From contig JAAOMT010000591.1 of assembly GCA_016748015.1 (NCBI GenBank), positions 667,050 through 731,049 on the forward strand: 64,000 nucleotides of DNA. The letters are read 5' to 3'. Positions 1 to 64,000 of the stretch are shown here, piece by piece (positions within the stretch are counted from its first letter, which is position 1; each line of letters starts with the position of its first letter). The translations under genes were made by a program, and so were the position numbers. The notes below the pieces were generated by a model. It searched no databases. It saw nothing but the letters and a program-made list of their open reading frames with translations, and had not been told where the DNA came from. The stretch comes from Geosiphon pyriformis uo1 (lineage: Eukaryota; Fungi; Glomeromycota).

Positions 1-187
1 GAAAACTGAACAAAGTGCCAAACAGTCTCGATGGAATGACTTCTTAGCAGACTACAGATATATTGTACACCACAAACCAGGAAAACTACATACCAATGTT
101 GATAGCCTCTCAAGAATGAGACAAGATTAATACCAACAACAATTCCACCACAACTTACCAACTTACTAACAAAATAACCAAACAAGA

Positions 188-1574
188 ATAGATCTCAGAA
201 ACTACAGCAATCTTAAAAATTATTTGGAGATTCTTACCATGTCAGAAAACTGGTCTCCAAGTGAAAAACACCACTTACAACACCAATTAAAACAATATTT
301 CATACACCAAAACAAAATCTATTATAAAAATCACAGAAAACCAAACCAGCCACTCAGATTAGTACAAGAGAATAAAAAAGAAACAATTTTATACAACATG
401 CACACAGATTCATCTTCAGCACACTTGGGAAAAGAGGGAACAATTCAAAAAACCCTTGAACATTATTTTTGGTCTTACATGCAAAAAGATATTCAATAAT
501 ATGTAGAATCTTGTGATAATTGTCAAAGAAAAGGAGGAACTCACCTCACAGAACCTCTAAATCCAATCAAAGTTGGACAATCTTTTGACAGAGTTGGAAT
601 TGATTTAGTCGGACCATTATTTATCACAACCCAAGGAAATTGTTATATTGCTGTTGCAGTGGATTATCTTACCAAATGGCCTAAAGCTAGAGCCATCCAA
701 AGAGCAGATGCAAAATCAGTAGCAAATTTCATCTATGAAGACATTATCTGTAGACATGGATGCCCAATTGAACTCTTATCTGATCAAGAAACACATTTTG
801 TAAACAACTTGATACAAAAAATTTGTGAACAATTCAATGTCAAAAGACCTCTATTATCACCTTACCATCTCCAAACAAATGGACTTGTAGAATGTTTCAA
901 CAGAACATTGTGTGAATCTCTAGCCAAAGTCTCAACAGACTTTGAGCAGGAATGGGATATCTTTATTCCATCAGTGTTACTAGCATACAGAACACTAAAA
1001 CAAGATACTATGAAACACACACCATTTGATCTTACTTATGAAAGGACAGCAACATTACCAATTAATTTCACAGTGGAAACATACCCAGTGCAACCAATCA
1101 ATAAAGAAAACTTTCAAGAGACACTCCAAAGAAGAGCCTACACTCTTCTTAGTACACTGAAAGGAAAAAGAAAAATAGCAGCAACTTATATTGAACATTC
1201 CCAAGCTCAACAAAAAGAAAGACATGACAACAAATTACCACCTATTATCAACGAATTTAAAGTTGGAAATAAAAGTTCTCTTACACAGAACTAAGGCTAA
1301 AAAACAATGGAGTGGGAAATTTGAAAACAAATGGGATGGACTATTTTATATTCATGAAATTCTAGGCAATGGATCATATAAGTTAAGGCTTGATGACAAA
1401 ATATTAGCAAAAGTTGCACATGGAGACAGATTGAAACACTATTATTCCAGAAACAATCCTGAACCATTAATTCCACAAATTGGTACACATTTCTCTTTAA
1501 TTAATCCTAAAGATATTCTCCGAAATTTAGAACCAATAATTATAATAGAACAACAACCAAACTTGAACACTTAA
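188..1574 (+). pseudogene. Stand-alone integrase ORF of element A (HHCC, DDE core, GPF module; no chromodomain)
   Basis: ORF fragments 224-499, 659-1294 and 1191-1574. Motifs H..SSAHLG...WS, CDNCQ, GIDLVGP, DYLTKW, SDQETHF, YHLQTNGLVE, KWDGLF. Start is ATA GAT, which is ATG GAT in copy D. Confidence 0.9.
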
Positions 1575-1717
1575 AGCTTACAATAATTTTCTAATAAAAA
1601 CACAAAGACAAAAATAGTAAATAATTACAAAACACCCAAACCCAAAAACAAATAAAAATCCCATATCCAAAAAATAATTTTCTTTATTCTCTTTTTTCAT
1701 AATTAGTCAATTTTATC

Positions 1718-2425
1718 ATGATTATTTCTCGAAATATTCAACAAATATCCCAAAAATTAATGTTAGTCTTGAAAACACTTCCTGACTTATCCATAACAAT
1801 TAATGGAAGTCAAATTAATTACATTCAGAAAGAAACCACAGCCCCAGTAGCAAATTATTTACAGAATTATCACCTCTATAGAAGAAAAACAAGAAGTCGC
1901 TCTGAGAATAGATTACCAAGATTTTTGAAGCAAGCACTAGAAGAAAATTTTTTAATTGCTCCTATTGACATTTCACCAAATGCTACAATACAACAAAAAC
2001 TTCTACTACTTCTTAATGAACAGAACAATGAACACATCCCTATCTATAAATACTTTCAAATTAGAAAAACACTTTATGAACGAAAACTGAAACTTGAAGT
2101 AACAAATCTCACTCCTGAAGTTATACACAAACAAATCCACAATGAATTCAAAACAGCAGCTGGACCAACAAACACTCACTACAAACTTAGAGCCACTCTT
2201 AGACTCTATGATTTGTTCAATACTTGTGAAAATGTTCTACAAAATCCAATACTGCAACCAATAAAAGTCCAATACATTGGCAAACTCACAGAACTGAAAT
2301 TTCAACAATTTTCAGACCAGATTACTTCAATTATTTTAGATTACTATCTCAATATTACAGATAGTGCTTGGACTTCGATGGAGCTCAGTTTTGAAGAGGA
2401 GATTATGTTACCAGTAGAATTTTAG
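1718..2425 (+). CDS. ORF3 of element A: 235-aa protein of unknown function in the env position, ending inside the 3' LTR
   Basis: Uninterrupted ORF. Homologous copy in D (45284-45991). No signal peptide or TM stretch visible. Confidence 0.75.
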   Translation: MIISRNIQQISQKLMLVLKTLPDLSITINGSQINYIQKETTAPVANYLQNYHLYRRKTRSRSENRLPRFLKQALEENFLIAPIDISPNATIQQKLLLLLNEQNNEHIPIYKYFQIRKTLYERKLKLEVTNLTPEVIHKQIHNEFKTAAGPTNTHYKLRATLRLYDLFNTCENVLQNPILQPIKVQYIGKLTELKFQQFSDQITSIILDYYLNITDSAWTSMELSFEEEIMLPVEF

Positions 2426-3377
2426 CTATTAATTAGCATGAAAATTACCCTTATAATTCATATAATTTATTAGTATATTAATATCATTTCAAATTATCAT
2501 TTATTATTTAATCAATTATCACATATCACGATTCAATTAAAATAATCTAATTAGTATAACAGAAAGTAGGATGATCAAATTACACAATACCCTGAACTTT
2601 ATAACATTCAAAAATTCGCCGAAATTTACAGAAATTCGCCGAAATTATGAATAGTTCACCCAAATTAATGAATAGTTCAGCGAAATAACTTGTAGTTCAT
2701 CAAAATGTATCTTTAGTTTGCCGAAATTTGAGCAAAAAGAAAAAGTGCAAGTTCATAGACTAGTACTACAACAAGTGTATAAAAGAAGAGCTTTTCTCTT
2801 CTGGAAAATGTATCTTACTTTAAATTTATCTCTTAAAACCGTTCCTATATACACAAAAAGAAATAAATATCAAATAATTTGAAAAAACCAAATTCTTTAA
2901 TTATTGTACTTGGAAAATCCCCAAAACCCAACTAACATTTCGAAATTGATTAGCTACCAATTTCAGTAAACTGTTAGTGACCCCAGGTCTGGATAGAAAA
3001 CGTTTCTCTTAACAAAATTCTATTTTTTTTACATTTCTTTTATTTTCTTTTTCTTTTCTTATTACAATCATTAGGGTAGTCTACAGACGAGATTCCTGTA
3101 GAAGAGTTGACTTTCACAGCAAAGTAACTATACATTTTAATGAGCTTCCAGATGAGCAATTCCTGGGAAAAAGTTGATGTTTACTACAATGTAACTACAT
3201 AAAGTAACTGGCAAAGAATTGGCCATTCCACTTATAAGCCCAGCAAGTTCAAATTATAAGAGATAATTTGAAGATAAATTCAGTTACTGGAGGTCCAACT
3301 ACTTCCTGGAAACATGAATTCACAGCAAACAGGTATCAACAACATTTAAAAAAAGAGACCAAAAGCCTCTGGTAACA
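2406..3377 (+). repeat. Fam1 3' LTR (element A)
   Basis: TGTTACC...GGTAACA termini. Matches the reverse complement of 53236-54249. Confidence 0.93.
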
Positions 3378-6300
3378 GCACCTATGAATTTACAGTCATG
3401 CTTTTTGGTCTTATCAATATTTTTCCCATCTTTCAATGCCTAATGGACAAAATGTTTGAATTAGTAAAAAAAAACTTTGTTTTGGTCTATTTAGATGACA
3501 TAATAGTATACTCAAAAACTTGGAATAAATATTAGAACATTTACAAAAGATTTTTGATCTCCTTAGAAATGCTGGTCTCAAAATCAATCTAATCAAATCT
3601 TTTTTTGGACAACAATCTACTCAGTTCTTTGGTTATCTTATCACAAAAAATGGAATTTTTTCTAACTCAGCTAAATTTAAAAAAGTTCAGAACATTAGAC
3701 AACCAATAAATGTTTCTAAATTATACTCTTTTCTTGGTTTGACTTCTTACAATTGCAAATTTATTAAAGATTTCTCCAAATTTATCTTTCTTTTCAATCA
3801 GCTACTCAGAAAAAATGTTAATTATTATTAGGGCACTTATCAACAAAAAGCTTTTGAAACTCTGAAAAAAAAACTTGTTACTGAACCAATCCTTAAACAA
3901 TCTGATTTGGACCAATCTTTTATTCTGCACACTAATATATCTGGTTATGGACTTGGTGCTGTCCTCTTATAAAAAAATAAAAATAATAAAAAACATGCTA
4001 TAGCATATGCCAGTAGAACTTTCACACCAGCAAAAAAAAACTATTCAGTTACTGAACAAGAATGCTTAGTAGTAGTTTAAACTACTAGTTATTGGAATCA
4101 ATATTTTTTTAGTGTGAAATTCCTAATAGTAACAGATTATTAAGCCTTGGTTTGACTGTATGATAAAAAAAAGCTAGAACACAAATGAATAATTTGCTGA
4201 ATACTTCATTTAGATAAATTCGACTATGACATTTAACATCACAAAGAAGCAAATTATCAAAACACTGACACTTTCTCTAGATTTACTATACAGTAATAGT
4301 ACAATTTTTCAACCAAATCAACTTAATTATTAGTAACTCTCTTATAAACAAACATAATAATAAACTTAGACAACTACTCTGTATTAATAAAATTCTTGGG
4401 TAAAAAACAATATCCATTAGAATACACTTAACAGCAAAGAGAACATTTGCACAAACAATCAAATTTCTATTTGATTTGCCAGAACCAGTTATATAAAAAA
4501 AACAGAAAAGATCTTGACTGCTTTTAAAGAGTTATTAGATTTGAAAAAAAAGAAATTGTAATCTACTATATGTATACTGATCTATTAGCTTAACACTTTA
4601 AAAAAACATAAACAATACAAAAAATCTTAGCTTGCTATTATTGGCTTATCTTAAAAAAAGACATTGTTGAGTACATCAAAACCTGTAACATTTGTCAAAG
4701 AAAAGGCAAATCCAATCAAAAAAAAGATATTTATTCAATCTTTGTTGGTTAACTATTTGACAGAATTAGCATAGATGTTGTTAGATTTCTAATAATAACT
4801 TCTGATAATAATAGATATATTATTATAGCTACTGATTATCTTACAAAGTAAGTAGAAACAAGAGCCATTTTAGACAAAACAACAGTCTCAATAGCCAATT
4901 TCATTTATGAAAATATTATTTGTTGTCATGACTGTTCCAAAAAACTTTTATCTAACAAAAAAAAGCTTTTCTCAGTACACTGGTTAAAAAACTTTGTAGA
5001 AAAATGGAAATATTGTTACAATTGAAACTTATACTTCTTATTAATTATCACATGTATTAGCCACTGATGTTATATAAATTAGCCACTCTATTTTTAGTAA
5101 GTGATTATTGACCTGATCAATGACCTAACCATTAACCTGATCATTAATCTGATTATTGACCTGATCATTAATCTAGTCGTTGACCTGATCATTGACCACT
5201 TTGATAGCTATATAAGTGATAAATTTTTTAATTGTAGAAAAGTATAAAGAAATCAAAGAAATAAAGAAATAAAATAACAACTTCATCTCAATCCTTTTCT
5301 TATTGCTAATTTCTCTTTTCCTACTTTCAAGTATCTGAATATCTTAAAGATAAAAGATTACTTGTTGGTTATTCCTTACCCTTTTCCTAAAACATGTAAT
5401 TGCAATATTTGGAGATTATTAAATAAAACATGACTGAAGAGCACATCTGATACTTGATATTAAATTCTAAGAGCACTGACATGAGGCATAGAATTATACC
5501 AATTGTGATCATTTGTTGACAGTACGAACTATTCCTCTATCTTCAGATTTCCCGGTTATCTTTAAAAAGTATAGCAACTGAAATATTTTATGAGACTGAT
5601 CTTGCACATTGAATTTTTACTCATTCAATTCACTCTTTGAAGTTGAATTCACCTTTGATTATTTCTATCACCCTACAATTCTGTTCTTTCTTGCTATCCA
5701 TTGTTACTCATAAAAAAAAAAAAAAACAGATATAGAAAATAGCAGACCAATAAGAGAATAGTATTTAGCATGTGAACACATCACTCAGCAATGTAGAGCA
5801 ATGTCAGAAATCATGGCATATTGCTCAGCAATGTGGAGTGATGTTAGAAAATTAGAGCACATTGCTCAAGAAATTATAGCACATTACTTGGAAATGTGAG
5901 TGATCTTGTAGAACATCTATTATGTATATATAGTAATAGCATTAGAAATAGAAAAAAAACAGAATTCTTTAGTTAGAAATCTTCTATTCACAAATATTGA
6001 ATAAATAAATCATCTACTATTCAAATCTACTCTCCACTATCAACACTTTATGTTGATAATAATTGATACTTAACTATGCTGGAACAATAGCTCTTGATCA
6101 TGGCTATTGATGAGATACTAATTTGTGTATTACCTTGGCTTATTTCTTTATTTTCTTTTATTTTCTTTCTTTTTTTGATTTTTCTTGTTGAATACTAACT
6201 AATTAAGAATTAAAGCACTGAGTAATTGACATTACGGATAGTCTGGTAAAAGTCCTAGAAATAAGGGTAAAATTATATATATATTAACGAATAGCTTATC

Positions 6301-6559
6301 AAAAGAGCACAAATGCCAGAATAAATCTGGCCACCAAGCTGAGAAAGAAATTGAGAACAACTCATAAGGAAACTACGAATAACATCAACAAAGAATCTCT
6401 GTTCATTATACAAAGGATTCAACTCTAAAAACTTTCAGATACAACCAACATACCAGTATTACCAGCATTGCCAAGATATTGAGCACCAAGTTATGGATTT
6501 GTTATTTGATTTGAGATCCCAAATAATCATCTGTAATATTTGGTGCTCCCTGTGAAGTA

Positions 6560-9500
6560 TAATCCTACAGAGAACCAGCACCATTAACAATCATCCAAAA
6601 GTGGCAGAATCAGAAATCATAGGAACAAACCATTTAGGATTTGCCAAATCCTTATTTCAACAATACAGTTAACAAATAGGATTGAACAATAATCATTTCT
6701 CAGCTGAATCAGCCTTCAACTTTTATGTCAACAATAAAATTACAGACTGCTTAGGAGGAACAGTTAACATTGAATCTGCAAGAGAAAATTTCTATACAGA
6801 ATTATTTCAACATATTAGCTTACCAAGAAACTACAGTTTTGCACCAATTATTAGGGAAATCAATCAAACTATTAAAAAGTATACACAACAACAATTCCCC
6901 ATCACCTACGTAGATAAAAGCAAAGAAAGATTGCAAACTCCAGCAGTAACACCAAAACAAATCCAACCACTCAATTGGAAGAAAACCTGAGTTGAATCAC
7001 CCATCTATCTATTATACCATTATATGTCTGGAAGTGTCATCAACATCTCATCAACAGACATGTTCACATCAAACACAACATCAATCTTCGAATGCTTCCC
7101 ATTTCAAAGTAAACAATGGAAAGCAGAGTTATTAAGACCATATGGCAATTACTTTGAAGAATTTAAATTGTAATTGCTGACACCATCAGGATTCCAATTA
7201 TTACCACCTCAATCAGATTTCAGAAATACAAGTCCTTGGGAAATAACAGAATTAGAAAAAAAGGAAAAAAAAGAATCTAAAAATCAAGAATTTACTTACC
7301 AGAACCCAATTACAGAAAACTCAGAATTTAGAACCCCGAATCTTCAAACCCAGCAAAATTCAAATTTAGAAAACCCAGAAATCAAAACTCCAAATATTCA
7401 ACCACCATCAAATCAGAACAATCAGAATTCCAATCTAATTAATCAACCGGATCTATCTCCCATTATCGTTATTAACCCACCACCAGTTGAACCAATTGGC
7501 CAGCCACTACAACAATCACACCAGCAGATTCAACAGCTACTAGTACCACTTCAACAATTACCACAACACAACTTAGATCCAATGGTATACGCACTAATAG
7601 CCAAACTCGAAAAATTCACCAGCAAAGAGGACAATGCCCAAGTATGGCTAAATAATGTGGAGAAAGCCATTGCAGTTAATGGCTGGAATGATGCCAGAGC
7701 CATGCAAGCCATCCCATATTTTCTCCAGAATACTGCCAATTTATGGTATCAAAGTCTGATCAACAAATCCCAAGATTTTAATGCATTCAAAATAAAGTTC
7801 TTAAGATACTTTAGCAACAATAACAGCATTAACAAGCTAGCAAATATCTTCACTACCATCAAACAAGGAGAAAATGAAGCAGTCACTACTTACTTAGAAT
7901 GCTTCCACAGAAATCTGCACCAGATCCAAGCCATTGACCCCAATTATTTCACAGTAGCCCAGATCCTAAATCAGTTTATTTGCGGATTACACAGTAGCAT
8001 CCTACAACACGTATGTCCAATGCATCCCATCAATCTGCAAGCAGCCATCACAAATGCCAGAGATTTTGAAGCCACTGAACTCGAAGCTAACCATGTCCAA
8101 GCCGTTAATCTAGTAATGAATAAATTATCTAAATTGGATTCCAAATTGAAACAATTTAGTAATTCCATCAATCAGAAATTAGAAGGATACTTAGTTGACA
8201 ATCATGCAATTTATCAACCACCACAATGACATAATAATTCTGGAAACATGAATCATTTCCAGAATCAGTCATGTCTATCATTGTCGACCAATCAACAGTG
8301 GCAACAAAAAACATGTGTTTGTCACTATTGTGGTAAACAAAAATACCTACAAATTGATTGCTGCCATCACTTAAATAACCAACAATCAGGAAATCAATAT
8401 CAAAATCCCAATTGCTTGTTTCACATTCTGAATAACACACCGAATTCAGAGCCATACCATCAGAATTACTTATTTATGATACAGCAGCCACTTTATCAAC
8501 CACCAGTATATTAAATGCCAATTTATCAACTGATGACACCAGCAATTTATCAGCCACAACCACAACCCATTTATCAGCTGCAGCCCCAGGTAATGTATTA
8601 GCCCCAACAAATTCAAACACCGCCACAGAACTTACTGCAAAATGGAACCCAAAGGTCGAGATTGACCCAACAAAGCTGGAAATTGTTGATGGTAGTCCAT
8701 CAACCAATCCCCAGTTCCACGGCACAACCATTAGGCTCTCAACAATAGAATTTGGGCACCGAGTATGCCCAAAACCCAAATTCTCAGAACTATTTAAGTC
8801 TTCTTGTCACTCCAGAAGACACCCAATCCAATAACCCAGAAACTAACCAACACCCAACACTTATTAGCAACATTTTGCCAGCTACTATCACCAAGAACAA
8901 ATTACTAGATGCCATCTTTCTATTTGAACCCAAAAAACCATCAATCATGTCATTATTTAGTGGAGCTGCTCTGGAAGAAAATCCTATTACTGTCATGTAC
9001 ACTGATACAAAAGTTAATGGCCATACCATCAAACTAATCCTAAATAGTGGATCAGCTGGCAGTATTATCACATAACAACTCATGGACCAATTAGGTCACC
9101 GAGTTGATCACACTGCTAGCATGTGTATAATCACAGCTGACAGAGTGACTAAAACTCCAATTGGTGAAATCAACAACTTTTCTTTCGAAGTCAATGGCAT
9201 CAGTATTCTCATCAAAGTCTTAGTAATAGAAGCAACCCAATATCAAGCATTGGTAGACAACAATTGGTTATCCAAAACTAATGCCATACTCAATTAGACC
9301 ACTTAAGAATTACAACTCAGTCAAAACAGTTGACACACACATGTACCAGCCACATGTGGCCACTTTAAAACCACCAACTCAACAACTCCACTCATTGAAT
9401 TGGAAGAAAAAAAGGAGAAACCTATCTGGAAAGCTTATTAAGTGTTCTGGACCGACAAAGATCACAACAAACTACTGCCTATACTCTCCTGGGATGACAA

Positions 9501-12500
9501 TAGTAAAGGAAAACAGAAGGAGACTGAGCTTATTTGGAATACCAATTAAACCTGAGAAATTGACAATGACCAAGATGAACTAACTTGGAAGTGAACAAAC
9601 AATAATAGTAAGGAGAAAGAAAAAGAGAAGGAAAAGGAAACAACACCCATTAACAGTACTTATAGCCCATATGCTTACACTTTACTACTGTCATCTGGTT
9701 ATCACCAACCAAAACTGGTATGTGTCAATTGTGACAAGAAATTGTCATTAATGGGCGCATGTTGTGGTGATAACAAAAAATACTCTACTGTCACCAGATT
9801 TTACTGCCATCCATGCGTCATAAAGTGCTTTGGATGATTGAAATGACAAGGAAAGTGGGACAACCAACTATGTTTCACATGTGGAATGATTTTGCCTGAT
9901 GAAGGAATGTGGAATAACATTCTTGGGCAAGAAAAAATGTGCAATGAGACATGTCAGTATACCATCTTGATAAATGACTGGGTATGCAAGAGAACACCAA
10001 TCAATGACACATGAAAAAGAGCATTATGATAATTGGAAAGATATCTCCAGAATAAACATAAACTTTGGAGAATGGCATATGTGAAAGCAGAAGGTGCAAC
10101 AACCAGCGAATTACTGAAAATAAAAAACAATCTTCTATTTCTTTCTGAACCCAAATACATCCAAACTTTTAACATCTTTGGCAACATCAAAAATGACCTA
10201 GAAGAATTCCATAAACACTACTAGCAATTAATGCCCACAATAGAAGAACAGAAACAATGCTTGGAAGAAATCAACACTCAATTATGTGACCACTGTTTGA
10301 TTCCATGTGACTTCTAGTATTGTAATAAGTATAACCTCATTTACAATCTACCACCACGCATGATCTACACAATTACAGAAAAAGAAGAACCAATCAATCA
10401 CTGTGCATCAGAATCGAAATCAACTTTCAATTCTGATTCAAACTTCAACAACAATGACAACAAAAACAACGGTTCCAGCTCTGCTCCAAATAACAACAAA
10501 AATTATGGCAATTCAAATTCTGATTCAAACCCCAAAACCTTTATTGCACTTCCTAATCTCTCCAAGGAACAGGAACTCAAATGGTATAGTGATAATAATG
10601 AAGGTATCATGCCAGAATGCACACATAATACTAATGCAGGATTTGATCTGAGATATCCAGGAAAAGAAGCTATCAAATTGGAACCAAATTTGCACACATA
10701 TATTGATCTCAAAATAGCTCTGGAAATTCCAGCAACAAATATGGTCCAATTAGCATCTAGAAGTAGTTTAGCAAAAAAAAGAATCAACATTAGAGGAGAA
10801 ATAATTGATATGGGATATGTAGAAAATATTATCACCATGCTACAAAATGACTCAGAAAAGACCTATATTATAGAACCAAATGAAAAGATAGCACAGGCAA
10901 TATTCTTATCTCTAGTGAAGATAGTTCAATTAGTTTTAGTGGGAAAGAAGAAAGAATTAGATATAACAGCAAGAGGGATACAGGGATTTAAATCAATGGG
11001 TAGAATAGATATACCAATTAATATGGCAGAAAAAAAAATTGTTGACAAAGGAGAAATTATCTCAACCCATCAAACAATTTCCATTCTATCATATGACCAA
11101 TATGGGTTAACCATAAAAAGAAAAGTAAAAAATCAAGCTCAGTTGTTTGAAGCAGAAGTCACCATTTGCGAATCAGGGGAGATTGGATTCACTAATCTCT
11201 ACATATTAGTCAAAAGCCCCAAAAATATCAAAATTCCCATCTACAATACAACCAGAAGTGTCATCGAAATACCAAAGGGAACCATCATTGGATATTTAAC
11301 CACCAAAGTAAAGGATCAACCACCAAACCACATTCCAGATTTTCTACAGCTTTGCAGATATGTGGATATTACATCACAAACCATTTATGGAAAAAGTAAA
11401 TGTTATCTGTTTCAACCAGAACAATTAGAACAAATGAACATGGGGAATCTAGATTCACTTCAACAGATGCAATTCAAGATGTTACTTAACAATTTCAATG
11501 ACATTTTGCCAGTAAAAATGAATTTGGCTGAACCAACATCATCCAGTATTAGATCAAGACTGGAGATACAATGCCAATTAAACAAAGAGCATACAGAGTA
11601 CCACCAGCTAGCCATGAGATCATTTGTCAAGAAATTAACCAAATGCTTGACAATGGGCTAATTCAGCCATCAATGAGTCCATGGTCATCACCAGTGGTAC
11701 TGGTTCATAAAAAAAATGGAAAAATCCGTTTTTGTGTAAACCACCAAAAACTGAATGAAGTAACAAAAGGTAATAGCTATCCAACTTCAAAAATCCAAGA
11801 ACTATTCAATGCTTTTGGAGGAAATAAATAGTTCTCAACACTAGATTTAAATAGTGGTTACTGACAAGTAGCTATGAATCCAGCTGACAAAGAAAAAACA
11901 GTGTTCATCATAAGAAAGAGAAATTTTGAGTTTGAAGTCATGCCATTTGGCTTGATGAACGCTCCAGCAATATTCTAATGGCTTATGAAAATTGTTTATA
12001 TTAGATTACTATGAAAATCAGTAGTTGTATACTTGGATAACACCAATGTGTTCTCAAAAACATTTTATGATCATTTGCATTATCTCCAACAAGTGTTTGA
12101 AAGATTGAAAAGAGCAGAATTGAAACTAAATACAACCAAATGTTTCTTTAAAAAAATTAAACTCAAGTTTTTGGGACATGTAGTGAGCAAAGATGGAATC
12201 AAAATGGATCCAGACAAGATTGAAGTAGTTAAAAACTTCTGGTACCAACCAACTTGACAGAATTAAGAGCATTTTTAGGTTTTGCAGACTATTATTGCCA
12301 TTTTATTAAAGACTTTTCAAAACTGGCTCAGCCACTTCACTATCTACAGACCAAGAATGTGAAGTATGAATGGACCAAAGCTCAACAAGAAGCATTTGAC
12401 ACATTAAGAAGAAAGTTTATCCAAGCTCTAGTATTGATGTATCCAGATCACAGCAAACTATTCATAATCACCACTGATGCATCAGATCAAACATTAGGAG

Positions 12501-12832
12501 CAGTACTATCACAGAAAAAATCAGATGGAAGAGAACATTCAGTAGCTAACACTAGTAGAAGCTTAAGTTCAGCTGAGAAGAACTATGGAACTCCAGCACT
12601 AAAACACTTAGCTATCTATTGGGCTGTCATCAAATAGAAGAAATACTTGAGTCAAAAGTTTGAAGTGTATACTGATCACAAAAAATTGACTTCAATCCAA
12701 AAACAAAAATTTGCAGACAATTACCATGCCAGATAGAAAATAGAACTTTCACCATTTAATTATACAGTACATTATAAAAAGGGAAAAGACAATGGAAATG
12801 CTGATGAATTATCATGAATAAGACAAATCTAA
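6560..12832 (+). pseudogene. gag-pol of element E (retrotransposon gag, Zn knuckle, aspartic protease, Cys-rich domain, dUTPase, RT, RNase H); start approximate
   Basis: Motifs WLNNVEKAI..NGW, CHYCGKQ, LILNSGSAG (DSG), AGFDL/RSS/IAQ/RGIQGF, SPWSSPVVLV, YLDN, TDASD. The gag and PR fragments at 7174, 8248, 8752 and 9082 share one frame. Confidence 0.88.
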
Positions 12833-12863
12833 AAACATTTCAACCCAAAAAATATAATAAAAG

Positions 12864-14241
12864 ATAGACACACAAAAATACAAACAACTCCAGCATTATA
12901 TAAATACTCAATTGTTCAAGAAAAAATTATCTCAAAAAGAACAAAACAACATAAAACAACAATCAAAATATTTTATTAATCATTAAAATATACTCTACCA
13001 GAAGAACAGAAGAAATCCAGATCAACCAATCAGAGTAGTCACAGAATCAGAAAAAGAGACAATATTATTCAACATGCACTCAAATCCAACAGCAGGACAT
13101 TTTCATAAAGAAGCGACCATAAAAAGAACCAGAAAAAGATATTATTGGCCATCAATGTATCCAGACATCATCCAATATGTTCAAAATTGTGATGCTTGTT
13201 AAAAAAAAAGAGGAACAAGACCAAGTGAACCATTAAAACCAATCAAAGTAGAACAACCATTTGATTACATTGGAATTGACTTAGTCAGACCATTAACAAT
13301 CACCAGTAAAGACAACAGATATATTGCAGTAGCCATGGATTATCTCACTAAATGGCCAAAAGCAAAAGCCATTCAAAGAGCAGATGCAGAATCTGTTGCT
13401 GAATTTGTCTATCAAGAGTTAATATGTTAACATGGATGTCCAAAAAAACTACTATTAGATCAAAAAACTCATTTTGTGAATAGAACATTAATAGAATTAA
13501 GTCAGAGATTTGGGATAAAAAGATTATTATCGTCATCATATTATTTACAAACAAATGAACTAGTCAAAAGATTTAACAGAACACTGTGTGAAACAATTGC
13601 CAAAATCAGTCAAAAAAACCAAGATGAATGGAATTTGTTTATACCATCAGTATTATTTGCTTATCAGACAATAAGACAAGATACTACACAAACAACACCA
13701 TTTGAATTGGTATATGATAGGACAGCAACATTATCAGTTGAGAGAAAGGTCAGCATATATCCAATGGAACCAATAACAGAAGCTAATTTCCAAGAAACAT
13801 TGTTAAGAAGAACATATAACTTAATGGAAACACTAGAAAACAAATGACAAAAAAGCAGCTGATAACATTTAAAAGTCTTGAGAAAAGTAAAAAAAACGGC
13901 ACAATAACCAATTACCAGATAAACCAGTTGAATTCAAGATTGGAGACAAAGTACTTCTACATTGTACCAAAGTGGAAAAACAATGGAGTAGAAAATTTGA
14001 TCCCAAATGGGACGGACCATTTCACATAGAAGAAATTCTTGGAAATGGAGCTTATAAACTAATATAAGACAACAAAATCTTAGCCAAAGCAGCACATGAT
14101 GATTAACTGAAACCATATTACCAAATAGCATTATCATCTACCAATAACATTCCACAATTAGGAGTACAACGAATACTAGTTCAACCAAATGAGATTCTAT
14201 AAGATCTGGAACCAATCATAATTATTGGGCCAAACACATAA
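12864..14241 (+). pseudogene. Stand-alone integrase ORF of element E
   Basis: Starts ATA GAC ACA (degenerate MDT) 31 nt after the pol stop. Motifs AGHF, YYWP, GIDLV, DYLTKW, KWDGPF. Ends EPIIIIGPNT*. Confidence 0.85.
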
Positions 14242-14299
14242 AATCAAACAATAAAAGAGTATATAAAGACAGTATATGTGACAAATTCAACCAAAAAAA

Positions 14300-14960
14300 A
14301 TGGAAATACCAAATCATATTCATGCCATAGCTCAACAATTATTCCAGGCCTTAAGTCAACAACCATTAGATATGGAAATTATTGTTAACAACCAAACAAT
14401 TTGCTATCAAAACACCAAAAGAAAAACAAAAAATACATCATATTAGTGGTTACAAAAAAATGATAAAAACTGGTTAGACAATATAATAGAAAAAATAAGA
14501 AACACTTTTGGGAAAATACCTATTATGGCACTAACAGAAGAACTTACAAAAAAGAATTGGAAGCAATAGACAGAACAACTTCCAATATCATACTGTTATT
14601 ATCAGTTAAGTCGAAAGTTAAATATTCAGAAGTTGTATATTAACAAATCCAAGAGAGTATTTAACCAAAACATAATACAGCAAATTGAAGAATTTATTGG
14701 GAAAAAGACGAACTTGACACTATACATGAGAATAATTTATTGACTGCACAACATATTTCAGAACTATCCAGAAATACTGTTATACTCTAACATGGAAACC
14801 ATAACCATTAACCAATGGAGAAGAATAAACAATACACAAGTAGAAGACGTGAAAAACAAAGTCGAACAAACAATACTTGAAAAAAAAGTATTAGAATTAA
14901 TTCAAAACAAAGATTTCAACAGAGCTCAATATTAAAAAGAGGAGATAATATTACTCATAA
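14300..14960 (+). pseudogene. ORF3 of element E (MEIPNHIHAIAQQLFQAL...), degenerate; end approximate
   Basis: Read by eye from ATG 14300 with a few in-frame stops. Same position and N-terminal pattern as Fam1 ORF3. Confidence 0.65.
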
Positions 14961-15926
14961 AAAAAAAAGAAAACAGATATAAAAAATAGCAGACCAATAA
15001 GAGAATAGTATTTAGCACATAAGCATATTGCTCAGCAATGTGGAGCAATATCAAAAATCATGACACATTGCTTAGCAATGTGAAGCAATATCAGAAAACA
15101 CAGCATATTGCTCAGCAATGTGGAGCGATATTAGAAAATTAGAGCACATCACTCAGCAATATGAGCATTGCTCAAAAAATCATAGCATATTGTTCAGAAA
15201 TGTGAGTGATTTCATAGAACATCAATTATGTATATATAGTGATAGCATTAGAAATAGAAAAAAAACAAAATTCTTTAGTTAGAAATCTTCTATTCACAAA
15301 TATTGAATAAATAAATCATATACTATCCAAATCCACTCTCCACTATCAACACTTTATGTTGATAGTAATTGATACTTAACTATGCTAGAACAATAGCTCT
15401 TGATCATGGCTATTGACGAAATACTAACTTGTGCATTGCCTTGGCTCATTTCTTTATTTTTTTTTATTTTCTTTCTTTCTTTGATTTTTCTTGTTGAATA
15501 CTAACTTGATTAAGAATTAAAGTGCTGAGTAATTGACGTCATGGATAGCCTAGTAAAAAACCCAGAAATAAGGATAAAATTATATATATATTAACAGATA
15601 GCTTACCAGAAAAACATGAATGCCAGAATAAATCCAGCCACCAAGCTGAGAAAGAAATTGGGAACAACTCATAAGGAAACTATAAATAACATTAACAAAG
15701 AATCTCTGTCCATTATACAAAGAACTCAACTCTAAAAACCTTCAGATACAACCAACATATCAGTATCACCAGCATTGCCAAGATATTGAGTGCCAAGTTA
15801 CAGATTTGTTATTTGATTTGAGACCCCAAATAATCATCTGTAACACTATTAGCTTGTTACTCCAACCCATAACATAAAAGTAGTGCTTTTTGTGAGGTTG
15901 TTAAAATCCACTTTGTTTTTTATTGT

Positions 15927-17474
15927 ATGGGTAATTATTCATATCTGCCACAACAATCAGAAGAACACTTTAAAGCACACAACAAAAATGATCTAGACTT
16001 TATTGAACTCAATCCTTTGCCTTTCTGCTTGATTTGCTTCCCCATTAAAGAACAATCCAGCAGACAATTCCAAGACTTTTGGAACTGATTCCTGAATGAG
16101 CATTCAGCTGAAATCTACACAGCTTATACAATCTATTACTTTAACCAAGCTTATTTTAAAAATGACTTTGAAGGAAAAAACAACAGTATCAATCAGCTTT
16201 TATATTCTGCAATCTTTGAACAACAGCCCTTTGATTTTGAATATCTGAATCATCAAATCCACATTTGGATTGCTGCCTATCAATCAACAAAAACTTCTCT
16301 TGAAACAGAAGAAGAAAGCTATCAAACTACTTCTGTTTTTGATCTCTTTTCAAGTGAATCAGAACACTCCACACAAACAGTTACACTTGAACCAATGGCT
16401 CAAGACCCTCTGCAACAAAACATTTTGATTGCTCTCCAAGGTATACAGACTGCTTTAGGGCGAAAAAACAACACCCCATTACCATTATTTAGAGATAATG
16501 CCCAAGATCCAATTGAATAGTTGGATAATTTTGAAAGAGCTGCTACAGCAAACCAATATGATAATGAATACAAGTTTCAAATCATTGGTGGCTACCTCCA
16601 AGGCTCTCTTGCTACTTGGTTCTCACAAGAAACCAATGCCAATGCTCAGCAAAAAATCATTAGATGGGCACCAGCAAATGCTGGAGAAAACAACACCTCT
16701 TTTATTACCCGATTTGAAACTAAATTTAAAACTCCCATCTTAATCTCAAAATGGCATATAGAATTAGAAAGGAGAACTCAAGGCCCTGGTGAGGTTGTGA
16801 CAGAATATGCCAAAGCAATAAGAAAACTCATTAAATGGGTAGACTCTGGAAGAAATTGGACAGAAAAACAGAAAATACATTCCTTTACAAAAAGACTGAG
16901 AACTGATCTATCATATGTTTTTTGGCTTCTCCTGGTCTTGAAAAATAATCTCACAATGGATATGGCCATTAAACTTGCTCAGAAAATAGAAGACAATTAA
17001 AGGATGCACCTAGGATTCACACTTCCAGTTTTTGCTCCTGTTATGGCTCCTGCTCCCCTAATGGCTGTTACCTCTTTTGCTGCCCAAACTCAAGACCCAA
17101 ATGAACAGTTAATAGATAGACTTACAGCTAATTTTGCCTGATTATTAGAACTATTGGTCCAAGCAGTTAGAGAGAATCAACAACCCCAAAGACTCAGATT
17201 TGAATCTCATTTCAATCAGTTCCAACAACCACCATATTAAAGACAGCAAAATTGTGGCCCACCTGTATGCTATCATTGTAAACTAACTAGACATTTTTCA
17301 AGAGACTGCAACAATTCTTTATTGCCCCCTTCATCTCTTAGAAACAATAACAATCAAAACAACAGAACTATTAACAATAATATTTCCAACCAAAAAACCA
17401 ATTATGTTAATATCAATTTCTTTAGAGGAAATCTCCTAGTTGAAGCTACTGTTTATCAGTCTTTAAACTGGTAG
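15927..17474 (+). pseudogene. gag of element C
   Basis: LDNFERAATANQY, QGPGEVVTEYAK, CYHC knuckle. Ends LNW*. Confidence 0.85.
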
Positions 17475-20155
17475 ACACACCTCCAAAGGATGAAAGTGCA
17501 AGCTAACCAGAAAAAAACCCCTTTTATGCTTTTAACCTAACTGATAATAATCATGATATGGATGAACTAGCAATCAACACCTCTAAATCAACCAAAAAGA
17601 AGAAAAAAGCCAAGATTGATTTTGTCTTAAACTCAAACAAAGCATCCAAATTATCTGCTAATAACAATGAGTCACCAAAGGTTAAGGTTTTTAAAAATCC
17701 TCCAAAGTTAGAACCCCCAGAAATTGTACAAAAATTTGGATCCTATTCCATTGTTAAAGATCTCATGGAAACTCCAGCACACATTATATTTGGCCAGTTA
17801 ATGACTCACCCACAGTTTAAAAAAGATCTTTGCAAATCATTAATACCAAAGAAAAAGACACCAAAGACAAACAAACACCTTTACCAAGCTGAACTTGCTG
17901 ATGACAGCAATGTCATCCCTCTGATTTGTAAAGCCCAAGTGGCTGGTTACTTTATTGATCTGATCCTAAACAGTGGATCATTTGTTAGCATAATTGCCAA
18001 ACATTTTCTTGAAGCAATTGGCAGAAAAATTGATGAGCCTTCTATAAGACCAATAACTAATGTACATGGTAACAAGAAGAAAGGCCTGGGCATAGCCAAA
18101 GCTATTCCTGTTCGCATCAATGGTATCAGCATTGAAACAGATATGGAAGTATCTGAAGCAAAAGAGTACACCATTATTGTTGGTAATGAATGGCTTCAGA
18201 AAGCCAAAGCACTACTTAACTATAAACTTTGTGAGCTAACCATCAGATGTGGTAAGAAACCCATTGTGGTTAAATGCCGATATTGGACAACTCCTCCAGT
18301 ACCCAAGCAGAACCAAAAAGTAGAACAATCAGATGAATCAGATAATAATAAGAGCGATGATAAAAAAGATCAAGAAGAACCAGAAGAAACTGCTAAACTC
18401 GCTTATACCATTTTTACCAGCAATGACAAGCCACTAGACAATGTTAAAGCTAACAAAAAAGGAATCATGATAAATGGCAAGCTGATTTGTTGGCCCTACT
18501 ATGATATCCTCAGAAGAATCTTTGACAGAAAACCTGGCAAGAAAGCAAAATATAGTTATTGGTAATATGGTCTTTGTGCACAGTGCTAGTATAATAAATC
18601 TTTGTATTCACCAAGTGATGAATGCAAATCCTGTCTAATCTATTACAAAGATTGGGAACCAATTAGCTTGATACCTCGAGAAGAACTTAAAGAAGTACAA
18701 AAGTCCTTTGAGAATAAACCACTTGAAATCCAATTACTAGTTGTAGAACAAAAAGAACCTTCCCCTGAAGAAAAAAAAGTGGACATTGAAAATCTGTTGG
18801 CTAGGAATAGCCCAGTTATCTCAAAAGAAGATAATGCCCCTGGATGAACTCATGTGATACAATACACCATCACCACCAAAAAAACTCACCCCATTTATTT
18901 GAAGCCTTATCAATTCAATTGACACAATGATGAGTTTATCAAGAAAGAGATAAACCAGATGAAAGATCTTGGATTCATACAAGAAACCAAGAGTAAATAG
19001 GCTTTTTCAGTTGTAGTGGTATTCAAGAAAAGTGGAACCTTATGCTTCTGTATTGACTACTGCCAATTAAATACCATCACTATAAGAAACATGTACCCAC
19101 TCCCCAAAATTGATGCAATGCTAGATAAATTCAATGGTACTGCTTTCTTCTCAACTATTGATTTAACTGCTGAATTTTGACAAGTAGAGATGGATCCAGA
19201 AAGCAGAAAGAAAACTGTCTTTATCACCAAGTATAGCACCTATGAATTTACAGTCATGCCTTTTGGTCTTACCAATACTCCTCCTACCTTTTAATGTCTA
19301 ATAAATAAAGTGTTTGAATCAGTAAAAGAAAACTTTGTTCTGGTTTACTTGGATGACATAATGATATATTCAAAAATCTGGGATGAACATCTTGAACATT
19401 TACAGAAGGTTTTTGACCTGCTCAAAAATGCTGGCCTTAAGATCAACCCAATCAAATCTTTTTTTGCATGCCAATCTACCCAATTTCTTGGTCATTTTAT
19501 TACAAAAGATGGAATTTTTCCTGATCTAGCTAAAGTTGAAAAAGTTCAAAACATTAGACAACCAATGAATGTTCCTGAACTATGCTCTTTTCTTGGTTTG
19601 GCCTCTTACTATCGCAAATTTATTAAGAATTTCTCCAAAATTGCTTTTCCTTTCAATTAGCTACTCAAAAAAAATGTCAATTATCACTGGGACACTTATC
19701 AACAAAAAGCTTTTGAATTTTTGAAGGAAAAACTTGTTACTGAACCAATTCTCAAACAACCTGATCTGGACCAACCTTTTATCTTTCACACTGATGCATT
19801 TGGCTATAGACTTGGTGTTGTCCTTTTACAAAAAGATGAAAATAGCAGAAAACATGTCATAGTATATGCCAGTAGATCCTTCACACCAGCAGAAAAGAAC
19901 TATTCAGTTACTAAACAGGAATGTTTAGCAGTAGTTTGGACAACTAGTTACAGGAATCAATATCTTTTTGGTGTAAAATTCCTAGTAGTAACAGATTATT
20001 AAGCCTTGGTTTGGCTGCACAATAAAAAAAAGCTGGAACACAAACAAATAATTTGTTGGATACTCCACTTGGATGAATTTGACTATGATATTCAACACCA
20101 CAAAGGAGCAAATCATCAAAACACCAACACTCTATTTAGACTTACCATCCAGTGA
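17462..20155 (+). pseudogene. pol (PR-RT-RNase H) of element C, -1 frame relative to gag
   Basis: LILNSGS, VYLDD, FHTDA. TGA at 20153-20155 after ...RLTIQ. Confidence 0.87.
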
Positions 20156-20219
20156 CAGTACAACCTTTCAAACCAAACCAACTTAATTATTAGTAACTTT
20201 TTTATAAACAAACATGATA

Positions 20220-21533
20220 ATAGACTTGGACAACTACTTTGCCTTAATAGAATTTTTGGGTAAAGGACAATATCCACCTGAATACACTCAACAGCAAAGA
20301 AAACATTTGTGCAAACAATCAAATTTTTATTAGATTCACCAGAACCAATTATACAAAAAAAACAGAAAAAATCCTAACCACCCCCAAAGAGTCATCAGAT
20401 TTGAAAAAAGAGAAATTGTAATATACAACATGTACACTAACCTATTAGCTAGCCACTTTGGAAAAACAAAGACAATTTAGAAAACTTTAGCTCACTATTA
20501 TTGGCCTACCTTGGGAAAAGACATTGCTGAATACATCAAAATCTGTGACATCTGCCAAAGAAAAGGCAAACCCAATTGCAAAAAAAATATTCATCCAATC
20601 TCTGTTGGTCAACCATTTGACAAAATTGGTATAGATGTTATTGGACTTTTAACAATTACTCCTGATGGCAACAGATATATTATCACAGCTACCAACTATC
20701 TTATAAAGTGGGTAGAAGCAAGAGCCACCCCAGACCAAATAGCAGTTTCAATAGCCAATTTCATTTATGAAAATATCATCTGCCATCATGGCTGCCCCAA
20801 AAAACTTTTATCTGATAGAGAAAGAGCTTTTTTCAGTACACTGGTTAAAAAACTTTGTAGAAAAATGAGAATATGTTATAAACTTTTCTTCCCTTATCAC
20901 TCCCAAACAAATGGCCTAGTGGAATGTTTTAATAGAACATTATGTGAAACCCTAGCCAAAACCAATGAAGAAACAAACTTATGAGACAAAGTACTGCTTT
21001 TAGCTTTGTTTGCTTATAGAACTGTGAATTATAACATAACAAGTTATGAATCTTTTTATCTGCTCTATAGATGCATGACAATACTACTAATAGAAACTAA
21101 TATTAAAACAATACTCTTTGAAGAGATCACAATAGGGAATTACAAAGACATTTTGCAAAGAAGACTTGGTACTATTCTTGACTCCTTGGTAGAAGCACGA
21201 ATAATTGCTTTTGAAAAGATAAAACAGTTCCAAAAAAAGCTTAAGAAAAAAAAAACCTATAAAACACTTTCTTTAAGTGTTGTTTACTTGGTATTGGAAT
21301 ATTGTTCAGACAGAGACAATATCTATGATAATAAATTTTCTAGCTGATTAAAAGGACCCTTTATAGTCAACAAAGTTTTGAACAATAGTTTTTATATTCT
21401 TCAAAATCAATCTGAAACAATCTTCAATGATCATTTTGTTCATAGTACACAACTCAAGAAATACCATAAATGATCTGATTGGCTGCCTGTTGTGGTAATA
21501 CTGATTCAAATAATCAGCAAAAATCAAGTATAA
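20220..21533 (+). pseudogene. Stand-alone integrase ORF of element C
   Basis: ATA GAC TTG (degenerate MDL). CDICQ, GIDVIG, YHSQTNGLVE, KGPF. Confidence 0.85.
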
Positions 21534-21574
21534 ATAAATGCACCATTCCCAAAACAAAGATATCTTCAATTAAC

Positions 21575-22232
21575 ATGAACAATTATTTTCTGAATCAAAA
21601 CATTCAAAATGCCTTCTATACTCTTTATGAATATTGGATCAAAAACTATCCAAATGCTACTTTGACCATTGGAAAACAAACCACCATAACTGATAACAGT
21701 GGAACACATACTGTTATTAGACCAAAGAAAACCATTACCAGAAGAAAAAAAATTGGTAGTAAAATATATAAATATCTGTTGGAAAGTATAACAGCAGCTA
21801 TACTTCCACTTTCCAACACAATTGGAAAAACACTTCAAAAAATCTTATCCATAGACAAAAAACTTGTTATATGAAAGACAATTAGAACTCTATGGTCGTT
21901 TTGGTGAAATCATAGAGGATATGAAACTCATGAAGAAAACAACTTTAGAGATACAGGCAGAAATTTTGGGCATTATACAGTTAGATGTTTTAAAAGTTTT
22001 AACTATTGCTAGAAGAGCCAAAACTCTAATACAAAGATTTGGTTTTTTGGATACAAAACTTATTTCACTTCAAGTATTATATATCTTATTAACAAAAGAC
22101 TTCAACAAACTAGTTAGCTTTGAGTTAGATAAAATCTTTCCAATAGATTACACCATAAATAGCTTAATTTTGCCAGAGCTGAATCTCTTTAGAGAGGATG
22201 ATGTTATGGTTGAAACTTATACTTCTTATTAA
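21575..22232 (+). pseudogene. ORF3 of element C (one frameshift)
   Basis: ORFs 21479-21874 and 21864-22232 match ORF3 of element F. Confidence 0.75.
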
Positions 22233-25070
22233 TTATTACATGTATTAGCCACTGATGTCATATAAATTAGCCACTCTATTTTTAGTAAGTGATCATTGAC
22301 CACTTTTGATAATTATATAAGCAATGAATCTTTTAACTATAGAAAAGTATGAAAAAATTAAAGAAATAAAGAAATAAAATAACAACTTCATTTCAATCTT
22401 TCTCTTATTGCTAATTTTTTTTTCCCTACTTTCAAGTATCTGAACATCTTAAAGATAAAAGATTACTTGTTGGTTATTCTTTACTCTTTTCTTAAAACGT
22501 GTAATTGCAATATTTGGAGATCATTGAATAAAATGTGACTGAAGAGCATATCTGATACTTGATATTGAATTTTAAGAGCACTGACATAAGGCATAGAATT
22601 ATACCAAGTGTGATCATTTGTTGACAGTACAGACTATCCTTCTACCTTTAAATTCCCCAGTTATCTTTGAAAAGTATAGCAACTGAAATATTTTATAAGA
22701 CTGATTTTGCACATTGAATTCTTACTCATTTAATTTGTTCTTTGAAGTTGAATGTCCCTTTGATTATTTCCATCACCCTACAATTCTGTTCTTCCTTGTT
22801 ATCTATTAGCTTGTTATTCCAATCTGTAATAATATGTTATAAACTTTCTTCTTTTTACTATCCTTAAACAAATAGCTTAGTAGAATATTTCAATAGAATA
22901 CTATGTGAAATCTTAGCCAAAACCAGTAAAAAAACAAACTTATAGGACAAAATACTGTTTTCAGCTTTGTTTGCTTATAAACTGTAAATCATAACATAAC
23001 AAGTTATAAACTTTTTTATCTGCTCTATGAATACATGACAACATTACTAATAGAAACTAATATTAAATGAATACCCTTTGAAGAAATTACAATAGAAAAT
23101 TATAAAAACATTTTGCAAAGAAAACTTGGTACTATTTTTGACTCATTGGTAGAAGCACAAATAATTGTTTTAAAAAGATAAAACAGTTTTAAAAAAAGCT
23201 TAAGAAAAAAAAAACCTATAAAACATTTTTCTTAAGTGTTAGTAACTTAGTATTAGAATACCATTCAGACAAAGACAATGTCTATGATAATAAAATCTCT
23301 AGCTGATGGAAAAAACTCTTTTTAGTCAACAAAGTTTTGAACAATGGTTCTTATATTTTACAAGATCAATATAGAACAATCTTTAATAATTGTCTTGTTT
23401 ATGGTACATGATTCAAAAAATATTACAAATGACCTAATTGGTTATCTGTTGTAATAATACTGATCCAAATAATTAGCAAAAATCAGGTATAAATAAATGC
23501 ATCATTTCCAAAACAGAAGTATTTTTAATTAACATGAACAATTATTTTCTGAATCAAAACATTCAAAATGTTTTCTATACTCTTTATGAGTATTGAATCA
23601 AAAATTATCTAAATGCTACTCTGACTATTAGAAAACAAATCATTATAACTAATAACAATAAAATATATACTATTATTAGACCAAAGAAAACTACTATCAG
23701 AAAAGAAAAAATTGGTAGCAAAATGAATAAATATTTGCTGAAAAGTATAACAGTGGCAATACTTTTACCTTCCATTACAATTGAAAAAACAATTAAAAAA
23801 ATTTTATCTATAAACAAAACTTGTCATATGGAAGGCAATTAGAACTCTATGATTATCTTGGTAAAATTATAGAGAACATAAAGCTTATGAAGAAAACAAC
23901 TTTAAAGATATAGATAAAAATTTTGGGCATTATATAATTAAATGTCTTAAAAGTTTTAACTATTGCTAAAAGAGCCAAAACTCTTATACAAAAATTTAGT
24001 CTCTTGAATACAAAACTTATTTCATCTCAAATATTATATATCCTATTCACAAAAAACTTTAACAAACTAGTTAGTTTTAAGTTAAACAAAACCTTTCAAA
24101 TAGATTATCCTATAAATAGCTTGATTTCACCAGAGTTTAATTTCTTTGGAAAAAATAATGTTATAATTGAAACTTATACTTTTTATTAGTTATCACATGT
24201 ATTAGCCACTAATATCATATAATTAGCCATTTTATTTTTAGATAGTAATTATTGATTTGATCAATAATCTGACTATTGACTTGATTATTGACCTGATTAT
24301 TGACTATTTTCAATAGCTATATAAGTGATAAGTCTCTTAGCTATAGAAAAATATAATCAAAGTAATGAAATAAAATCCACTATTATTTTATTTTTTTTTA
24401 TATTATTTATTCTCTTTTTCTTATCTTTAAGTATCTAAATATCTTAAAATAAAAAATTACTTGTTGGCATTTACATACTTTATCTTTTTTTTTTCTTAAT
24501 TTGTATTGTTAGAATTAGTCTGAGAAGTAATTGCTTGCTCTTGTAATTTATTGAATAAAAAAATAATTAAAAAGCATAATAATACCTGTTATTAATTTTA
24601 AGAATTGCCAAGTTGAAGTATAAAATAATAGCAGTGATGTTATCTTGTTAACAATTATGGACTATTTCTCTATCTTTAAATTTCCAGAAAAAATTTACAA
24701 CTGTAATTTTTATAAGACTAATTATGCACATTGAATTTTTATTTATTTAATTCACTTTCTTATTGTAATTTTCTTTTTAATTATTTTCATTATTCTACAA
24801 TTCTGTTCTCTTTTGCTATCCATTAGCTTGTTACTTCAATCTGTAATAATATTATTTAAATAAATTAAAATAAGGTTTTTATTAACTAATTTAAATACTT
24901 TGTTTATTAATTATTAAAAGATAAAAAAAGCATTAATTAATCCAAAAAACATAATTGTAAATTTATAAGTATTATACTATTATAGTTGAAACCCATAGTT
25001 TTTATTAGTTATTACATGTATTAGCCACTGATGTCATATAATTAGCCACCCTATTTTTAGATAGTAATCA

Positions 25071-25190
25071 TTGACCTTATCAATGACCTGACCATTAACC
25101 TAATTATTGACCTGATCATTGACCTGATCAATGATCTGATTGTTGACCTGATCATTGACCTAATCATTGACTTGATTGTTGACCTAGTCA
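25071..25190 (+). repeat. Ten tandem 12-mers (consensus TTGACCTGATCA) in U3 of the Fam3 LTR, just upstream of a TATATAA box
   Basis: Counted directly. The same array, with different copy number, is present in most Fam3 LTRs. Confidence 0.9.
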
Positions 25191-25722
25191 TTAACCACTT
25201 TAGATAGATATATAAGTGATGATTTCTTTAGTTGTAGAAAGACATGATCAAAGTAACGAAATAAAACAATATTAATTACTTCCTCTTATATCGCTTATTT
25301 CTCCTTTCCTTATCTTCAAGTATCTACTTGTTGGCATTCACATATCTTATCTTTTCCTCTTCTTGATTTGTATTTATTAGAATTAGCCTGAGAAGCAATT
25401 GGCTTGCTCTTGTAATTCATTGAATAAAGAAATGATTGAAAAGCACAATGATACCTGTTATTGATTCTAAGAATCGCTGAGTTGAGGCATAGAATAATAG
25501 CAGCAGTGTTATTTTGTTGACAATCACGGACTATTCCTCTACCTTCAGATTTAAGAAAAGATTAGTGACTGTGATTTTTATGAAACTGATCATGCACATT
25601 GAATTCTTATTCATTCAATTCACTCCCTTATTGTAATTCCCTCTTTGTTTATTTCCATCACCATACAATACTGTTCTCTCTTGCTATCCGTTAGCTTGTT
25701 ACTCCAACTCGTAACATAAAAG

Positions 25723-25739
25723 TGGTGCTCCCTGTGAGG
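25723..25739 (+). promoter_or_regulatory. Primer-binding site TGGTGCTCCCTGTGAGG
   Basis: Begins with TGG (complement of tRNA CCA), 6 nt after the LTR end. Near-identical in Fam2 (6541). Confidence 0.85.
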
Positions 25740-25768
25740 TTGTCAAAATTCACTTATTTCCTCATTGT

Positions 25769-27322
25769 ATGGGTAATTACTCATATCTGCCACAGCAATC
25801 AGAAGAACACTTTACAGCATACAACAGAAACGACCTAGATTTTATTGAACTTAATTCTCTGCCCTCCTGCTTGATCTGCTTCCCCCTTGAAGAACAATCC
25901 AGTAGACAATTCCAAGACTTTTGAAACTGGTTCCTGAATAAGCATTCAGCTGAAACCTACACAGCTTATACAACCTATTACTTTAACCAAGCTTATTTTG
26001 AAAATGACTTTGAAGAAAGAAACAACAGTATCAATCAGCTCTTATATTCTGCAACCTTTGAACAACAGCCCCCTGATTTCGAATATCTGAATCATCAAAT
26101 CCACATTTGGATTGCTGCCCATCAAGCAACCAAAACTCCCTTTGAAACAGAAGAAAAAAGCTACCAAACCACCCCTGTTTTTGACCTTTTATCAAGCAAA
26201 TCAGACTTGTCTACACAAACAGTTACCCCTGAACCAATGGCTAATGACCCCATGCAAGCAAACATTTTGGCCGTCCTCTAAGGTATACAAACTGCTCTAG
26301 GAAGAAGAAACAATATCCCACTACCACTATTTAGAAGTGATGTACAAGATTCAATTAAATGGTTGAATGATTTTGAGAGAGCTGCCACAGCCAACCAGTA
26401 TAATGAAAAATACAAGTTTTAAATTGTTGGTGGCTACCTCCAAGGCTCTCCTGCTATCTGGTTTTCACAAGAAACAGATGCCAATGCTCAACACAGAATA
26501 ATCAAATGGACACCAATTAATGCTGGAGAAGAAAATACCTCTTTCACTACCCGATTTGAGGCCAAGTTCAAAACCCCAATATTAATATCAAAATGGCACA
26601 TGGAATTGGAAAAAAAAATCCAAGGTCCTGGAGAAATAGTGACTGAATATGCCAAGGCTATTAGAAAGCCAATCAAACACATAGACTTTGGGAGAAATTG
26701 AACAGAAGAGCAGAAAATTCACTCCTTCACAAAAGGATTGAGAACTGATCTATCATATGCTCTTTGGCCCCTCCTGGCCCTGAAAAATAACCCCACCATG
26801 GATATGACTATTGAATTAGCACAAAGAATTGAAGATAACCAAAGGATGCACTTGGGATCCACACTACCAGTTTTTGCTCCTGCTCCTGTCATGGCTTCTG
26901 TCTCTCAAATGACTGCTACTTCTTTTGCCACTCACACTCAAGATTCAAATAAACAGTTAATAGACAGACTCACAGCAAATCTAGCCCAGTTATTAGAACT
27001 TTTAGCCCAAGCAGTCAGAGAAAATCAACAACCACAAAGACCTAGATTTGAACCACGCTTTAATCAATCCCAGCAATCACCTTATCAAAGACAACAAAAT
27101 CGTGGCCCACCTGTATGCTATCACTGTGGATTAACTGGACACTTTTCAAGAGATTGCAACAATTTTCCACTGCCTCCACCAGTTCCCAAAAACAATGATG
27201 CCCAGAACAACAGATCCAACAACAACAATATTCCCAACCAAAGACCCAATCATGCCAATATCAATTTCTTTGGAGAGGATCCCCTAGTTGAAGCCACTGT
27301 TTATCAGCCTTTAAACTGGTAG
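25769..27322 (+). pseudogene. gag of element F with CCHC knuckle CYHCGLTGHFSRDC
   Basis: Single frame with scattered transition-derived stops. Includes ORF 26738-27322. Confidence 0.88.
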
Positions 27323-27358
27323 GCACACCTCCAAAGGGTAAGAATGCAAGCCAACCAG
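27310..27358 (+). promoter_or_regulatory. Putative -1 ribosomal frameshift signal: T TTA AAC plus downstream stem-loop
   Basis: Heptamer is in X XXY YYZ phase one codon before the gag stop, and pol is in the -1 frame. Conserved in C, G and H. Confidence 0.8.
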
Positions 27359-29981
27359 AAGAAAACCCCTTTTACACTTTTAACTTAATTGATGATGACC
27401 ATGACATGGATGAACTAGCAATCAACCCCTCTGAATCCACAAGAAAGAAGAAGAAAGCCAAAGTTGATTTCGTTCTGGACCCCAATAAAGCTTCTATATC
27501 AACTGCTGACAACAATGAGCCCCCAAAAGCCAAAGTTTTCAAAAACCCTTTAAAGTTGGAACCCCCAGAAATAGTACAAAAATCCGGCCCCTATTCTGTT
27601 GTCAAAGATCTCATGGAAACCCCAGCACATATAATCTTTGGCCAATTGATAACCCATCCACAATTCAGAAAAGATCTTCGCAAATCTCTGATTCCAAAAA
27701 AAAAGACATCCAAAACCAACAAATGCCCTCACCAAGCTGAACTTGCTGACAATAGCAATGTCACTCCTCTAATTTGCAAAGCTCAAGTGGCTGGCTACTT
27801 CATCAATTTGATTCTAGACAGTGGATCATCTGTTAGTGTTATTGCTAAACACTTTCTTAAAGCAATTGGCAGAAAAATTGATGAACCATCCACACGACCA
27901 ATGACCAATGTGCATGGTGATAAGAAGAAAGGGCTTGGCATAGCCAAAGCTATTCCTGTCCACATCAATGGCATCAGCATTGAAACTGATATGGAAGTAT
28001 CTGAAGTGAAAAAATACACCATCATTGTTGACAATGAATGGCTCAAGAAAGCAAAAGCTTTGCTTGATTATAAACTCTGTAAACTAATCATCAGATGTGG
28101 TGAAAAACCCATTGTGGTTAAGTGTCACTATTGGACAACTCCTCTAGTACCCAAGCAGAGCCCAGAAGAAAATGAATCAGACAAATCAGATGATAAAAAA
28201 AGTGAGAAAGAAGAAGAACAAGAAGAAACTGCTGAACTCACCTATACCATCTTCACCAGCAATGGCAAACCACTGGATAATGTCAAGGCAGATAAAGAAG
28301 GAATCATTATTAATAGCAAGCTGATCTGCTGGTCTTATTATAACATGCTCAGAAGAATCTTTAACAGAAAGCCAAATACAGTTATTGGTGGCATGGTCCT
28401 TGTGCCTGGTGCTGGTGCAACAAACTATTGTATTCTCCAAGCAATGAATGCATGTTCTGCCTGATCTATTACAAAGATTGGGAACCAATCAGTTTGATAT
28501 CCCGAGAGGAAATAAAAAAAGTCCAAAAGTCCTTTAAAAACGAACCACCTGAAATCTAATCACTGGTTGTAGAACAAAAAAAACCCTCTCCAGAAGAAAG
28601 AAAGATAGACATTGAAAACCTGCTGGCTAGAAACAGCCCAGTTATCTTAAAAGAAGGTGAACCTTCTGGACATACACATGTGATACAACACACCATCATC
28701 ACCAGAGAAACTCGCCCCATCCATTTGAAGCCTTATCAATCCAACCGGCACAATGATAAGTTTATCAAAAAGGAAATAACCCGAATGAAAAACCTTGGAT
28801 TCATACAGGAAACCAAGAGTGAATGGGCATTCCTGGTTGTAGTGGTATCCAAAAAAGAAGGAACCTTATGCTTTTGTGTTGACTATTGCCAATTAAATAT
28901 CATCACTGAAAGAGACATGTACCCACTTCCCAAGATTGATGCAATGCTAGACCAATTCTATGGTGCCACTTTCTTCTCAACCATTGATTTAACTGCTGGA
29001 TTCTAGCAAGTAGAAATGGATTCAGAAAGCAGAAAGAAAACTGCCTTCATTACCAAGTATGGCACCTATGAATTCACAGTCATGCCTTTTGGTCTTACAA
29101 ATGCTCTTCCTACCTTTCAACGCTTAATGGACAAAGTATTTGAATCAGTAAAAGAAAACTTTGTTCTAGTCTACTTGGATGACATAATAGTATACTCAAA
29201 AACCTGGGATGAACACCTTGAACATTTGCAAAAGGTTTTTGATCTCCTTAGAAATGCTGGTCTCAAAATCAATCCAATCAAATTATTCTTTGGACATCAA
29301 TTCACCCAGTTTCTTGGCCATCTTATTACAAAAGATGGAATCTTCCCTGATTTAGCCAAAATTGAAAAAGTTCAAAACATTAGACAACCAATAAATGTTC
29401 ATGAACTACACTCTTTTCTTGGTTTGGCCTCTTATTATCGCAAGTTTGTCAAGGATTTCTCCAAAATCACCGCTCCTCTCAATCAGCTACTTAAGAAAAA
29501 CATCAATTATCACTGAGGCACTCATCAACAAAAAGCATTTGAAATTCTGAAGGAAAAACTGGTTACAGAACCCATTCTCATGCAACCTAATCTGGATTGA
29601 CCTTTTATCTTCCATACTAATACAACTGGCTATGGACTTGGTGCTGTTCTTTCCCAGAAAGATAAAGATGGCAGGGAACATGCCATAGCATATGTCAGTA
29701 GAACTCTCACACCAGCAAAAAGGAACTACTCAGTCACTGAGCAAGAATGCTTAGCAGTAGTTTGGGCTACCAGCTACTGGGACAAATATTTTAAGGGTGT
29801 AAAATTTTTGGTGGTAACAGATCACCAAGCTTTGGTTTGGCTATGCAACAAAAGAAACCTGGAACATAAATGGATAACTTGCTGAATATTCCACTTGGAT
29901 GAATTTGACTATGACATTCAACACTGCAAAAGAGCTAATCATCAAAATGCCGATGCTCTTTCCAGACTTACCATCCAGTGA
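27310..29981 (+). pseudogene. pol (PR-RT-RNase H) of element F
   Basis: [42 protein letters not shown]. Confidence 0.92.
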
Positions 29982-30047
29982 TAGTAAAACCCTTTCAAAC
30001 CAAACCAACTTAATTATTTGTAACTTACCCCACAAACAAACACAATA

Positions 30048-31361
30048 ATGGACTTGGACAACTACTCTGCCTTAATGAAATTTTTGGGTAAAGGACAATA
30101 TCCGCCGGACTATACTCGACAGCAAAGAGAACATTTGCGCAAACAATCAAATTTCTATTTGATTCACCAGAACCAGTTATATAAAAGAAATAGAAAAGAT
30201 CTTGACTGCCTCCAGAGAGTCATCAGATTTGAAGAAAAAGAAATTGTGATCTACAATATGCACACTGATCCATTAGCTAGACACTTTAGAAAAACAAAAA
30301 TGATCCAGAAAACTTTAGCTCACTATTATTGGCTTACCTTGGGAAAAGACATTGCTGAATACATCAAAACCTGTGATACCTGCCAAAGAAGAAGAAAATC
30401 CAATCACAAGGAAGATATCCATCCAATCTCTGTTGGTCAACCATTTGACAGAATTGGTATAGATGTTGTTAGACTTTTAACAGTAACTTCTGATGGCAAC
30501 AGATACATTATTACAGCTACCAACTATCTTACAAAGTGAGTAAAAGCAAGAGCCACTCCAGACCAAATAGCAGCCTCAATAGCCAATTTCATTTATGAAG
30601 ATATTATTTGTCGTCATGGCTGCCTCAAAGAACTTTTATCTGACAGAAGAAGAGCTTTTCTTAATACACTGGTTGAAGAACTTTGCAGAAAAATGGGAAT
30701 ACGTCATAAACTCTCTTCCCCTTATCACCCTCAAACAAATGGCCTAGTAAAACATTTCAATAGAACACTATGTGAAACCCTAGCCAAAACCAATGAAGAA
30801 ACCAATCTATAGGACAAAGTATTGCCTTCAGCTTTGTTTGCCTACAGAACTGTGAATCATGACATAACAAGTTATGAACCCTTTTATTTGCTCTATAGAC
30901 AAATGGCAACTCTACCAATAGAAACAGATATAGAAACAATACCTTTTGAAGAAATAACAATAAGAGATTACAAAGACATTTTGCAAAGAAGACTTGGTAC
31001 TATTCTTGACTCATTGGTAGAAGCACAAATAATTGCCTTTGAAAAGATAAAACAGTTCCAAAAGAAGCTCAAAAAGAAAAAGACCTATAAAACACTTTCC
31101 TTAAGTGTTGGTGACTTAGTTTTGGAATACCATTCAGACAGAGACAATGTTTATGGTGATAAATTCTCCAGCTGCTGGAAAGGACCTTTTATAGTCAACA
31201 AAGTTTTGAACAATGGTTCATATATCCTACAAGATCAATATGGAACAATATTCAGTGATCGCCCAGTTCATGGCACGTGACTCAAGAAATATCACAAACA
31301 ACCTAATTGGTTACCTATTGTGGTAATACCAACCCAAATGATCAGCAAAAATCAGATATAA
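30048..31361 (+). pseudogene. Stand-alone integrase ORF of element F (437 codons, one frame)
   Basis: ATG GAC start. ORFs 30048-30539 and 30822-31280 are in frame. HHCC, DDE region, WKGPF. Confidence 0.9.
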
Positions 31362-31402
31362 ATAAATGCACTATTCCCAAAACAGAGGTATCTTCAATCG
31401 AC

Positions 31403-32059
31403 ATGAACAATTATTTTTTAGATCAAAACATTCAAAATGCTTTCTACACTCTCCATGAGTACTGGATCAAAAATTATCCAAATGCTACCCTGACTATTGG
31501 AAAACAAACCACCATAATAGACAACAATGGAACTTATACTGTTATCAGACCAAAGAAAACAACTACCAGAAGGAAAAAAATTGGTAGCAAAATGGATAAA
31601 TACCTGCTGGAAAGCATAACAGCAGTGATACTTTTACCTTCCAGCACAATTGGAAAAATAATACAAGAAATCTTGCCCATAGACAAAAACTTGTCATATG
31701 AAAGACAACTAGAACTCTATGGTCATCTTGGTGAAATCATAGAAGACATGAAGCTCATGAAGAAAACAACTTCAGAGATACAAGTGGAAATTTTGGGCAT
31801 TATATGATTAGATGTCCCAAGAGTTTTGACCATTGCTAAAAGAGCCAGAACTCTTATACAAAGATTTGGTCTCTTGAATACAAAACTTATTTCACCTCAA
31901 GTATTATATACCTTATCTACAAAAGACTTCAACAAACTAGTTAGTTTTGAGTTAGACAAAACCCTTCACATAGACTATCCCATAAATAGCTTGATTTCGC
32001 CAGAGCTCAATCTCTTTGAAAAGGATGATGTTACGGTTAAAACCCATAGTTTTTATTAG
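31403..32059 (+). pseudogene. ORF3 of element F (218 codons, one internal TGA), ends in the 3' LTR
   Basis: ORFs 31307-31807 and 31826-32059 are in the same frame. Homologues in B, C, G and J. Confidence 0.8.
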
Positions 32060-33496
32060 TTATCACATGTATTAGCCACTGATGTCATATAATTAGCCAC
32101 CCTATTTTTAGATAGTGATTGTTGACCTGATCAATGACCTGACTGTTGACTTGATCATTGATCACTTTAGATAAATATATAAGCAATGATTCTTTTAGCT
32201 GTAGAAAGACATAATCAAAGTAACGAAATAAAACAATATCAATTACTTCCTCTCATATCGCTTATTTCCCCTTTCTTTATCTTCAAGTATCTACTTGTTG
32301 GTATTCACATACTTTATCTTTTCCTCTTCTTGATTTGTATTTATTAGAATTAGCCTGAGAAGCAATTGGCTTGCTCTTGTAATTCATTGAATAAAGAAAC
32401 GATTGAAAAGCACAATGATACCTGTTATTGATTCTAAGAATTGCTGAGTTGAGGCATAGAATAATAGCAGCAGTGTTATCTTGTTGACAATCACGGACTA
32501 TTCCTCTACCTTCAAATTTAAGAAAAGATTAGCGACTGTGATTTTTATGAGACTGATCACGCACATTGAATTCTTACTCATTCAATTCACTCCCTTATTG
32601 TAATTCCCTCTTTGTTTATTTCCATCACCATACAATACTGTTCTCCCTTGCTATTCATTAGCTTGTTACTCCAACCCGTAACAATACTTTATAATAAATA
32701 CAGTTTTCTTAAATCCATCTTTACTTGTTAAAATTTAACAGTTAAGTTAATGATTAAAAAAAAAGCAGCATTATGAAATTTATTTAATATTGCATCAATT
32801 TTAGAAAGTAAATATATGTTTCTTTTAATGATAATATTTAATTGGTAATAGTTAATACAGAAACATAAGATTCTATCTTTTTTGAAAATTACTACTACTA
32901 AAACATTTATTCATTCTTGGTTTTTTGTATGAACCCAAGTTTTTTTATTCAATCTATTTTTTTTTGATAAATTTATATTAAATATGCATCTTATTATTTG
33001 CAATTAAAATAAACTTCACTTTGTTAAAACATAATAATAAAAAATTTAAAAAATTGCTTTATTAATTTAAAAACTCTTATAATTTATAGCAATATCACAT
33101 TTCAAAAATCTAAATTGTAAAATAATGGCTTTCTATCGATTTCCCATAGCTGAAATTTACAAATGGAAGATCCTAGAGAAAATATTAAATCGTGAAATTA
33201 CAATTCAGAAGACATTGAGCGAAAAAAGAATTACAGATTATCATAAGGAATAATGAACACACATTGATAAATCTAAGGTAGATGTAATTTTATATAATTA
33301 ATTAATCCAAAATGACGAAATCCGGCTATTTTGTACTCGTATCCGGAACCGTTTTGATGATTGGATCTAAAATAAAGAAGCTTGACTTCACGTTAAATGA
33401 CGACGGATAAGCTTGTAAAGAATCGGGAGAAATGGAAAATATTCTGCGAATAAACTTTAATGGATTAAAGGGAAAAGAAAAGAATGCACAACTCAG

Positions 33497-33503
33497 AAAA
33501 AAA
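33497..33503 (-). terminator. T7 run, candidate Pol III terminator of the RNase P RNA gene
   Basis: A7 on the plus strand, 16 nt past the predicted mature 3' end. Confidence 0.55.
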
Positions 33504-33519
33504 GATGGTTTCTTGAAGG

Positions 33520-33839
33520 GCCCGAACGGAAGAGTAGTCTGAATTGAGTTGCATCATATTATGATGTCTTGTGTATTGCACTTCATAGCACTACCACCGA
33601 TGAACCGCGTTTCACCCACTCCTGACTCAGATATAATCCATCTTATCCATTCATGGATAAAACTTCACGTACCAAGTCAGGAGGGTATCGTTTCTGGTAA
33701 TTCACCCCACGTTTTCACGTGAGTCCCAAGCTAGAGACGAATTTTGGTTTTTCTCAGACCTTCCCAAGGGTGAAGAAGACGTAACAAGTAGCCTTGCACG
33801 TCTGTATGTTTGCCCTTAACACAAGCTTCCCGTTCGGGC
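33520..33839 (-). ncRNA. RPR1: Nuclear RNase P RNA (~320 nt)
   Basis: On the minus strand: P1 GCCCGAACGGGAAG pairs with CTTCCGTTCGGGC; P2 CTTGTGT/ACACAAG; CR-I CCCTTGGGAAGGTCTGAGA; CR-II ACCAGAAACG; CR-III TGAAAC; CR-IV AGTGCAAT; CR-V AACTCAATTCAGACTACTC. P4 GTCTGA/TCAGAC and P12 CTCCTGACT/AGTCAGGAG. Confidence 0.93.
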
Positions 33840-34098
33840 TGAGACGGAATAAAAAGAAAGAAGGGGGTGAATGGCTCACAATGAAGATACTACACCACTT
33901 TTTATTTCAAGATGAGGTGCACAACAATCTTCTTTTGATAGCCAGGAGTAAAGGGAATTGGATAGAAAAGGATTCATAATAAAAACCGAGAATATGAGAG
34001 GAAAAGATGTGATGTCATACAACAAACAAAGCTGATTTATTCGCAGAAAATACTTCCGAAATTCAAATAATCAAAAGTTGACTCATCTTGAGTTATCA

Positions 34099-35053
34099 TC
34101 ATCCACTCTCGATCATTCTCAATAAAACAGTCACAAGTTTCATAAATTCAGTATATTGTTGTTCGGAGAATTCATCGTCACTGAACCTCGCGCGCTCATA
34201 GCCCTCAATATATAGATGGCCAATTCGACGGTCAATCATATTGTGTTCAATAAGGAAATCAATGTAGCGTTGAATTGAAATCGAGTGTTGGCGTCGTAGT
34301 AGTGAAGAACGTTGAATAGCAGCTTGTTCTATTATATCTGGTGTTTGAGATATAGAAGTCTTGAAGTGAATATCAGCCAAAGAAGAATCTGTAGTAAAAT
34401 TTCAGAAAGGGAATTAGCTGATTTTGATTCATTGCATCTTTCCAAGGCATTAATAGATATCATTCTGCTCAAAAATACCAGGTCGTCCCCAACCAGGTTG
34501 TCCGCCATCTTCGACCCGAGGTTCAGCTTCAAATGCGATCTTTGATACTCGAGTTAGTTCAGAAGTTATAAAGCTATGGACTGACTATAAATAAAAGGTG
34601 ATTTTACTCAAATAGGCGTTTATTGTGACATACTACTAGTGTAGGGTTAAGAAAAATGAAAGTTTTAGATCCATACCTTTGGGAGGTCCTTAGCATTTAT
34701 AGGAAGAGAGGATTTTGGAATCGTAGAATTGGCTTTTTTCAAGTAATTGATGCGATAAAATCCAATAATAATCGCGAAAAAAGCCTAAACGAGTAGTTAT
34801 TTTGGTCGTAATTGGTGACAGTTTACTTAGTCAATGACTTTTGATGGTGATAATTAAGTATTATACTTGAGAGTTCGCTTACTATTGAGATGTATATACC
34901 AATTACGAATCCCAAATAAGGCCATGGGCATGTTTTAAAACTGGTTTGCCTTATAATGTCGAAGGCAGCGACAAACAGCGCAGCTAAGGTCAGTATTCCA
35001 AGGAAAAAGAGTGAACTTGTGTACAATCTGTTACCCAGTTCATTTTCTTCCAT
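34099..35053 (-). CDS. DLT1: DLT1-like (defect at low temperature 1) two-TM membrane protein, 224 aa; exons 35053-34883, 34784-34677, 34584-34479, 34388-34099
   Basis: GT-AG introns give a continuous 675-nt frame. Two N-terminal TM helices, IPKSSLPI...DLPK, PGWGRP and YERARFS...EFMKL motifs fit the fungal Dlt1 family as I recall it. Confidence 0.78.
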
Positions 35054-35353
35054 CTACGGAAAGGTGAAGAGTCAAAAGAGAGGGGTGAAGGTGATGGATG
35101 ATGGGAAGAAAAGATCGAAACACAATGGAAAAATGGGAGAAAGTAAATTTTTGTCGTCCAAGGCAGCTGATAGAAGGGCGATCACCTGTAATCTATCCAA
35201 TCAGGTTTTCAGTTCTAAATTTCCTGATTCTTTTCAAGCTGAGCCTGCCAATGAAATCTATCCACGACTGCTTACTTATTTGCTTCTGGTCTCAACTAGC
35301 TTTTGATTAGAACTTGGCTTCTGTTCTACCAATTAAACTCTAAAATATTTGCC
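35054..35353. promoter_or_regulatory. Probable bidirectional promoter between DLT1-like and SPC3
   Basis: Divergent start codons 300 bp apart. Confidence 0.6.
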
Positions 35354-36125
35354 ATGTACAATCTCGTTCAACGCGCCAACTCAATATTTGCTTTTGCAAT
35401 GACGGTTATATTTGGTCTGTTAGGTGCTGTTGCATTCGTCACACCATACCTACCATCTTCACCTACAGCCCAAATTGACATACAAAACCTTCAGGTCGGG
35501 ATATATGAGTATGGGGGGAGTTGGAATGAATTTGCGTTTGCTTTAATGGATGTTGATGCTGGTAATTCTATTATTAAATTGGTTTGGTTTTTCATGTCAT
35601 TGAATCTAATGCCTTTGGATTCGCCTCTCTTAAGAACAGATTTGACATCTCTTTTTAATTGGAATGCGAAACAATTGTTTGTTACAATAGTAGCCGAGTA
35701 CGAGTCGATGACACATGTGTGTAAACCTTCTTTTTGCTTCGATTCATTTCATTAAAAAGTTGCTTAATAATCTTTGTTTTTTTAATATTTTATTGAATGG
35801 GATAAAAAAGGACACAAATCAAGTTGTGATATGGGACATCGTCATTCGATCGAAGGAAGATGCCCATATAGCATTAAAGCAAGTTCGAAACAAATATAAT
35901 TTCCATGATATAACTCCGAGTTTGAGGTGAATTCCATTTAACCTTCCACATAAATTCTCCTTAATATTTTATAATTTACACTTACTTGTTTTTTCCAGCG
36001 GATTGAACGCCACTTATTCTTTACATTGGGATATAATGCCTCATGTTGGTGGTTTGAGAAATGGCGTGATAAAAGCAATCAAGGGGATCAAGTTTCCTGC
36101 ACCTGAAAATGAGCCACCCATGTAA
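35354..36125 (+). CDS. SPC3: Signal peptidase complex subunit 3 (SPC22/23), 175 aa; exons 35354-35561, 35640-35716, 35811-35926, 35999-36125
   Basis: MYNLVQRAN...TM, ADLTSLFNWNAKQLFV, NQVVIWD, KY, LHWDIMPHVG. GT-AG introns give a 528-nt frame. Confidence 0.93.
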
Positions 36126-36398
36126 ATAGAATATTACGAAATAAAAGAAAGTCAAATGAAAGCAGACGATACGAATTAATTAGACTACCGAGGTCTCTAA
36201 TTTCCAAGATTCTTCCTTGTAATATATCTACTCTCTTGGTTGTGAAATATGGAAAGTCCCTTCTCTAAATTGCCGAACATCTGACAAAACTTCTGTGGAT
36301 AGTTTGATCAACTTCCCAAAGATATATTAAATAATTATCAGAATCTATTAACTTGAGGAAGATTCAAGAGAGGACAGGATATCTTCCTTACTATATTT

Positions 36399-37851
36399 TC
36401 ACCACGTTTGCATAACTGATTCAACATTCTCGACAGCAGCTCGAGGATCATTTTTGTAGCAAACAAAATGACCTTGCAGTTGTGCAGTGCTAACTCCTTT
36501 ATCTTTGACCTTATTGACAAACTGTTCCGCCAATTCATCTTCTCCATCATAAAAACGAAGGAACATTACGCGAATTTGATATTCTGTTGCGTTCCCCAAA
36601 TGCTCCTTGATGTCAACGCGCCCCGGACGAATTAATGCACGATCTAGACGATCAACGTGATTTGTCGTCATGAAAATTATGCGCTCTTCAGAAGATGCAA
36701 CCCCATCCATGGCATTAAGCAAGCCACTAAATGTTACGGTTGACTGATAACTTGAGAAATAAATTTGGGAATGTCAGATTAAGTTTAAATAAATCAGATG
36801 AACTGGACTCTAACGTAATTGACAACCTTTGTTGATTGGCTGACAATCGTTTGGTAAACGCAGCATCAATATCTTCCAAAAGAAGTATGCTTCTTTCTGG
36901 TGCATTACTTAATAGATGATTCAATCTATCATCGGTCAGACCACGCTCACTTAAATTCAGGACACATATGTTATACTCTAACTCTCCGGCCAGAGCTTGA
37001 ATAAAACTACTCTTGCCACTGCCCGGTGGACCGTATAACAAATAACCACGACGATATGGGATCCCTGTAAAAGTTGTATTTTTCTGAGTAATGAGCAATT
37101 AAGATATATTGCTTTTAAAAACCTATATTGACCTCTCTGGCTATACCAATTTCCATTATTAATGAAATCTCGGACATCCCAGACGATTTTTTCCTTTACA
37201 TCTTTATCAAGTATTACTGAATCCAATGATCTGCGTTTCCTAGGTAGTCCAAAAGGTCTCCATTCAGGGCCCCAACTCGTATAAATTACGGTCTTGCCTT
37301 CTTGTTTTGCCAAGGCTAATTGTCGGGCCTTGGTGAGCAATTCTGGAAAAATATCCCGATCACGGCTGAGCGTAGTTAACGTGATTATTTCCCATGGACC
37401 CCCGGTTGATAAATTTATTGTTTTGCTATCTCTTTGACGTTGGACCTAGAGTACTCACATTCAAAAATTTAGATTTTAAATAACAATCAACCATTAAATA
37501 TCGCACCTGGATCCAGGTGCCTCCCCATTTGAAATAATGTTTTCCGGGACCAGGAACAAGAGAAAAGTTTGCACTGCAACTACCATTATCATGTTGCACA
37601 AAAGAAGTCTCTACAGCATATTTATGAGTTCTGTGTGTTGATTGTTGAGACATCCATTGTAAGAACCATAAGTAAGATTTATCGTTTGACGGGATTTCTA
37701 AGGAAACCAAAAGACGACGACGCGCCAGTGCTGCACCACGTGTCAGTCCTTGTCTAAAAATTGCCAACCCGGCGCCTACACCTATAACTCCTACTCCAGC
37801 AGAAAAGTAGGGATTAGACTCAAGCAGACTGGCAAAAAAGTTTTCTAGCAT
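36399..37851 (-). CDS. BCS1: Mitochondrial AAA chaperone BCS1, 415 aa; exons 37851-37507, 37445-37133, 37064-36827, 36750-36399
   Basis: [18 protein letters not shown], Walker A GPPGSGKS, Walker [22 protein letters not shown]. The spliced frame is 1248 nt. Confidence 0.97.
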
Positions 37852-38106
37852 GGATGAATGTTTATTCTTTTCACATCTCGAATTTTCAGATTATCATCCA
37901 GTTTAAAATTTTTTATTTTTATTTTTTTTTATTTAACGTGATAGCCCGATCACTATCTAATACAATATGACTACATAAGAGTCTTAAATTAGACGTGGCT
38001 CACGCGTTTTCTACATGTGACTCGACACGAGTCCAATCAAATTATGTTGAAACTATTGAGGAGAATCTATGTACGCAACTAAAGTATTACTATTTTTTAA
38101 CCATAC

Positions 38107-38633
38107 TGTTACGGGTTGGAGTAACAAGCTAACGGATAGCAAGAGAGAACAGGATTGTATGGTGATGAAATTAATCAAAGGGTAATTCAACTTTAAAGAG
38201 CAAATTGAATTGGTAAGGATTCAATGTGTGAAATCAGTTTCATAAATATCTCAGTCGCTATTCTTTTTGGGAATCTGAAGATAGAGGAGTCTGTACTGTC
38301 AACAAAAGATAATACACTAGTATAATTCTATGTCTTATTTTAGCACTTTTAGAATTTAATATTAGGTATAAATTGTACTTTTCAGTAATGTTTATTTAAT
38401 AATCTACAAGATTAACAGTTATATAAATTTGAAAGAAAAATAAGTGATATGGAAAAATTGAATATTTAGAAATAATTTTTATTTTTTTGATTTCTTACAT
38501 GTTTTTCTATAGTTAAAAGACTTATTACTTATATAATTATTCAAAGTAATTAATAACCAAAATTAATGATCAGATTATTAATTAAGTTAATAATCACTTT
38601 ATAAAAATAGAGTGGTTAATTATTTAATATTAG
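38107..38633 (-). mobile_element. Element I: Fam3 LTR (3' or solo), cut by insertion of H
   Basis: TGTTACGGGTTGGAGTAACAAGC is the reverse complement of the Fam3 LTR end. Flank is ATAC and no PBS follows. Confidence 0.85.
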
Positions 38634-41420
38634 TGTTATAGTTGAAAACCATAGTTTTTATTAGTTATTACATGTATTAGCCATTGATGTTATATAATTA
38701 GCCACCCTATTTTTAGATAGTAATTGTTAACTTAATCATTAATTTAATTATTAACTTAATCATTAATTTAATTATTAACTTAATTGTTGACTTGATTATT
38801 GATCTGATCATTGACCACTTTTAATAGCTATATAAGTGATAAGTCTCTTAATTATAGAAAAACATATAAGAAATCAAAAAAAATAAAACAATATTTATTA
38901 ACTTAATTTTTTTTCTATTATTTGTTTTTTTTTCTTATTTTTTACTTTTAAATATCTAAATATTTTGGAATAAAAAATTACTTGTTGGTATTTATTTACT
39001 TTTTTTTAATCTGTATAATTGTAATATTTAAAAATTATTGAATAAAAATGTAATTAAAGAATATATTTAATATCTGATATTGAATTCTAAAAATACCAAT
39101 ATAAAATATAAAATTATATTAGTGTATTATTATTTGTTAATAGTATAAACTATCTTTTTATCTTTAAATTTTTTAGTTATTTTTTAGAAAAATTAGTAAC
39201 TAAGATATTTTATGAAGCTAATCTTATATATTAAATTCATATTTGAATTCTCTTTAATTAATTTTATTACTTTACAATTTTGTTTTTTTTGTTATCTATT
39301 AGCTTGTTACTTTAACCTATAATATAAAAGTGGTGTTTTTTGTAAGATTGCTAAAATCTATTTGTTTTTTATTATATAGATGATTATTTATATCTGTTAT
39401 AATAATCAGAAGAATACTTTAAAGCACACAACAAAAATAACTTAAACTTTATTGTACTTAATCTCTTATCTTCTTGCTTAATTTGCTTTTTTATTAAAAA
39501 ACAATCCAATAAACAATTCCAAAACTTTTGAAACTGGTTTTTGAACAGAAATTTAGCTGAAACTTATACAGTATATACAACATATTTTTTTAATTAAGCT
39601 TATTTTAAAGACAATTTTTTAAAAAAAAAACAATATTAATTAGCTTTTATATTCAACAATTTTTAAACAACAGTTTTTTAACTTTAAATATCTAAATCAT
39701 TAAATTCACATTTGAATTATTATTTATTAATTAACTAAAACTCTTTTTGTTTTTAATCCTTTCTTAAGTAAATCAAATTATTTTATACAAACAGTTATTC
39801 CTAAACTAATAATTGTTAATTCTATGTAAACAAATATTTTGGCTGCTTTTTATGGGATATAAACTACTTTAAAGTAAAAAACAATACATTATTACTTTTA
39901 TTTAAAGACAATATATAAGATCTAATTAAATAATTAAATAATTTTAAAAAAGCAGCTACTATTAATCAATATGATATTAAATACAAGTTTCAAATTATTA
40001 GTAGCTATTTTTAAGACTTTTTTGTTATTTGGTTTTTACAAAAAACCAATGCTAATACTTACCAAAAAATTATCAAATAAATATCAACAAATTTTGAAGA
40101 AGAAAATATTTTTTTTACTATCTGGTTTGAAAACAAATTCAGAACTTTTATCTTAATTTTCAAATAAAATATAACATTAAAAAAAATTCAAGGTTTTAGT
40201 AAAGTTATAACTAAATATGCCAAAGCAATCAAAAAACTTATTAAATAAATAGATTTTGGAAAAAACTAAACAAAAAAACAATAAATTTTATTTCTTTACA
40301 AAAAAATTAAAAACTAACTTATTATGTTTTTTGGTTTTTTATGGCTTTAAAAGATAATTTAACCATAAATATGATTATTAAACTTACACAAAAAATTAAA
40401 AATAACCAAAAAATGCATTTGAAAACTACACTTTCAGTTTTTGCTTTTGCTCTTATTATAACTTCTGTATTTTAAATGGCTGCTACTTTTTTTATCACTT
40501 AAATTTAAGATCTTAATAAATAATTAATAAATAAATTTATAGCCAATTTTGTCAGATTACTAAAACTTTTAGCTTAAACAGTCAAAAAAATTTAGCAACT
40601 TCAAAGATACAGATTTGAACTCTGCTTTAATTAGTTCTAGCAATTATCTTATTAAAGACTACAAAATTATGGCCTATTTGTTTACTATTATTATAGATTG
40701 ACTAAATATTTTTCCAGAGATTATAACAATTTTTTTGTCTTTTCTAATTCTTAAATAATAATGTTATTAATTAAAGATTTAATTATGCCAACATTAATTT
40801 TTTTAAAGAGAATTTTTTAATAAAAGCTATTGTTTATTAGCTTTTAAACTAGTAAATATACCTTTAAAGAATAAAAATGCAAGCCAACCAAAAAAAAACT
40901 TTTTTTGCATTTTTAATTTAATTAATAATAATTATAATATAGATAAACTGGCTATTAATTGTTCTAAATCCATAAAAAAAAACCAAGATTAATTTTGTTT
41001 AAATTCCAATAAAGTTTTAATTTTTACTGTTAATAATAATAAGTCATCAAAAGTTAAAGTTTTTAAAAATTTTTCAAAATTAAAATCTTCAGAAATAGTG
41101 CAAAAATTTAGTCCTTATTTTATTGTTAAAGATCTTATAGAAATTCTAGTACACATTATTTTTGGCCAATTAATAACTTATTTCTAGTTTAAAAAAAATT
41201 TTCATAAATTATTGATTTCAAAGAAAAACTAATAAATATTTTTGTTAAACTAAACTTATTAACAATAGTAATATTATTTTTTTAATTTACAAAGCTCAAA
41301 TAATTAATTATTTTTTTGATTTAATTTTAAATACATCTTTGAAGCAATTAGAAAAAAAATTAATAAACTTTTAACTTAACTTATAATTAATATACATAAT
41401 AATAAAAAGAAAAATTTTAG
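38634..41420 (+). mobile_element. Element H: extremely C>T/G>A-eroded Fam3 element (5' LTR 38634-39324, PBS, gag, protease; 3' truncated)
   Basis: Collinear with F 24978-~27940. TAAAAG-TGGTG PBS at 39325-39347. TTTAAAC at 40843. Confidence 0.87.
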
Positions 41421-41814
41421 TCTAGAATGCTCTCAATTGACTTAAATTTGTGTTTCCAATTTTTCTATAGTTCAAGTTCAAAAATTTTTGTTCTAATTCA
41501 ATTTTGGGCTTTTTATCAAGATTATTATGAAATTTGTTTTCTTTAATAATATGGTTTAGTATTATTTTTTGTTTTTTTTTGTTCAGAATACTCTTAATTA
41601 TTGTTTTTTTGTTTAATTCAAAGTTTTGTTGTTTTTTGATGATATTGTTTATTATCTGTTTCTGTTGTTGTAGCCTAATTTTAGCATGTAGTATTAATCT
41701 GTATTCTTTTTTAATATTAAGTAATTCTGTAATAAGTTTATCTTTTAAGAAAGTTATCAGATATAGATTTACTACTTCAGGTTTTAACTGTTTTTATTTA
41801 GCCAACAGCCATAT
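41421..41814 (-). mobile_element. Degenerate LINE ORF2 fragment (EN-RT linker region)
   Basis: Minus frame reads ...KKQQNFELNKKTIIKSILNKKKTKIILNHII, resembling the pre-RT motif of LINEs. Not LTR-family sequence. Confidence 0.45.
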
Positions 41815-42723
41815 TGTTACAGGTTGAAATAACAAGCTAACAGATAGCAAGAGAGAACAGAATTATAGGATAATGAAAGAAATCAAAGGGTAATTTAACT
41901 TTAAAGAGCAAATTGAATTGGTAAAGATTTAATGTGTAAGATCAGTTTCATAAAATATCTTAGCCACTATACTTTTCAAAAGATAACTGGAGAATTTGAA
42001 GGTAGAGGGATAGTTCATACTGTCAACAAATAATTACATACTGGTATAATTCTATGTCTTATATTAGCACTCTTAGAATTCAATATTAGGTATCAGATGT
42101 ACTCTTTAGTTATGTTTTATTCAATAATCTTTAAATGCTGCAATTACACATTTCAGAAAAAGGGTAAGGAATAACCAACAAGTAATTTTTTATTCCAAAA
42201 TATTTAGATACTTGAAGATAAAAAAAGAGAAATTAGCAATAAGAAAATAATTAAGATAAAGGTTGTTATTTTATTTATTTTCTTGCTTTTATTCTTATAT
42301 ACTTTTCTACAGCTAAGAGATTCATCACTTATATAGCTATCAAAAGTGGTCAATGATCAGATTAATAATTACTATCTAAAAATAGAGTGGCTAATTATAT
42401 AACATTAGTGGTGTTACTGGAGGTTTTTGGTTTCTTTTCTTGAATGTTGTAACTGTCTGTTGATTGCAAATTCACGTTTTCTAGAAGTAGTTGAACCTCC
42501 AATAACTGAATTTATCTTCAAATTATCTTCTATAATTTGAACTGTTGGGCTTATAAGTGGAATGGCCAATTCCATGTCAGTTACTTTATGTAGTTATGTT
42601 GTAGTAAATGTTAACTCTTTCCCAGAAATTGCTCATCTGGAAGCTCACTAAAAATGTGTAGTTACTTTGCTGTAAAAGTCAACTCTTCTACAGGAATCTC
42701 ATCTGTAGACTACCCTAATGATT

Positions 42724-44614
42724 TTTTTTTTATTGTTTAATGAGTGAGGTCCAAATATTATCTAGTACAATACATTATAAGAGATCTAAACTAGGCATAA
42801 ATCATGCATTTTCTACACATAACCAGCCACTTAGGCCGATCAGAACTACATTAAGCATCTATAATAACTAACACAGAATCCCCAATACTCACAAAAAATA
42901 AACAAGATGCATGAAAGCCAAAGCTAATGCCAAAAGCCTCTGCAATACCCAACATTTTTATCACTCCTGCAGAGAATAATAAAGAAAGACCACACACTAG
43001 GCCAGGAATAGAGCCATCTCTAAGAATCAGGCCACACTTCTCTATTAAAGCATGGTGACTTGTATGAACCAGCCAAACCTCATCTCTAAAAGCAAGACAA
43101 AAATTTTGCACAAATTCTACTACCCTTTAACAAGCAATCTTTGAGTCTCTGAAAACCAAAACCACTTCCTAAAAACAAAGTTTGAACATAAAGCCCTTAC
43201 AGAATGCTGAACACAACAAAGTATTAGAAATGCAAGAGAGCATAAGCTGCATAAGTTGTGATGATGACTGGAGTAAACCAGAAATTGCCTCCCAGATAGC
43301 CACGTGCATGTCCAACAGCTGGGCATGGATAGCAGTATCAGAACTACAAGAGAAAACATGATCAGAAACTTTGACTTCACCACAATACAAGCATAAAATG
43401 CTAGGATAAGATCTACTATAAAGGCACTTGTGGACAGCAACAGGCAGTCGGTAATGTAAAGCCTTCATGAAATAAGTACGAGCACCGGCAGAACATTTAC
43501 CAATAGAACTAGCAGCCATATGCATATCAGAATGCCACATGAGAGAAGACCTATGCCAGTCCACATTGTTATGCAAACTGGTGACCAAGACCCTAAAACT
43601 CGAACTAATCTCCCATTGAGCATGATGAATACAATAAAAAATATCATGAACAAAATGTCTAGAATTTTCAGAAACAGCCATACCACCTGCCAAAATATAG
43701 CATGCATCTACACACAAAGGAAGAGAATATTTAGACATAGTAGCAGTTATAGCAAGAGCATCTGCACGCTCATTACTCACAACACCAGAATGTCATTTGA
43801 CTTTAAACCAACAGATGTTCAGATTTTTATTATGAATCAAGTTGTAAATGTAATGGCATTCTAACCAGCATCGATTTCGAAAGTCCAGAACCACCAGACC
43901 CAGCTCAAATTTGTATGCATCCAAAGCCACCTGACTGTCAGAGAACAAATGAACAGAACTAGAGGGGGAACACACTCAAGAGCCAGAGCAATAGTCTGCA
44001 ATTTCACCATAGTAGAAAACACCAAACCAGAGACTTCAACACACAAACCCAAATTAACACCATCAAAAAAAACAGCAGCACCAGTCTGCATGCCAACAGT
44101 ATCTAAACCAGCCAAAGAACCATCAGTATAAACCAATATACTATCAGTACCGACACCAAGCAGACGATTGTGAATTGTAGTAAAATCAATCAAATTCAGA
44201 ACATTGCGAGAGGCAACCCCACCAATGGCAGAAGACGTGATGGAAACGGGAGCCACCATGTTAATAAAAGAAACTGAAAGATCAAACCAAACAGGAATCG
44301 GCCCACATGAATCCAACTGCTTCCAATGTTTAAAGGTTGCCCAAGTAAAAGCAGTCCTACTGCAGTTCCGAAGTTGGTCCACAAAAGCAACATCATAATG
44401 CCGAAGAGACGGAAAACATTTGACAAATCTAGACTTACCAAGAACAGATACCATAGGAGTCCCTTTCTAAAAACGAAAAGCATTGGCTCCAATGCCACCC
44501 AAAAAAAAATTATAATCATAAAATATACAAACCAAGCCTGCCAAAAAATTATTGGAAGCACCAACACCAATATGAGTAAGAGAACTTAAGAGATAGATCG
44601 GATGCCAACACACT
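42724..44614 (-). mobile_element. 5'-truncated LINE: RNase H, C-terminal CCHC, 3' UTR and poly(A), inserted in the 3' LTR of D
   Basis: VYTDGS, SDSQ, KVK.H.G...NERADALA, CLYCGEVKVSDHVFSC. T10 at 42722-42731. TSD TAATGATT at 42716-42723 and 44615-44622. Confidence 0.9.
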
Positions 44615-45283
44615 TAATGATTGTAATAAGAAAATAAAAGAAAAATAAAAGAAATATAAAAGAAATAGAATTTTGTTAAGGGAAACATTTTCTATTTAGG
44701 CCTGGAGTTATTAGCAGTTTATTGAAATTGGTAGCTAATTAATTTCAAAACGTTAATTGTGTAGAGGGAATTTCAAGTGTAATAATTTAAGAATTTGGTT
44801 TTTCAAATATTTAATTTTTATTTGATTTTGTAAAAGGTGATTTGTTTCAATTAAGATATCTAAAATAAGATACTATGATAAAGTACTATGAAAAGATACA
44901 TTTTCTTAAAGAGAAAAACTCTTCTTTTATACAACTTGTTGTAGTACTAGTCTATGAACTTGCACTTTTTTTCTTTGCTCAAATTTTGGTGAACTAAAGA
45001 TACATTTTGATGAACTACAAGTTATTTCGCTGAACTATTAATTAATTTGGGTGAACTATTCATAATTTCGGCGAATTTCTGTAAATTTCGGCAAATTTTA
45101 GAATGTTACAAAGTTCAGGATATTGTGTAATTTAATCATTTTACTTTCTATTATACTAATTAGATTATTTTAATTGAATCGTGATATGTGATAATTGATT
45201 AAATAATAAATGATAATTTGAAATAATATTAATATACTAATTAATTATAGAAATTATAAGAGTAATTTCATGCTAATTAATAG

Positions 45284-45991
45284 CTAAAATTCTACTGGTA
45301 ACATAATCTTCTTCTCAAGACTGAGCTCCGTTAAAGTCCAAGCACTATCTGTAATATTAAGATAGTGATCCAAAATAATTGAAGTAATCTGGTCTGAAAA
45401 TTGTTGAAATTTCAGTTTTGTGAGTTTGCCAATGTATTGGACTTTTATTGATTGCAGTATTGGATTTTGTAGAACATTTTCACAAGTATTAAACAAATCA
45501 TAGAGTCTAAAAGCTGCTCTAAGTTTGTAGCAAGTGTTTATTGGTCCAGCTGCTGTTTTGAATTCATTGTGGATTTGTTTTTATATAGCTTTAGGAGTGA
45601 GATTTGTTGCTTCAAGTTCTATTTTTCATTCATAAAGTGTCTTTCCAATGTGAAAGTATTTATAGATAGGGGTGTGTTCATTGTTTTGTTCATTGAGAAA
45701 TAGTAGAAGTTTTTGTTGTATTGTAGCATTTGGTGGAATGTCAATAGGAGCAATTAAAAGATTTTTTTCTAGTGCTTGCTTTAAAAGTCTTGGTAATCTA
45801 TTTTCAGAGTGACTTCTTGTTTTTCTTCTATAGGGGTGATAGTTCTGTGAATGATTTGCTACTGGGGCTGTGGTTTTTTTCTGAATGTAATTAATTTGAT
45901 TTCCATTAATTGTTATGGATAAGTCAGGAAGTGTTTTCAAGGCTAACATTAACTTTTGGGATATTTGTTGAATATTTCGGGGAATAATCAT
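45284..45991 (-). pseudogene. ORF3 of element D (one internal stop)
   Basis: ORFs 45626-45991 and 45284-45496 match ORF3 of element A. Confidence 0.8.
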
Positions 45992-46135
45992 GATAAAATA
46001 ACTAATTATGAAAAGAGAGAATAAAGAAAATTATTTTTGGGATATGGGGTTTTTATTTGTTTTTGGGTTTGGGTGTTTTTGTAATTTATTTACTATTTTT
46101 GTCTTTGTGTTTTTATTAGAGAATTATTGTAAAAT

Positions 46136-47521
46136 TTAAGTGTTCAAGTTTGGTTGTTGTTCTATTATAATTATTGGTTCTAAATTTTGGGGAATATCTT
46201 CAGGATTAATTAAAGGGAAATGTGTACTAATTTGTAAAATTAATGATTCAGGATTGTTTCTGGAATGATAGTGTTTCAATCTGTCTCCATGTGCAACTTT
46301 TGCTAATATTTTGTCATCAAGTCTCAACTTGTATGATCCATTGCCTAGAATTTTGTGAATATAAAATGGTCCATCTCATTTGTTTTCAAATTTCCCACTC
46401 CATTGTTTTTCAGCCTTAGTTCTGTGTAAGAGAACTTTATTTCCAACTTTAAATTTGTTGATAATAGGTGGTAATTTGTTGTCATGTCTTTTTTTTTGTT
46501 GAACTTGGGAATGTTCAATATGAGTTGCTACTATTTTTCTTTTTCCTTTCAGTGTACTAAGAAGAGTGTAGGCTCTTCTTTGGAGTGTTTCTTGAAAGTT
46601 TTCTTCATTGATTGGTTGCACTGGGTATGTTTCCACTGTAAAATTAATTGGTAATGTTGCTGTCCTTCCATAAGTAAGATCAAATGGTGTGTGTTTCATA
46701 GTATCTTGTTTTAGCGTTCTGTATGCTAGTAACACTAATGAAATAAAGATATCCCATTTCTACTCAAAGTCTGTTAAGACTTTGGCTAGAAATTCACACA
46801 ATGTTTTGTTGAAATGTTCTACAAGTCCATTTGTTTGAGGATGATAAGGTGATGATAGAGATCTTTTGACATTGAACCATTCACAAATTTCTTGTATTAA
46901 GTTGTTCACAAAATGTGTTTCTTGATCAGATAAAAGTTCAATTGGGCATCTATGTCTACAAATAATGTCTTCATAAATGAAATTTGCTACCAATTTTGCA
47001 TCTGCTCTTTGGATGGCTCTAGCTTTAACCCATTTGGTAAGATAATCTACTGCTACTGCAATATAGCAATTTCTTTGGGTTGTGATAGGTAATGGTCTGA
47101 CTAAATCAATTCCAACTCTGTCAAAAGGTTGTCCAACTTTGATTGGATTTAAAAGTTCTATGGGGTGAGTTTCTTCTCTTTTTTGGCAACTATCACAAGA
47201 TTCTACATATTGTCGAATGTTTTTTTGCATGTGAGGCCAAAAATAATGTTCAAGAGTTCTTTGAATGGTTCCATTTCTTCCCAAGTGTGCTGAAGACAGA
47301 TCTGTGTACATGTTGTATAAAATTGTTTCTTTTTCATTCTTTTGTACTAATCTGAGTAGTTGGTTTGGGTTTCTGTGATTTTTATAATAGATTTTGTTCT
47401 GGTGTATAAAATATTGTTTTGATTGGTGTTGTAAATGATGTTTTTCACTTGGAGACCAGTTTTCTGGCATGGTAAGGGTCTCCAAATAATTTTTAAGATT
47501 GCTGTAATTTCTGGGATCCAT
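46136..47521 (-). pseudogene. Stand-alone integrase ORF of element D (MDPRNYSNL...)
   Basis: ATG start. HHCC, GIDLV, SPYHPQTNGLVE, GPF. Ends EPIIIIEQQPNLNT*. Confidence 0.9.
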
Positions 47522-47566
47522 TTTTGTTTGGTAAGTTGGTAAGTTGTGGTGGAATTGTTGTTGGTA

Positions 47567-50500
47567 TTAATTTTGTCTCATTCTTGAGAGGCTATCAACA
47601 TTGGTATGTAGTTTTCTTGGTTTGTGGTGTACAATATATCTGTAGTCTGCTAGGAAGTTATTCCATCAAGACTGTTTGGCACTTTGTTCAGTTTTCTTTT
47701 TATTGAGCTATTTGAGGCCAATGTTGTCTATTATTATGTCAAATTCTTTTCCATTCTTCAGATATTGTTGAAAATGTTTAAGAGCCCAAATGACTGTGGC
47801 AGCTTCTAATTCAGTTGAGCCATATTTTAGTTTTGTTGGTTTGAGTGTTCTACTAGCATAAGCAATAACTTGTTCTTGCCTATTTTCATCTACTTGTGAT
47901 AAAATGGCACCAAATGCTATGTGTGAAGCATCAGTGGCTAATTGGAACTGTTTGTTGAAGTCTGAGTAAGCAAGAACTGGGGCTGTTGTCAATTTTGTTT
48001 TGAGAGTTTTAAAAGCTTTTTGTTGTTCTTCAGTCCATTTGTATGGCACGTTTTTGTTGGTAAGATAATTAAGTAGTTTGGCAATTTCTGAGAATTTTTT
48101 TATGAATTTTTGATAGTAAGAGGCTAATCCTACAAATCCTTTTAGTTCTGTGGTATTTCTGGAAGTTTGAAAGTTTTTGACAGCACTGATTGTTCCTGGA
48201 TTTGGTTTAACTCCATCTTTACTAACTATGTGTTCAAGAAAAATCAAGCTTGTTTTTCCAAAGTGACATTTCTCAATGTTTAACTTTAATTCTGCTTTCT
48301 GTAATCGTTAAAAAACTTCTTGCAGGTGAATGAGATGAATCTCAAAGCTTGGTGAGTATACATTAGTGTTATCAAGATAGACAACTACTGATTGTTACAA
48401 GAGTCCTTCATATACAACATTCATGAGTCGCTGGAATATTGTTGGTGCATTGCAGAGTTCAAAAGGCATAACATTAAACTCATAGTTTCCTTCCTGGGTG
48501 GTAAATGCTGATTTGGGTCGGTCTTTTGGGTCTATTTTGACTTGTTAGTATCCACTTTCCAAGTTTAAAGTTGAAAAGAACTTGGCTTTTCCTAGAGCAT
48601 TTAGCATGTTATCAATTCTTGGAAGAGGGTAAGCATTTCCAATTGTAACACTATTCAGTTGTCTATAATCAACACAGAATCTGATTTTTCCGTTTTTCTT
48701 TTTAACTAAAACTACTGGTGAGGCCCAAGGACTTTTTGATGGTTGAATCAATCTGTTATTGAGCATTTTTTGGATCTCTTCTCTGATGAATTGGTGGCTG
48801 GCAGGTGATACTTAATAAGCTTATTGTCATTTTAGTGGAGCATCTCCTGTATGGATCTGATGTTGAACAATATCCGTTTTTCCCAAGTTATTGTTGTCTT
48901 TTGCAAATATATCTGCAAATTCAGCTATCAATTGTTTTAATTGTTTTTGTTGTTGAGGTTCTAAGAGACCTATGTTGATTTGAGAAAGTTTTTTTTTCCA
49001 AAAAGTGGTAGTTTTCAGTAGTGGAAATGATATTTGGATTTGGGAGTAGAGTGTGCCTTATAATTTTGATGAAATTAGAGACAATTTGAGGGTTTTCATC
49101 TTGAAAAATATTGCTGTGTATGATTTCAATTTCTAGTTTGTTTAATAAAACAATAGGGTAATTATTGGAGTTGTAGAATATAACTCGAAATTTTTTTATT
49201 CTTTTGGGAATATAAACATTTGGAATTGAGATTTCATGCTTCAAACAGATTTGTTCATTGAATTCAAAGATTTGTTGTGTAGTGGTGGGTTTTAAACAAG
49301 TGTAAATTTCGTGATGTTCTCCAAAAGGTGAAATGGTAATTGGCTGGAAAAGTTGAAGAATCTGGTGAGATTTATTTTGTGTATTAAGAGTTATGTTTAC
49401 TGGAACTGTAAATTGTCCAGTTGAACCAAAACCTTGAGTTCCTCTTTCACTTTTTCCCAATTGTTCTCTGTTGTTTACTGATTGTAAACCCGAAATGTTG
49501 ATTAAGAGTAAGTAAATTGCTTGAACAATTTTTTCAGCATGTTCAATTTTGAATGGTTTGTTTGTCTCATTCTGTAACATGATGGTAATGTCTCCAGTAT
49601 ATCCTGCATCTATAACTCCTCTTCTAATATTGATTCCTTTGCTTGCCAATGATGATCTGGAGGCAATTTGAACCATTGCTCCTGGTGGAATTTCAAGAGC
49701 AATTTTGAGATTGATTTTTGTTAAGGACTTTGGTTGAAAAACCAAAGTATCTTTTCCTGGGTATCTTAGGTCATATCCAGCATCAATTTCGTGTGCTTTT
49801 TTTGGTCTAATTCCTTGGCCATGGTTGTCAAAATATTTAAGTTGTAGAGGTAGTTGCTTTTCAAGAAGATAGATGGGGGTGGTTGGTAATTCTTCTACTA
49901 GTTCAGATACTCCAAATTCGATTTTATTTTTATCATTCTCATCTGGCAAAGGAATGCTAAGAGCATAACATTCTAAACACCATTGGTCATCACAAGGCAT
50001 AACACATTCTTTACACAATTGAATGTTTATTTGCTCTAATTGTTGAATTTGAGCTTCTTTGGTCAGATATGTATGGCTTGCAATTTGGTGGTAGGTTTCT
50101 ACTTCATCTTCATAATTAAATCCAGCTAATTTTATGGTATACTTAATATATTCAGCTTCTTTCATTTGGCGAACATCTTCTTGGGTGGCTCCATTGATCA
50201 ATGCCATTGCTAGGTCAAAAATCATTTCAGCATCATGAGAATAGTAGTAAAGTTTATTGAGAGCACTGTTATATGCTGCATCAAATGGTGTTCCTCTTCT
50301 GACTTTTTCTGAAATTGATAAAGCATATTGACAGGTTTGATCACATACTTCTCTTTTCATTGCTACATCAATCCATTGTATTTTTCTGGTTGCATTTTTC
50401 CACATATAAGGCAAGGTGTATTGTCCCATTTTCCACTTCTTTTTGGAAATCCAAATCATTCTCTATGGCATGCTTTGCAAAAGTAACAGGTATGAGTTTT

Positions 50501-53221
50501 ATATTCCTTTTTTGGAGAAATACATGCTCTCATTGATGAAAGTTTTTTGTTGCAATCTTTGCATTTGAGTGGAATATAGAGTGGTTGTTTCCATGGTTCT
50601 GGTGTAAAATATCTAACTTTCTTTTATCTTCTTGATTCTTCAAAAATCTTCTGTTCTGTTTCTTCAGCCCAATTGAATGTTGATCCAAGAGCCATGTAGG
50701 TTTCAGCAAGTGGCATTTCTTTCTTCTCTTCAAATTCAAATACTGGGGCTTTTTCTGATTGTTTGTTAAAGATATTACAGATTGCAGGTACTATGGTATA
50801 TTGTCTTTGGTATGAGATTTTAAGTTCTTGAGTTTTCCAGTTCAGGTTTGCATTGGCCTTGAAAAGCCAATCATTTCCGACTAGAGCTTGGTATTGGGGT
50901 GCATCCATAACAAGAATTTTAACTGGAATGGTGATTCCATTAATTGAAAAGGGGAAATTATTAATTTCTCCTACTGGAGTTTTCTTCATACTATTAGCTG
51001 TGACAATAACTGTTTGAGCTGGTCTGTCTACATTTCATTTAAGTTGTTGCATTAGCTGGTAAGTAATGATACTTCCAGCCGATCCACTATCTAAGATTAA
51101 GTGAATGGGTTTTCTTTCACTATAGCTTCTGTGTACATAGCAGTAATTGTTTTTTGTTCATTGACTGCTGTATTACTAAGCAGAAATGGTGATTCATTTG
51201 CTTCAAATTCAAATGAAAATATATTTGACAGATTGGCATTTTGGGCAATTTGAGCTGGTAAAATGGTGTGGTTGGAAGGGTTTGATCTTGGTGCTGCAAC
51301 TTCATCTTCAAAAGGTGCAGTTTGTTGAAAATCCGATTTCTCTGGTATTGTAAGATAACTGGGTTGAGTATGATAGTGATTGGGTCTTTGCTGACCAGAA
51401 TTTTGGGGAACCAACTAGTTATTTGGATTGATTCTGTTGTGGTTACTCTGCAATTAATTTTGGGGTGTGAATTGGTTATGTTGAACCAATCTTCTTGCTG
51501 GTACTTGATATTGTTGAGTGGGTGGTGTCTAATATGGCTGAATTGGTAAAGGTTGCTGATATTGTTGCTGCATTGATTGTGGAGCTGGTGAATAGTAACT
51601 GTTTTGATTTTGTGGTCTTGGTAAATAATAAATTGGTGGTGAAGATTGGTAATAGAATTGTTGTGGTAAAGAATAACGTTGATTACTCCTGTTTTGTTGG
51701 TCTCTTTGTAATTTCCTACAATCTCGTTTCCAGTGCTCTGGAATTCCACAATAATAACAATTTTGAGATTGGTTGTTGGATGATGATCCAAAATTGTTTT
51801 GGTTGCGTCATTGTGGGGGTTGATATTTTTGTGGTTGTTGTTGCTGTTGTTGTTGGTTTGTAAAGTAGCTTTCAACTTTTTTTGTGAGTTGGTCTATCTT
51901 TTCTTTAGCTGCTGAGCTGGTTTCTCCAATTGCAAGGTTTATAAGCCTGGTGTGATTTGCTTCTTCCATTGCCATTTCATAGCTTTTTGCATGTCTAATA
52001 GCAGTTGCTAAATCTGCTGGAGCATGTGGACAGACTTTCTTAATCAGTTTGTTTTTTAACCCTGCTATAAACTGATTCAAAATTTGAGCATCAGAATAGT
52101 AGTTATTAGTTTCCAATTGTCGGATTTGTCTGAAAAGTTTGTTAAATTTTTCAAGATAGGTTATAACAGTTTTAGATGTTTCTTGTTTGATATTGCAAAA
52201 GCAGTTTCTGAGAGTAATAGAGGTATTGTTGTTGGCAAATTGTTGTAGAAAAGCATCTTTGAATGCTTGCCAGTTTTCAAATGGTTTTTCTAAGTTTTCA
52301 AACCATTCTTCTGCTGTTCCTTGGAGAAAGTAGGGAATTGCTTTGAGCATTCTTGCTGCAATCCAACTATTTGCATCTCCTGCTTTTTGAACTTTGTCAA
52401 GCCATTTTTGAGGACTGGTATTATTGTCTTTAACAGTGAATTCTGGGATTTTTGCAATGTAAGCAGCTGCCATTTCTTTTTTGTTTTCTGTAATTTCTTC
52501 TGGTTTTGATTCAGTTTCTTCACTTTTCAAGCTTTCTGAGTGATTATTTTTGTTTTCCTGTAAGTAATCAATGATATTGGCACTTGTTGATATTGGTTCT
52601 TGTTGTTGAGTAGGATTTCTAGGTAACTGAAAATCTTCTGGTCTAGAAAAATGTTTAAGTGGTGAACTTGGTGTTTGTGGTTGAACAAATGAAATTGGAA
52701 ATAGTGTAATAGAAAGTGGTAATTTGACACTGGTTTCTTGTTCAGGTGTTTACAAGTGTTTGGCAGTTGTCTTTTGTAGTGTTGGAGTGTTTGGAGTGGT
52801 TCTTGAGTATTGCTTCAATCTTTGTTTGCCTTTGTTGCTTGTTTTTGTCTCTGATTCAAAGTCAAAAGAGTATTTAAACTGTATTGGGTATTTTTCTTCA
52901 CAATACTCAATAATGTTAAAATTAAGTTCTTGGAAGTAAGTAGCAAGTGTTTTACTGTTCAGGTCTTCTGTTTCCAATTGTGAATAGTGCACTAAATTAT
53001 TGTAGAGGTTGCTTCTAACTTCTGAAATGTTGTAGTTTCCAAAAAGATAATTGTTGATGCAGTTTTCAATGTATTGGTATACTGATTTCTTGACAACTTT
53101 AATTCCGTTTGGAATGTTGAATTTTTGCTTGCAGTGGGTGTAAATTGACTGGTAATACTCTAGAGTTGCTGTGTCTGGTGTGGTTGCCACTTTGAATTTG
53201 TTGTTGCTGTGTTATTTCCAT
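47567..53221 (-). pseudogene. gag-pol of element D (gag, CCHC, PR, Cys-rich domain, dUTPase, RT, RNase H)
   Basis: WLDKVQKAGDANSW, CYYCGIP.HWKRDC, LDSGSAG, AGYDL/RSS/GVIDAGYTG/RGTQGFGSTG, SPWASPVVLV, YLDN, TDAS. Confidence 0.9.
49416..49830 (-). other. dUTPase domain within Fam1 pol (homologous domain in E at ~10600-11001)
   Basis: All five trimeric-dUTPase motifs in order: AGYDL, RSS, GVIDAGYTG, IVQ, RGTQGFGSTG. Confidence 0.93.
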
Positions 53222-56200
53222 GGGAGAGCACCAAATGTTACCGAAGGTTTTTGGTCTCTTTTCTTGAATGTTGTAACTGTTTTGTGTTGGAAATTCACGT
53301 TTTCTAGAAGTAGTTGAACCTCCAATAACTGAATTTATCTTCAAATTATCTCTTATAATTTGAACTGCTGGGGCTTATAAGTGGAATGGCCAATTCCATG
53401 CCAGTTACTTTATGTAGTTAAGTTGTAGTAAATGTCAACTCTTTTCCAGGAATTGCTCATCTGGAAGCTCACTAAAAATGTGTAGTTACTTTGCTGTGAA
53501 AGTCAACTCTTCTACAGGAATCTTGTCTGTAGGCTATCCTAATGATTGTAATAAGAAAAGAAAAAAAAAATAAAAGAAATATAAAAGAAATAGAATTTTG
53601 TCAAGGAAAATGTTTTCTATCCAGGCCTGGAGTTACTAACAGTTTATTGAAATTGGTAGCTAATCAATTTCAAAACGTTAGTTGTGTGAAGGAAATTTCA
53701 AGTGTAATAATTTAAGAATTTGGTTTTTCAAATATTTAATTTTTATTTGATTTTGTAAAAGGTGATTTGTTTCAATTAAGATATTTAAAATAAGATACTA
53801 TGGTAAGGTACTATGAGAAGATACATTTTCTTGAAGAGAAAACCTCTTCTTTTATAAAACTTGTTGTAGTACTAGTCTATAAACTTGCACTTTTTTTCTT
53901 TGCTCAAATTTTGGCAAACTAAAGATACATTTTGATGAACTACAAGTTATTTCGCTGAACTATTGATTAATTTGGATGAACTATTCATAATTTCGGCGAA
54001 TTTCTGTAAATTTCGGCGAATTTCTTTTAAATTTCGGCGAATTTTAGAATGTTACAAAGTTCAGGATATTGTGTAATTTGATCATTCTACTTTCCGTTAT
54101 ACTAATTAGATTATATTAATTGAATCGTGATATGTAATAATTGATTAAATAATAAATGATAATTTAAAATAATATTAATATACTAATTAATTATAGGAAT
54201 TATAAGAGTAATTTTATGCTAATTAATAGCTAAAATTCTACTGGTAACAGCAGCTAATATATGTAATAATTAATAAGAAATATAGGTCTCAACTGTAACA
54301 TTATTCTTTCCAAAGAGATTGAGCTTTAGCAAAATCAAGCTATTCATGATGTAATCTATTTGAAGAGTTTTATCTAATTCAAAGCTAACTAATTTGTTGA
54401 AGTTTTTTGTGGATAAGATATATAATACTTAAGATGAAATAAGTTTTGTATTTAAGAGACCAAATCTTTGTATTAGAATTTTGGCTTTTTTAACAATAGT
54501 TAAAACTCTTGGGATATCTAATTATATAATGTCCAAAATTTTTGTCTGTATCTCTGAAGTTGTTTTCTTCATAAGTTTTATATCTTTTATGATTTTTTCA
54601 AGGCGACCATAGAGTTTTAATTGCCTTCCATATAACAAATTTTTGTTTATGAATAAGATTTCTTGGATAGTTTTTCCAATTGTGTAGAAAGTAAGAATAT
54701 AACTGCTGTTATACTTTCTAACAGATATTTATCTATTTTGCTACCAATTTTTTCTCTTTTAATAGTGGTTTTTTTAGGTCTAATAACAGTATGTGTTCCA
54801 TTGTTATCAGTTATAGTGGTTTGTTTTCCAATGATCAGAGTAACATTTGGATAGTTTTTGATCCATTACTCAGAAAAAATATAGAAAGCATTTTGAATGT
54901 TTTGATCCAGAAAATAATTATTTATGTTGATTAAAGATACCTTTGTTTTGGAAATGGTGCATTTATTTATACTTGATTTTTGTTAATTATTTGGGTCAGT
55001 ATTATTACAACAAACAACCAATTAGGTCGTTTATGATATTTCTTGAATTGTGTACTATAAACAGAATGATCATTAAAGATTGTTCTGAATTGATCTTGAA
55101 AAATATAAGAACTATTGTTCAAAACTTTGTTAATTATAAAGAGTTCTTTCTATTAGCTAAAAGATTTATTATCATAGACATTGTCTTTGTCTAAATGGTA
55201 TTCCAATACCAAGTTACCAACACTTAAAAAAAATGTTTTATAGGTTTTCTTTTTCTTAAGCTTTTCTTGAAACTGTTTTATTTTTTCCAAAGCAATTATT
55301 CATGCTTTTACCAAAAAGTCAAGAATAATATTAAGTCTTCTTTGTAAAATGTTTTTGTAATTTTCTATTGTAATTTCTTCAAAGAGTATTGTTTTAATGT
55401 TAATTTTTATTGGTAGTATTGTCATGCATTTATAAAGCAGATAAAAAGATTTATAACTTGTTATGTCATGATTCACAGTTCTATAAGCAAACAAAGCTGA
55501 AAACAGTATTTTGTCCCATAAGTTTGTTTCTTTATTGGTTTTGGCCAGAGTTTTACATAGTGTTTTATTAAAACATTCTACTAAGCCATTTGTTTGAAGG
55601 TAGTAAGGAGAAGAAAGTTTATGACATATTCCCATTTTTCTATAAAGTTCTTCAACCAGTGTATTAAGAAAAACTCTTCCTCTATCAAATAAAAGTTTTT
55701 TAAACAGCCATAATGGCAGATAATATTTTCATAAATGAAATTGGCTATTGAGACTGCTATTTGGTCTGAAGTAGCTCTTGCTTCTATCTACTTTGTAAGA
55801 TAGTTGGTAGCTGTAATAATATATCTGTTGTTATTAAAAGTTATTGTTAAAAGTCCAACAACATCTATACCAATTTTGTCAAATGATTGACCAACAGAAA
55901 TTGGATGGATATCTTTTTTGCAATTGGGTTTGTCTCTTCTTTGGCAGATGTTACAAATTTTAATGTATTCAGCAATATCTTTTTCTAAGATAGGCCAATA
56001 ATAGTGAGCTAAAGTTTTCTGAATTGTTTTTGTTTTTCCAAAGTGTCTAGCTAATGTATTAGTATACATGTTGTATATTATAATTTTTCTTTTTTCAAAT
56101 CTGATGACTTTCTAAGAATGATCAGAATCTTTTCTGTTTCTTTTATATAATTGGTTCTGACAGATCAAATAGAAATTTTATTGTTTGTACAAATGTTCTC

Positions 56201-59200
56201 TTTGCTGTTAAGTGTATTTTGGTGGGTATTGTCCTTTATCCAAAAATTTTATTAAGACAAAGTAGTTGTTTAAGTCTATTATCATGTTTGTTAAAAGGGG
56301 AGTTACTAATAAATAAGGTGAGTTGGTTTAAAAAGCTTGTACTATTACTAGATGGTAAGTTTAAAAAAACGTTAGCATTTTGATGATTTGCTCCTTTGTG
56401 GTATTAAATATTATAGTTAAATTCATCCAAATAGAGTATTTAATGAGTTATTTGTTTGTGTTCCAGCTTTTTTTTATTGCACAGCCAAACCAAAACTTGA
56501 TGATCTGTTACCACTAAAAATTTTACATCAAGAAGATATTAATCCCAGTAACTAGTAGCTTAAACTACTGTTAAACATTCTTGTTCAGTTACTGAATAGT
56601 TCTTTTTTGCTGGTGTGAGAGATCTATTGGCATATGCTATAGCATGTTTTCTGCCATTTTCATCTTTTTATAAGAGGACAGCACCAAGTCTATAGCCAGA
56701 TGTATTAGTGTGAAGGATAAAAGATTGGTCCAAATCAGATTGCTTAAGAATTGGTTTAGTAACAAGTTTTTCTTTCAGATTTTCAAAAGTTTTTTGTTGA
56801 TAAGTGCCTTAGTAATAATTGACATTTTTTCTGAGTGGCTGATTAAGAAAAAAGATAATTTTGGAGAAATCTTTAATAAATTTGCAATAGTAGAAAACCA
56901 AACCAAGGAAAGAGTGTAGTTCAGAAACATTTATTGGTTGTCTAATATTCTGAACTTTTTCAACTTTAGCTGGATTAAAGAAAATTCCATCTTTTGTAAT
57001 AAGATAACCAAAAAACTGGATGGATTGATGTTTAAAAAAAGATTTGATTAGGTTTATCTTAAGACCAGCATTTCTGAGCAGGTTAAAAACTTTTTGTAAG
57101 TATTCAAGATGTTCATTCCAAGTTTTTGAGTATACTATTATGTTGTTTAAGTAGACTAGAACAAAGTTTTTTTTTACTGATTTAAATACTTTGTCCATTA
57201 GGCTTTAAAAGATGGGAAAAGCATTGGTGAAACCAAAAGACATGACTGTGAATTTATAGATGTCATACTTAATGATAAAGACAGTTTTTTTTCTGCTTTC
57301 CAGATCTATTTCTACTTGCCAGAATTCAGCAATTAAGTCAATGGTTAAAAAAAAAGCAACACTATTGAATTTATCTAGCATTGTATTAATTTTGGGGAAT
57401 AAGTACATATCTCTTATAATGATGACATTTAATTGATGGTAATCAACACAGAAGCATAGGGTTTCATCTTTCTTGGATATTACTACAACTGAAAAAGCTT
57501 ATTCACTCTTAGTTTTTTGTATAAATCCAAGATTTTTCATTCAGTTTATCTCTTTTTTGATGAACTCATTATTGTGTTGATTGAATTGATAAAGTTTTAA
57601 ATAGATGGGATGAGTTTCTTTTGTGGTAATAATGTGTTGTATTACATGAGTTTATCTAGAAATATCACCTTCTTTTGAAATAACTGGGCTATTTTTAGCC
57701 AACAAATTTTCAATGTCCATTTTTTTTTCTTTAGGGGAAGGTTTTTTTTGTTCTGTAACTAGTGATTAGATTTTAGGTGGTTTATTCTTAAAGAACTTTT
57801 GTACTTCTTTTAGTTCTTTTCTGAGTATCAAACTAATTGGTTCCCAATTTTTGTAATAGATTAGACAGAACTTGTATTTATTATTAGAAGAATACAAAGG
57901 TTTATTACACCAACACCTGGCACAAGAACTATGTCACCAATAACTGTATTTTGCTTTCTTGCCAGATTTTCTATCAAAAGTTTTTCTGAGGATATCATAG
58001 TAGAGCCAGCAGATCAGCTTGTCATTTACCATGATTTTTTTTTGCCAACTTTAATATTATCCAGTGGCTTGCCATTACTGGTGAAGATAGTATAGGCAAA
58101 TTTAGCAGTTTTTTTTTGTTCTTCTTGATCTTTTTTTTTATTATTTTCATTATTATCTAATTCATCTAATTGTTCTTCTTCTTGGTTTTGCTTGGATATT
58201 GGAGGGGTTGTCCAATGACAGTACTTAACTACCATGGACTTCTTATCACACCTAATGATTAGTTTACAAAGTTCATAGTCAAGTAGTGCTTTGGTTTTTT
58301 TAAGCCACTTATTACCAACAATGATGATGTATTTTTTTGCTTTAAATACTTCCATGTTAGTTTCAATGCTAATACCATTAATGTGAACAGGAACAACTTT
58401 GGCTATGTTCAGGCTTTTTTTTTGTTACTATGTACATTGGTCATAAATCAAGTAGAAAGTTCATCAATTTTTTTTCTAATGGCTTCTAAAAAGTGTTTGG
58501 CAATTACACTAACAGATAATCCACTGTCTAAAATCAAATCAATAAAGTAACCAGCCACTTGAACTTTGCAAATCAGAAAAGTAACATTGCTGATGTCAGT
58601 AAGTTCAGCTTGATGGAGGTGTTTGTTGGTTTTTAGTGTTTTTTTCTTTGGTATTAATGATTTGTGAAGATTTTTTCTGAACTGTGGATGGGTTATAGTT
58701 GGCCAAATGTAATATATGCTGGGATTTCCATGAGATTTTTAACAACAGAATAGGGGCCAGATTTTTGTACTATTTCTGAGAGTTTTAACTTTGGAGAATT
58801 TTTAAAAACTTTAGCCTTTAATGGCTCATTGTTATTAGCAGTTGATTTAGATACTTTGTTTGGGTCCAAAACGAAATTAACCTTGGCTTTTTTCTTTTTT
58901 TTTGTTGATTCAGAGGTGTTAATTGCTAGTTTATTTATATTATGGTTATCATCAATTAGGTTAAAAGTGTAAAAGAGATTTTTTTCTGGTTGGCTTGCAC
59001 TCTTACCCTTTGGAGGTGCACCTACCAGTTTAAAGATTAATAAACAGTAGCTTTAATTAGGGAATTCTCTTCAAAGAAATTGATGTTGGCATGATTAAAT
59101 CTTTAATTGGGGGCATTGTTGTTGATAGTTCTGTTGTTTTAATTATCATTGTTTTTAGGAGCTGGAGGTGGCAGAGAAGAATTGTTGCAATCTCTTGAGA

Positions 59201-60627
59201 AATGTCCAGTTAATTCACAGTAGTAGCACACAGGTGGGCCATGATTTTGCTGTCTTTAATAAGAAGGCTGCTAAGGCTAATTAAAACATAGTTTAAATCT
59301 AGGTCTTTGTGGTTGCTAATTGTTTCTGACTGTTTGGGCTAATGGTTCTAATAGCCAAGTAAGATTTGCTGTAAGTCTATCTATCAACTGTTTATTGGAG
59401 TCTTGAGTTTGGACAGCAAAAAAAGTAGCAGTCATTTGTGAAGCAAAAGCCATAACAGGAGCAGGAGCAAAAACTGTTAGTGTGAATTCCAAATGCATCC
59501 TTTGGTTGTCTTTAATTTGTTGGGCTAGTTCAATGGCCATATTTATTATGGGATTGTCTTTTAGAGCCAAGAGAGACCAAAAAGCATATGAAAGATCAGT
59601 TCTCAATCTTTTTGTAAAGGAATAAATCTTTTGTTTTTCTGTTTAATTCCTTCCAAAATCTACTTGCTTAATTAGTTTTTTAATGACTTTGGCATATTCA
59701 GTCACAACTTCACCAGAGCCTTGAGTTCTTCTTTCTAATTCTATATGCCATTTTGAGATTAAAATAAGAGTTCTAAATTTAGTTTCAAATCAGGTTGTAA
59801 AAGAAGTGTTTTCTTCTCCAGCATTTGTTTGTGTCCATCTAATAATTCTTTGGTGAGCACCAGTATTGGTTTTTTGTGAGAACCAAGTAGCAGAAAAGCT
59901 TTAAAAGTAGCCACCAATGATTTAGAACATATATTTATTATTATATTGGTTGAATATAGCAGTTTTTTCAAAGTCATCTAATTATTCAATTAAATCTTGT
60001 GTGTCATCTTTAAATAAAGATAGTGGAGTGTTATTTTTTTATTCTAAAGCAGTTTGTATGTCTTGAAGGGCAATCAGAATGTTTTGTTGTATGGGATTAT
60101 TAGCTATTAGTTTAGGAGTAACTGTTTTTGTGGAATGTTCTAATTCACTTTAAAAGAAATCAAAAATAGGAACAGTTTGATAGCTTTCTTCTTCTGTTTC
60201 AAAGGGGGTTTCAGATAGCTAATGAGCAGCAATCCAGATGTGAATTTGGTAATTCAGGTATTCAGAATTAGGGAGCTGTTGTTCAAAAGTTGTGAAGTAT
60301 AAAAGCTAATTGATGCTGTTGTTTTTTTCTTTAAAGTTGTTTTCAAAATAAGCTTGGTCAAAATAATAGGTTGTATAAGCTGTATAGGTTTTAGCTAAAT
60401 GCTTATTCAGGAACCAGTTCCAAAAGTTTTGGAATTGTCTATTGGATTGTTTTTTAATGGAAAAACAAATCAAGCAAGGGGGCAAAGGATTGAGTTCAAT
60501 AAAGTCTAGATTATTTTTGTTGTGTGTTTCAAAGTATTCTTCTGATTATTATGGCAGATATAAATAATTACCCGCACAATAAGAAACAAAGTGAATTTTG
60601 ACAACCTTACAGAAAGCACTACTTTTA

Positions 60628-63600
60628 TGTTATGGGTTGGAGTAATAAGCTAATGGATAGCAAGAGAGAACAGAATTGTAAAGTGATGAAAGAAATCAAA
60701 GAGAATTTAACTTCAAAAAACAAATTGAATAAATATGAATTTAATGTATAAAATCAGTTTCATAAAATATCTTAGTCACTATACTTTTCAAAAGATAAGC
60801 AGAAATTTGAAGGTAGAGAGATAGTCTATACTGTCAACAAATAATCACACACTAATATAATTCTATGCTTTATATTGGTGCTCTTAAAATTCAATATCAG
60901 ATATCAGATATATTCTTCAGTCATGTTTTATTTAATAATTTTCAAATGCTGCAATTACACATTTTAGAAAAAGAGTAAAAAATAACCAACAAGTAATTTT
61001 TTATTCTAAGATGTTCAGATACTTGAAGGTAGGAAAAGGGAAATTAGTGATAAAAGAATGATTGAGATAAAAGTTGTTATTTCATTTCTTTTTTTTCTTT
61101 AATTCTTATATGTTTTTCTATAACTAAGAGATTCATCACTTATATAGCTATCAAAAGTGGTGAATGATCAGGTCAATGATCAGGTTAATGATCAGGTCAA
61201 CAGTCAGATCATTGATCAGGTCAATAATTACTATCTAAAAATAGAGTAGCTAATTATATAACATTAGTGGCTAATACATGTGATAATTAATAAGAAATAT
61301 AGGTTTCAATCATAAAATCATTCTCTCCAAAGAGATTGAGCTCCAGCAAAATTAGGCTATTCATGATGTAATCTATTTGAAAAGTTTTATTTAACTCAAA
61401 GCTAACTAGTTTATTGAAGTTTTTTGTAAATAAGGTATATAATACTTGAGACAAAATACATAAAAACTCTTTCTTTCCTAATTTTTATAATTATGACCAG
61501 AGCTAAAAGTAAAAAAGCTGCAAATATTATTTTCCTATAATAACTAATAATGTTTTAATAAGAGAGGATCTTTCTGTTATTAAAACAGCTAGACAAAACA
61601 TTTTGGCTACATTTTTTTTAAAGAATATTAGTAAAAAGCTGCCTTTAGCAGCTTTTGGTTTATTTTTTTCATCTTTGGCTAGTAGTTCTTCAGTCAAAGT
61701 CCCTTCCAAAAAACACACTTAGGTTAGTTCCAGTGTTGTTTCTACTACTTCTAAGAGCCCAAAAATTTTTAATAACAGACCAGTTAACAAATTGGTCTTT
61801 CCTGCTTTCACCACTCTTATTACTACTACCACCACTACTGTTTCACAAATAGCTGCAAAAGCCAAAAATTCAAAAAAACAGTAACTGGCACTCACAACTG
61901 CTTTGGTCACACTGAATCTTTTTGTGGTTTCAGATAAGATCTTAAGTAAGATCTCCACAGCAGCAGCTAGCTCTCTTTCTGATATGGATAACAATAGCAG
62001 CAGCATATCTCCCAAAATGAACTAATATTAACCATTAGCTGTGTTGTCAGATATCCAATTCTGGAAGCAAAACAGTCCATCAATTCAGATGATCTTAAAG
62101 ATTGGGCTGATCAGATAAATATGGAATCAATTGCTCCTTCCTCAATTTCTGGTGTTGCTGATAGTAGTGCTTGGGAAAATATAAATGATTATTAAAAGTT
62201 CTCTAGTAGAGAGCCTCCAATCTAGTACTTAGTGCTACATTTAGGATTAAAATGACTCTGCTTAATTTCTTGTTTTAGTTGTTACCAGACTGTATTGGGT
62301 TTAAGTCTGTTTTAAGAGATGCCATTAAGTTGTTTTGTGTAGAATTTGCATCTTAAGAGTATCTAAATGATGCTATTAAAGTGGCCATTGGTAATGAGAT
62401 TTTCTTAACCACTCTTAAGATTGCAAGATTTTTTGATGTGGCTTTTGTCTTTTCCCTTCCTTTGTCATGATATACCTTTGAGTACCTCTTTTGATAATAT
62501 CAAAGCTGCTTTTGGTGGTTTTGGTGTTGTTACTTTAGTCAAGTTAAAGCCTGTTGGCTTGTGACAATATGCTGTAATTTAATTTAAAAATGCTTTTTTT
62601 GCTGCTGTTGCTCTTGGTTACTGGTCAGTATTGGTCAGAAAAGACAGTATTAAAATTTTATCTTTAGTTAACCAAAAGGAGGTTATTGTTTCAAGAGACA
62701 CTTTTAAGGCTAAGTTGGTCAATCTTCCTTTTGGCTGTACTGCCTATGAGATTAGTGATTTGGTCTTTCAAATTGGTGGCCATATTTGTTTTATTTCCTG
62801 CTTCCCTGAGTCATACCAGCATTAATGGTTTGTTGTGGTTATCTTTGATTCTTTAGAATCTTTGAACTTTGCTGTATCAAAAACTGGTACTCTACATAGT
62901 TGTCACATTTGATGGGAAACTCTTGGATGTCACTACTGCTACAAATGTCAAGATTTGGATTATTTGGCTGTGAATTGCAAAGTGTTGCCACTTTTTTCTT
63001 CCAAAGTTTTTTTCAACTCTGTTAATAGTTCTAAAGTTTTCGAATTTTCATTTGCTGGTGCTAAATCCTATGCTAAAGCTGTTTCTGTGATTCTTCTAAT
63101 TGCTTCTGCTGCTGATGTGGATTCTGTAATTGGTGCACCTTCCAAAGCTAGATTACTCTTGGTTCCTGTTGTTTCCCTTGTTCTAAATTCTGTTGTTGAA
63201 TCTAGGTTGGCTTCTATGGAATTTCATTTTGATAAGTTGTTTTTATTGATCAAGTCTATAATTGAATCTGTTGGTTCTCTGGTTGTTTTGGTTATCAAAC
63301 TGCTGTTTATTCTGCCTGCTGTGGATGTGATAATAGATGAAAGTTTGATTGAAGTAGAAAAACAAGTCAAAGTTGTAACTGCTGTGGTTTCCATGCTGTA
63401 AAGAGACATGAGATCTCTGAGGAAAAAGTGTGACCAGGTTTCTTTGGAAAAAGCATTTAATGATAAAAACATGGATGATAATAATGATGATGATAAAGAT
63501 TTTTCAGTTTATAATGACACCTTTAATGTTATGATACATTTATAGGAGAATTAGCTTTCTAGTATCAAGTTCAATTCTGATAAGACTGCTAAGTAAATGA

Positions 63601-64000
63601 GTGATATGGTTAAGAATAGTTATGAGCTTGTTAGTATTATAAGTAAGATATATGAATTAGATATGTTTAACACATTATGTAGCAAAAGTAATACTAGTAT
63701 GTAGTTAGGGCTTTTCACTTATGATTAGCTGCATTTTGTGATTTTGTATTATTGGATAAGCTGGCTTTATAAAAGTGCCATATTACTGTAGACATAATTA
63801 ATAAATGACCAGTGTGGCTACATGTTAACACAAAAAAAAAATACTTGAGGTGAAATGAGTTTTGTATCCAAGAAACCAAATCTTTGTATTAGGGTTTTGG
63901 TTTTTTTAGCAATAGTTAAAACTCTTGGGACATCTAACTGTATAATGTTCCAAATTTTTGCCTGTATCTTTAAAGTGGTTTTTTTCATGAGTTTTATATT
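60628..64000 (-). mobile_element. Element J: 3' end (ORF3, PPT) of another Fam3 unit sharing LTR 60628-61317 with G; runs off the window
   Basis: 61318-61457 and 63840-64000 match Fam3 PPT and ORF3, immediately adjoining the LTR. Confidence 0.82.
61458..63839 (+). mobile_element. ORF1-only poly(A) non-LTR retroelement; degenerate ORF1 61493-63704
   Basis: 17-bp TSD (61441-61457 / 63840-63856) and A-tail at 63832. RRM-like segments (AKLVNLPFGCTAYEI), CYKCQDLDYLAVNC knuckle and a coiled coil. No EN or RT motifs. Confidence 0.8.

Follow-up and report, generated by a model that had tools for sequence, protein, structure and literature searches.

An apparently new non-envelope third gene in Ty3/Gypsy retrotransposons of Geosiphon pyriformis and its candidate role as a nuclear factor

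In the 64-kb stretch of Geosiphon pyriformis DNA analysed here (the window), decayed Ty3/Gypsy elements of three families, which we call Fam1, Fam2 and Fam3, lie nested in one another. Its G+C content is 31.6%. The Pfam domains found are Retrotrans_gag, RVP_2 / aspartyl protease, dUTPase (in two families), Integrase_H2C2, rve and SH3_Tf2-1; RT lies upstream of integrase in all three families, and LTR pairs are present. The carriers were assigned to Ty3/Gypsy because of the gag, protease and integrase domain matches and because of the position of RT upstream of integrase. The integrases of Fam1 and Fam2 are 60% identical and those of Fam1 and Fam3 46-49%, while the RT of Fam3 shares 43-45% identity with those of the other two families. 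Each family's LTR has its own tandem array, with units of 10/21, 40 and 12 nt in Fam1, Fam2 and Fam3, respectively. According to PMC11952901, LTR elements make up 41.2% of the Geosiphon genome.

Other features of the carriers were also observed. A dUTPase domain is located upstream of RT in Fam1 and Fam2 pol (10318-11661 on the forward strand and 48921-50462 on the reverse strand; Pfam E 1e-16 and 9e-21), and no dUTPase match was obtained in the two Fam3 pol frames scanned. This domain is described as rare in retrotransposons and, besides rotifers, as reported only in basidiomycetes (PMC5408684). A related PBS-like motif follows the 5' LTR in all three families (after 6536, 25716 and, on the reverse strand, 53237), which suggests that they may use one primer tRNA. 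A short motif in the DNA, located 6-10 nt upstream of the PPT (2379-2411, 14922-14954 and 32004-32034), also recurs in all three families, where their ORF3 frames (see below) differ; it probably acts in cis during reverse transcription or integration. Between element clusters, a non-transposon gene fragment (34920-35755, forward strand) matches the signal peptidase subunit SPC22 (E 5e-17). A 2-kb Fam3 3' piece composed of the integrase end, ORF3 and LTR (22831-24865, forward strand) stands in tandem directly after an element ending at 22842. ORF3 is absent from the Fam3 piece at 3378-5013.

Table 1. Third open reading frame (ORF3) copies and neighbouring features, with their positions in the window.
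Feature	Position	Strand	Basis
Fam1 element A, integrase core and SH3-like C-terminus, broken, two frames	500-1574	+	rve E 5.6e-10, SH3_Tf2-1 E 0.0026
Fam1 spacer between pol and ORF3, 143 nt, A/C-rich, then pyrimidine tract and AG	1575-1717	+	sequence
Fam1 ORF3 (element A), intact, 235 aa; tail encoded by PPT and LTR	1718-2425	+	intact frame
PPT of element A, inside ORF3	2393-2402	+	sequence
3' LTR of element A, 972 nt	2406-3377	+	85% to 5' LTR 54249-53236, which precedes PBS-like motif
10/21-nt tandem arrays in Fam1 3' LTR	2612-2686	+	repeat scan
TATA-box consensus 40 nt before Fam2 ORF3 ATG	14260-14267	+	motif scan
Fam2 ORF3 (element E, 5704-15843), 211 codons, 3 internal stops	14300-14935	+	sequence
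40-nt tandem array, 4.4 copies, Fam2 3' LTR	15027-15204	+	repeat scan
Fam3 ORF3 copy, frameshifted	21575-22232	+	sequence
Fam3 ORF3 copy, frameshifted, with stops	23534-24189	+	sequence
TATA-box consensus 46 nt before Fam3 ORF3 ATG, overlapping pol stop codon 31359-31361	31357-31364	+	motif scan
Fam3 ORF3 (element F, 24978-32683), 218 codons, one internal stop 31805-31807	31403-32059	+	sequence
12-nt tandem array, Fam3 3' LTR (longer copies 5102-5197, 25067-25196)	32116-32161	+	repeat scan
Second Fam1 ORF3 copy, 85% identical protein, 2 internal stops	45284-45991	-	sequence
Fam3 ORF3 copy, frameshifted, start codon lost	54270-54925	-	sequence
Fam3 ORF3 3' fragment	61299-61457	-	sequence
Fam3 ORF3 fragment cut by window end	63836-64000	-	sequence

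After integrase, all three families carry a further open reading frame in sense orientation (ORF3; Table 1), which is 211-239 codons long. The window contains seven near-full copies and two fragments, and among the seven only the copy of Fam1 element A (1718-2425) is unbroken. An earlier reading of this DNA from sequence alone (the sequence-only reading) had described a sense frame of about 220-235 codons after integrase in each family, which is right as to orientation and place and too narrow as to length. It had also taken the frame to cross the PPT in each family. This is the case in Fam1 and Fam3, where ORF3 stops inside the 3' LTR at the depths then given, 20 nt in element A (LTR starting at 2406) and 31 nt in element F (LTR starting at 32029). 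In Fam2, by contrast, the stop codon (14933-14935) overlaps the first two purines of the PPT and the frame ends at its 5' edge; the Fam2 homologues that keep the C-terminus (P0227-P0229) end at the same place, P0227 being an intact homologue with 73% identity. The N-terminal patterns, basic patch and helical C-terminal part described for the proteins were all recovered, with the correction that the Fam1 N-terminus quoted belongs to the copy at 45991 and not to the frame at 1718. ORF3 is not a read-through tail of pol, because in none of the three families do the two share a reading frame, and this explanation was rejected.

The sequences upstream of ORF3 differ between families. In element A, whose pol stop is at 1572-1574, the pyrimidine tract and AG lie 14 nt before the ATG, with the same layout upstream of the copy at 45991, and the AG is a possible splice acceptor; no TATAWAWR was found upstream of this ORF3. 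The TATA-like words noticed earlier in Fam2 and Fam3 are borne out: TATAWAWR occurs at -40 in element E and at -46 in F, C and D (four of the five copies scanned), on a background of 1.6% per 25 nt and, in Fam3, overlapping the pol stop codon.

LTR retrotransposons are known to carry additional ORFs in sense orientation downstream of pol and before the 3' LTR, a class named aORF-3S (PMC7264820). ORF3 resembles this class, as described there, in position, orientation, presence in most family copies and conservation (PMC7264820). It is a sense frame distinct from pol, placed between pol and the 3' LTR, and judging from the homologue counts and the Fam3 omega given below most copies have it and it is as conserved as the core genes, the Fam1 pair giving no signal. 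In contrast to the plant cases of that review, which are env-like and transmembrane, ORF3 has no transmembrane segment, measures 211-239 aa and is fungal; it also differs from the aORF-3S reviewed there (PMC7264820) in that two families have it extending across the PPT into the LTR and in that several lineages share it.

Database searches returned 200 homologues for Fam1, 104 for Fam3 and 7 for Fam2. All 231 that were listed (120 of the 200 for Fam1, 104 for Fam3 and 7 for Fam2) are 'hypothetical proteins' of Geosiphon pyriformis. By length and end filters, 67 of the 120 listed Fam1 proteins and 22 of the 104 Fam3 proteins are full length; these counts are not rates, because gene callers favour open copies. 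Many G. pyriformis gene models join pieces of ORF3 to gag, pol or other repeats in chimeras (P0212, P0231-P0233, P0250, P0255, P0266, P0289), and the annotation therefore contains many transposon-derived 'genes'.

Most differences between copies are C>T/G>A changes and neutral (omega 0.89 in ORF3 and 0.97 in integrase), and are decay after insertion. Plain NG86 ratios were set aside because transition bias inflates synonymous counts, and the other change classes were considered separately. Among four copies of Fam3 ORF3, 24 of the 35 T>C/A>G changes are synonymous, with 13.8 expected (omega 0.30), as are 12 of the 20 transversions, with 3.5 expected (omega 0.14), the p-values for selection being uncorrected and an LTR control reaching p 0.026 in one change class in the same frame. 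Integrase gives omega 0.59 and 0.10 for the same two classes. As for the other five frames, four lack a synonymous excess and the antisense frame sharing third positions echoes the signal. This shows that Fam3 ORF3 is under purifying selection, with omega 0.14-0.30 outside deamination decay. The dN/dS check, proposed in the sequence-only reading for subfamilies and made here between copies, thus yields values well below 1 in Fam3; the Fam1 pair in the window carries no selection signal (15 of 52 changes synonymous, 13.5 expected), and Fam2 is present in the window as a single copy. Two Fam1 subfamilies differ at 48 of 140 positions in the N-terminal part and at 10 of 80 in the core (p 4e-4). 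Altogether, the data support ORF3 as a real, conserved accessory gene.

The CpG observed/expected ratio in the window is 0.22. In the Fam3 copies at 19235-22249, 29062-32076 and 54253-57262, the C>T rate by context was 0.12 in CA, 0.13 in CT, 0.16 in CC and 0.28 in CG. A CpA-specific RIP signature was rejected, given the little context preference of C>T, and the decay pattern is neither classic CpA RIP nor CpG-only deamination. CpG depletion and neutral C>T/G>A decay are as expected of silenced elements. In Rhizophagus, a relative of Geosiphon, TEs are reported to be methylated and a source of small RNAs (10.1101/2021.03.30.436303).

No transmembrane segment was found in any of seven ORF3 proteins, whose highest 19-residue hydropathy is 0.44-1.44, in agreement with the earlier statement that ORF3 is not env. 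The N-terminus of Fam1 has a hydropathy of about 1.0-1.1, and its helix is conserved as part of the folded module. That ORF3 could be an env-like protein or a non-functional open frame is suggested by its env position and by the six broken copies among the seven in the window, but we give this idea almost no weight: besides the missing transmembrane segment, the synonymous excess lies in the ORF3 frame, the protein is conserved across lineages, and pol is broken likewise by neutral C>T/G>A decay.

The sequence-only reading had presented ORF3 as homologous in all three families. This holds for Fam1 and Fam2, which align collinearly from the first residue over 154 columns (hhalign E 9.4e-5; profile score 36.1, compared with a shuffle maximum of 15.9) and are bridged by P0256, P0258 and P0263; by profile comparison they are one protein family. 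Searching 1.84 billion representatives with a joint Fam1 and Fam2 profile gave 76 hits, with sources established for 10 of them. They include three further G. pyriformis lineages (examples P0255, P0261 and P0270) and three metagenomic proteins, P0258 (E 5e-19), P0263 (E 1e-15) and P0302 (E 9e-4), and six of the gene models among them, judged by eye, join integrase pieces to ORF3 pieces. Two hits were dropped, P0296 for low-complexity repeats, being taken as false, and P0212 as a chimeric Fam1/Fam3 gene model. Metagenome scans found no locus for P0258, P0263 or P0302. P0258 and P0263 end in a PPT/LTR-type tail like that of Fam1, which suggests the same position in an element. By these matches, the ORF3 family spans at least five Geosiphon lineages and three metagenomic proteins. 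Identity between lineages is 12-37% for ORF3, compared with 46-60% for integrase.

For Fam3, homology is only suggested. An independent acquisition of its ORF, with a look-alike layout reached by convergence and with Fam1, Fam2 and their kin as one gene, would be compatible with any function. Local profile tests between Fam3 and the rest were not significant (hhalign E 0.2-0.7; 0.23-0.66), the deep HMM scores Fam3 no higher than reversed sequences, and no whole Fam3 protein is among the 76 profile hits; the Fam3 pol is also the most distant by RT and has no dUTPase match in the two frames scanned. However, in a global alignment summed over five lineages, seven related Fam3 copies gave z of 5.2, 5.2, 4.9, 4.4, 2.4, 4.3 and 5.0, that is 4.3-5.2 in six of the seven, whereas none of 44 control pieces exceeded 2.2 and reversed copies reached at most 2.1. 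Fam3 also aligns with P0263 over 176 collinear columns (hhalign E 0.46), and its ORF has the same position and size as the others. We thus consider a separate origin rather unlikely and Fam3 ORF3 probably homologous to that of Fam1 and Fam2. The tails of Fam1 and Fam3 are alike, but this is no sign of protein homology, because the likeness comes from the DNA of the PPT/LTR junction, which has a motif read in a different frame by Fam2; a shared C-terminal tail as a protein motif was accordingly rejected.

Across nine representatives, the conserved columns are hydrophobic, together with K/R56, G116, N152 and R162. None of them is a conserved D, E or H, and ORF3 is therefore unlikely to be an enzyme. 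The basic linker has 5-8 K/R and 0-3 D/E in each of seven representatives; the exact residues of its patch vary, the lysine content is raised by AAA-rich DNA, and one Fam1 protein has a pI of 5.8.

Bdelloid rotifer LTR retrotransposons are described as carrying non-envelope ORF3s, including a DEDDy exonuclease and a GDSL esterase (PMC5408684). The likeness lies in the non-env third gene after pol and in dUTPase, found in several of the rotifer lineages described as in Fam1 and Fam2. The bdelloid proteins described are enzymes or have transmembrane or coiled-coil segments (PMC5408684), whereas the Geosiphon ORF3 reaches no Pfam cut-off and lacks conserved acidic or histidine residues. DEDDy, GDSL and 2OG-dioxygenase Pfam families were absent among the matches listed (in one scan, 25 of 45 families).

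Pfam gave no family at its cut-off in the ORF3 part, and the match to an already described TE domain, which had been named as grounds for abandoning the idea of a new accessory protein, was not found at that level. PHROGs returned nothing below E 0.03 for nine proteins, the PDB by sequence nothing below E 0.2, and plasmids and phages, searched by tblastn with P0046, nothing at E 10. A Pfam candidate that was set aside is DUF1016_N (PF17761): P0046 scores 12.9 bits with a gathering score of 32.8, 8 of 42 members reach E up to 1 (best 0.0028), and hhalign with about 75 bacterial and archaeal N-termini gives E 0.05-0.42, at shuffle level. In the Atlas, P0258 has as its second match a cluster of 98 proteins, mostly of Mucoromycota (score 0.90), possibly a wider fungal family. 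A literature search, with supplements and the Geosiphon genome paper outside its scope, found no paper on this ORF. The third-ORF arrangement is already known, while the protein family has no catalogue match and seems to be undescribed.

Further information about ORF3 was obtained from its predicted structure. A first fold from a shallow Fam1 alignment had a pLDDT of 45.7 and no structural match. The AlphaFold2 model of Fam1 ORF3 from 37 aligned sequences reached a mean pLDDT of 69.5, with 75-94 over residues 81-200. It predicts a helix at 5-18, a beta-hairpin at 24-37 (low confidence), a disordered basic linker (placed at 39-65 or at about 49-66) and a helical core at about 80-210. Foldseek found nothing at E 0.001 in the PDB or viral models. 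In VIA-align, which covered 48,161 chains and whose trust level is Z 8, or 13 for helical bundles, the top match was the CHCT domain of Chd1 (PDB 2N39; Z 5.8, rmsd 3.8), below trust level and tied with the RNA-binding helical domain of PNPase (Z 5.7) and designed bundles. The match places model residues 88-172 on the five-helix fold of CHCT, with 80 of 108 residues aligned and 9% identity; unlike CHCT, ORF3 would have an extra N-terminal module and C-terminal helices, and the two have no sequence-profile match. A ParB DNA-binding domain also scored below trust level (Z 4.5). Neither CHCT nor ParB was matched by sequence in the PDB or Pfam at E 10. CHCT is reported to bind dsDNA, nucleosomes and Rtf1 (PMC12390759). 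The evidence leans weakly toward a nucleic-acid- or chromatin-binding role, and we think that ORF3 would most probably work in the nucleus on the element that encodes it.

We tentatively propose, as a possible though doubtful account, that ORF3 is expressed on its own, acts in the nucleus on its family's LTR DNA or chromatin, to which it would bind, and so sustains transcription of the element despite host silencing. It would be made from its own short RNA, perhaps through the internal TATA promoter in Fam2 and Fam3 and by splicing or another route in Fam1, and could enter the nucleus by means of the basic linker. The predicted helical core would then bind its family's LTR DNA or chromatin, with the family-specific tandem arrays as the putative target, and the bound protein may allow transcription in the face of silencing. 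Consistent with this are the top fold match to a dsDNA- and nucleosome-binding domain and the ParB match below it, the basic linker within a helical, non-enzymatic build, the array proper to each family's LTR, and the signs of silencing, namely CpG depletion, neutral decay and the TE methylation and small RNAs of Rhizophagus. Fast change of ORF3 with a kept layout would also suit a factor tied to a family-specific target. On the other hand, the fold matches are below trust level and shared with an RNA-binding domain and designed bundles, no CHCT or ParB match was obtained by sequence at E 10, and the basic patch varies, down to the Fam1 protein of low pI. Moreover, the Fam1 pair shows no selection signal, Fam1 has no TATA, the Fam3 TATA overlaps the pol stop, and Fam3 may not be homologous. 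LTR tandem arrays are, besides, common in elements that encode no binder for them.

The tie with the PNPase domain could also point to RNA. ORF3 may be an RNA-binding factor for export, stability or packaging of full-length RNA, like Rev or like CERV of the C. elegans element Cer1, as would befit a small, basic, helical protein with no enzyme residues and a possible splice acceptor before the Fam1 ATG. CERV offers a precedent and is likened to ORF3 by description, as a Gypsy-encoded non-structural accessory protein; it is described as the product of a spliced RNA and as exporting genomic RNA (PMC10309623). The first Atlas match for P0258, a closterovirus coat protein (PF01785; 0.91), goes in the same direction. 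However, this match is weak (recognition 2119, below 2300; shared features 138, below 170) and has no second support, P0258 having no Pfam match at E 10, and no filamentous RNA-virus coat protein was found among the fold matches listed. We regard an RNA-binding function as unlikely.

If the core resembles CHCT, chromatin could instead be met at integration. ORF3 would be a cofactor that binds integrase and tethers it to chromatin in place of an absent chromodomain, yielding the nested clusters. At the integrase C-terminus of Fam1 element A no chromodomain was matched in Pfam, the elements are nested in one another, and CHCT is reported to bind nucleosomes and Rtf1 (PMC12390759). Yet ORF3 is out of frame with integrase and so not fused to it, it changes far faster than integrase, and selection against insertions near genes would produce nesting as well, which makes this role improbable.

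Fast divergence and small size, together with the small-RNA control of TEs reported in a related fungus (10.1101/2021.03.30.436303), might rather indicate a general suppressor of RNA silencing or of another host defence, whose target would be a host protein and not the element sequence. But no known suppressor was matched in Pfam or the PDB, and selection on the conserved core is purifying, with no visible sign of positive selection; we think such a suppressor no likelier than the integration cofactor.

For the proposed LTR-bound nuclear protein, a working analogue may be found in VANC. VANC proteins are anti-silencing proteins of Arabidopsis VANDAL DNA transposons; they are family-specific and bind tandem motifs of their own element. 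They differ from ORF3 in element class and kingdom, and Pfam scans gave no sequence match between them. It is tempting to go further and to imagine ORF3 as an old chromatin-factor family present in all three families, with relatives in other fungi, which would read its own LTR arrays or dock on nucleosomes or the Pol II elongation complex via a CHCT-like bundle and thereby lift silencing family by family. We consider this wider picture speculative and improbable.

In summary, extra ORFs after pol are a known and mostly unexplained feature of LTR retrotransposons, and ORF3 provides a non-env third gene that is directly testable, because intact natural copies are numerous, its core is predicted with confidence, and the LTR arrays specific to each family offer candidate targets. 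Over 300 proteins annotated as 'hypothetical' in Geosiphon are products of transposon genes, with consequences for counts of genes and for the analysis of gene families. If it were indeed a chromatin factor, ORF3 would be the fungal LTR-element counterpart of VANC, and it would help to account for the spread of LTR elements to about 41% of the Geosiphon genome.

Follow-up and report, generated by a model that had tools for sequence, protein, structure and literature searches.

Ginger1 and YPYY-type retrotransposons

In Ty3/Gypsy (Metaviridae) retrotransposons the integrase is usually made within the Pol polyprotein, and Athila/Tat elements generate target-site duplications (TSDs) of 5 bp. Ginger1 DNA transposons consist of a single transposase between terminal inverted repeats (TIRs) of 40–270 bp, with neither long terminal repeats (LTRs) nor reverse transcriptase (RT)/RNase H. 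They insert at CCGG or CCGT targets and have been reported from animals (PMC2836005). The YPYY motif is common to Ginger1 and Athila/Tat, whose grouping was already reported by Bao et al. 2010, and Cer1, Gypsy-1-I_RO, DGLT-A1 and Gypsy-6-I_HM are named there as YPYY-bearing Gypsy groups (PMC2836005). Fungal Ty3/Gypsy elements of Postia, Phanerochaete and Tuber carry a dUTPase between protease and RT, and the accessible part of their description mentions no separate integrase gene (PMC2864245). In the literature searched, as far as its text was accessible, we found no account of fungal Gypsy elements whose integrase has a gene of its own, nor of such a gene being linked to Ginger1; the comparison of such split integrases with Ginger1 is the new part of this work.

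Structure of element E

The window, a 64,000-nucleotide stretch of Geosiphon pyriformis DNA, contains the following features.

1..3377, + strand, 3′ portion of X, an element of the D family, with GCAC on its right flank
5014..22831, + strand, Fam1 element A, into which E inserted, TSD ATAT/ATAT
5698..5701, + strand, left TSD copy of E, CCAT
5702..15845, + strand, element E, a decayed Ty3/Gypsy LTR retrotransposon within the 5′ LTR of A
5702..6538, + strand, 5′ LTR of E, starting TGTTAC, then the primer-binding-site-like TGGTGCTCCC
7174..8229, + strand, gag of E (Retrotrans_gag, Ty3_capsid; E-value 1.4e-9)
8929..9390, + strand, aspartyl protease region of E (Pfam), broken
10603..10995, + strand, dUTPase domain of E in the protease–RT interval (E-value 9.8e-17)
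11520..12832, + strand, RT and RNase H of E, broken, stop codon at 12830-12832
12833..12863, + strand, A/C-rich spacer of 31 nt, after which the integrase opens in a different frame
12864..14241, + strand, integrase of E in a frame of its own, with YPYY-type N-terminus, H2C2, DDE core and GPF/SH3 module
14300..14935, + strand, small extra open reading frame of E 3′ of the integrase, broken
14949..15845, + strand, 3′ LTR of E, ending GTAACA, with a polypurine tract just before it
15846..15849, + strand, right TSD copy of E, CTAT
24978..32683, + strand, Fam1 element F, integrase from the ATG at 30048, TSD ATAC/ATAC
42412..54249, − strand, element D, a second split-integrase family with dUTPase, TSD CTGC/CCAC on the D strand

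E, a Ty3/Gypsy LTR retrotransposon now dead, has its integrase as a separate gene. It has TG..CA LTRs, a putative primer-binding site, a polypurine tract and a 4-bp TSD, all hallmarks of Ty3/Gypsy, and its domains follow the Ty3/Gypsy order of gag, protease, RT, RNase H and integrase, but it departs from the Pol-fused arrangement in that the integrase occupies a separate frame. This frame is frameshifted and broken, its start codon has decayed to ATA at 12864, and the two LTRs retain 90.6% identity, transitions making up 76 of their 79 differences. The extra open reading frame had no relative in the window or among the metagenome loci. The integrase of D (47521-46139, − strand) is almost intact, and the 3′ LTR of D is interrupted by a poly(A)-tailed insert.

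E resembles the dUTPase-bearing fungal elements in the position of its dUTPase but is without a chromodomain, for which E-type integrases gave no Pfam match. With the Athila/Tat-like plant elements, likewise LTR retrotransposons, it shares a YPYY-type integrase and a tree group, whereas their integrase is fused to Pol. E and Ginger1 have in common a stand-alone integrase with YPYY, H2C2, DDE and GPY/F motifs, TGTNR termini, a 4-bp TSD and membership of the same tree group (PMC2836005). Unlike Ginger1, E has LTRs, with gag, protease, RT and RNase H upstream of its integrase, lacks TIRs, an OTU/Ulp1 tail and a consistent CCGG/CCGT target, and resides in a fungal host. No C-terminal OTU/Ulp1 protease domain was matched by Pfam in four integrase proteins searched (P0001, P0002, P0010, P0016).

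The integrase is encoded as a separate gene

All seven integrase-bearing copies of the window (E, D, X, A, F, W and G) have a stop before the integrase, followed by RNase H–integrase spacers of 31–66 nt in which all three frames are represented. The free integrase proposed in the original prediction is confirmed in each of them. Alignment and Pfam also confirm the YPYY-type N-terminus and the GPF module, and Pfam matched no chromodomain. That C-to-T mutation created the stops and frameshifts, making the free integrase a decay artefact, would fit the heavy mutation of every window copy (CpG observed/expected 0.06–0.18) and the common frame of integrase and RNase H in D, X, F and W, but this reading is almost certainly wrong, being refuted by intact relatives. 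These keep a start methionine in one shared alignment column in 117 of 121 split integrases, and spacers at 57 intact metagenome loci fall in every frame (13/19/25).

RT/RNase H lies upstream of the stand-alone integrase at 49 of 80 metagenome loci, and a pol tail is present at the 5 others with >600 nt upstream. At 57 of 66 ATG-called loci the upstream frame either stops before the ATG or overlaps it out of frame (at one, L077, this frame is not pol); the remaining 9 have too little flank. Junctions measure ≤20 nt at 15 of the 57 loci and 61–130 nt at 27. The split itself is labile, because the fused members P0127, P0132 and P0139 are placed in or beside the split clade. An RNA motif of the related loci was absent from the window, and a search of viral contigs returned 3 weak, unrelated matches.

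E would have moved by ordinary retrotransposition, its first frame or frames giving Gag–protease–dUTPase–RT–RNase H and its second the integrase, through what we infer to be re-initiation or internal initiation. Insertion would then have produced 4-bp TSDs at family-specific targets, C/G-rich for E, D and X and of ATAC type for Fam1.

Phylogenetic position of the split integrases

Every tree row was collected through its similarity to the two groups under comparison. The Ginger1-type set was defined by architecture (integrase with OTU or Ulp1/PHD, without RT, under animal names) and not by Repbase entries; the plant rows (Marchantia, Adiantum, Tanacetum) were labelled Athila/Tat-like from host and motifs, and the named clades 412/Mdg1, Cer1, Ylt1, DGLT-A and Gypsy-1_RO carry no labels among the rows. 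In the 70-row tree, split integrases, Ginger1-type and plant Athila/Tat-like sequences form one group apart from other Gypsy (support 100/100), within which the Ginger1-type clade (100/99) and the split clade (95/86) are each recovered. A 477-row FastTree recovers the same groups (96, 98), as does a quick tree of a second, 63-row sample (99, 98, 97), and the zinc finger and DDE core alone place the grouping away from other Gypsy at 96 in a quick tree. The integrases do not, then, fall within a common Gypsy clade remote from Ginger1.

The comparison of RT and integrase trees shows rough congruence, other Gypsy falling on one side of the RT tree (SH-aLRT 90). The plant rows form a clade of their own in both (99–100), with the window elements outside it. 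The YPYY group stands on a stem of 0.48 in the integrase tree, far exceeding the 0.065 seen for RT. This disparity, together with a separate gene in the Ginger1 start register, would be expected if a Gypsy element had swapped its integrase for a captured Ginger1 transposase gene including its ATG. Such a capture is improbable: the split clade is never nested in Ginger1 in full-length trees, the OTU/Ulp1 tail is absent, and the RT tree sets the same elements on the Tat-like RT side, with modest support.

Direct descent of Ginger1 from window-like elements, nested in the split clade, is more improbable still. In its favour, the quick tree built on the core unites the long-branched split row P0291 with two rows of Ginger1 type (89). 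Against it, a clade of Ginger1 with the two window integrases and their three nearest relatives, the one nested placement tested, is rejected (AU 0.0018, log-likelihood 62 lower), and the split clade holds together as monophyletic with Ginger1 outside it in the 70-row tree, at the support given above, and in the 63-row quick tree (97). The window integrases and the Ginger1-type proteins fall in separate clades in the 70-row, 477-row and 63-row trees. TIR-bounded integrase-only derivatives, which the original prediction proposed as a search, were not found: no flanking inverted repeat surrounds the integrase at 66 metagenome loci, and in the window none of the 25 longest inverted pairs, out of 72, encloses an integrase-only unit.

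All three branch orders of the split, Ginger1-type and Tat-like integrases fit the data: their log-likelihoods lie within 3.6 of each other, with AU values of 0.47/0.55/0.43 (59 rows, LG+F+G4, constrained; the 63-row sample minus P0147, P0139, P0482 and P0505, which are long or unplaced). The predicted link to Ginger1 survives as a shared tree group, but neither as nesting with the window integrases nor as demonstrated intermediate status.

Target sites and termini

The E flanks, the D flanks (GTGG/GCAG on the forward strand), the TGTTAC..GTAACA termini and the intact target CTATCCGTTAGC at 25684 in F are all as first described. The empty CCGT site in F lies at 25688. The TSD is 4 bp long in E, D, F and A. 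For D, an ancestral CCGC/GCGG target is well supported by the copies CTGC and CCAC and by empty sites reading CCAC (6/7) or CCAT (1/7). An ancestral CCGT for E was not borne out, its eight empty homologous sites being mixed (CCGT 2, CCAT 2, CTAT 2, CTGT 1, TCAT 1). Because of this mixture, and because the sister LTR of A reads CTAT at the E target, insertion may have taken place into a site already reading CCAT.

The CCGN bias put forward for these elements was not confirmed as a general one: X has GCAC on its right, and Fam1 flanks, where readable, are ATAC, GTAT or ATAT (5/5). Against the CCGG or CCGT/ACGG of Ginger1, the window thus offers CCGC, CCAT or CCGT, GCAC, ATAC and ATAT. Assembled contigs aligned to the 3′ LTR end of the E family (53, agreement 0.47) and to the LTR end of the D family (37, agreement 0.47, with sequences of the polypurine-tract junction apparently mixed in) yield majority letters at loose ends only, which are too weak for a TSD logo. 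TGT termini, invoked as evidence for Ginger1, are not diagnostic and were rejected as such, since most Gypsy elements have them (PMC2836005). The TSD argument for a Ginger1 link is weak, and TSD and TGT fail as clade characters.

Relation to Ginger1

E probably stems from a large, likely mostly fungal split-integrase lineage, whose integrase is likely made from a start codon of its own. With the Ginger1-type and Athila/Tat-like branches, this lineage makes up the three branches of the YPYY group. Its relation to Ginger1 is likely that of a close cousin, possibly of a sister.

The sister relation, in which both lineages descend from an LTR retrotransposon that initiated its integrase gene independently and Ginger1 arose through loss of gag-pol and gain of TIRs and OTU/Ulp1, is a tentative proposal that we consider doubtful on balance. 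The start methionine occupies the split-clade column, often as MD or ME followed by Y at +5, in 9 of 19 Ginger1-type proteins (sources: crinoid, fish, crab and others), against 0 of 13 Tat/Athila-like and 6 of 86 in a further comparison set; it lies within −3..+2 of that column in 13 of 19. A free integrase, however, necessarily starts just ahead of the first helix, which leaves room for convergence, and the lability of the split weakens the argument further. The Ginger1-type OTU protein P0131 ranks 9th of 120 long matches, above nearly all non-fungal fused Pol proteins, and the 4-bp TSDs of split elements and Ginger1 agree, as do to some degree the C/G-rich targets of D (CCGC) and E (CC(G/A)T) with CCGG/CCGT (PMC2836005); Fam1, by contrast, uses ATAC-type sites, and the named hosts differ (fungi versus animals). 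A split–Ginger1 clade without Athila/Tat is not rejected (AU 0.47 in both the first sample and the 59-row set) and was the best of three orders in a fast search, yet the careful tree places Tat-like integrases nearer the split clade (95/84; 91 in the 477-row FastTree, 89 with the core only).

The sister relation is compatible with the three-branch group but reaches further. The common start-methionine column and 4-bp TSD are also the points that run counter to a cautious cousin reading.

Beside the three-branch reading, which we prefer, the 'expected intermediate' between Gypsy and Ginger1 may be represented here, as a live hypothesis rather than a demonstrated one. In its structure, the split-integrase element is a good model of what may have preceded Ginger1, and a large stand-alone-integrase lineage in the same group and with the same start column is the best-shaped candidate for that precursor, a question now testable with curated sequences and whole arbuscular mycorrhizal fungal genomes. 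'Ginger' calls made from the rve domain alone, as in the accessible part of PMC5751038, may catch these retrotransposon integrases. A split-integrase Gypsy lineage of early-diverging fungi could conceivably be the living sister of Ginger1, in which the integrase acquired its own start codon first, to be inherited by Ginger1, GIN1/GIN2 and Imagin when gag-pol was lost; if true, this would supply the first step of the 'reverse evolution' of Bao et al., from retrotransposon to DNA transposon.

Element E and its setting

Element E is a decayed Ty3/Gypsy LTR retrotransposon inserted in the 5′ LTR of Fam1 element A.

5702-15845, element E
5702-6538 and 14949-15845, LTRs of element E

Pfam identifies gag, aspartyl protease, dUTPase, RT, RNase H, integrase zinc-finger and core domains and a Tf2-type SH3 module in E, and detects no chromodomain. 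A stop at 12832 closes the RNase H frame, and the integrase opens 31 nt downstream in a different frame, its start codon decayed. Besides E, the window contains six integrase copies (D and X, from another split-integrase family, and Fam1 elements A, F, W and G), and in all six a stop follows RNase H and the spacer measures 45–66 nt. A cysteine-rich insert of ∼300 aa (9391-10317), with no match in a Pfam search, occupies the protease–dUTPase interval of E, and D has a similar region. A small extra ORF (130–240 aa) lies 3′ of the integrase at 14300-14935, 1703-2422 and 31307-31804 and in most long metagenome loci; Pfam gives no convincing family for it, a helix-turn-helix match being found in locus L003 alone.

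The window (31.6% GC) is nearly all nested repeats, with a 5-kb host island of intron-containing genes that include a BCS1 N-terminal domain and, presumably, an SPC3-like gene. The closest named protein match is a Geosiphon pyriformis gene model (77% identity), the remaining named matches being from Rhizophagus, which makes a Glomeromycotina host likely. LTR pairs are 90–94% identical, with differences that are almost all transitions in every C context, and CpG observed/expected is 0.06–0.18 in the elements versus 0.88 in the host island. Every element in the window is dead. RIP-like hypermutation (C-to-T/G-to-A, all contexts) extends across the whole window, is confined to repeats and spares the host island. 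Two poly(A)-tailed inserts within LTR elements (42724-44614 and 61450-63840), with 7–10 bp duplications and ORFs that give zero Pfam matches, are likely non-LTR retroelements. At 60628-61317, a single Fam1 LTR is common to two tandem elements, with a polypurine tract on one side and a primer-binding site on the other.

The integrase is a separate reading frame

A search with the D integrase returned 1053 relatives of 253–807 aa, the best 120 of which are nearly all 390–455 aa long and share a common start position. Because such a search selects by length, the DNA of the loci was examined too. RT/RNase H lies upstream of the integrase in 49 of 80 metagenome loci; just 5 of the other 31 have >600 nt upstream, each of them with the long pol tail of RT-bearing loci. 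Among 66 loci with a called ATG, an upstream frame was found in 57 (that of L077 is not pol, and the end of L069 is miscalled). In 12 of the 57, this frame stops at the integrase ATG or beyond it; in 3, 5, 27 and 10 it stops 1–20, 21–60, 61–130 and >130 nt before the ATG, respectively, and all three frames occur (13/19/25). The split integrase is real, and the free integrase of the original prediction is thereby upheld for E, for the other six window copies and for the 49 RT-bearing loci. A search for long proteins recovered mainly other Gypsy Pol proteins. It also returned a few fused members (P0127, P0132, P0139 and a number of gene models from fungi) placed within or next to the split clade, so the split prevails but is not universal. 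In one sub-lineage (L026, L051, L055, L080 and L066), mostly the stem-loop one described below, Pol extends 220–315 aa beyond RNase H.

Literature comparison drew on portions of PMC2836005 with its supplement S2, PMC12863088, PMC2864245, PMC10508981, PMC5751038, PMC10045372, PMC6839031, PMC3424704, PMC11952901 and PMC12440569. Literature searches listed no paper in which the integrase of a fungal Gypsy element is a gene of its own, or is linked as such to Ginger1; Marin 2010, Repbase reports and supplements may bear on both.

Spacer RNA and mechanism

The LTR architecture, separate integrase frame and 4-bp TSDs are observed. Reverse transcription would occur in Gag particles, and the integrase would be translated from its own AUG on genomic or subgenomic RNA. 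The short overlaps suggest stop–restart and the longer spacers other routes. In 17 of the 80 loci, a conserved, covarying stem-loop lies 3–30 nt ahead of the ATG of the integrase.

Stem-loop positions in metagenome loci
L045, 9-62
L058, 284-337
L050, 1119-1172
L026, 5182-5235
L019, 3752-3805
12 more loci

It comprises an outer stem, a 12-nt purine-rich bulge with GNRA, an inner 6-bp stem and a CANNGYGA loop; 97% of alignment cells are paired and 6 of 10 pairs show compensatory change. An Rfam scan of 15 loci, 10 of them carrying the stem-loop, gave no match, and the window lacks it. The stem-loop is a candidate translation-control RNA. A second spacer class of ∼75–97 nt (L002-L009, L012, L016 and L017) has GGAT..ACCC and TTGATTTAAC-like words directly ahead of the ATG.

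Relationship to Ginger1 integrases

Ginger1-type proteins were defined by the architecture given by Bao et al. (PMC2836005), integrase plus OTU or Ulp1/PHD without RT, rather than by reference Ginger1 sequences; their named hosts are a crinoid, clam, oyster, mussel, snail, fish, sponge, thrips and crab. A mixture-model tree of 70 rows sets 24 other Gypsy integrases apart at 100/100, so that the window integrases do not fall inside an ordinary Gypsy clade. The remaining group holds the Ginger1-type proteins (100/99), the split clade with both window integrases (95/86), bryophyte Tat-like integrases (100/100) and a lone pair, the last three joined at 95/84. This group persists in quick trees without the YPYY and GPF regions (support 96; P0291 there shifts to Ginger1) and in a second sample including fern, flowering-plant and sponge rows, as well as in a 477-row FastTree (group 96, Ginger1-type 98).

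Order within the group is less sharp. Constraining the split clade with Ginger1 costs 1.7 log units (AU 0.47); for the second sample, all three alternative orders differ by no more than 3.6 log units (AU 0.47, 0.55 and 0.43), and a faster search favoured split plus Ginger1 with the other two orders not rejected. A constraint joining Ginger1 to both window integrases and three of their close relatives was rejected (AU 0.0018). In a 57-row RT tree, other Gypsy RTs (90) lie opposite the RTs of the split clade and the Tat-like elements, so an integrase swap is not indicated. Bao et al. place Ginger1 close to Athila/Tat and further YPYY integrases, without a supported sister (PMC2836005), a picture that our trees repeat with the split clade as the new addition.

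Among rows with an aligned N-terminal motif, Met occupies the exact start column in 117/121 split-clade, 9/19 Ginger1-type, 0/13 Tat/Athila-like and 6/86 other integrases, and lies within −3 to +2 of it in 13/19 Ginger1-type rows. This shared column is the best new argument for the proposed Ginger1 link. It is not proof, however, because any free integrase must open just ahead of the first helix, the starts come from gene models rather than transcripts, and the region is missing in 50 of 69 Ginger1-type rows.

Target sites, termini and integrase-only derivatives

The TSD copies of E are CCAT and CTAT. Its empty site in eight other Fam1 LTRs reads CCGT (2), CCAT (2), CTAT (2), CTGT (1) and TCAT (1), and CTAT in the sister LTR of host element A. 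The ancestral CCGT proposed for E is indeed the original Fam1 version of the site, but since all three element-A descendants have A at position 3, CCAT would be at least as likely when E inserted. The GCGG proposed for D (CCGC on D's strand) fits better: decay of CCGC yields both of its copies, CTGC and CCAC, and empty sites are CCAC in 6/7. The right flank of X, GCAC, agrees with 2/3 empty sites, its left end lying beyond the window. Fam1, another carrier of the split integrase, has the flanks ATAC/ATAC in F, ATAT/ATAT in A and, at single readable ends, GTAT, ATAT and ATAT.

According to PMC2836005, Ginger1 targets CCGG (75%) and CCGT/ACGG (24%), and Ginger2 RTATAY. The split lineage is mixed, leaning C/G-rich in two families (D and E) and towards RTAY in Fam1, so CCGN is not a lineage property; the evidence is three insertions, too few for a logo, and loose contig ends at LTRs gave no usable one. 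Nor do TGT termini mark Ginger1, TGTNR ends being common to Gypsy elements generally according to the same source.

Inverted repeats of at least 25 nt flanking the integrase were found in none of 66 loci, many on short contigs. The 25 longest of the 72 inverted pairs in the window are oppositely oriented LTR or pol copies, and RNase H precedes every integrase copy in the window. Five split-clade integrases (P0291, P0294, P0445, P0470 and P0520) have C-terminal extensions of 110–160 aa and no RT.

Implications for the origin of Ginger1

What survives of the original prediction is the separate integrase frame, the CCGC target of D, and a tree group and start column shared with Ginger1-type proteins; a CCGN bias and diagnostic TGT ends do not. 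CCGT at E's insertion is at most as likely as CCAT, TIR-bounded derivatives were found neither among the 25 longest inverted pairs of the window nor in the 66 loci, and the sister order (AU 0.47) is one of three at AU 0.43–0.55. E is not a Ginger1. Its lineage is, judging from the integrase trees, a close cousin of Ginger1; that it is the actual sister is possible, though less likely than not. E is at most a candidate intermediate between retrotransposons and Ginger1.

Follow-up and report, generated by a model that had tools for sequence, protein, structure and literature searches.

A separate integrase reading frame in Ty3/Gypsy-like LTR retrotransposons of Geosiphon pyriformis and related fungi

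A complete Fam3 element and the RNase H/integrase junctions of the window

The DNA analysed here, a stretch of 64,000 nucleotides from Geosiphon pyriformis uo1 (contig JAAOMT010000591.1, positions 667,050 to 731,049 of the forward strand), is called the window below, and all coordinates are counted from its first letter. The window is crowded with decayed LTR retrotransposons belonging to three families, designated Fam1, Fam2 and Fam3.

A complete element, copy C of Fam3, lies on the plus strand between two copies of the 4-bp target duplication ATAC (24974-24977 and 32684-32687). It possesses direct LTRs of the TG...CA type. In the 5′ LTR (24978..25716) the CA end is present and the TG has decayed to TA, and the 3′ LTR (32029..32683) is preceded by a purine-rich tract. 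The two LTRs are identical at 618 of 655 aligned bases; all 37 mismatches are transitions, and the alignment includes 84 gap columns in addition. A primer-binding-site-like stretch beginning with TGG (25723..25739) is located 6 nt past the 5′ LTR. The partial, decayed gag (26237..27322) encodes a CCHC zinc knuckle and overlaps pol (27292..29981), and the overlap contains the slippery heptamer TTTAAAC (27310..27316), at which a −1 frameshift probably takes place; further copies of this heptamer are found in the window at 17462, 40843 and 59034 (the last on the minus strand). The pol gene encodes protease, reverse transcriptase (RT) and RNase H (RH), carries decay stops and frameshifts inside, and ends with ADALSRLTIQ followed by a fixed TGA stop codon (29979..29981). 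The next 66 nt (29982..30047) form an A/C-rich spacer without ATG that is predicted to be unstructured (MFE 0.0). A separate reading frame of 437 codons with three decay stops (30048..31361) then encodes the integrase (IN), comprising a YPYY-type N-terminus, an H2C2 zinc finger, a DDE core and a GPY/F region. The last gene, ORF3 (31403..32059), extends into the 3′ LTR. The domain order PR-RT-RH-IN is present in the window elements.

The original prediction held that pol is split in all three families, the integrase forming an ORF of its own, and a stop codon is indeed present at all seven RNase H/integrase junctions of the window. One Fam1 junction (128..190, plus strand) has TAA at 128-130 and a 57-nt spacer; another, of this dUTPase-bearing family (47519..47569, minus strand), has TAA at 47569-47567 and a 45-nt spacer without any G. 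The Fam2 junction (12830..12866, plus strand) combines TAA at 12830-12832 with a 31-nt spacer. Besides copy C, Fam3 is represented by junctions at 4294..4362 (plus strand; TAA at 4294-4296, 63-nt spacer), 20153..20222 (plus strand; TGA at 20153-20155, 64-nt spacer) and 56277..56347 (minus strand; TAA at 56347-56345, 65-nt spacer). All spacer lengths, including the 66 nt of copy C, agree with those predicted. The expectation that the integrase starts at ATG or a decayed form of it also holds, ATG being kept at two of the seven junctions (30048 and 47521) and replaced by ATA at the other five.

Two further details of the original prediction apply to the window and not beyond it. The end of pol four codons past the LSR motif of RNase H is a feature of the window copies, several of which have the motif itself decayed to FSR, LFR, LNL or LS*. 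Lineage-wide, 86 of the 106 proteins that carry the motif among the best 120 RT-RH relatives end within 29 residues of it (mode 3-4) and 16 run on for at least 50, some of these ends possibly being contig ends. Similarly, the window spacers are poor in G (0-4 per spacer at the seven junctions), and in general the 45 nt leading up to the integrase start codon, compared at 33 loci, have a median G content of 0.16 vs 0.18 in integrase coding DNA.

Fixation of the stop codon and the spread of the split among relatives

The pol stop could be thought a C>T/G>A decay product of dead copies, since the CpG observed/expected ratio of the window is only 0.22, transitions make up 85% of the differences between two Fam3 copies, and every copy contains premature stops. 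Against this stands the behaviour of the stop itself. Between 29064 and 29984, 15 codons are stops in at least one Fam3 copy, and only that at 29979 is a stop in all four. The fixation test that had been suggested for the stop and the ATG was performed on run X1 (756 contigs on 29935-30075, 4% threshold). No T>C change at 29979 and no A>G change at 29981 was observed, the only variant being TGA>TAA (depth 10647 of 60620); the integrase ATG at 30048 was free of variants, and the spacer carried 1-nt indels, which between the Fam3 copies are located at 30026-30027. The control decay stop at 29514-16, in contrast, was restored to TGG at a depth of 62861 of 74190 (85%). As run X1 is possibly the window's own sample, these figures demonstrate fixation across copies and not in an independent genome. 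An identical split is, moreover, found in intact relatives with CpG near 1.0. The signs of a continuous RH-IN frame named beforehand, CAA or CGA at the stop and a constant in-frame spacer, were encountered neither in run X1 nor in the relatives. An origin of the stop by decay is extremely improbable, and we are highly confident that the separate-integrase architecture is real.

Among the 121 loci examined, 18 lineage loci lie on contigs that reach the end of RNase H (all 16 with this end at 250 bits or more, plus L048 and L055), and in each of them a pol stop (TAA in 11, TAG in five, TGA in two) is followed by the integrase's own ATG. The spacers range from −11 to 727 nt, and frames 0, 1 and 2 occur in 4, 5 and 9 loci, respectively. 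Among more distant loci with the motif, 22 of 24 are open for 40 codons without a stop. The predicted polycistronic layout, gag-pol / integrase / ORF3, is present in intact relatives.

Protein comparisons gave the same picture. Among the 120 top-ranking integrase homologues in the length range 240-765 aa, a shared Met, followed by D, E or N, is the start in 95, the start being later in 23 and earlier in two; a Met occupies the integrase start position in only 2 of 53 long control proteins. Gene callers choose an ATG by construction, but a fixed position of the Met does not arise by construction. An integrase is present in only five of the best 120 RT-RH relatives, all of them frog gene models. 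A score above 300 bits was reached by just three of the 120 top-ranking long relatives, and these three are NCBI fungal gene models without the RNase H end or the whole RT-RH. A search without a length filter yielded 15 single-stretch matches above 426 bits, with the integrase N-terminal in all 15; multi-stretch matches were set aside because their scores were summed over concatenated elements. The long "fused" fungal proteins P0125-P0127 were rejected as probable gene-model joins in which the RNase H end is skipped; P0126 lies at a distance of 0.02 from a stand-alone integrase.

The fungal lineage is large and old. Its named carriers include the Glomeromycotina genera Rhizophagus, Cetraspora, Dentiscutata, Entrophospora and Paraglomus, from which a mycorrhizal host of the Glomeromycotina would be expected for the window; Lichtheimia, of the Mucorales, has a stand-alone integrase, and the top Atlas clusters belong to Mucoromycota. 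The search of genome contigs gave a single lineage contig, L085, which sits in a bacterial bin, and the viral contigs searched contained neither a lineage member nor a match to the RNA motif described below. In quick free trees the split elements did not all form one clade (in the RT tree, window Fam3, L005 and L048 fell outside). One split clade was not rejected by the AU test, either for RT (p 0.92, four long rows dropped) or for IN (p 0.89), and is compatible with these tests without being demonstrated by them. L033 was placed among plant-type rows, probably through an extraction fault or a chimera, and was excluded from later trees.

A conserved ORF3 family of about 145 aa follows the integrase in 13 loci, 11 of which were used to build its profile. 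The predicted model is an all-helical domain (pLDDT 91.5). No clear match came from the fold searches, the best having Z 5.1 and an rmsd of 3.2 over 70 aligned positions and Foldseek giving nothing at E <0.1, and no Pfam family was found. The Atlas matches, at 0.92-0.94, are to clusters of closterovirus coat proteins and of phage translation repressors; with just 139-150 shared features, they are a lead only. The ORF3 of the window resembles this family weakly (hhalign probability 24%, E 8e-4, 42 columns).

Translation of the integrase

By the textbook rule, the integrase of LTR retrotransposons and retroviruses needs the Pol polyprotein for entry into the particle. The fungal lineage breaks this rule, so that it needs its own way of translating and loading the integrase. 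A single RT-RH-IN polyprotein might still be produced by readthrough or frameshifting. The spacers are in frame in 4 of the 18 relatives and in both Fam1 copies, and recoding is apparently used elsewhere in the lineage, judging by TGA CTA lying in frame at the protease/RT boundary of L011, L023 and L032 and by TTTAAAC at gag/pol in L005, L019 and Fam3. Neither TGA CTA nor TTTAAAC, however, was found at the RH/IN junctions examined; 14 of the 18 spacers shift the frame, the spacer of Fam3 segregates for 1-nt indels, and the conserved Met has a selected start context. Such recoding is very unlikely, because most spacers are out of frame and the recognisable recoding signals of the lineage are absent from the RH/IN junction. 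A splice joining RH directly to the integrase was ruled out by the variable frames and by the lack of AG in some spacers.

On balance, the integrase is likely translated by ribosomes restarting after the pol stop. Reinitiation was one of several mechanisms listed in the original prediction, and it is favoured by stop/start overlaps, by unstructured, AUG-poor spacers and by the start context. A purine occupies position −3 at 28 of 33 integrase starts vs a background of 56% (p 5e-4), and the 45 nt upstream of the integrase at the same number of loci contain 10 ATGs vs 21.9 in shuffles (p 0.001). None of the spacers tested is more structured than shuffles, and the MFE of four window spacers is 0 to −0.2. 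The restart reading is preferred because at 4 of the 18 junctions (L013, L019, L032 and L048) the pol stop overlaps the integrase ATG or is no more than 11 nt away from it, because extra small ORFs ahead of the integrase in L024, L027 and L035 have stops overlapping its ATG, and because the integrase and ORF3 of L010 overlap as ATGA. Post-termination 40S subunits would restart at the overlapping AUG or, alternatively, would scan across a short spacer that is unstructured and poor in AUG, such as those of the window; the same termination-restart coupling may serve ORF3.

Several observations are less easily accommodated by restart. The calicivirus-type TURBS motif is TGGGA, which was found in just 4 of 33 upstream regions, and no consistent structure was detected ahead of the pol stop. 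Long spacers with 7-12 upstream ATGs occur in L011, L023 and L027, and an out-of-frame ATG lies between the integrase stop and ORF3 in Fam3. Pol itself seems to need a frameshift (Fam3, L005, L019) or readthrough (L011, L023, L032), so that the yield of integrase from restart after pol would be very low. The window spacers, at 31-66 nt in all seven cases, exceed the tolerance of up to 29 nt given for viral coupling in the relevant part of PMC5972666.

The main rival to restart is a subgenomic mRNA for the integrase, together with ORF3, arising by leader splicing or from a promoter situated inside RT/RNase H. The strong start context and the upstream AUG depletion would be explained just as well by a capped subgenomic mRNA; the integrase supply would be independent of rare frameshift or readthrough events, and spacers of 365-727 nt would be tolerated. 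Splicing agrees poorly with the complete absence of AG from the spacers of window Fam1 (47569), L012 and L028, and a branch point with YAG is found in 14 of 33 upstream vs 82 of 274 control windows, which is little enrichment. The recurrent stop/start overlaps, besides, would be purposeless. A subgenomic mRNA is a possible source of the integrase, but a rather unlikely one.

One sub-lineage has an RNA element of about 40 nt, present as one copy in each of 10 loci, with its end about 2-40 nt ahead of the integrase start codon. It consists of an outer stem, TGAAA, a two-pair hairpin with a four-base loop and a five-pair stem with a CANNGTGA loop. In the alignment, 96% of cells pair, and 24 change on both sides vs 6.9 in shuffles, a count that leans in the motif's favour since the aligned sequences had themselves served to draw the structure. 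Rfam gave no credible match for the motif loci or the long spacers. With the motif model, 83 sources yielded only the 10 loci and the weaker L009 at E <0.01, and none was in the window. As a separate observation, L018 and, judging by sequence, several other motif loci have a long acidic Cys/His-rich pol tail after RNase H.

The position of this motif, once per locus before the integrase ATG, its covariation and its novelty to Rfam would suit internal ribosome entry aided by RNA structure, the motif acting as an entry or restart element or as a self-cleaving RNA giving a new 5′ end. Its absence from the window and from other loci among the sources searched, the origin of its structure in the very sequences counted, and the predicted lack of structure in the window spacers argue against internal entry, which appears improbable.

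As for restart, when fused elements are aligned with the split ones, the integrase ATG falls just past the hydrophobic end of their RH-IN linker, a position where a protease cut site would be expected. The start codon would have replaced the protease cut that frees the integrase in fused elements, and the free integrase may be loaded into the particle through contacts with RNA, Gag or RT as candidate partners.

Comparison with known systems

No LTR retrotransposon with its integrase in an ORF of its own was found described in the literature searched, including the available portions of PMC5751038, PMC6431247, PMC5911963, PMC2864245, PMC10275272, PMC5972666, PMC5902531 and bioRxiv 2021.03.30.436303; Repbase entries or supplements may already show the layout. 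In annotations of mycorrhizal fungi, the integrases are given as stand-alone genes, or the stop is bridged by odd gene models. The lineage lends itself to testing whether ribosomes restart downstream of a long ORF, and it has a new RNA motif and an orphan helical ORF3 protein.

An ORF behind a long ORF, reached through an overlap (TAATG, ATGA) or a short spacer, is found in LINE-1, SART1, CHV1, caliciviruses and influenza B; in the fungal lineage the stop and start are this close at 4 of 18 pol/IN and three small-ORF/IN junctions, and 31-66 nt apart in the window. The sections consulted describe UAAUG/AUGA overlaps in SART1 and viral restart cases (PMC5972666, PMC10275272) and a 63-nt spacer between the ORFs of LINE-1 (PMC5972666), which is similar to the 63-66 nt of Fam3. 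A shared TURBS motif of the calicivirus type was not found in the lineage, where restart is a prediction from sequence. In the portion of PMC5902531 consulted, LTR retrotransposons are contrasted with non-LTR elements, and restart in LTR elements is not described.

With Ty3/Gypsy elements (Metaviridae), the lineage shares LTRs with TG...CA ends, target duplication, PBS- and PPT-like tracts, the order Gag-PR-RT-RH-IN and, in some families, dUTPase. Searched against PDB, the integrase profile matches Ty3 best (E 6e-54), and the H2C2 finger, DDE core and GPY/F region of Ty3/Gypsy integrases are all present. The difference is that the integrase is part of Pol there and lies outside Pol here, so that the lineage is regarded as a variant working like Ty3/Gypsy and not as a canonical member. 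Fungal elements are described in the pertinent part of PMC2864245 as having mostly one fused ORF or two ORFs, and a separate integrase is not described there.

Ginger1 DNA transposons show a likeness of another kind. According to the part of PMC2836005 consulted, the YPYY motif occurs in Ginger1 transposases and in Athila/Tat-related Gypsy integrases, and no Gypsy lineage was firmly grouped with Ginger1, the ancestor possibly being missing from the data. In an 87-row tree, a branch with 100/99 support separates the split integrases, five Ginger1-like proteins and seven fused integrases from other Gypsy integrases. Ginger1 is sister to a 93/88 group that is internally unresolved, and the tree gives no direction of change; it was made with a simple model and a bootstrap that had not fully settled, from rows picked by similarity to the split group, several of the "N-terminal" rows having no DNA context. 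After removal of the first 78, N-terminal columns and of 22 rows, the branch stayed (100), and a clade of split integrases and Ginger1 was not rejected (p-AU 0.75). It is conceivable, though doubtful, that the separate integrase is an ancient state shared with the cut-and-paste Ginger1 transposons. The fungal elements would then be surviving links between LTR retrotransposons and DNA transposons and would represent the lineage that the Ginger study of 2010 lacked; they would be polycistronic, with integrase made by restart, in one branch via an undescribed structured RNA, and packaged without a polyprotein.

Ginger1 elements differ from the lineage in their terminal inverted repeats and single transposase ORF without RT, LTRs, Gag and RT-RH being present here, and in a C-terminal OTU or Ulp1 domain, which split integrases do not carry: the window integrases (437 and 461 aa) end past the GPY/F region, and no such domain is listed among the 120 integrase homologues. 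Common to Ginger1 and the split integrases is a Met-initiated N-terminal part of about 400 aa with YPYY before the zinc finger, DDE and GPY/F, and P0130, a Ginger1-like protein, aligns with the split integrases from their Met onward at zero offset. The lineage offers a handle on the relationship between Gypsy elements and the Ginger1 DNA transposons.

Domains and reading frames around pol

In Fam1 and Fam2, a dUTPase sits between the protease and the reverse transcriptase (RT) (window 10318-11661, + strand; 48921-50462, - strand). A NUDIX domain (PF00293) is listed for pol proteins in some relatives; P0267, P0272 and P0310 belong with these dUTPase and NUDIX observations. At the protease/RT boundary of elements at three related loci, an in-frame TGA CTA was found (L011:870-875, L023:2926-2931, L032:1585-1590), a context of the readthrough type, so that a stop also parts Gag-PR from RT in some of the lineage.

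Past RNase H, four related loci carry a long, acidic Cys/His-rich extension (L018:3500-4438, L008:2-541, L033:3-329, L040:189-464), 150-590 aa in length among relatives, with no Pfam match among those scanned. Immediately 5' of integrase, one locus carries an additional ORF that encodes an Mrr-type restriction endonuclease domain (L024:509-1237) and is linked to its neighbours at both ends by ATGA overlaps. Downstream of integrase, ORF3 (L007:2284-2715, L018:5890-6333, L010:1488-1919 and others; window 31403-32059) is a conserved orphan, predicted to be all-helical (model pLDDT 91.5), with neither a fold nor a Pfam match.

RNA motif upstream of integrase

In some related loci, the integrase ATG is directly preceded by a conserved, covarying RNA motif of ~40 nt (L008:583-627, L010:183-227, L018:4461-4505, L021:488-532, L025:6-50, L026:173-217, L033:443-487, L038:17-61, L040:490-534, L085:159-203; weaker match, L009:22-64). 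It has no Rfam match and is not present in the window. The contig L085 (NZ_JBNQGD010000400.1) belongs to this lineage of fungal retrotransposons and is placed within a bacterial genome bin, probably through contamination.

Other contents of the window

A Fam1 LTR is seemingly interrupted by an insertion (42724-44614) carrying two ORFs (43169-44466, - strand), both without Pfam matches. Two apparently intact host genes, encoding the SPC22 signal peptidase subunit and the BCS1 AAA ATPase, lie at 34900-37900; their CpG is near 0.8, and the surrounding elements are CpG-depleted.
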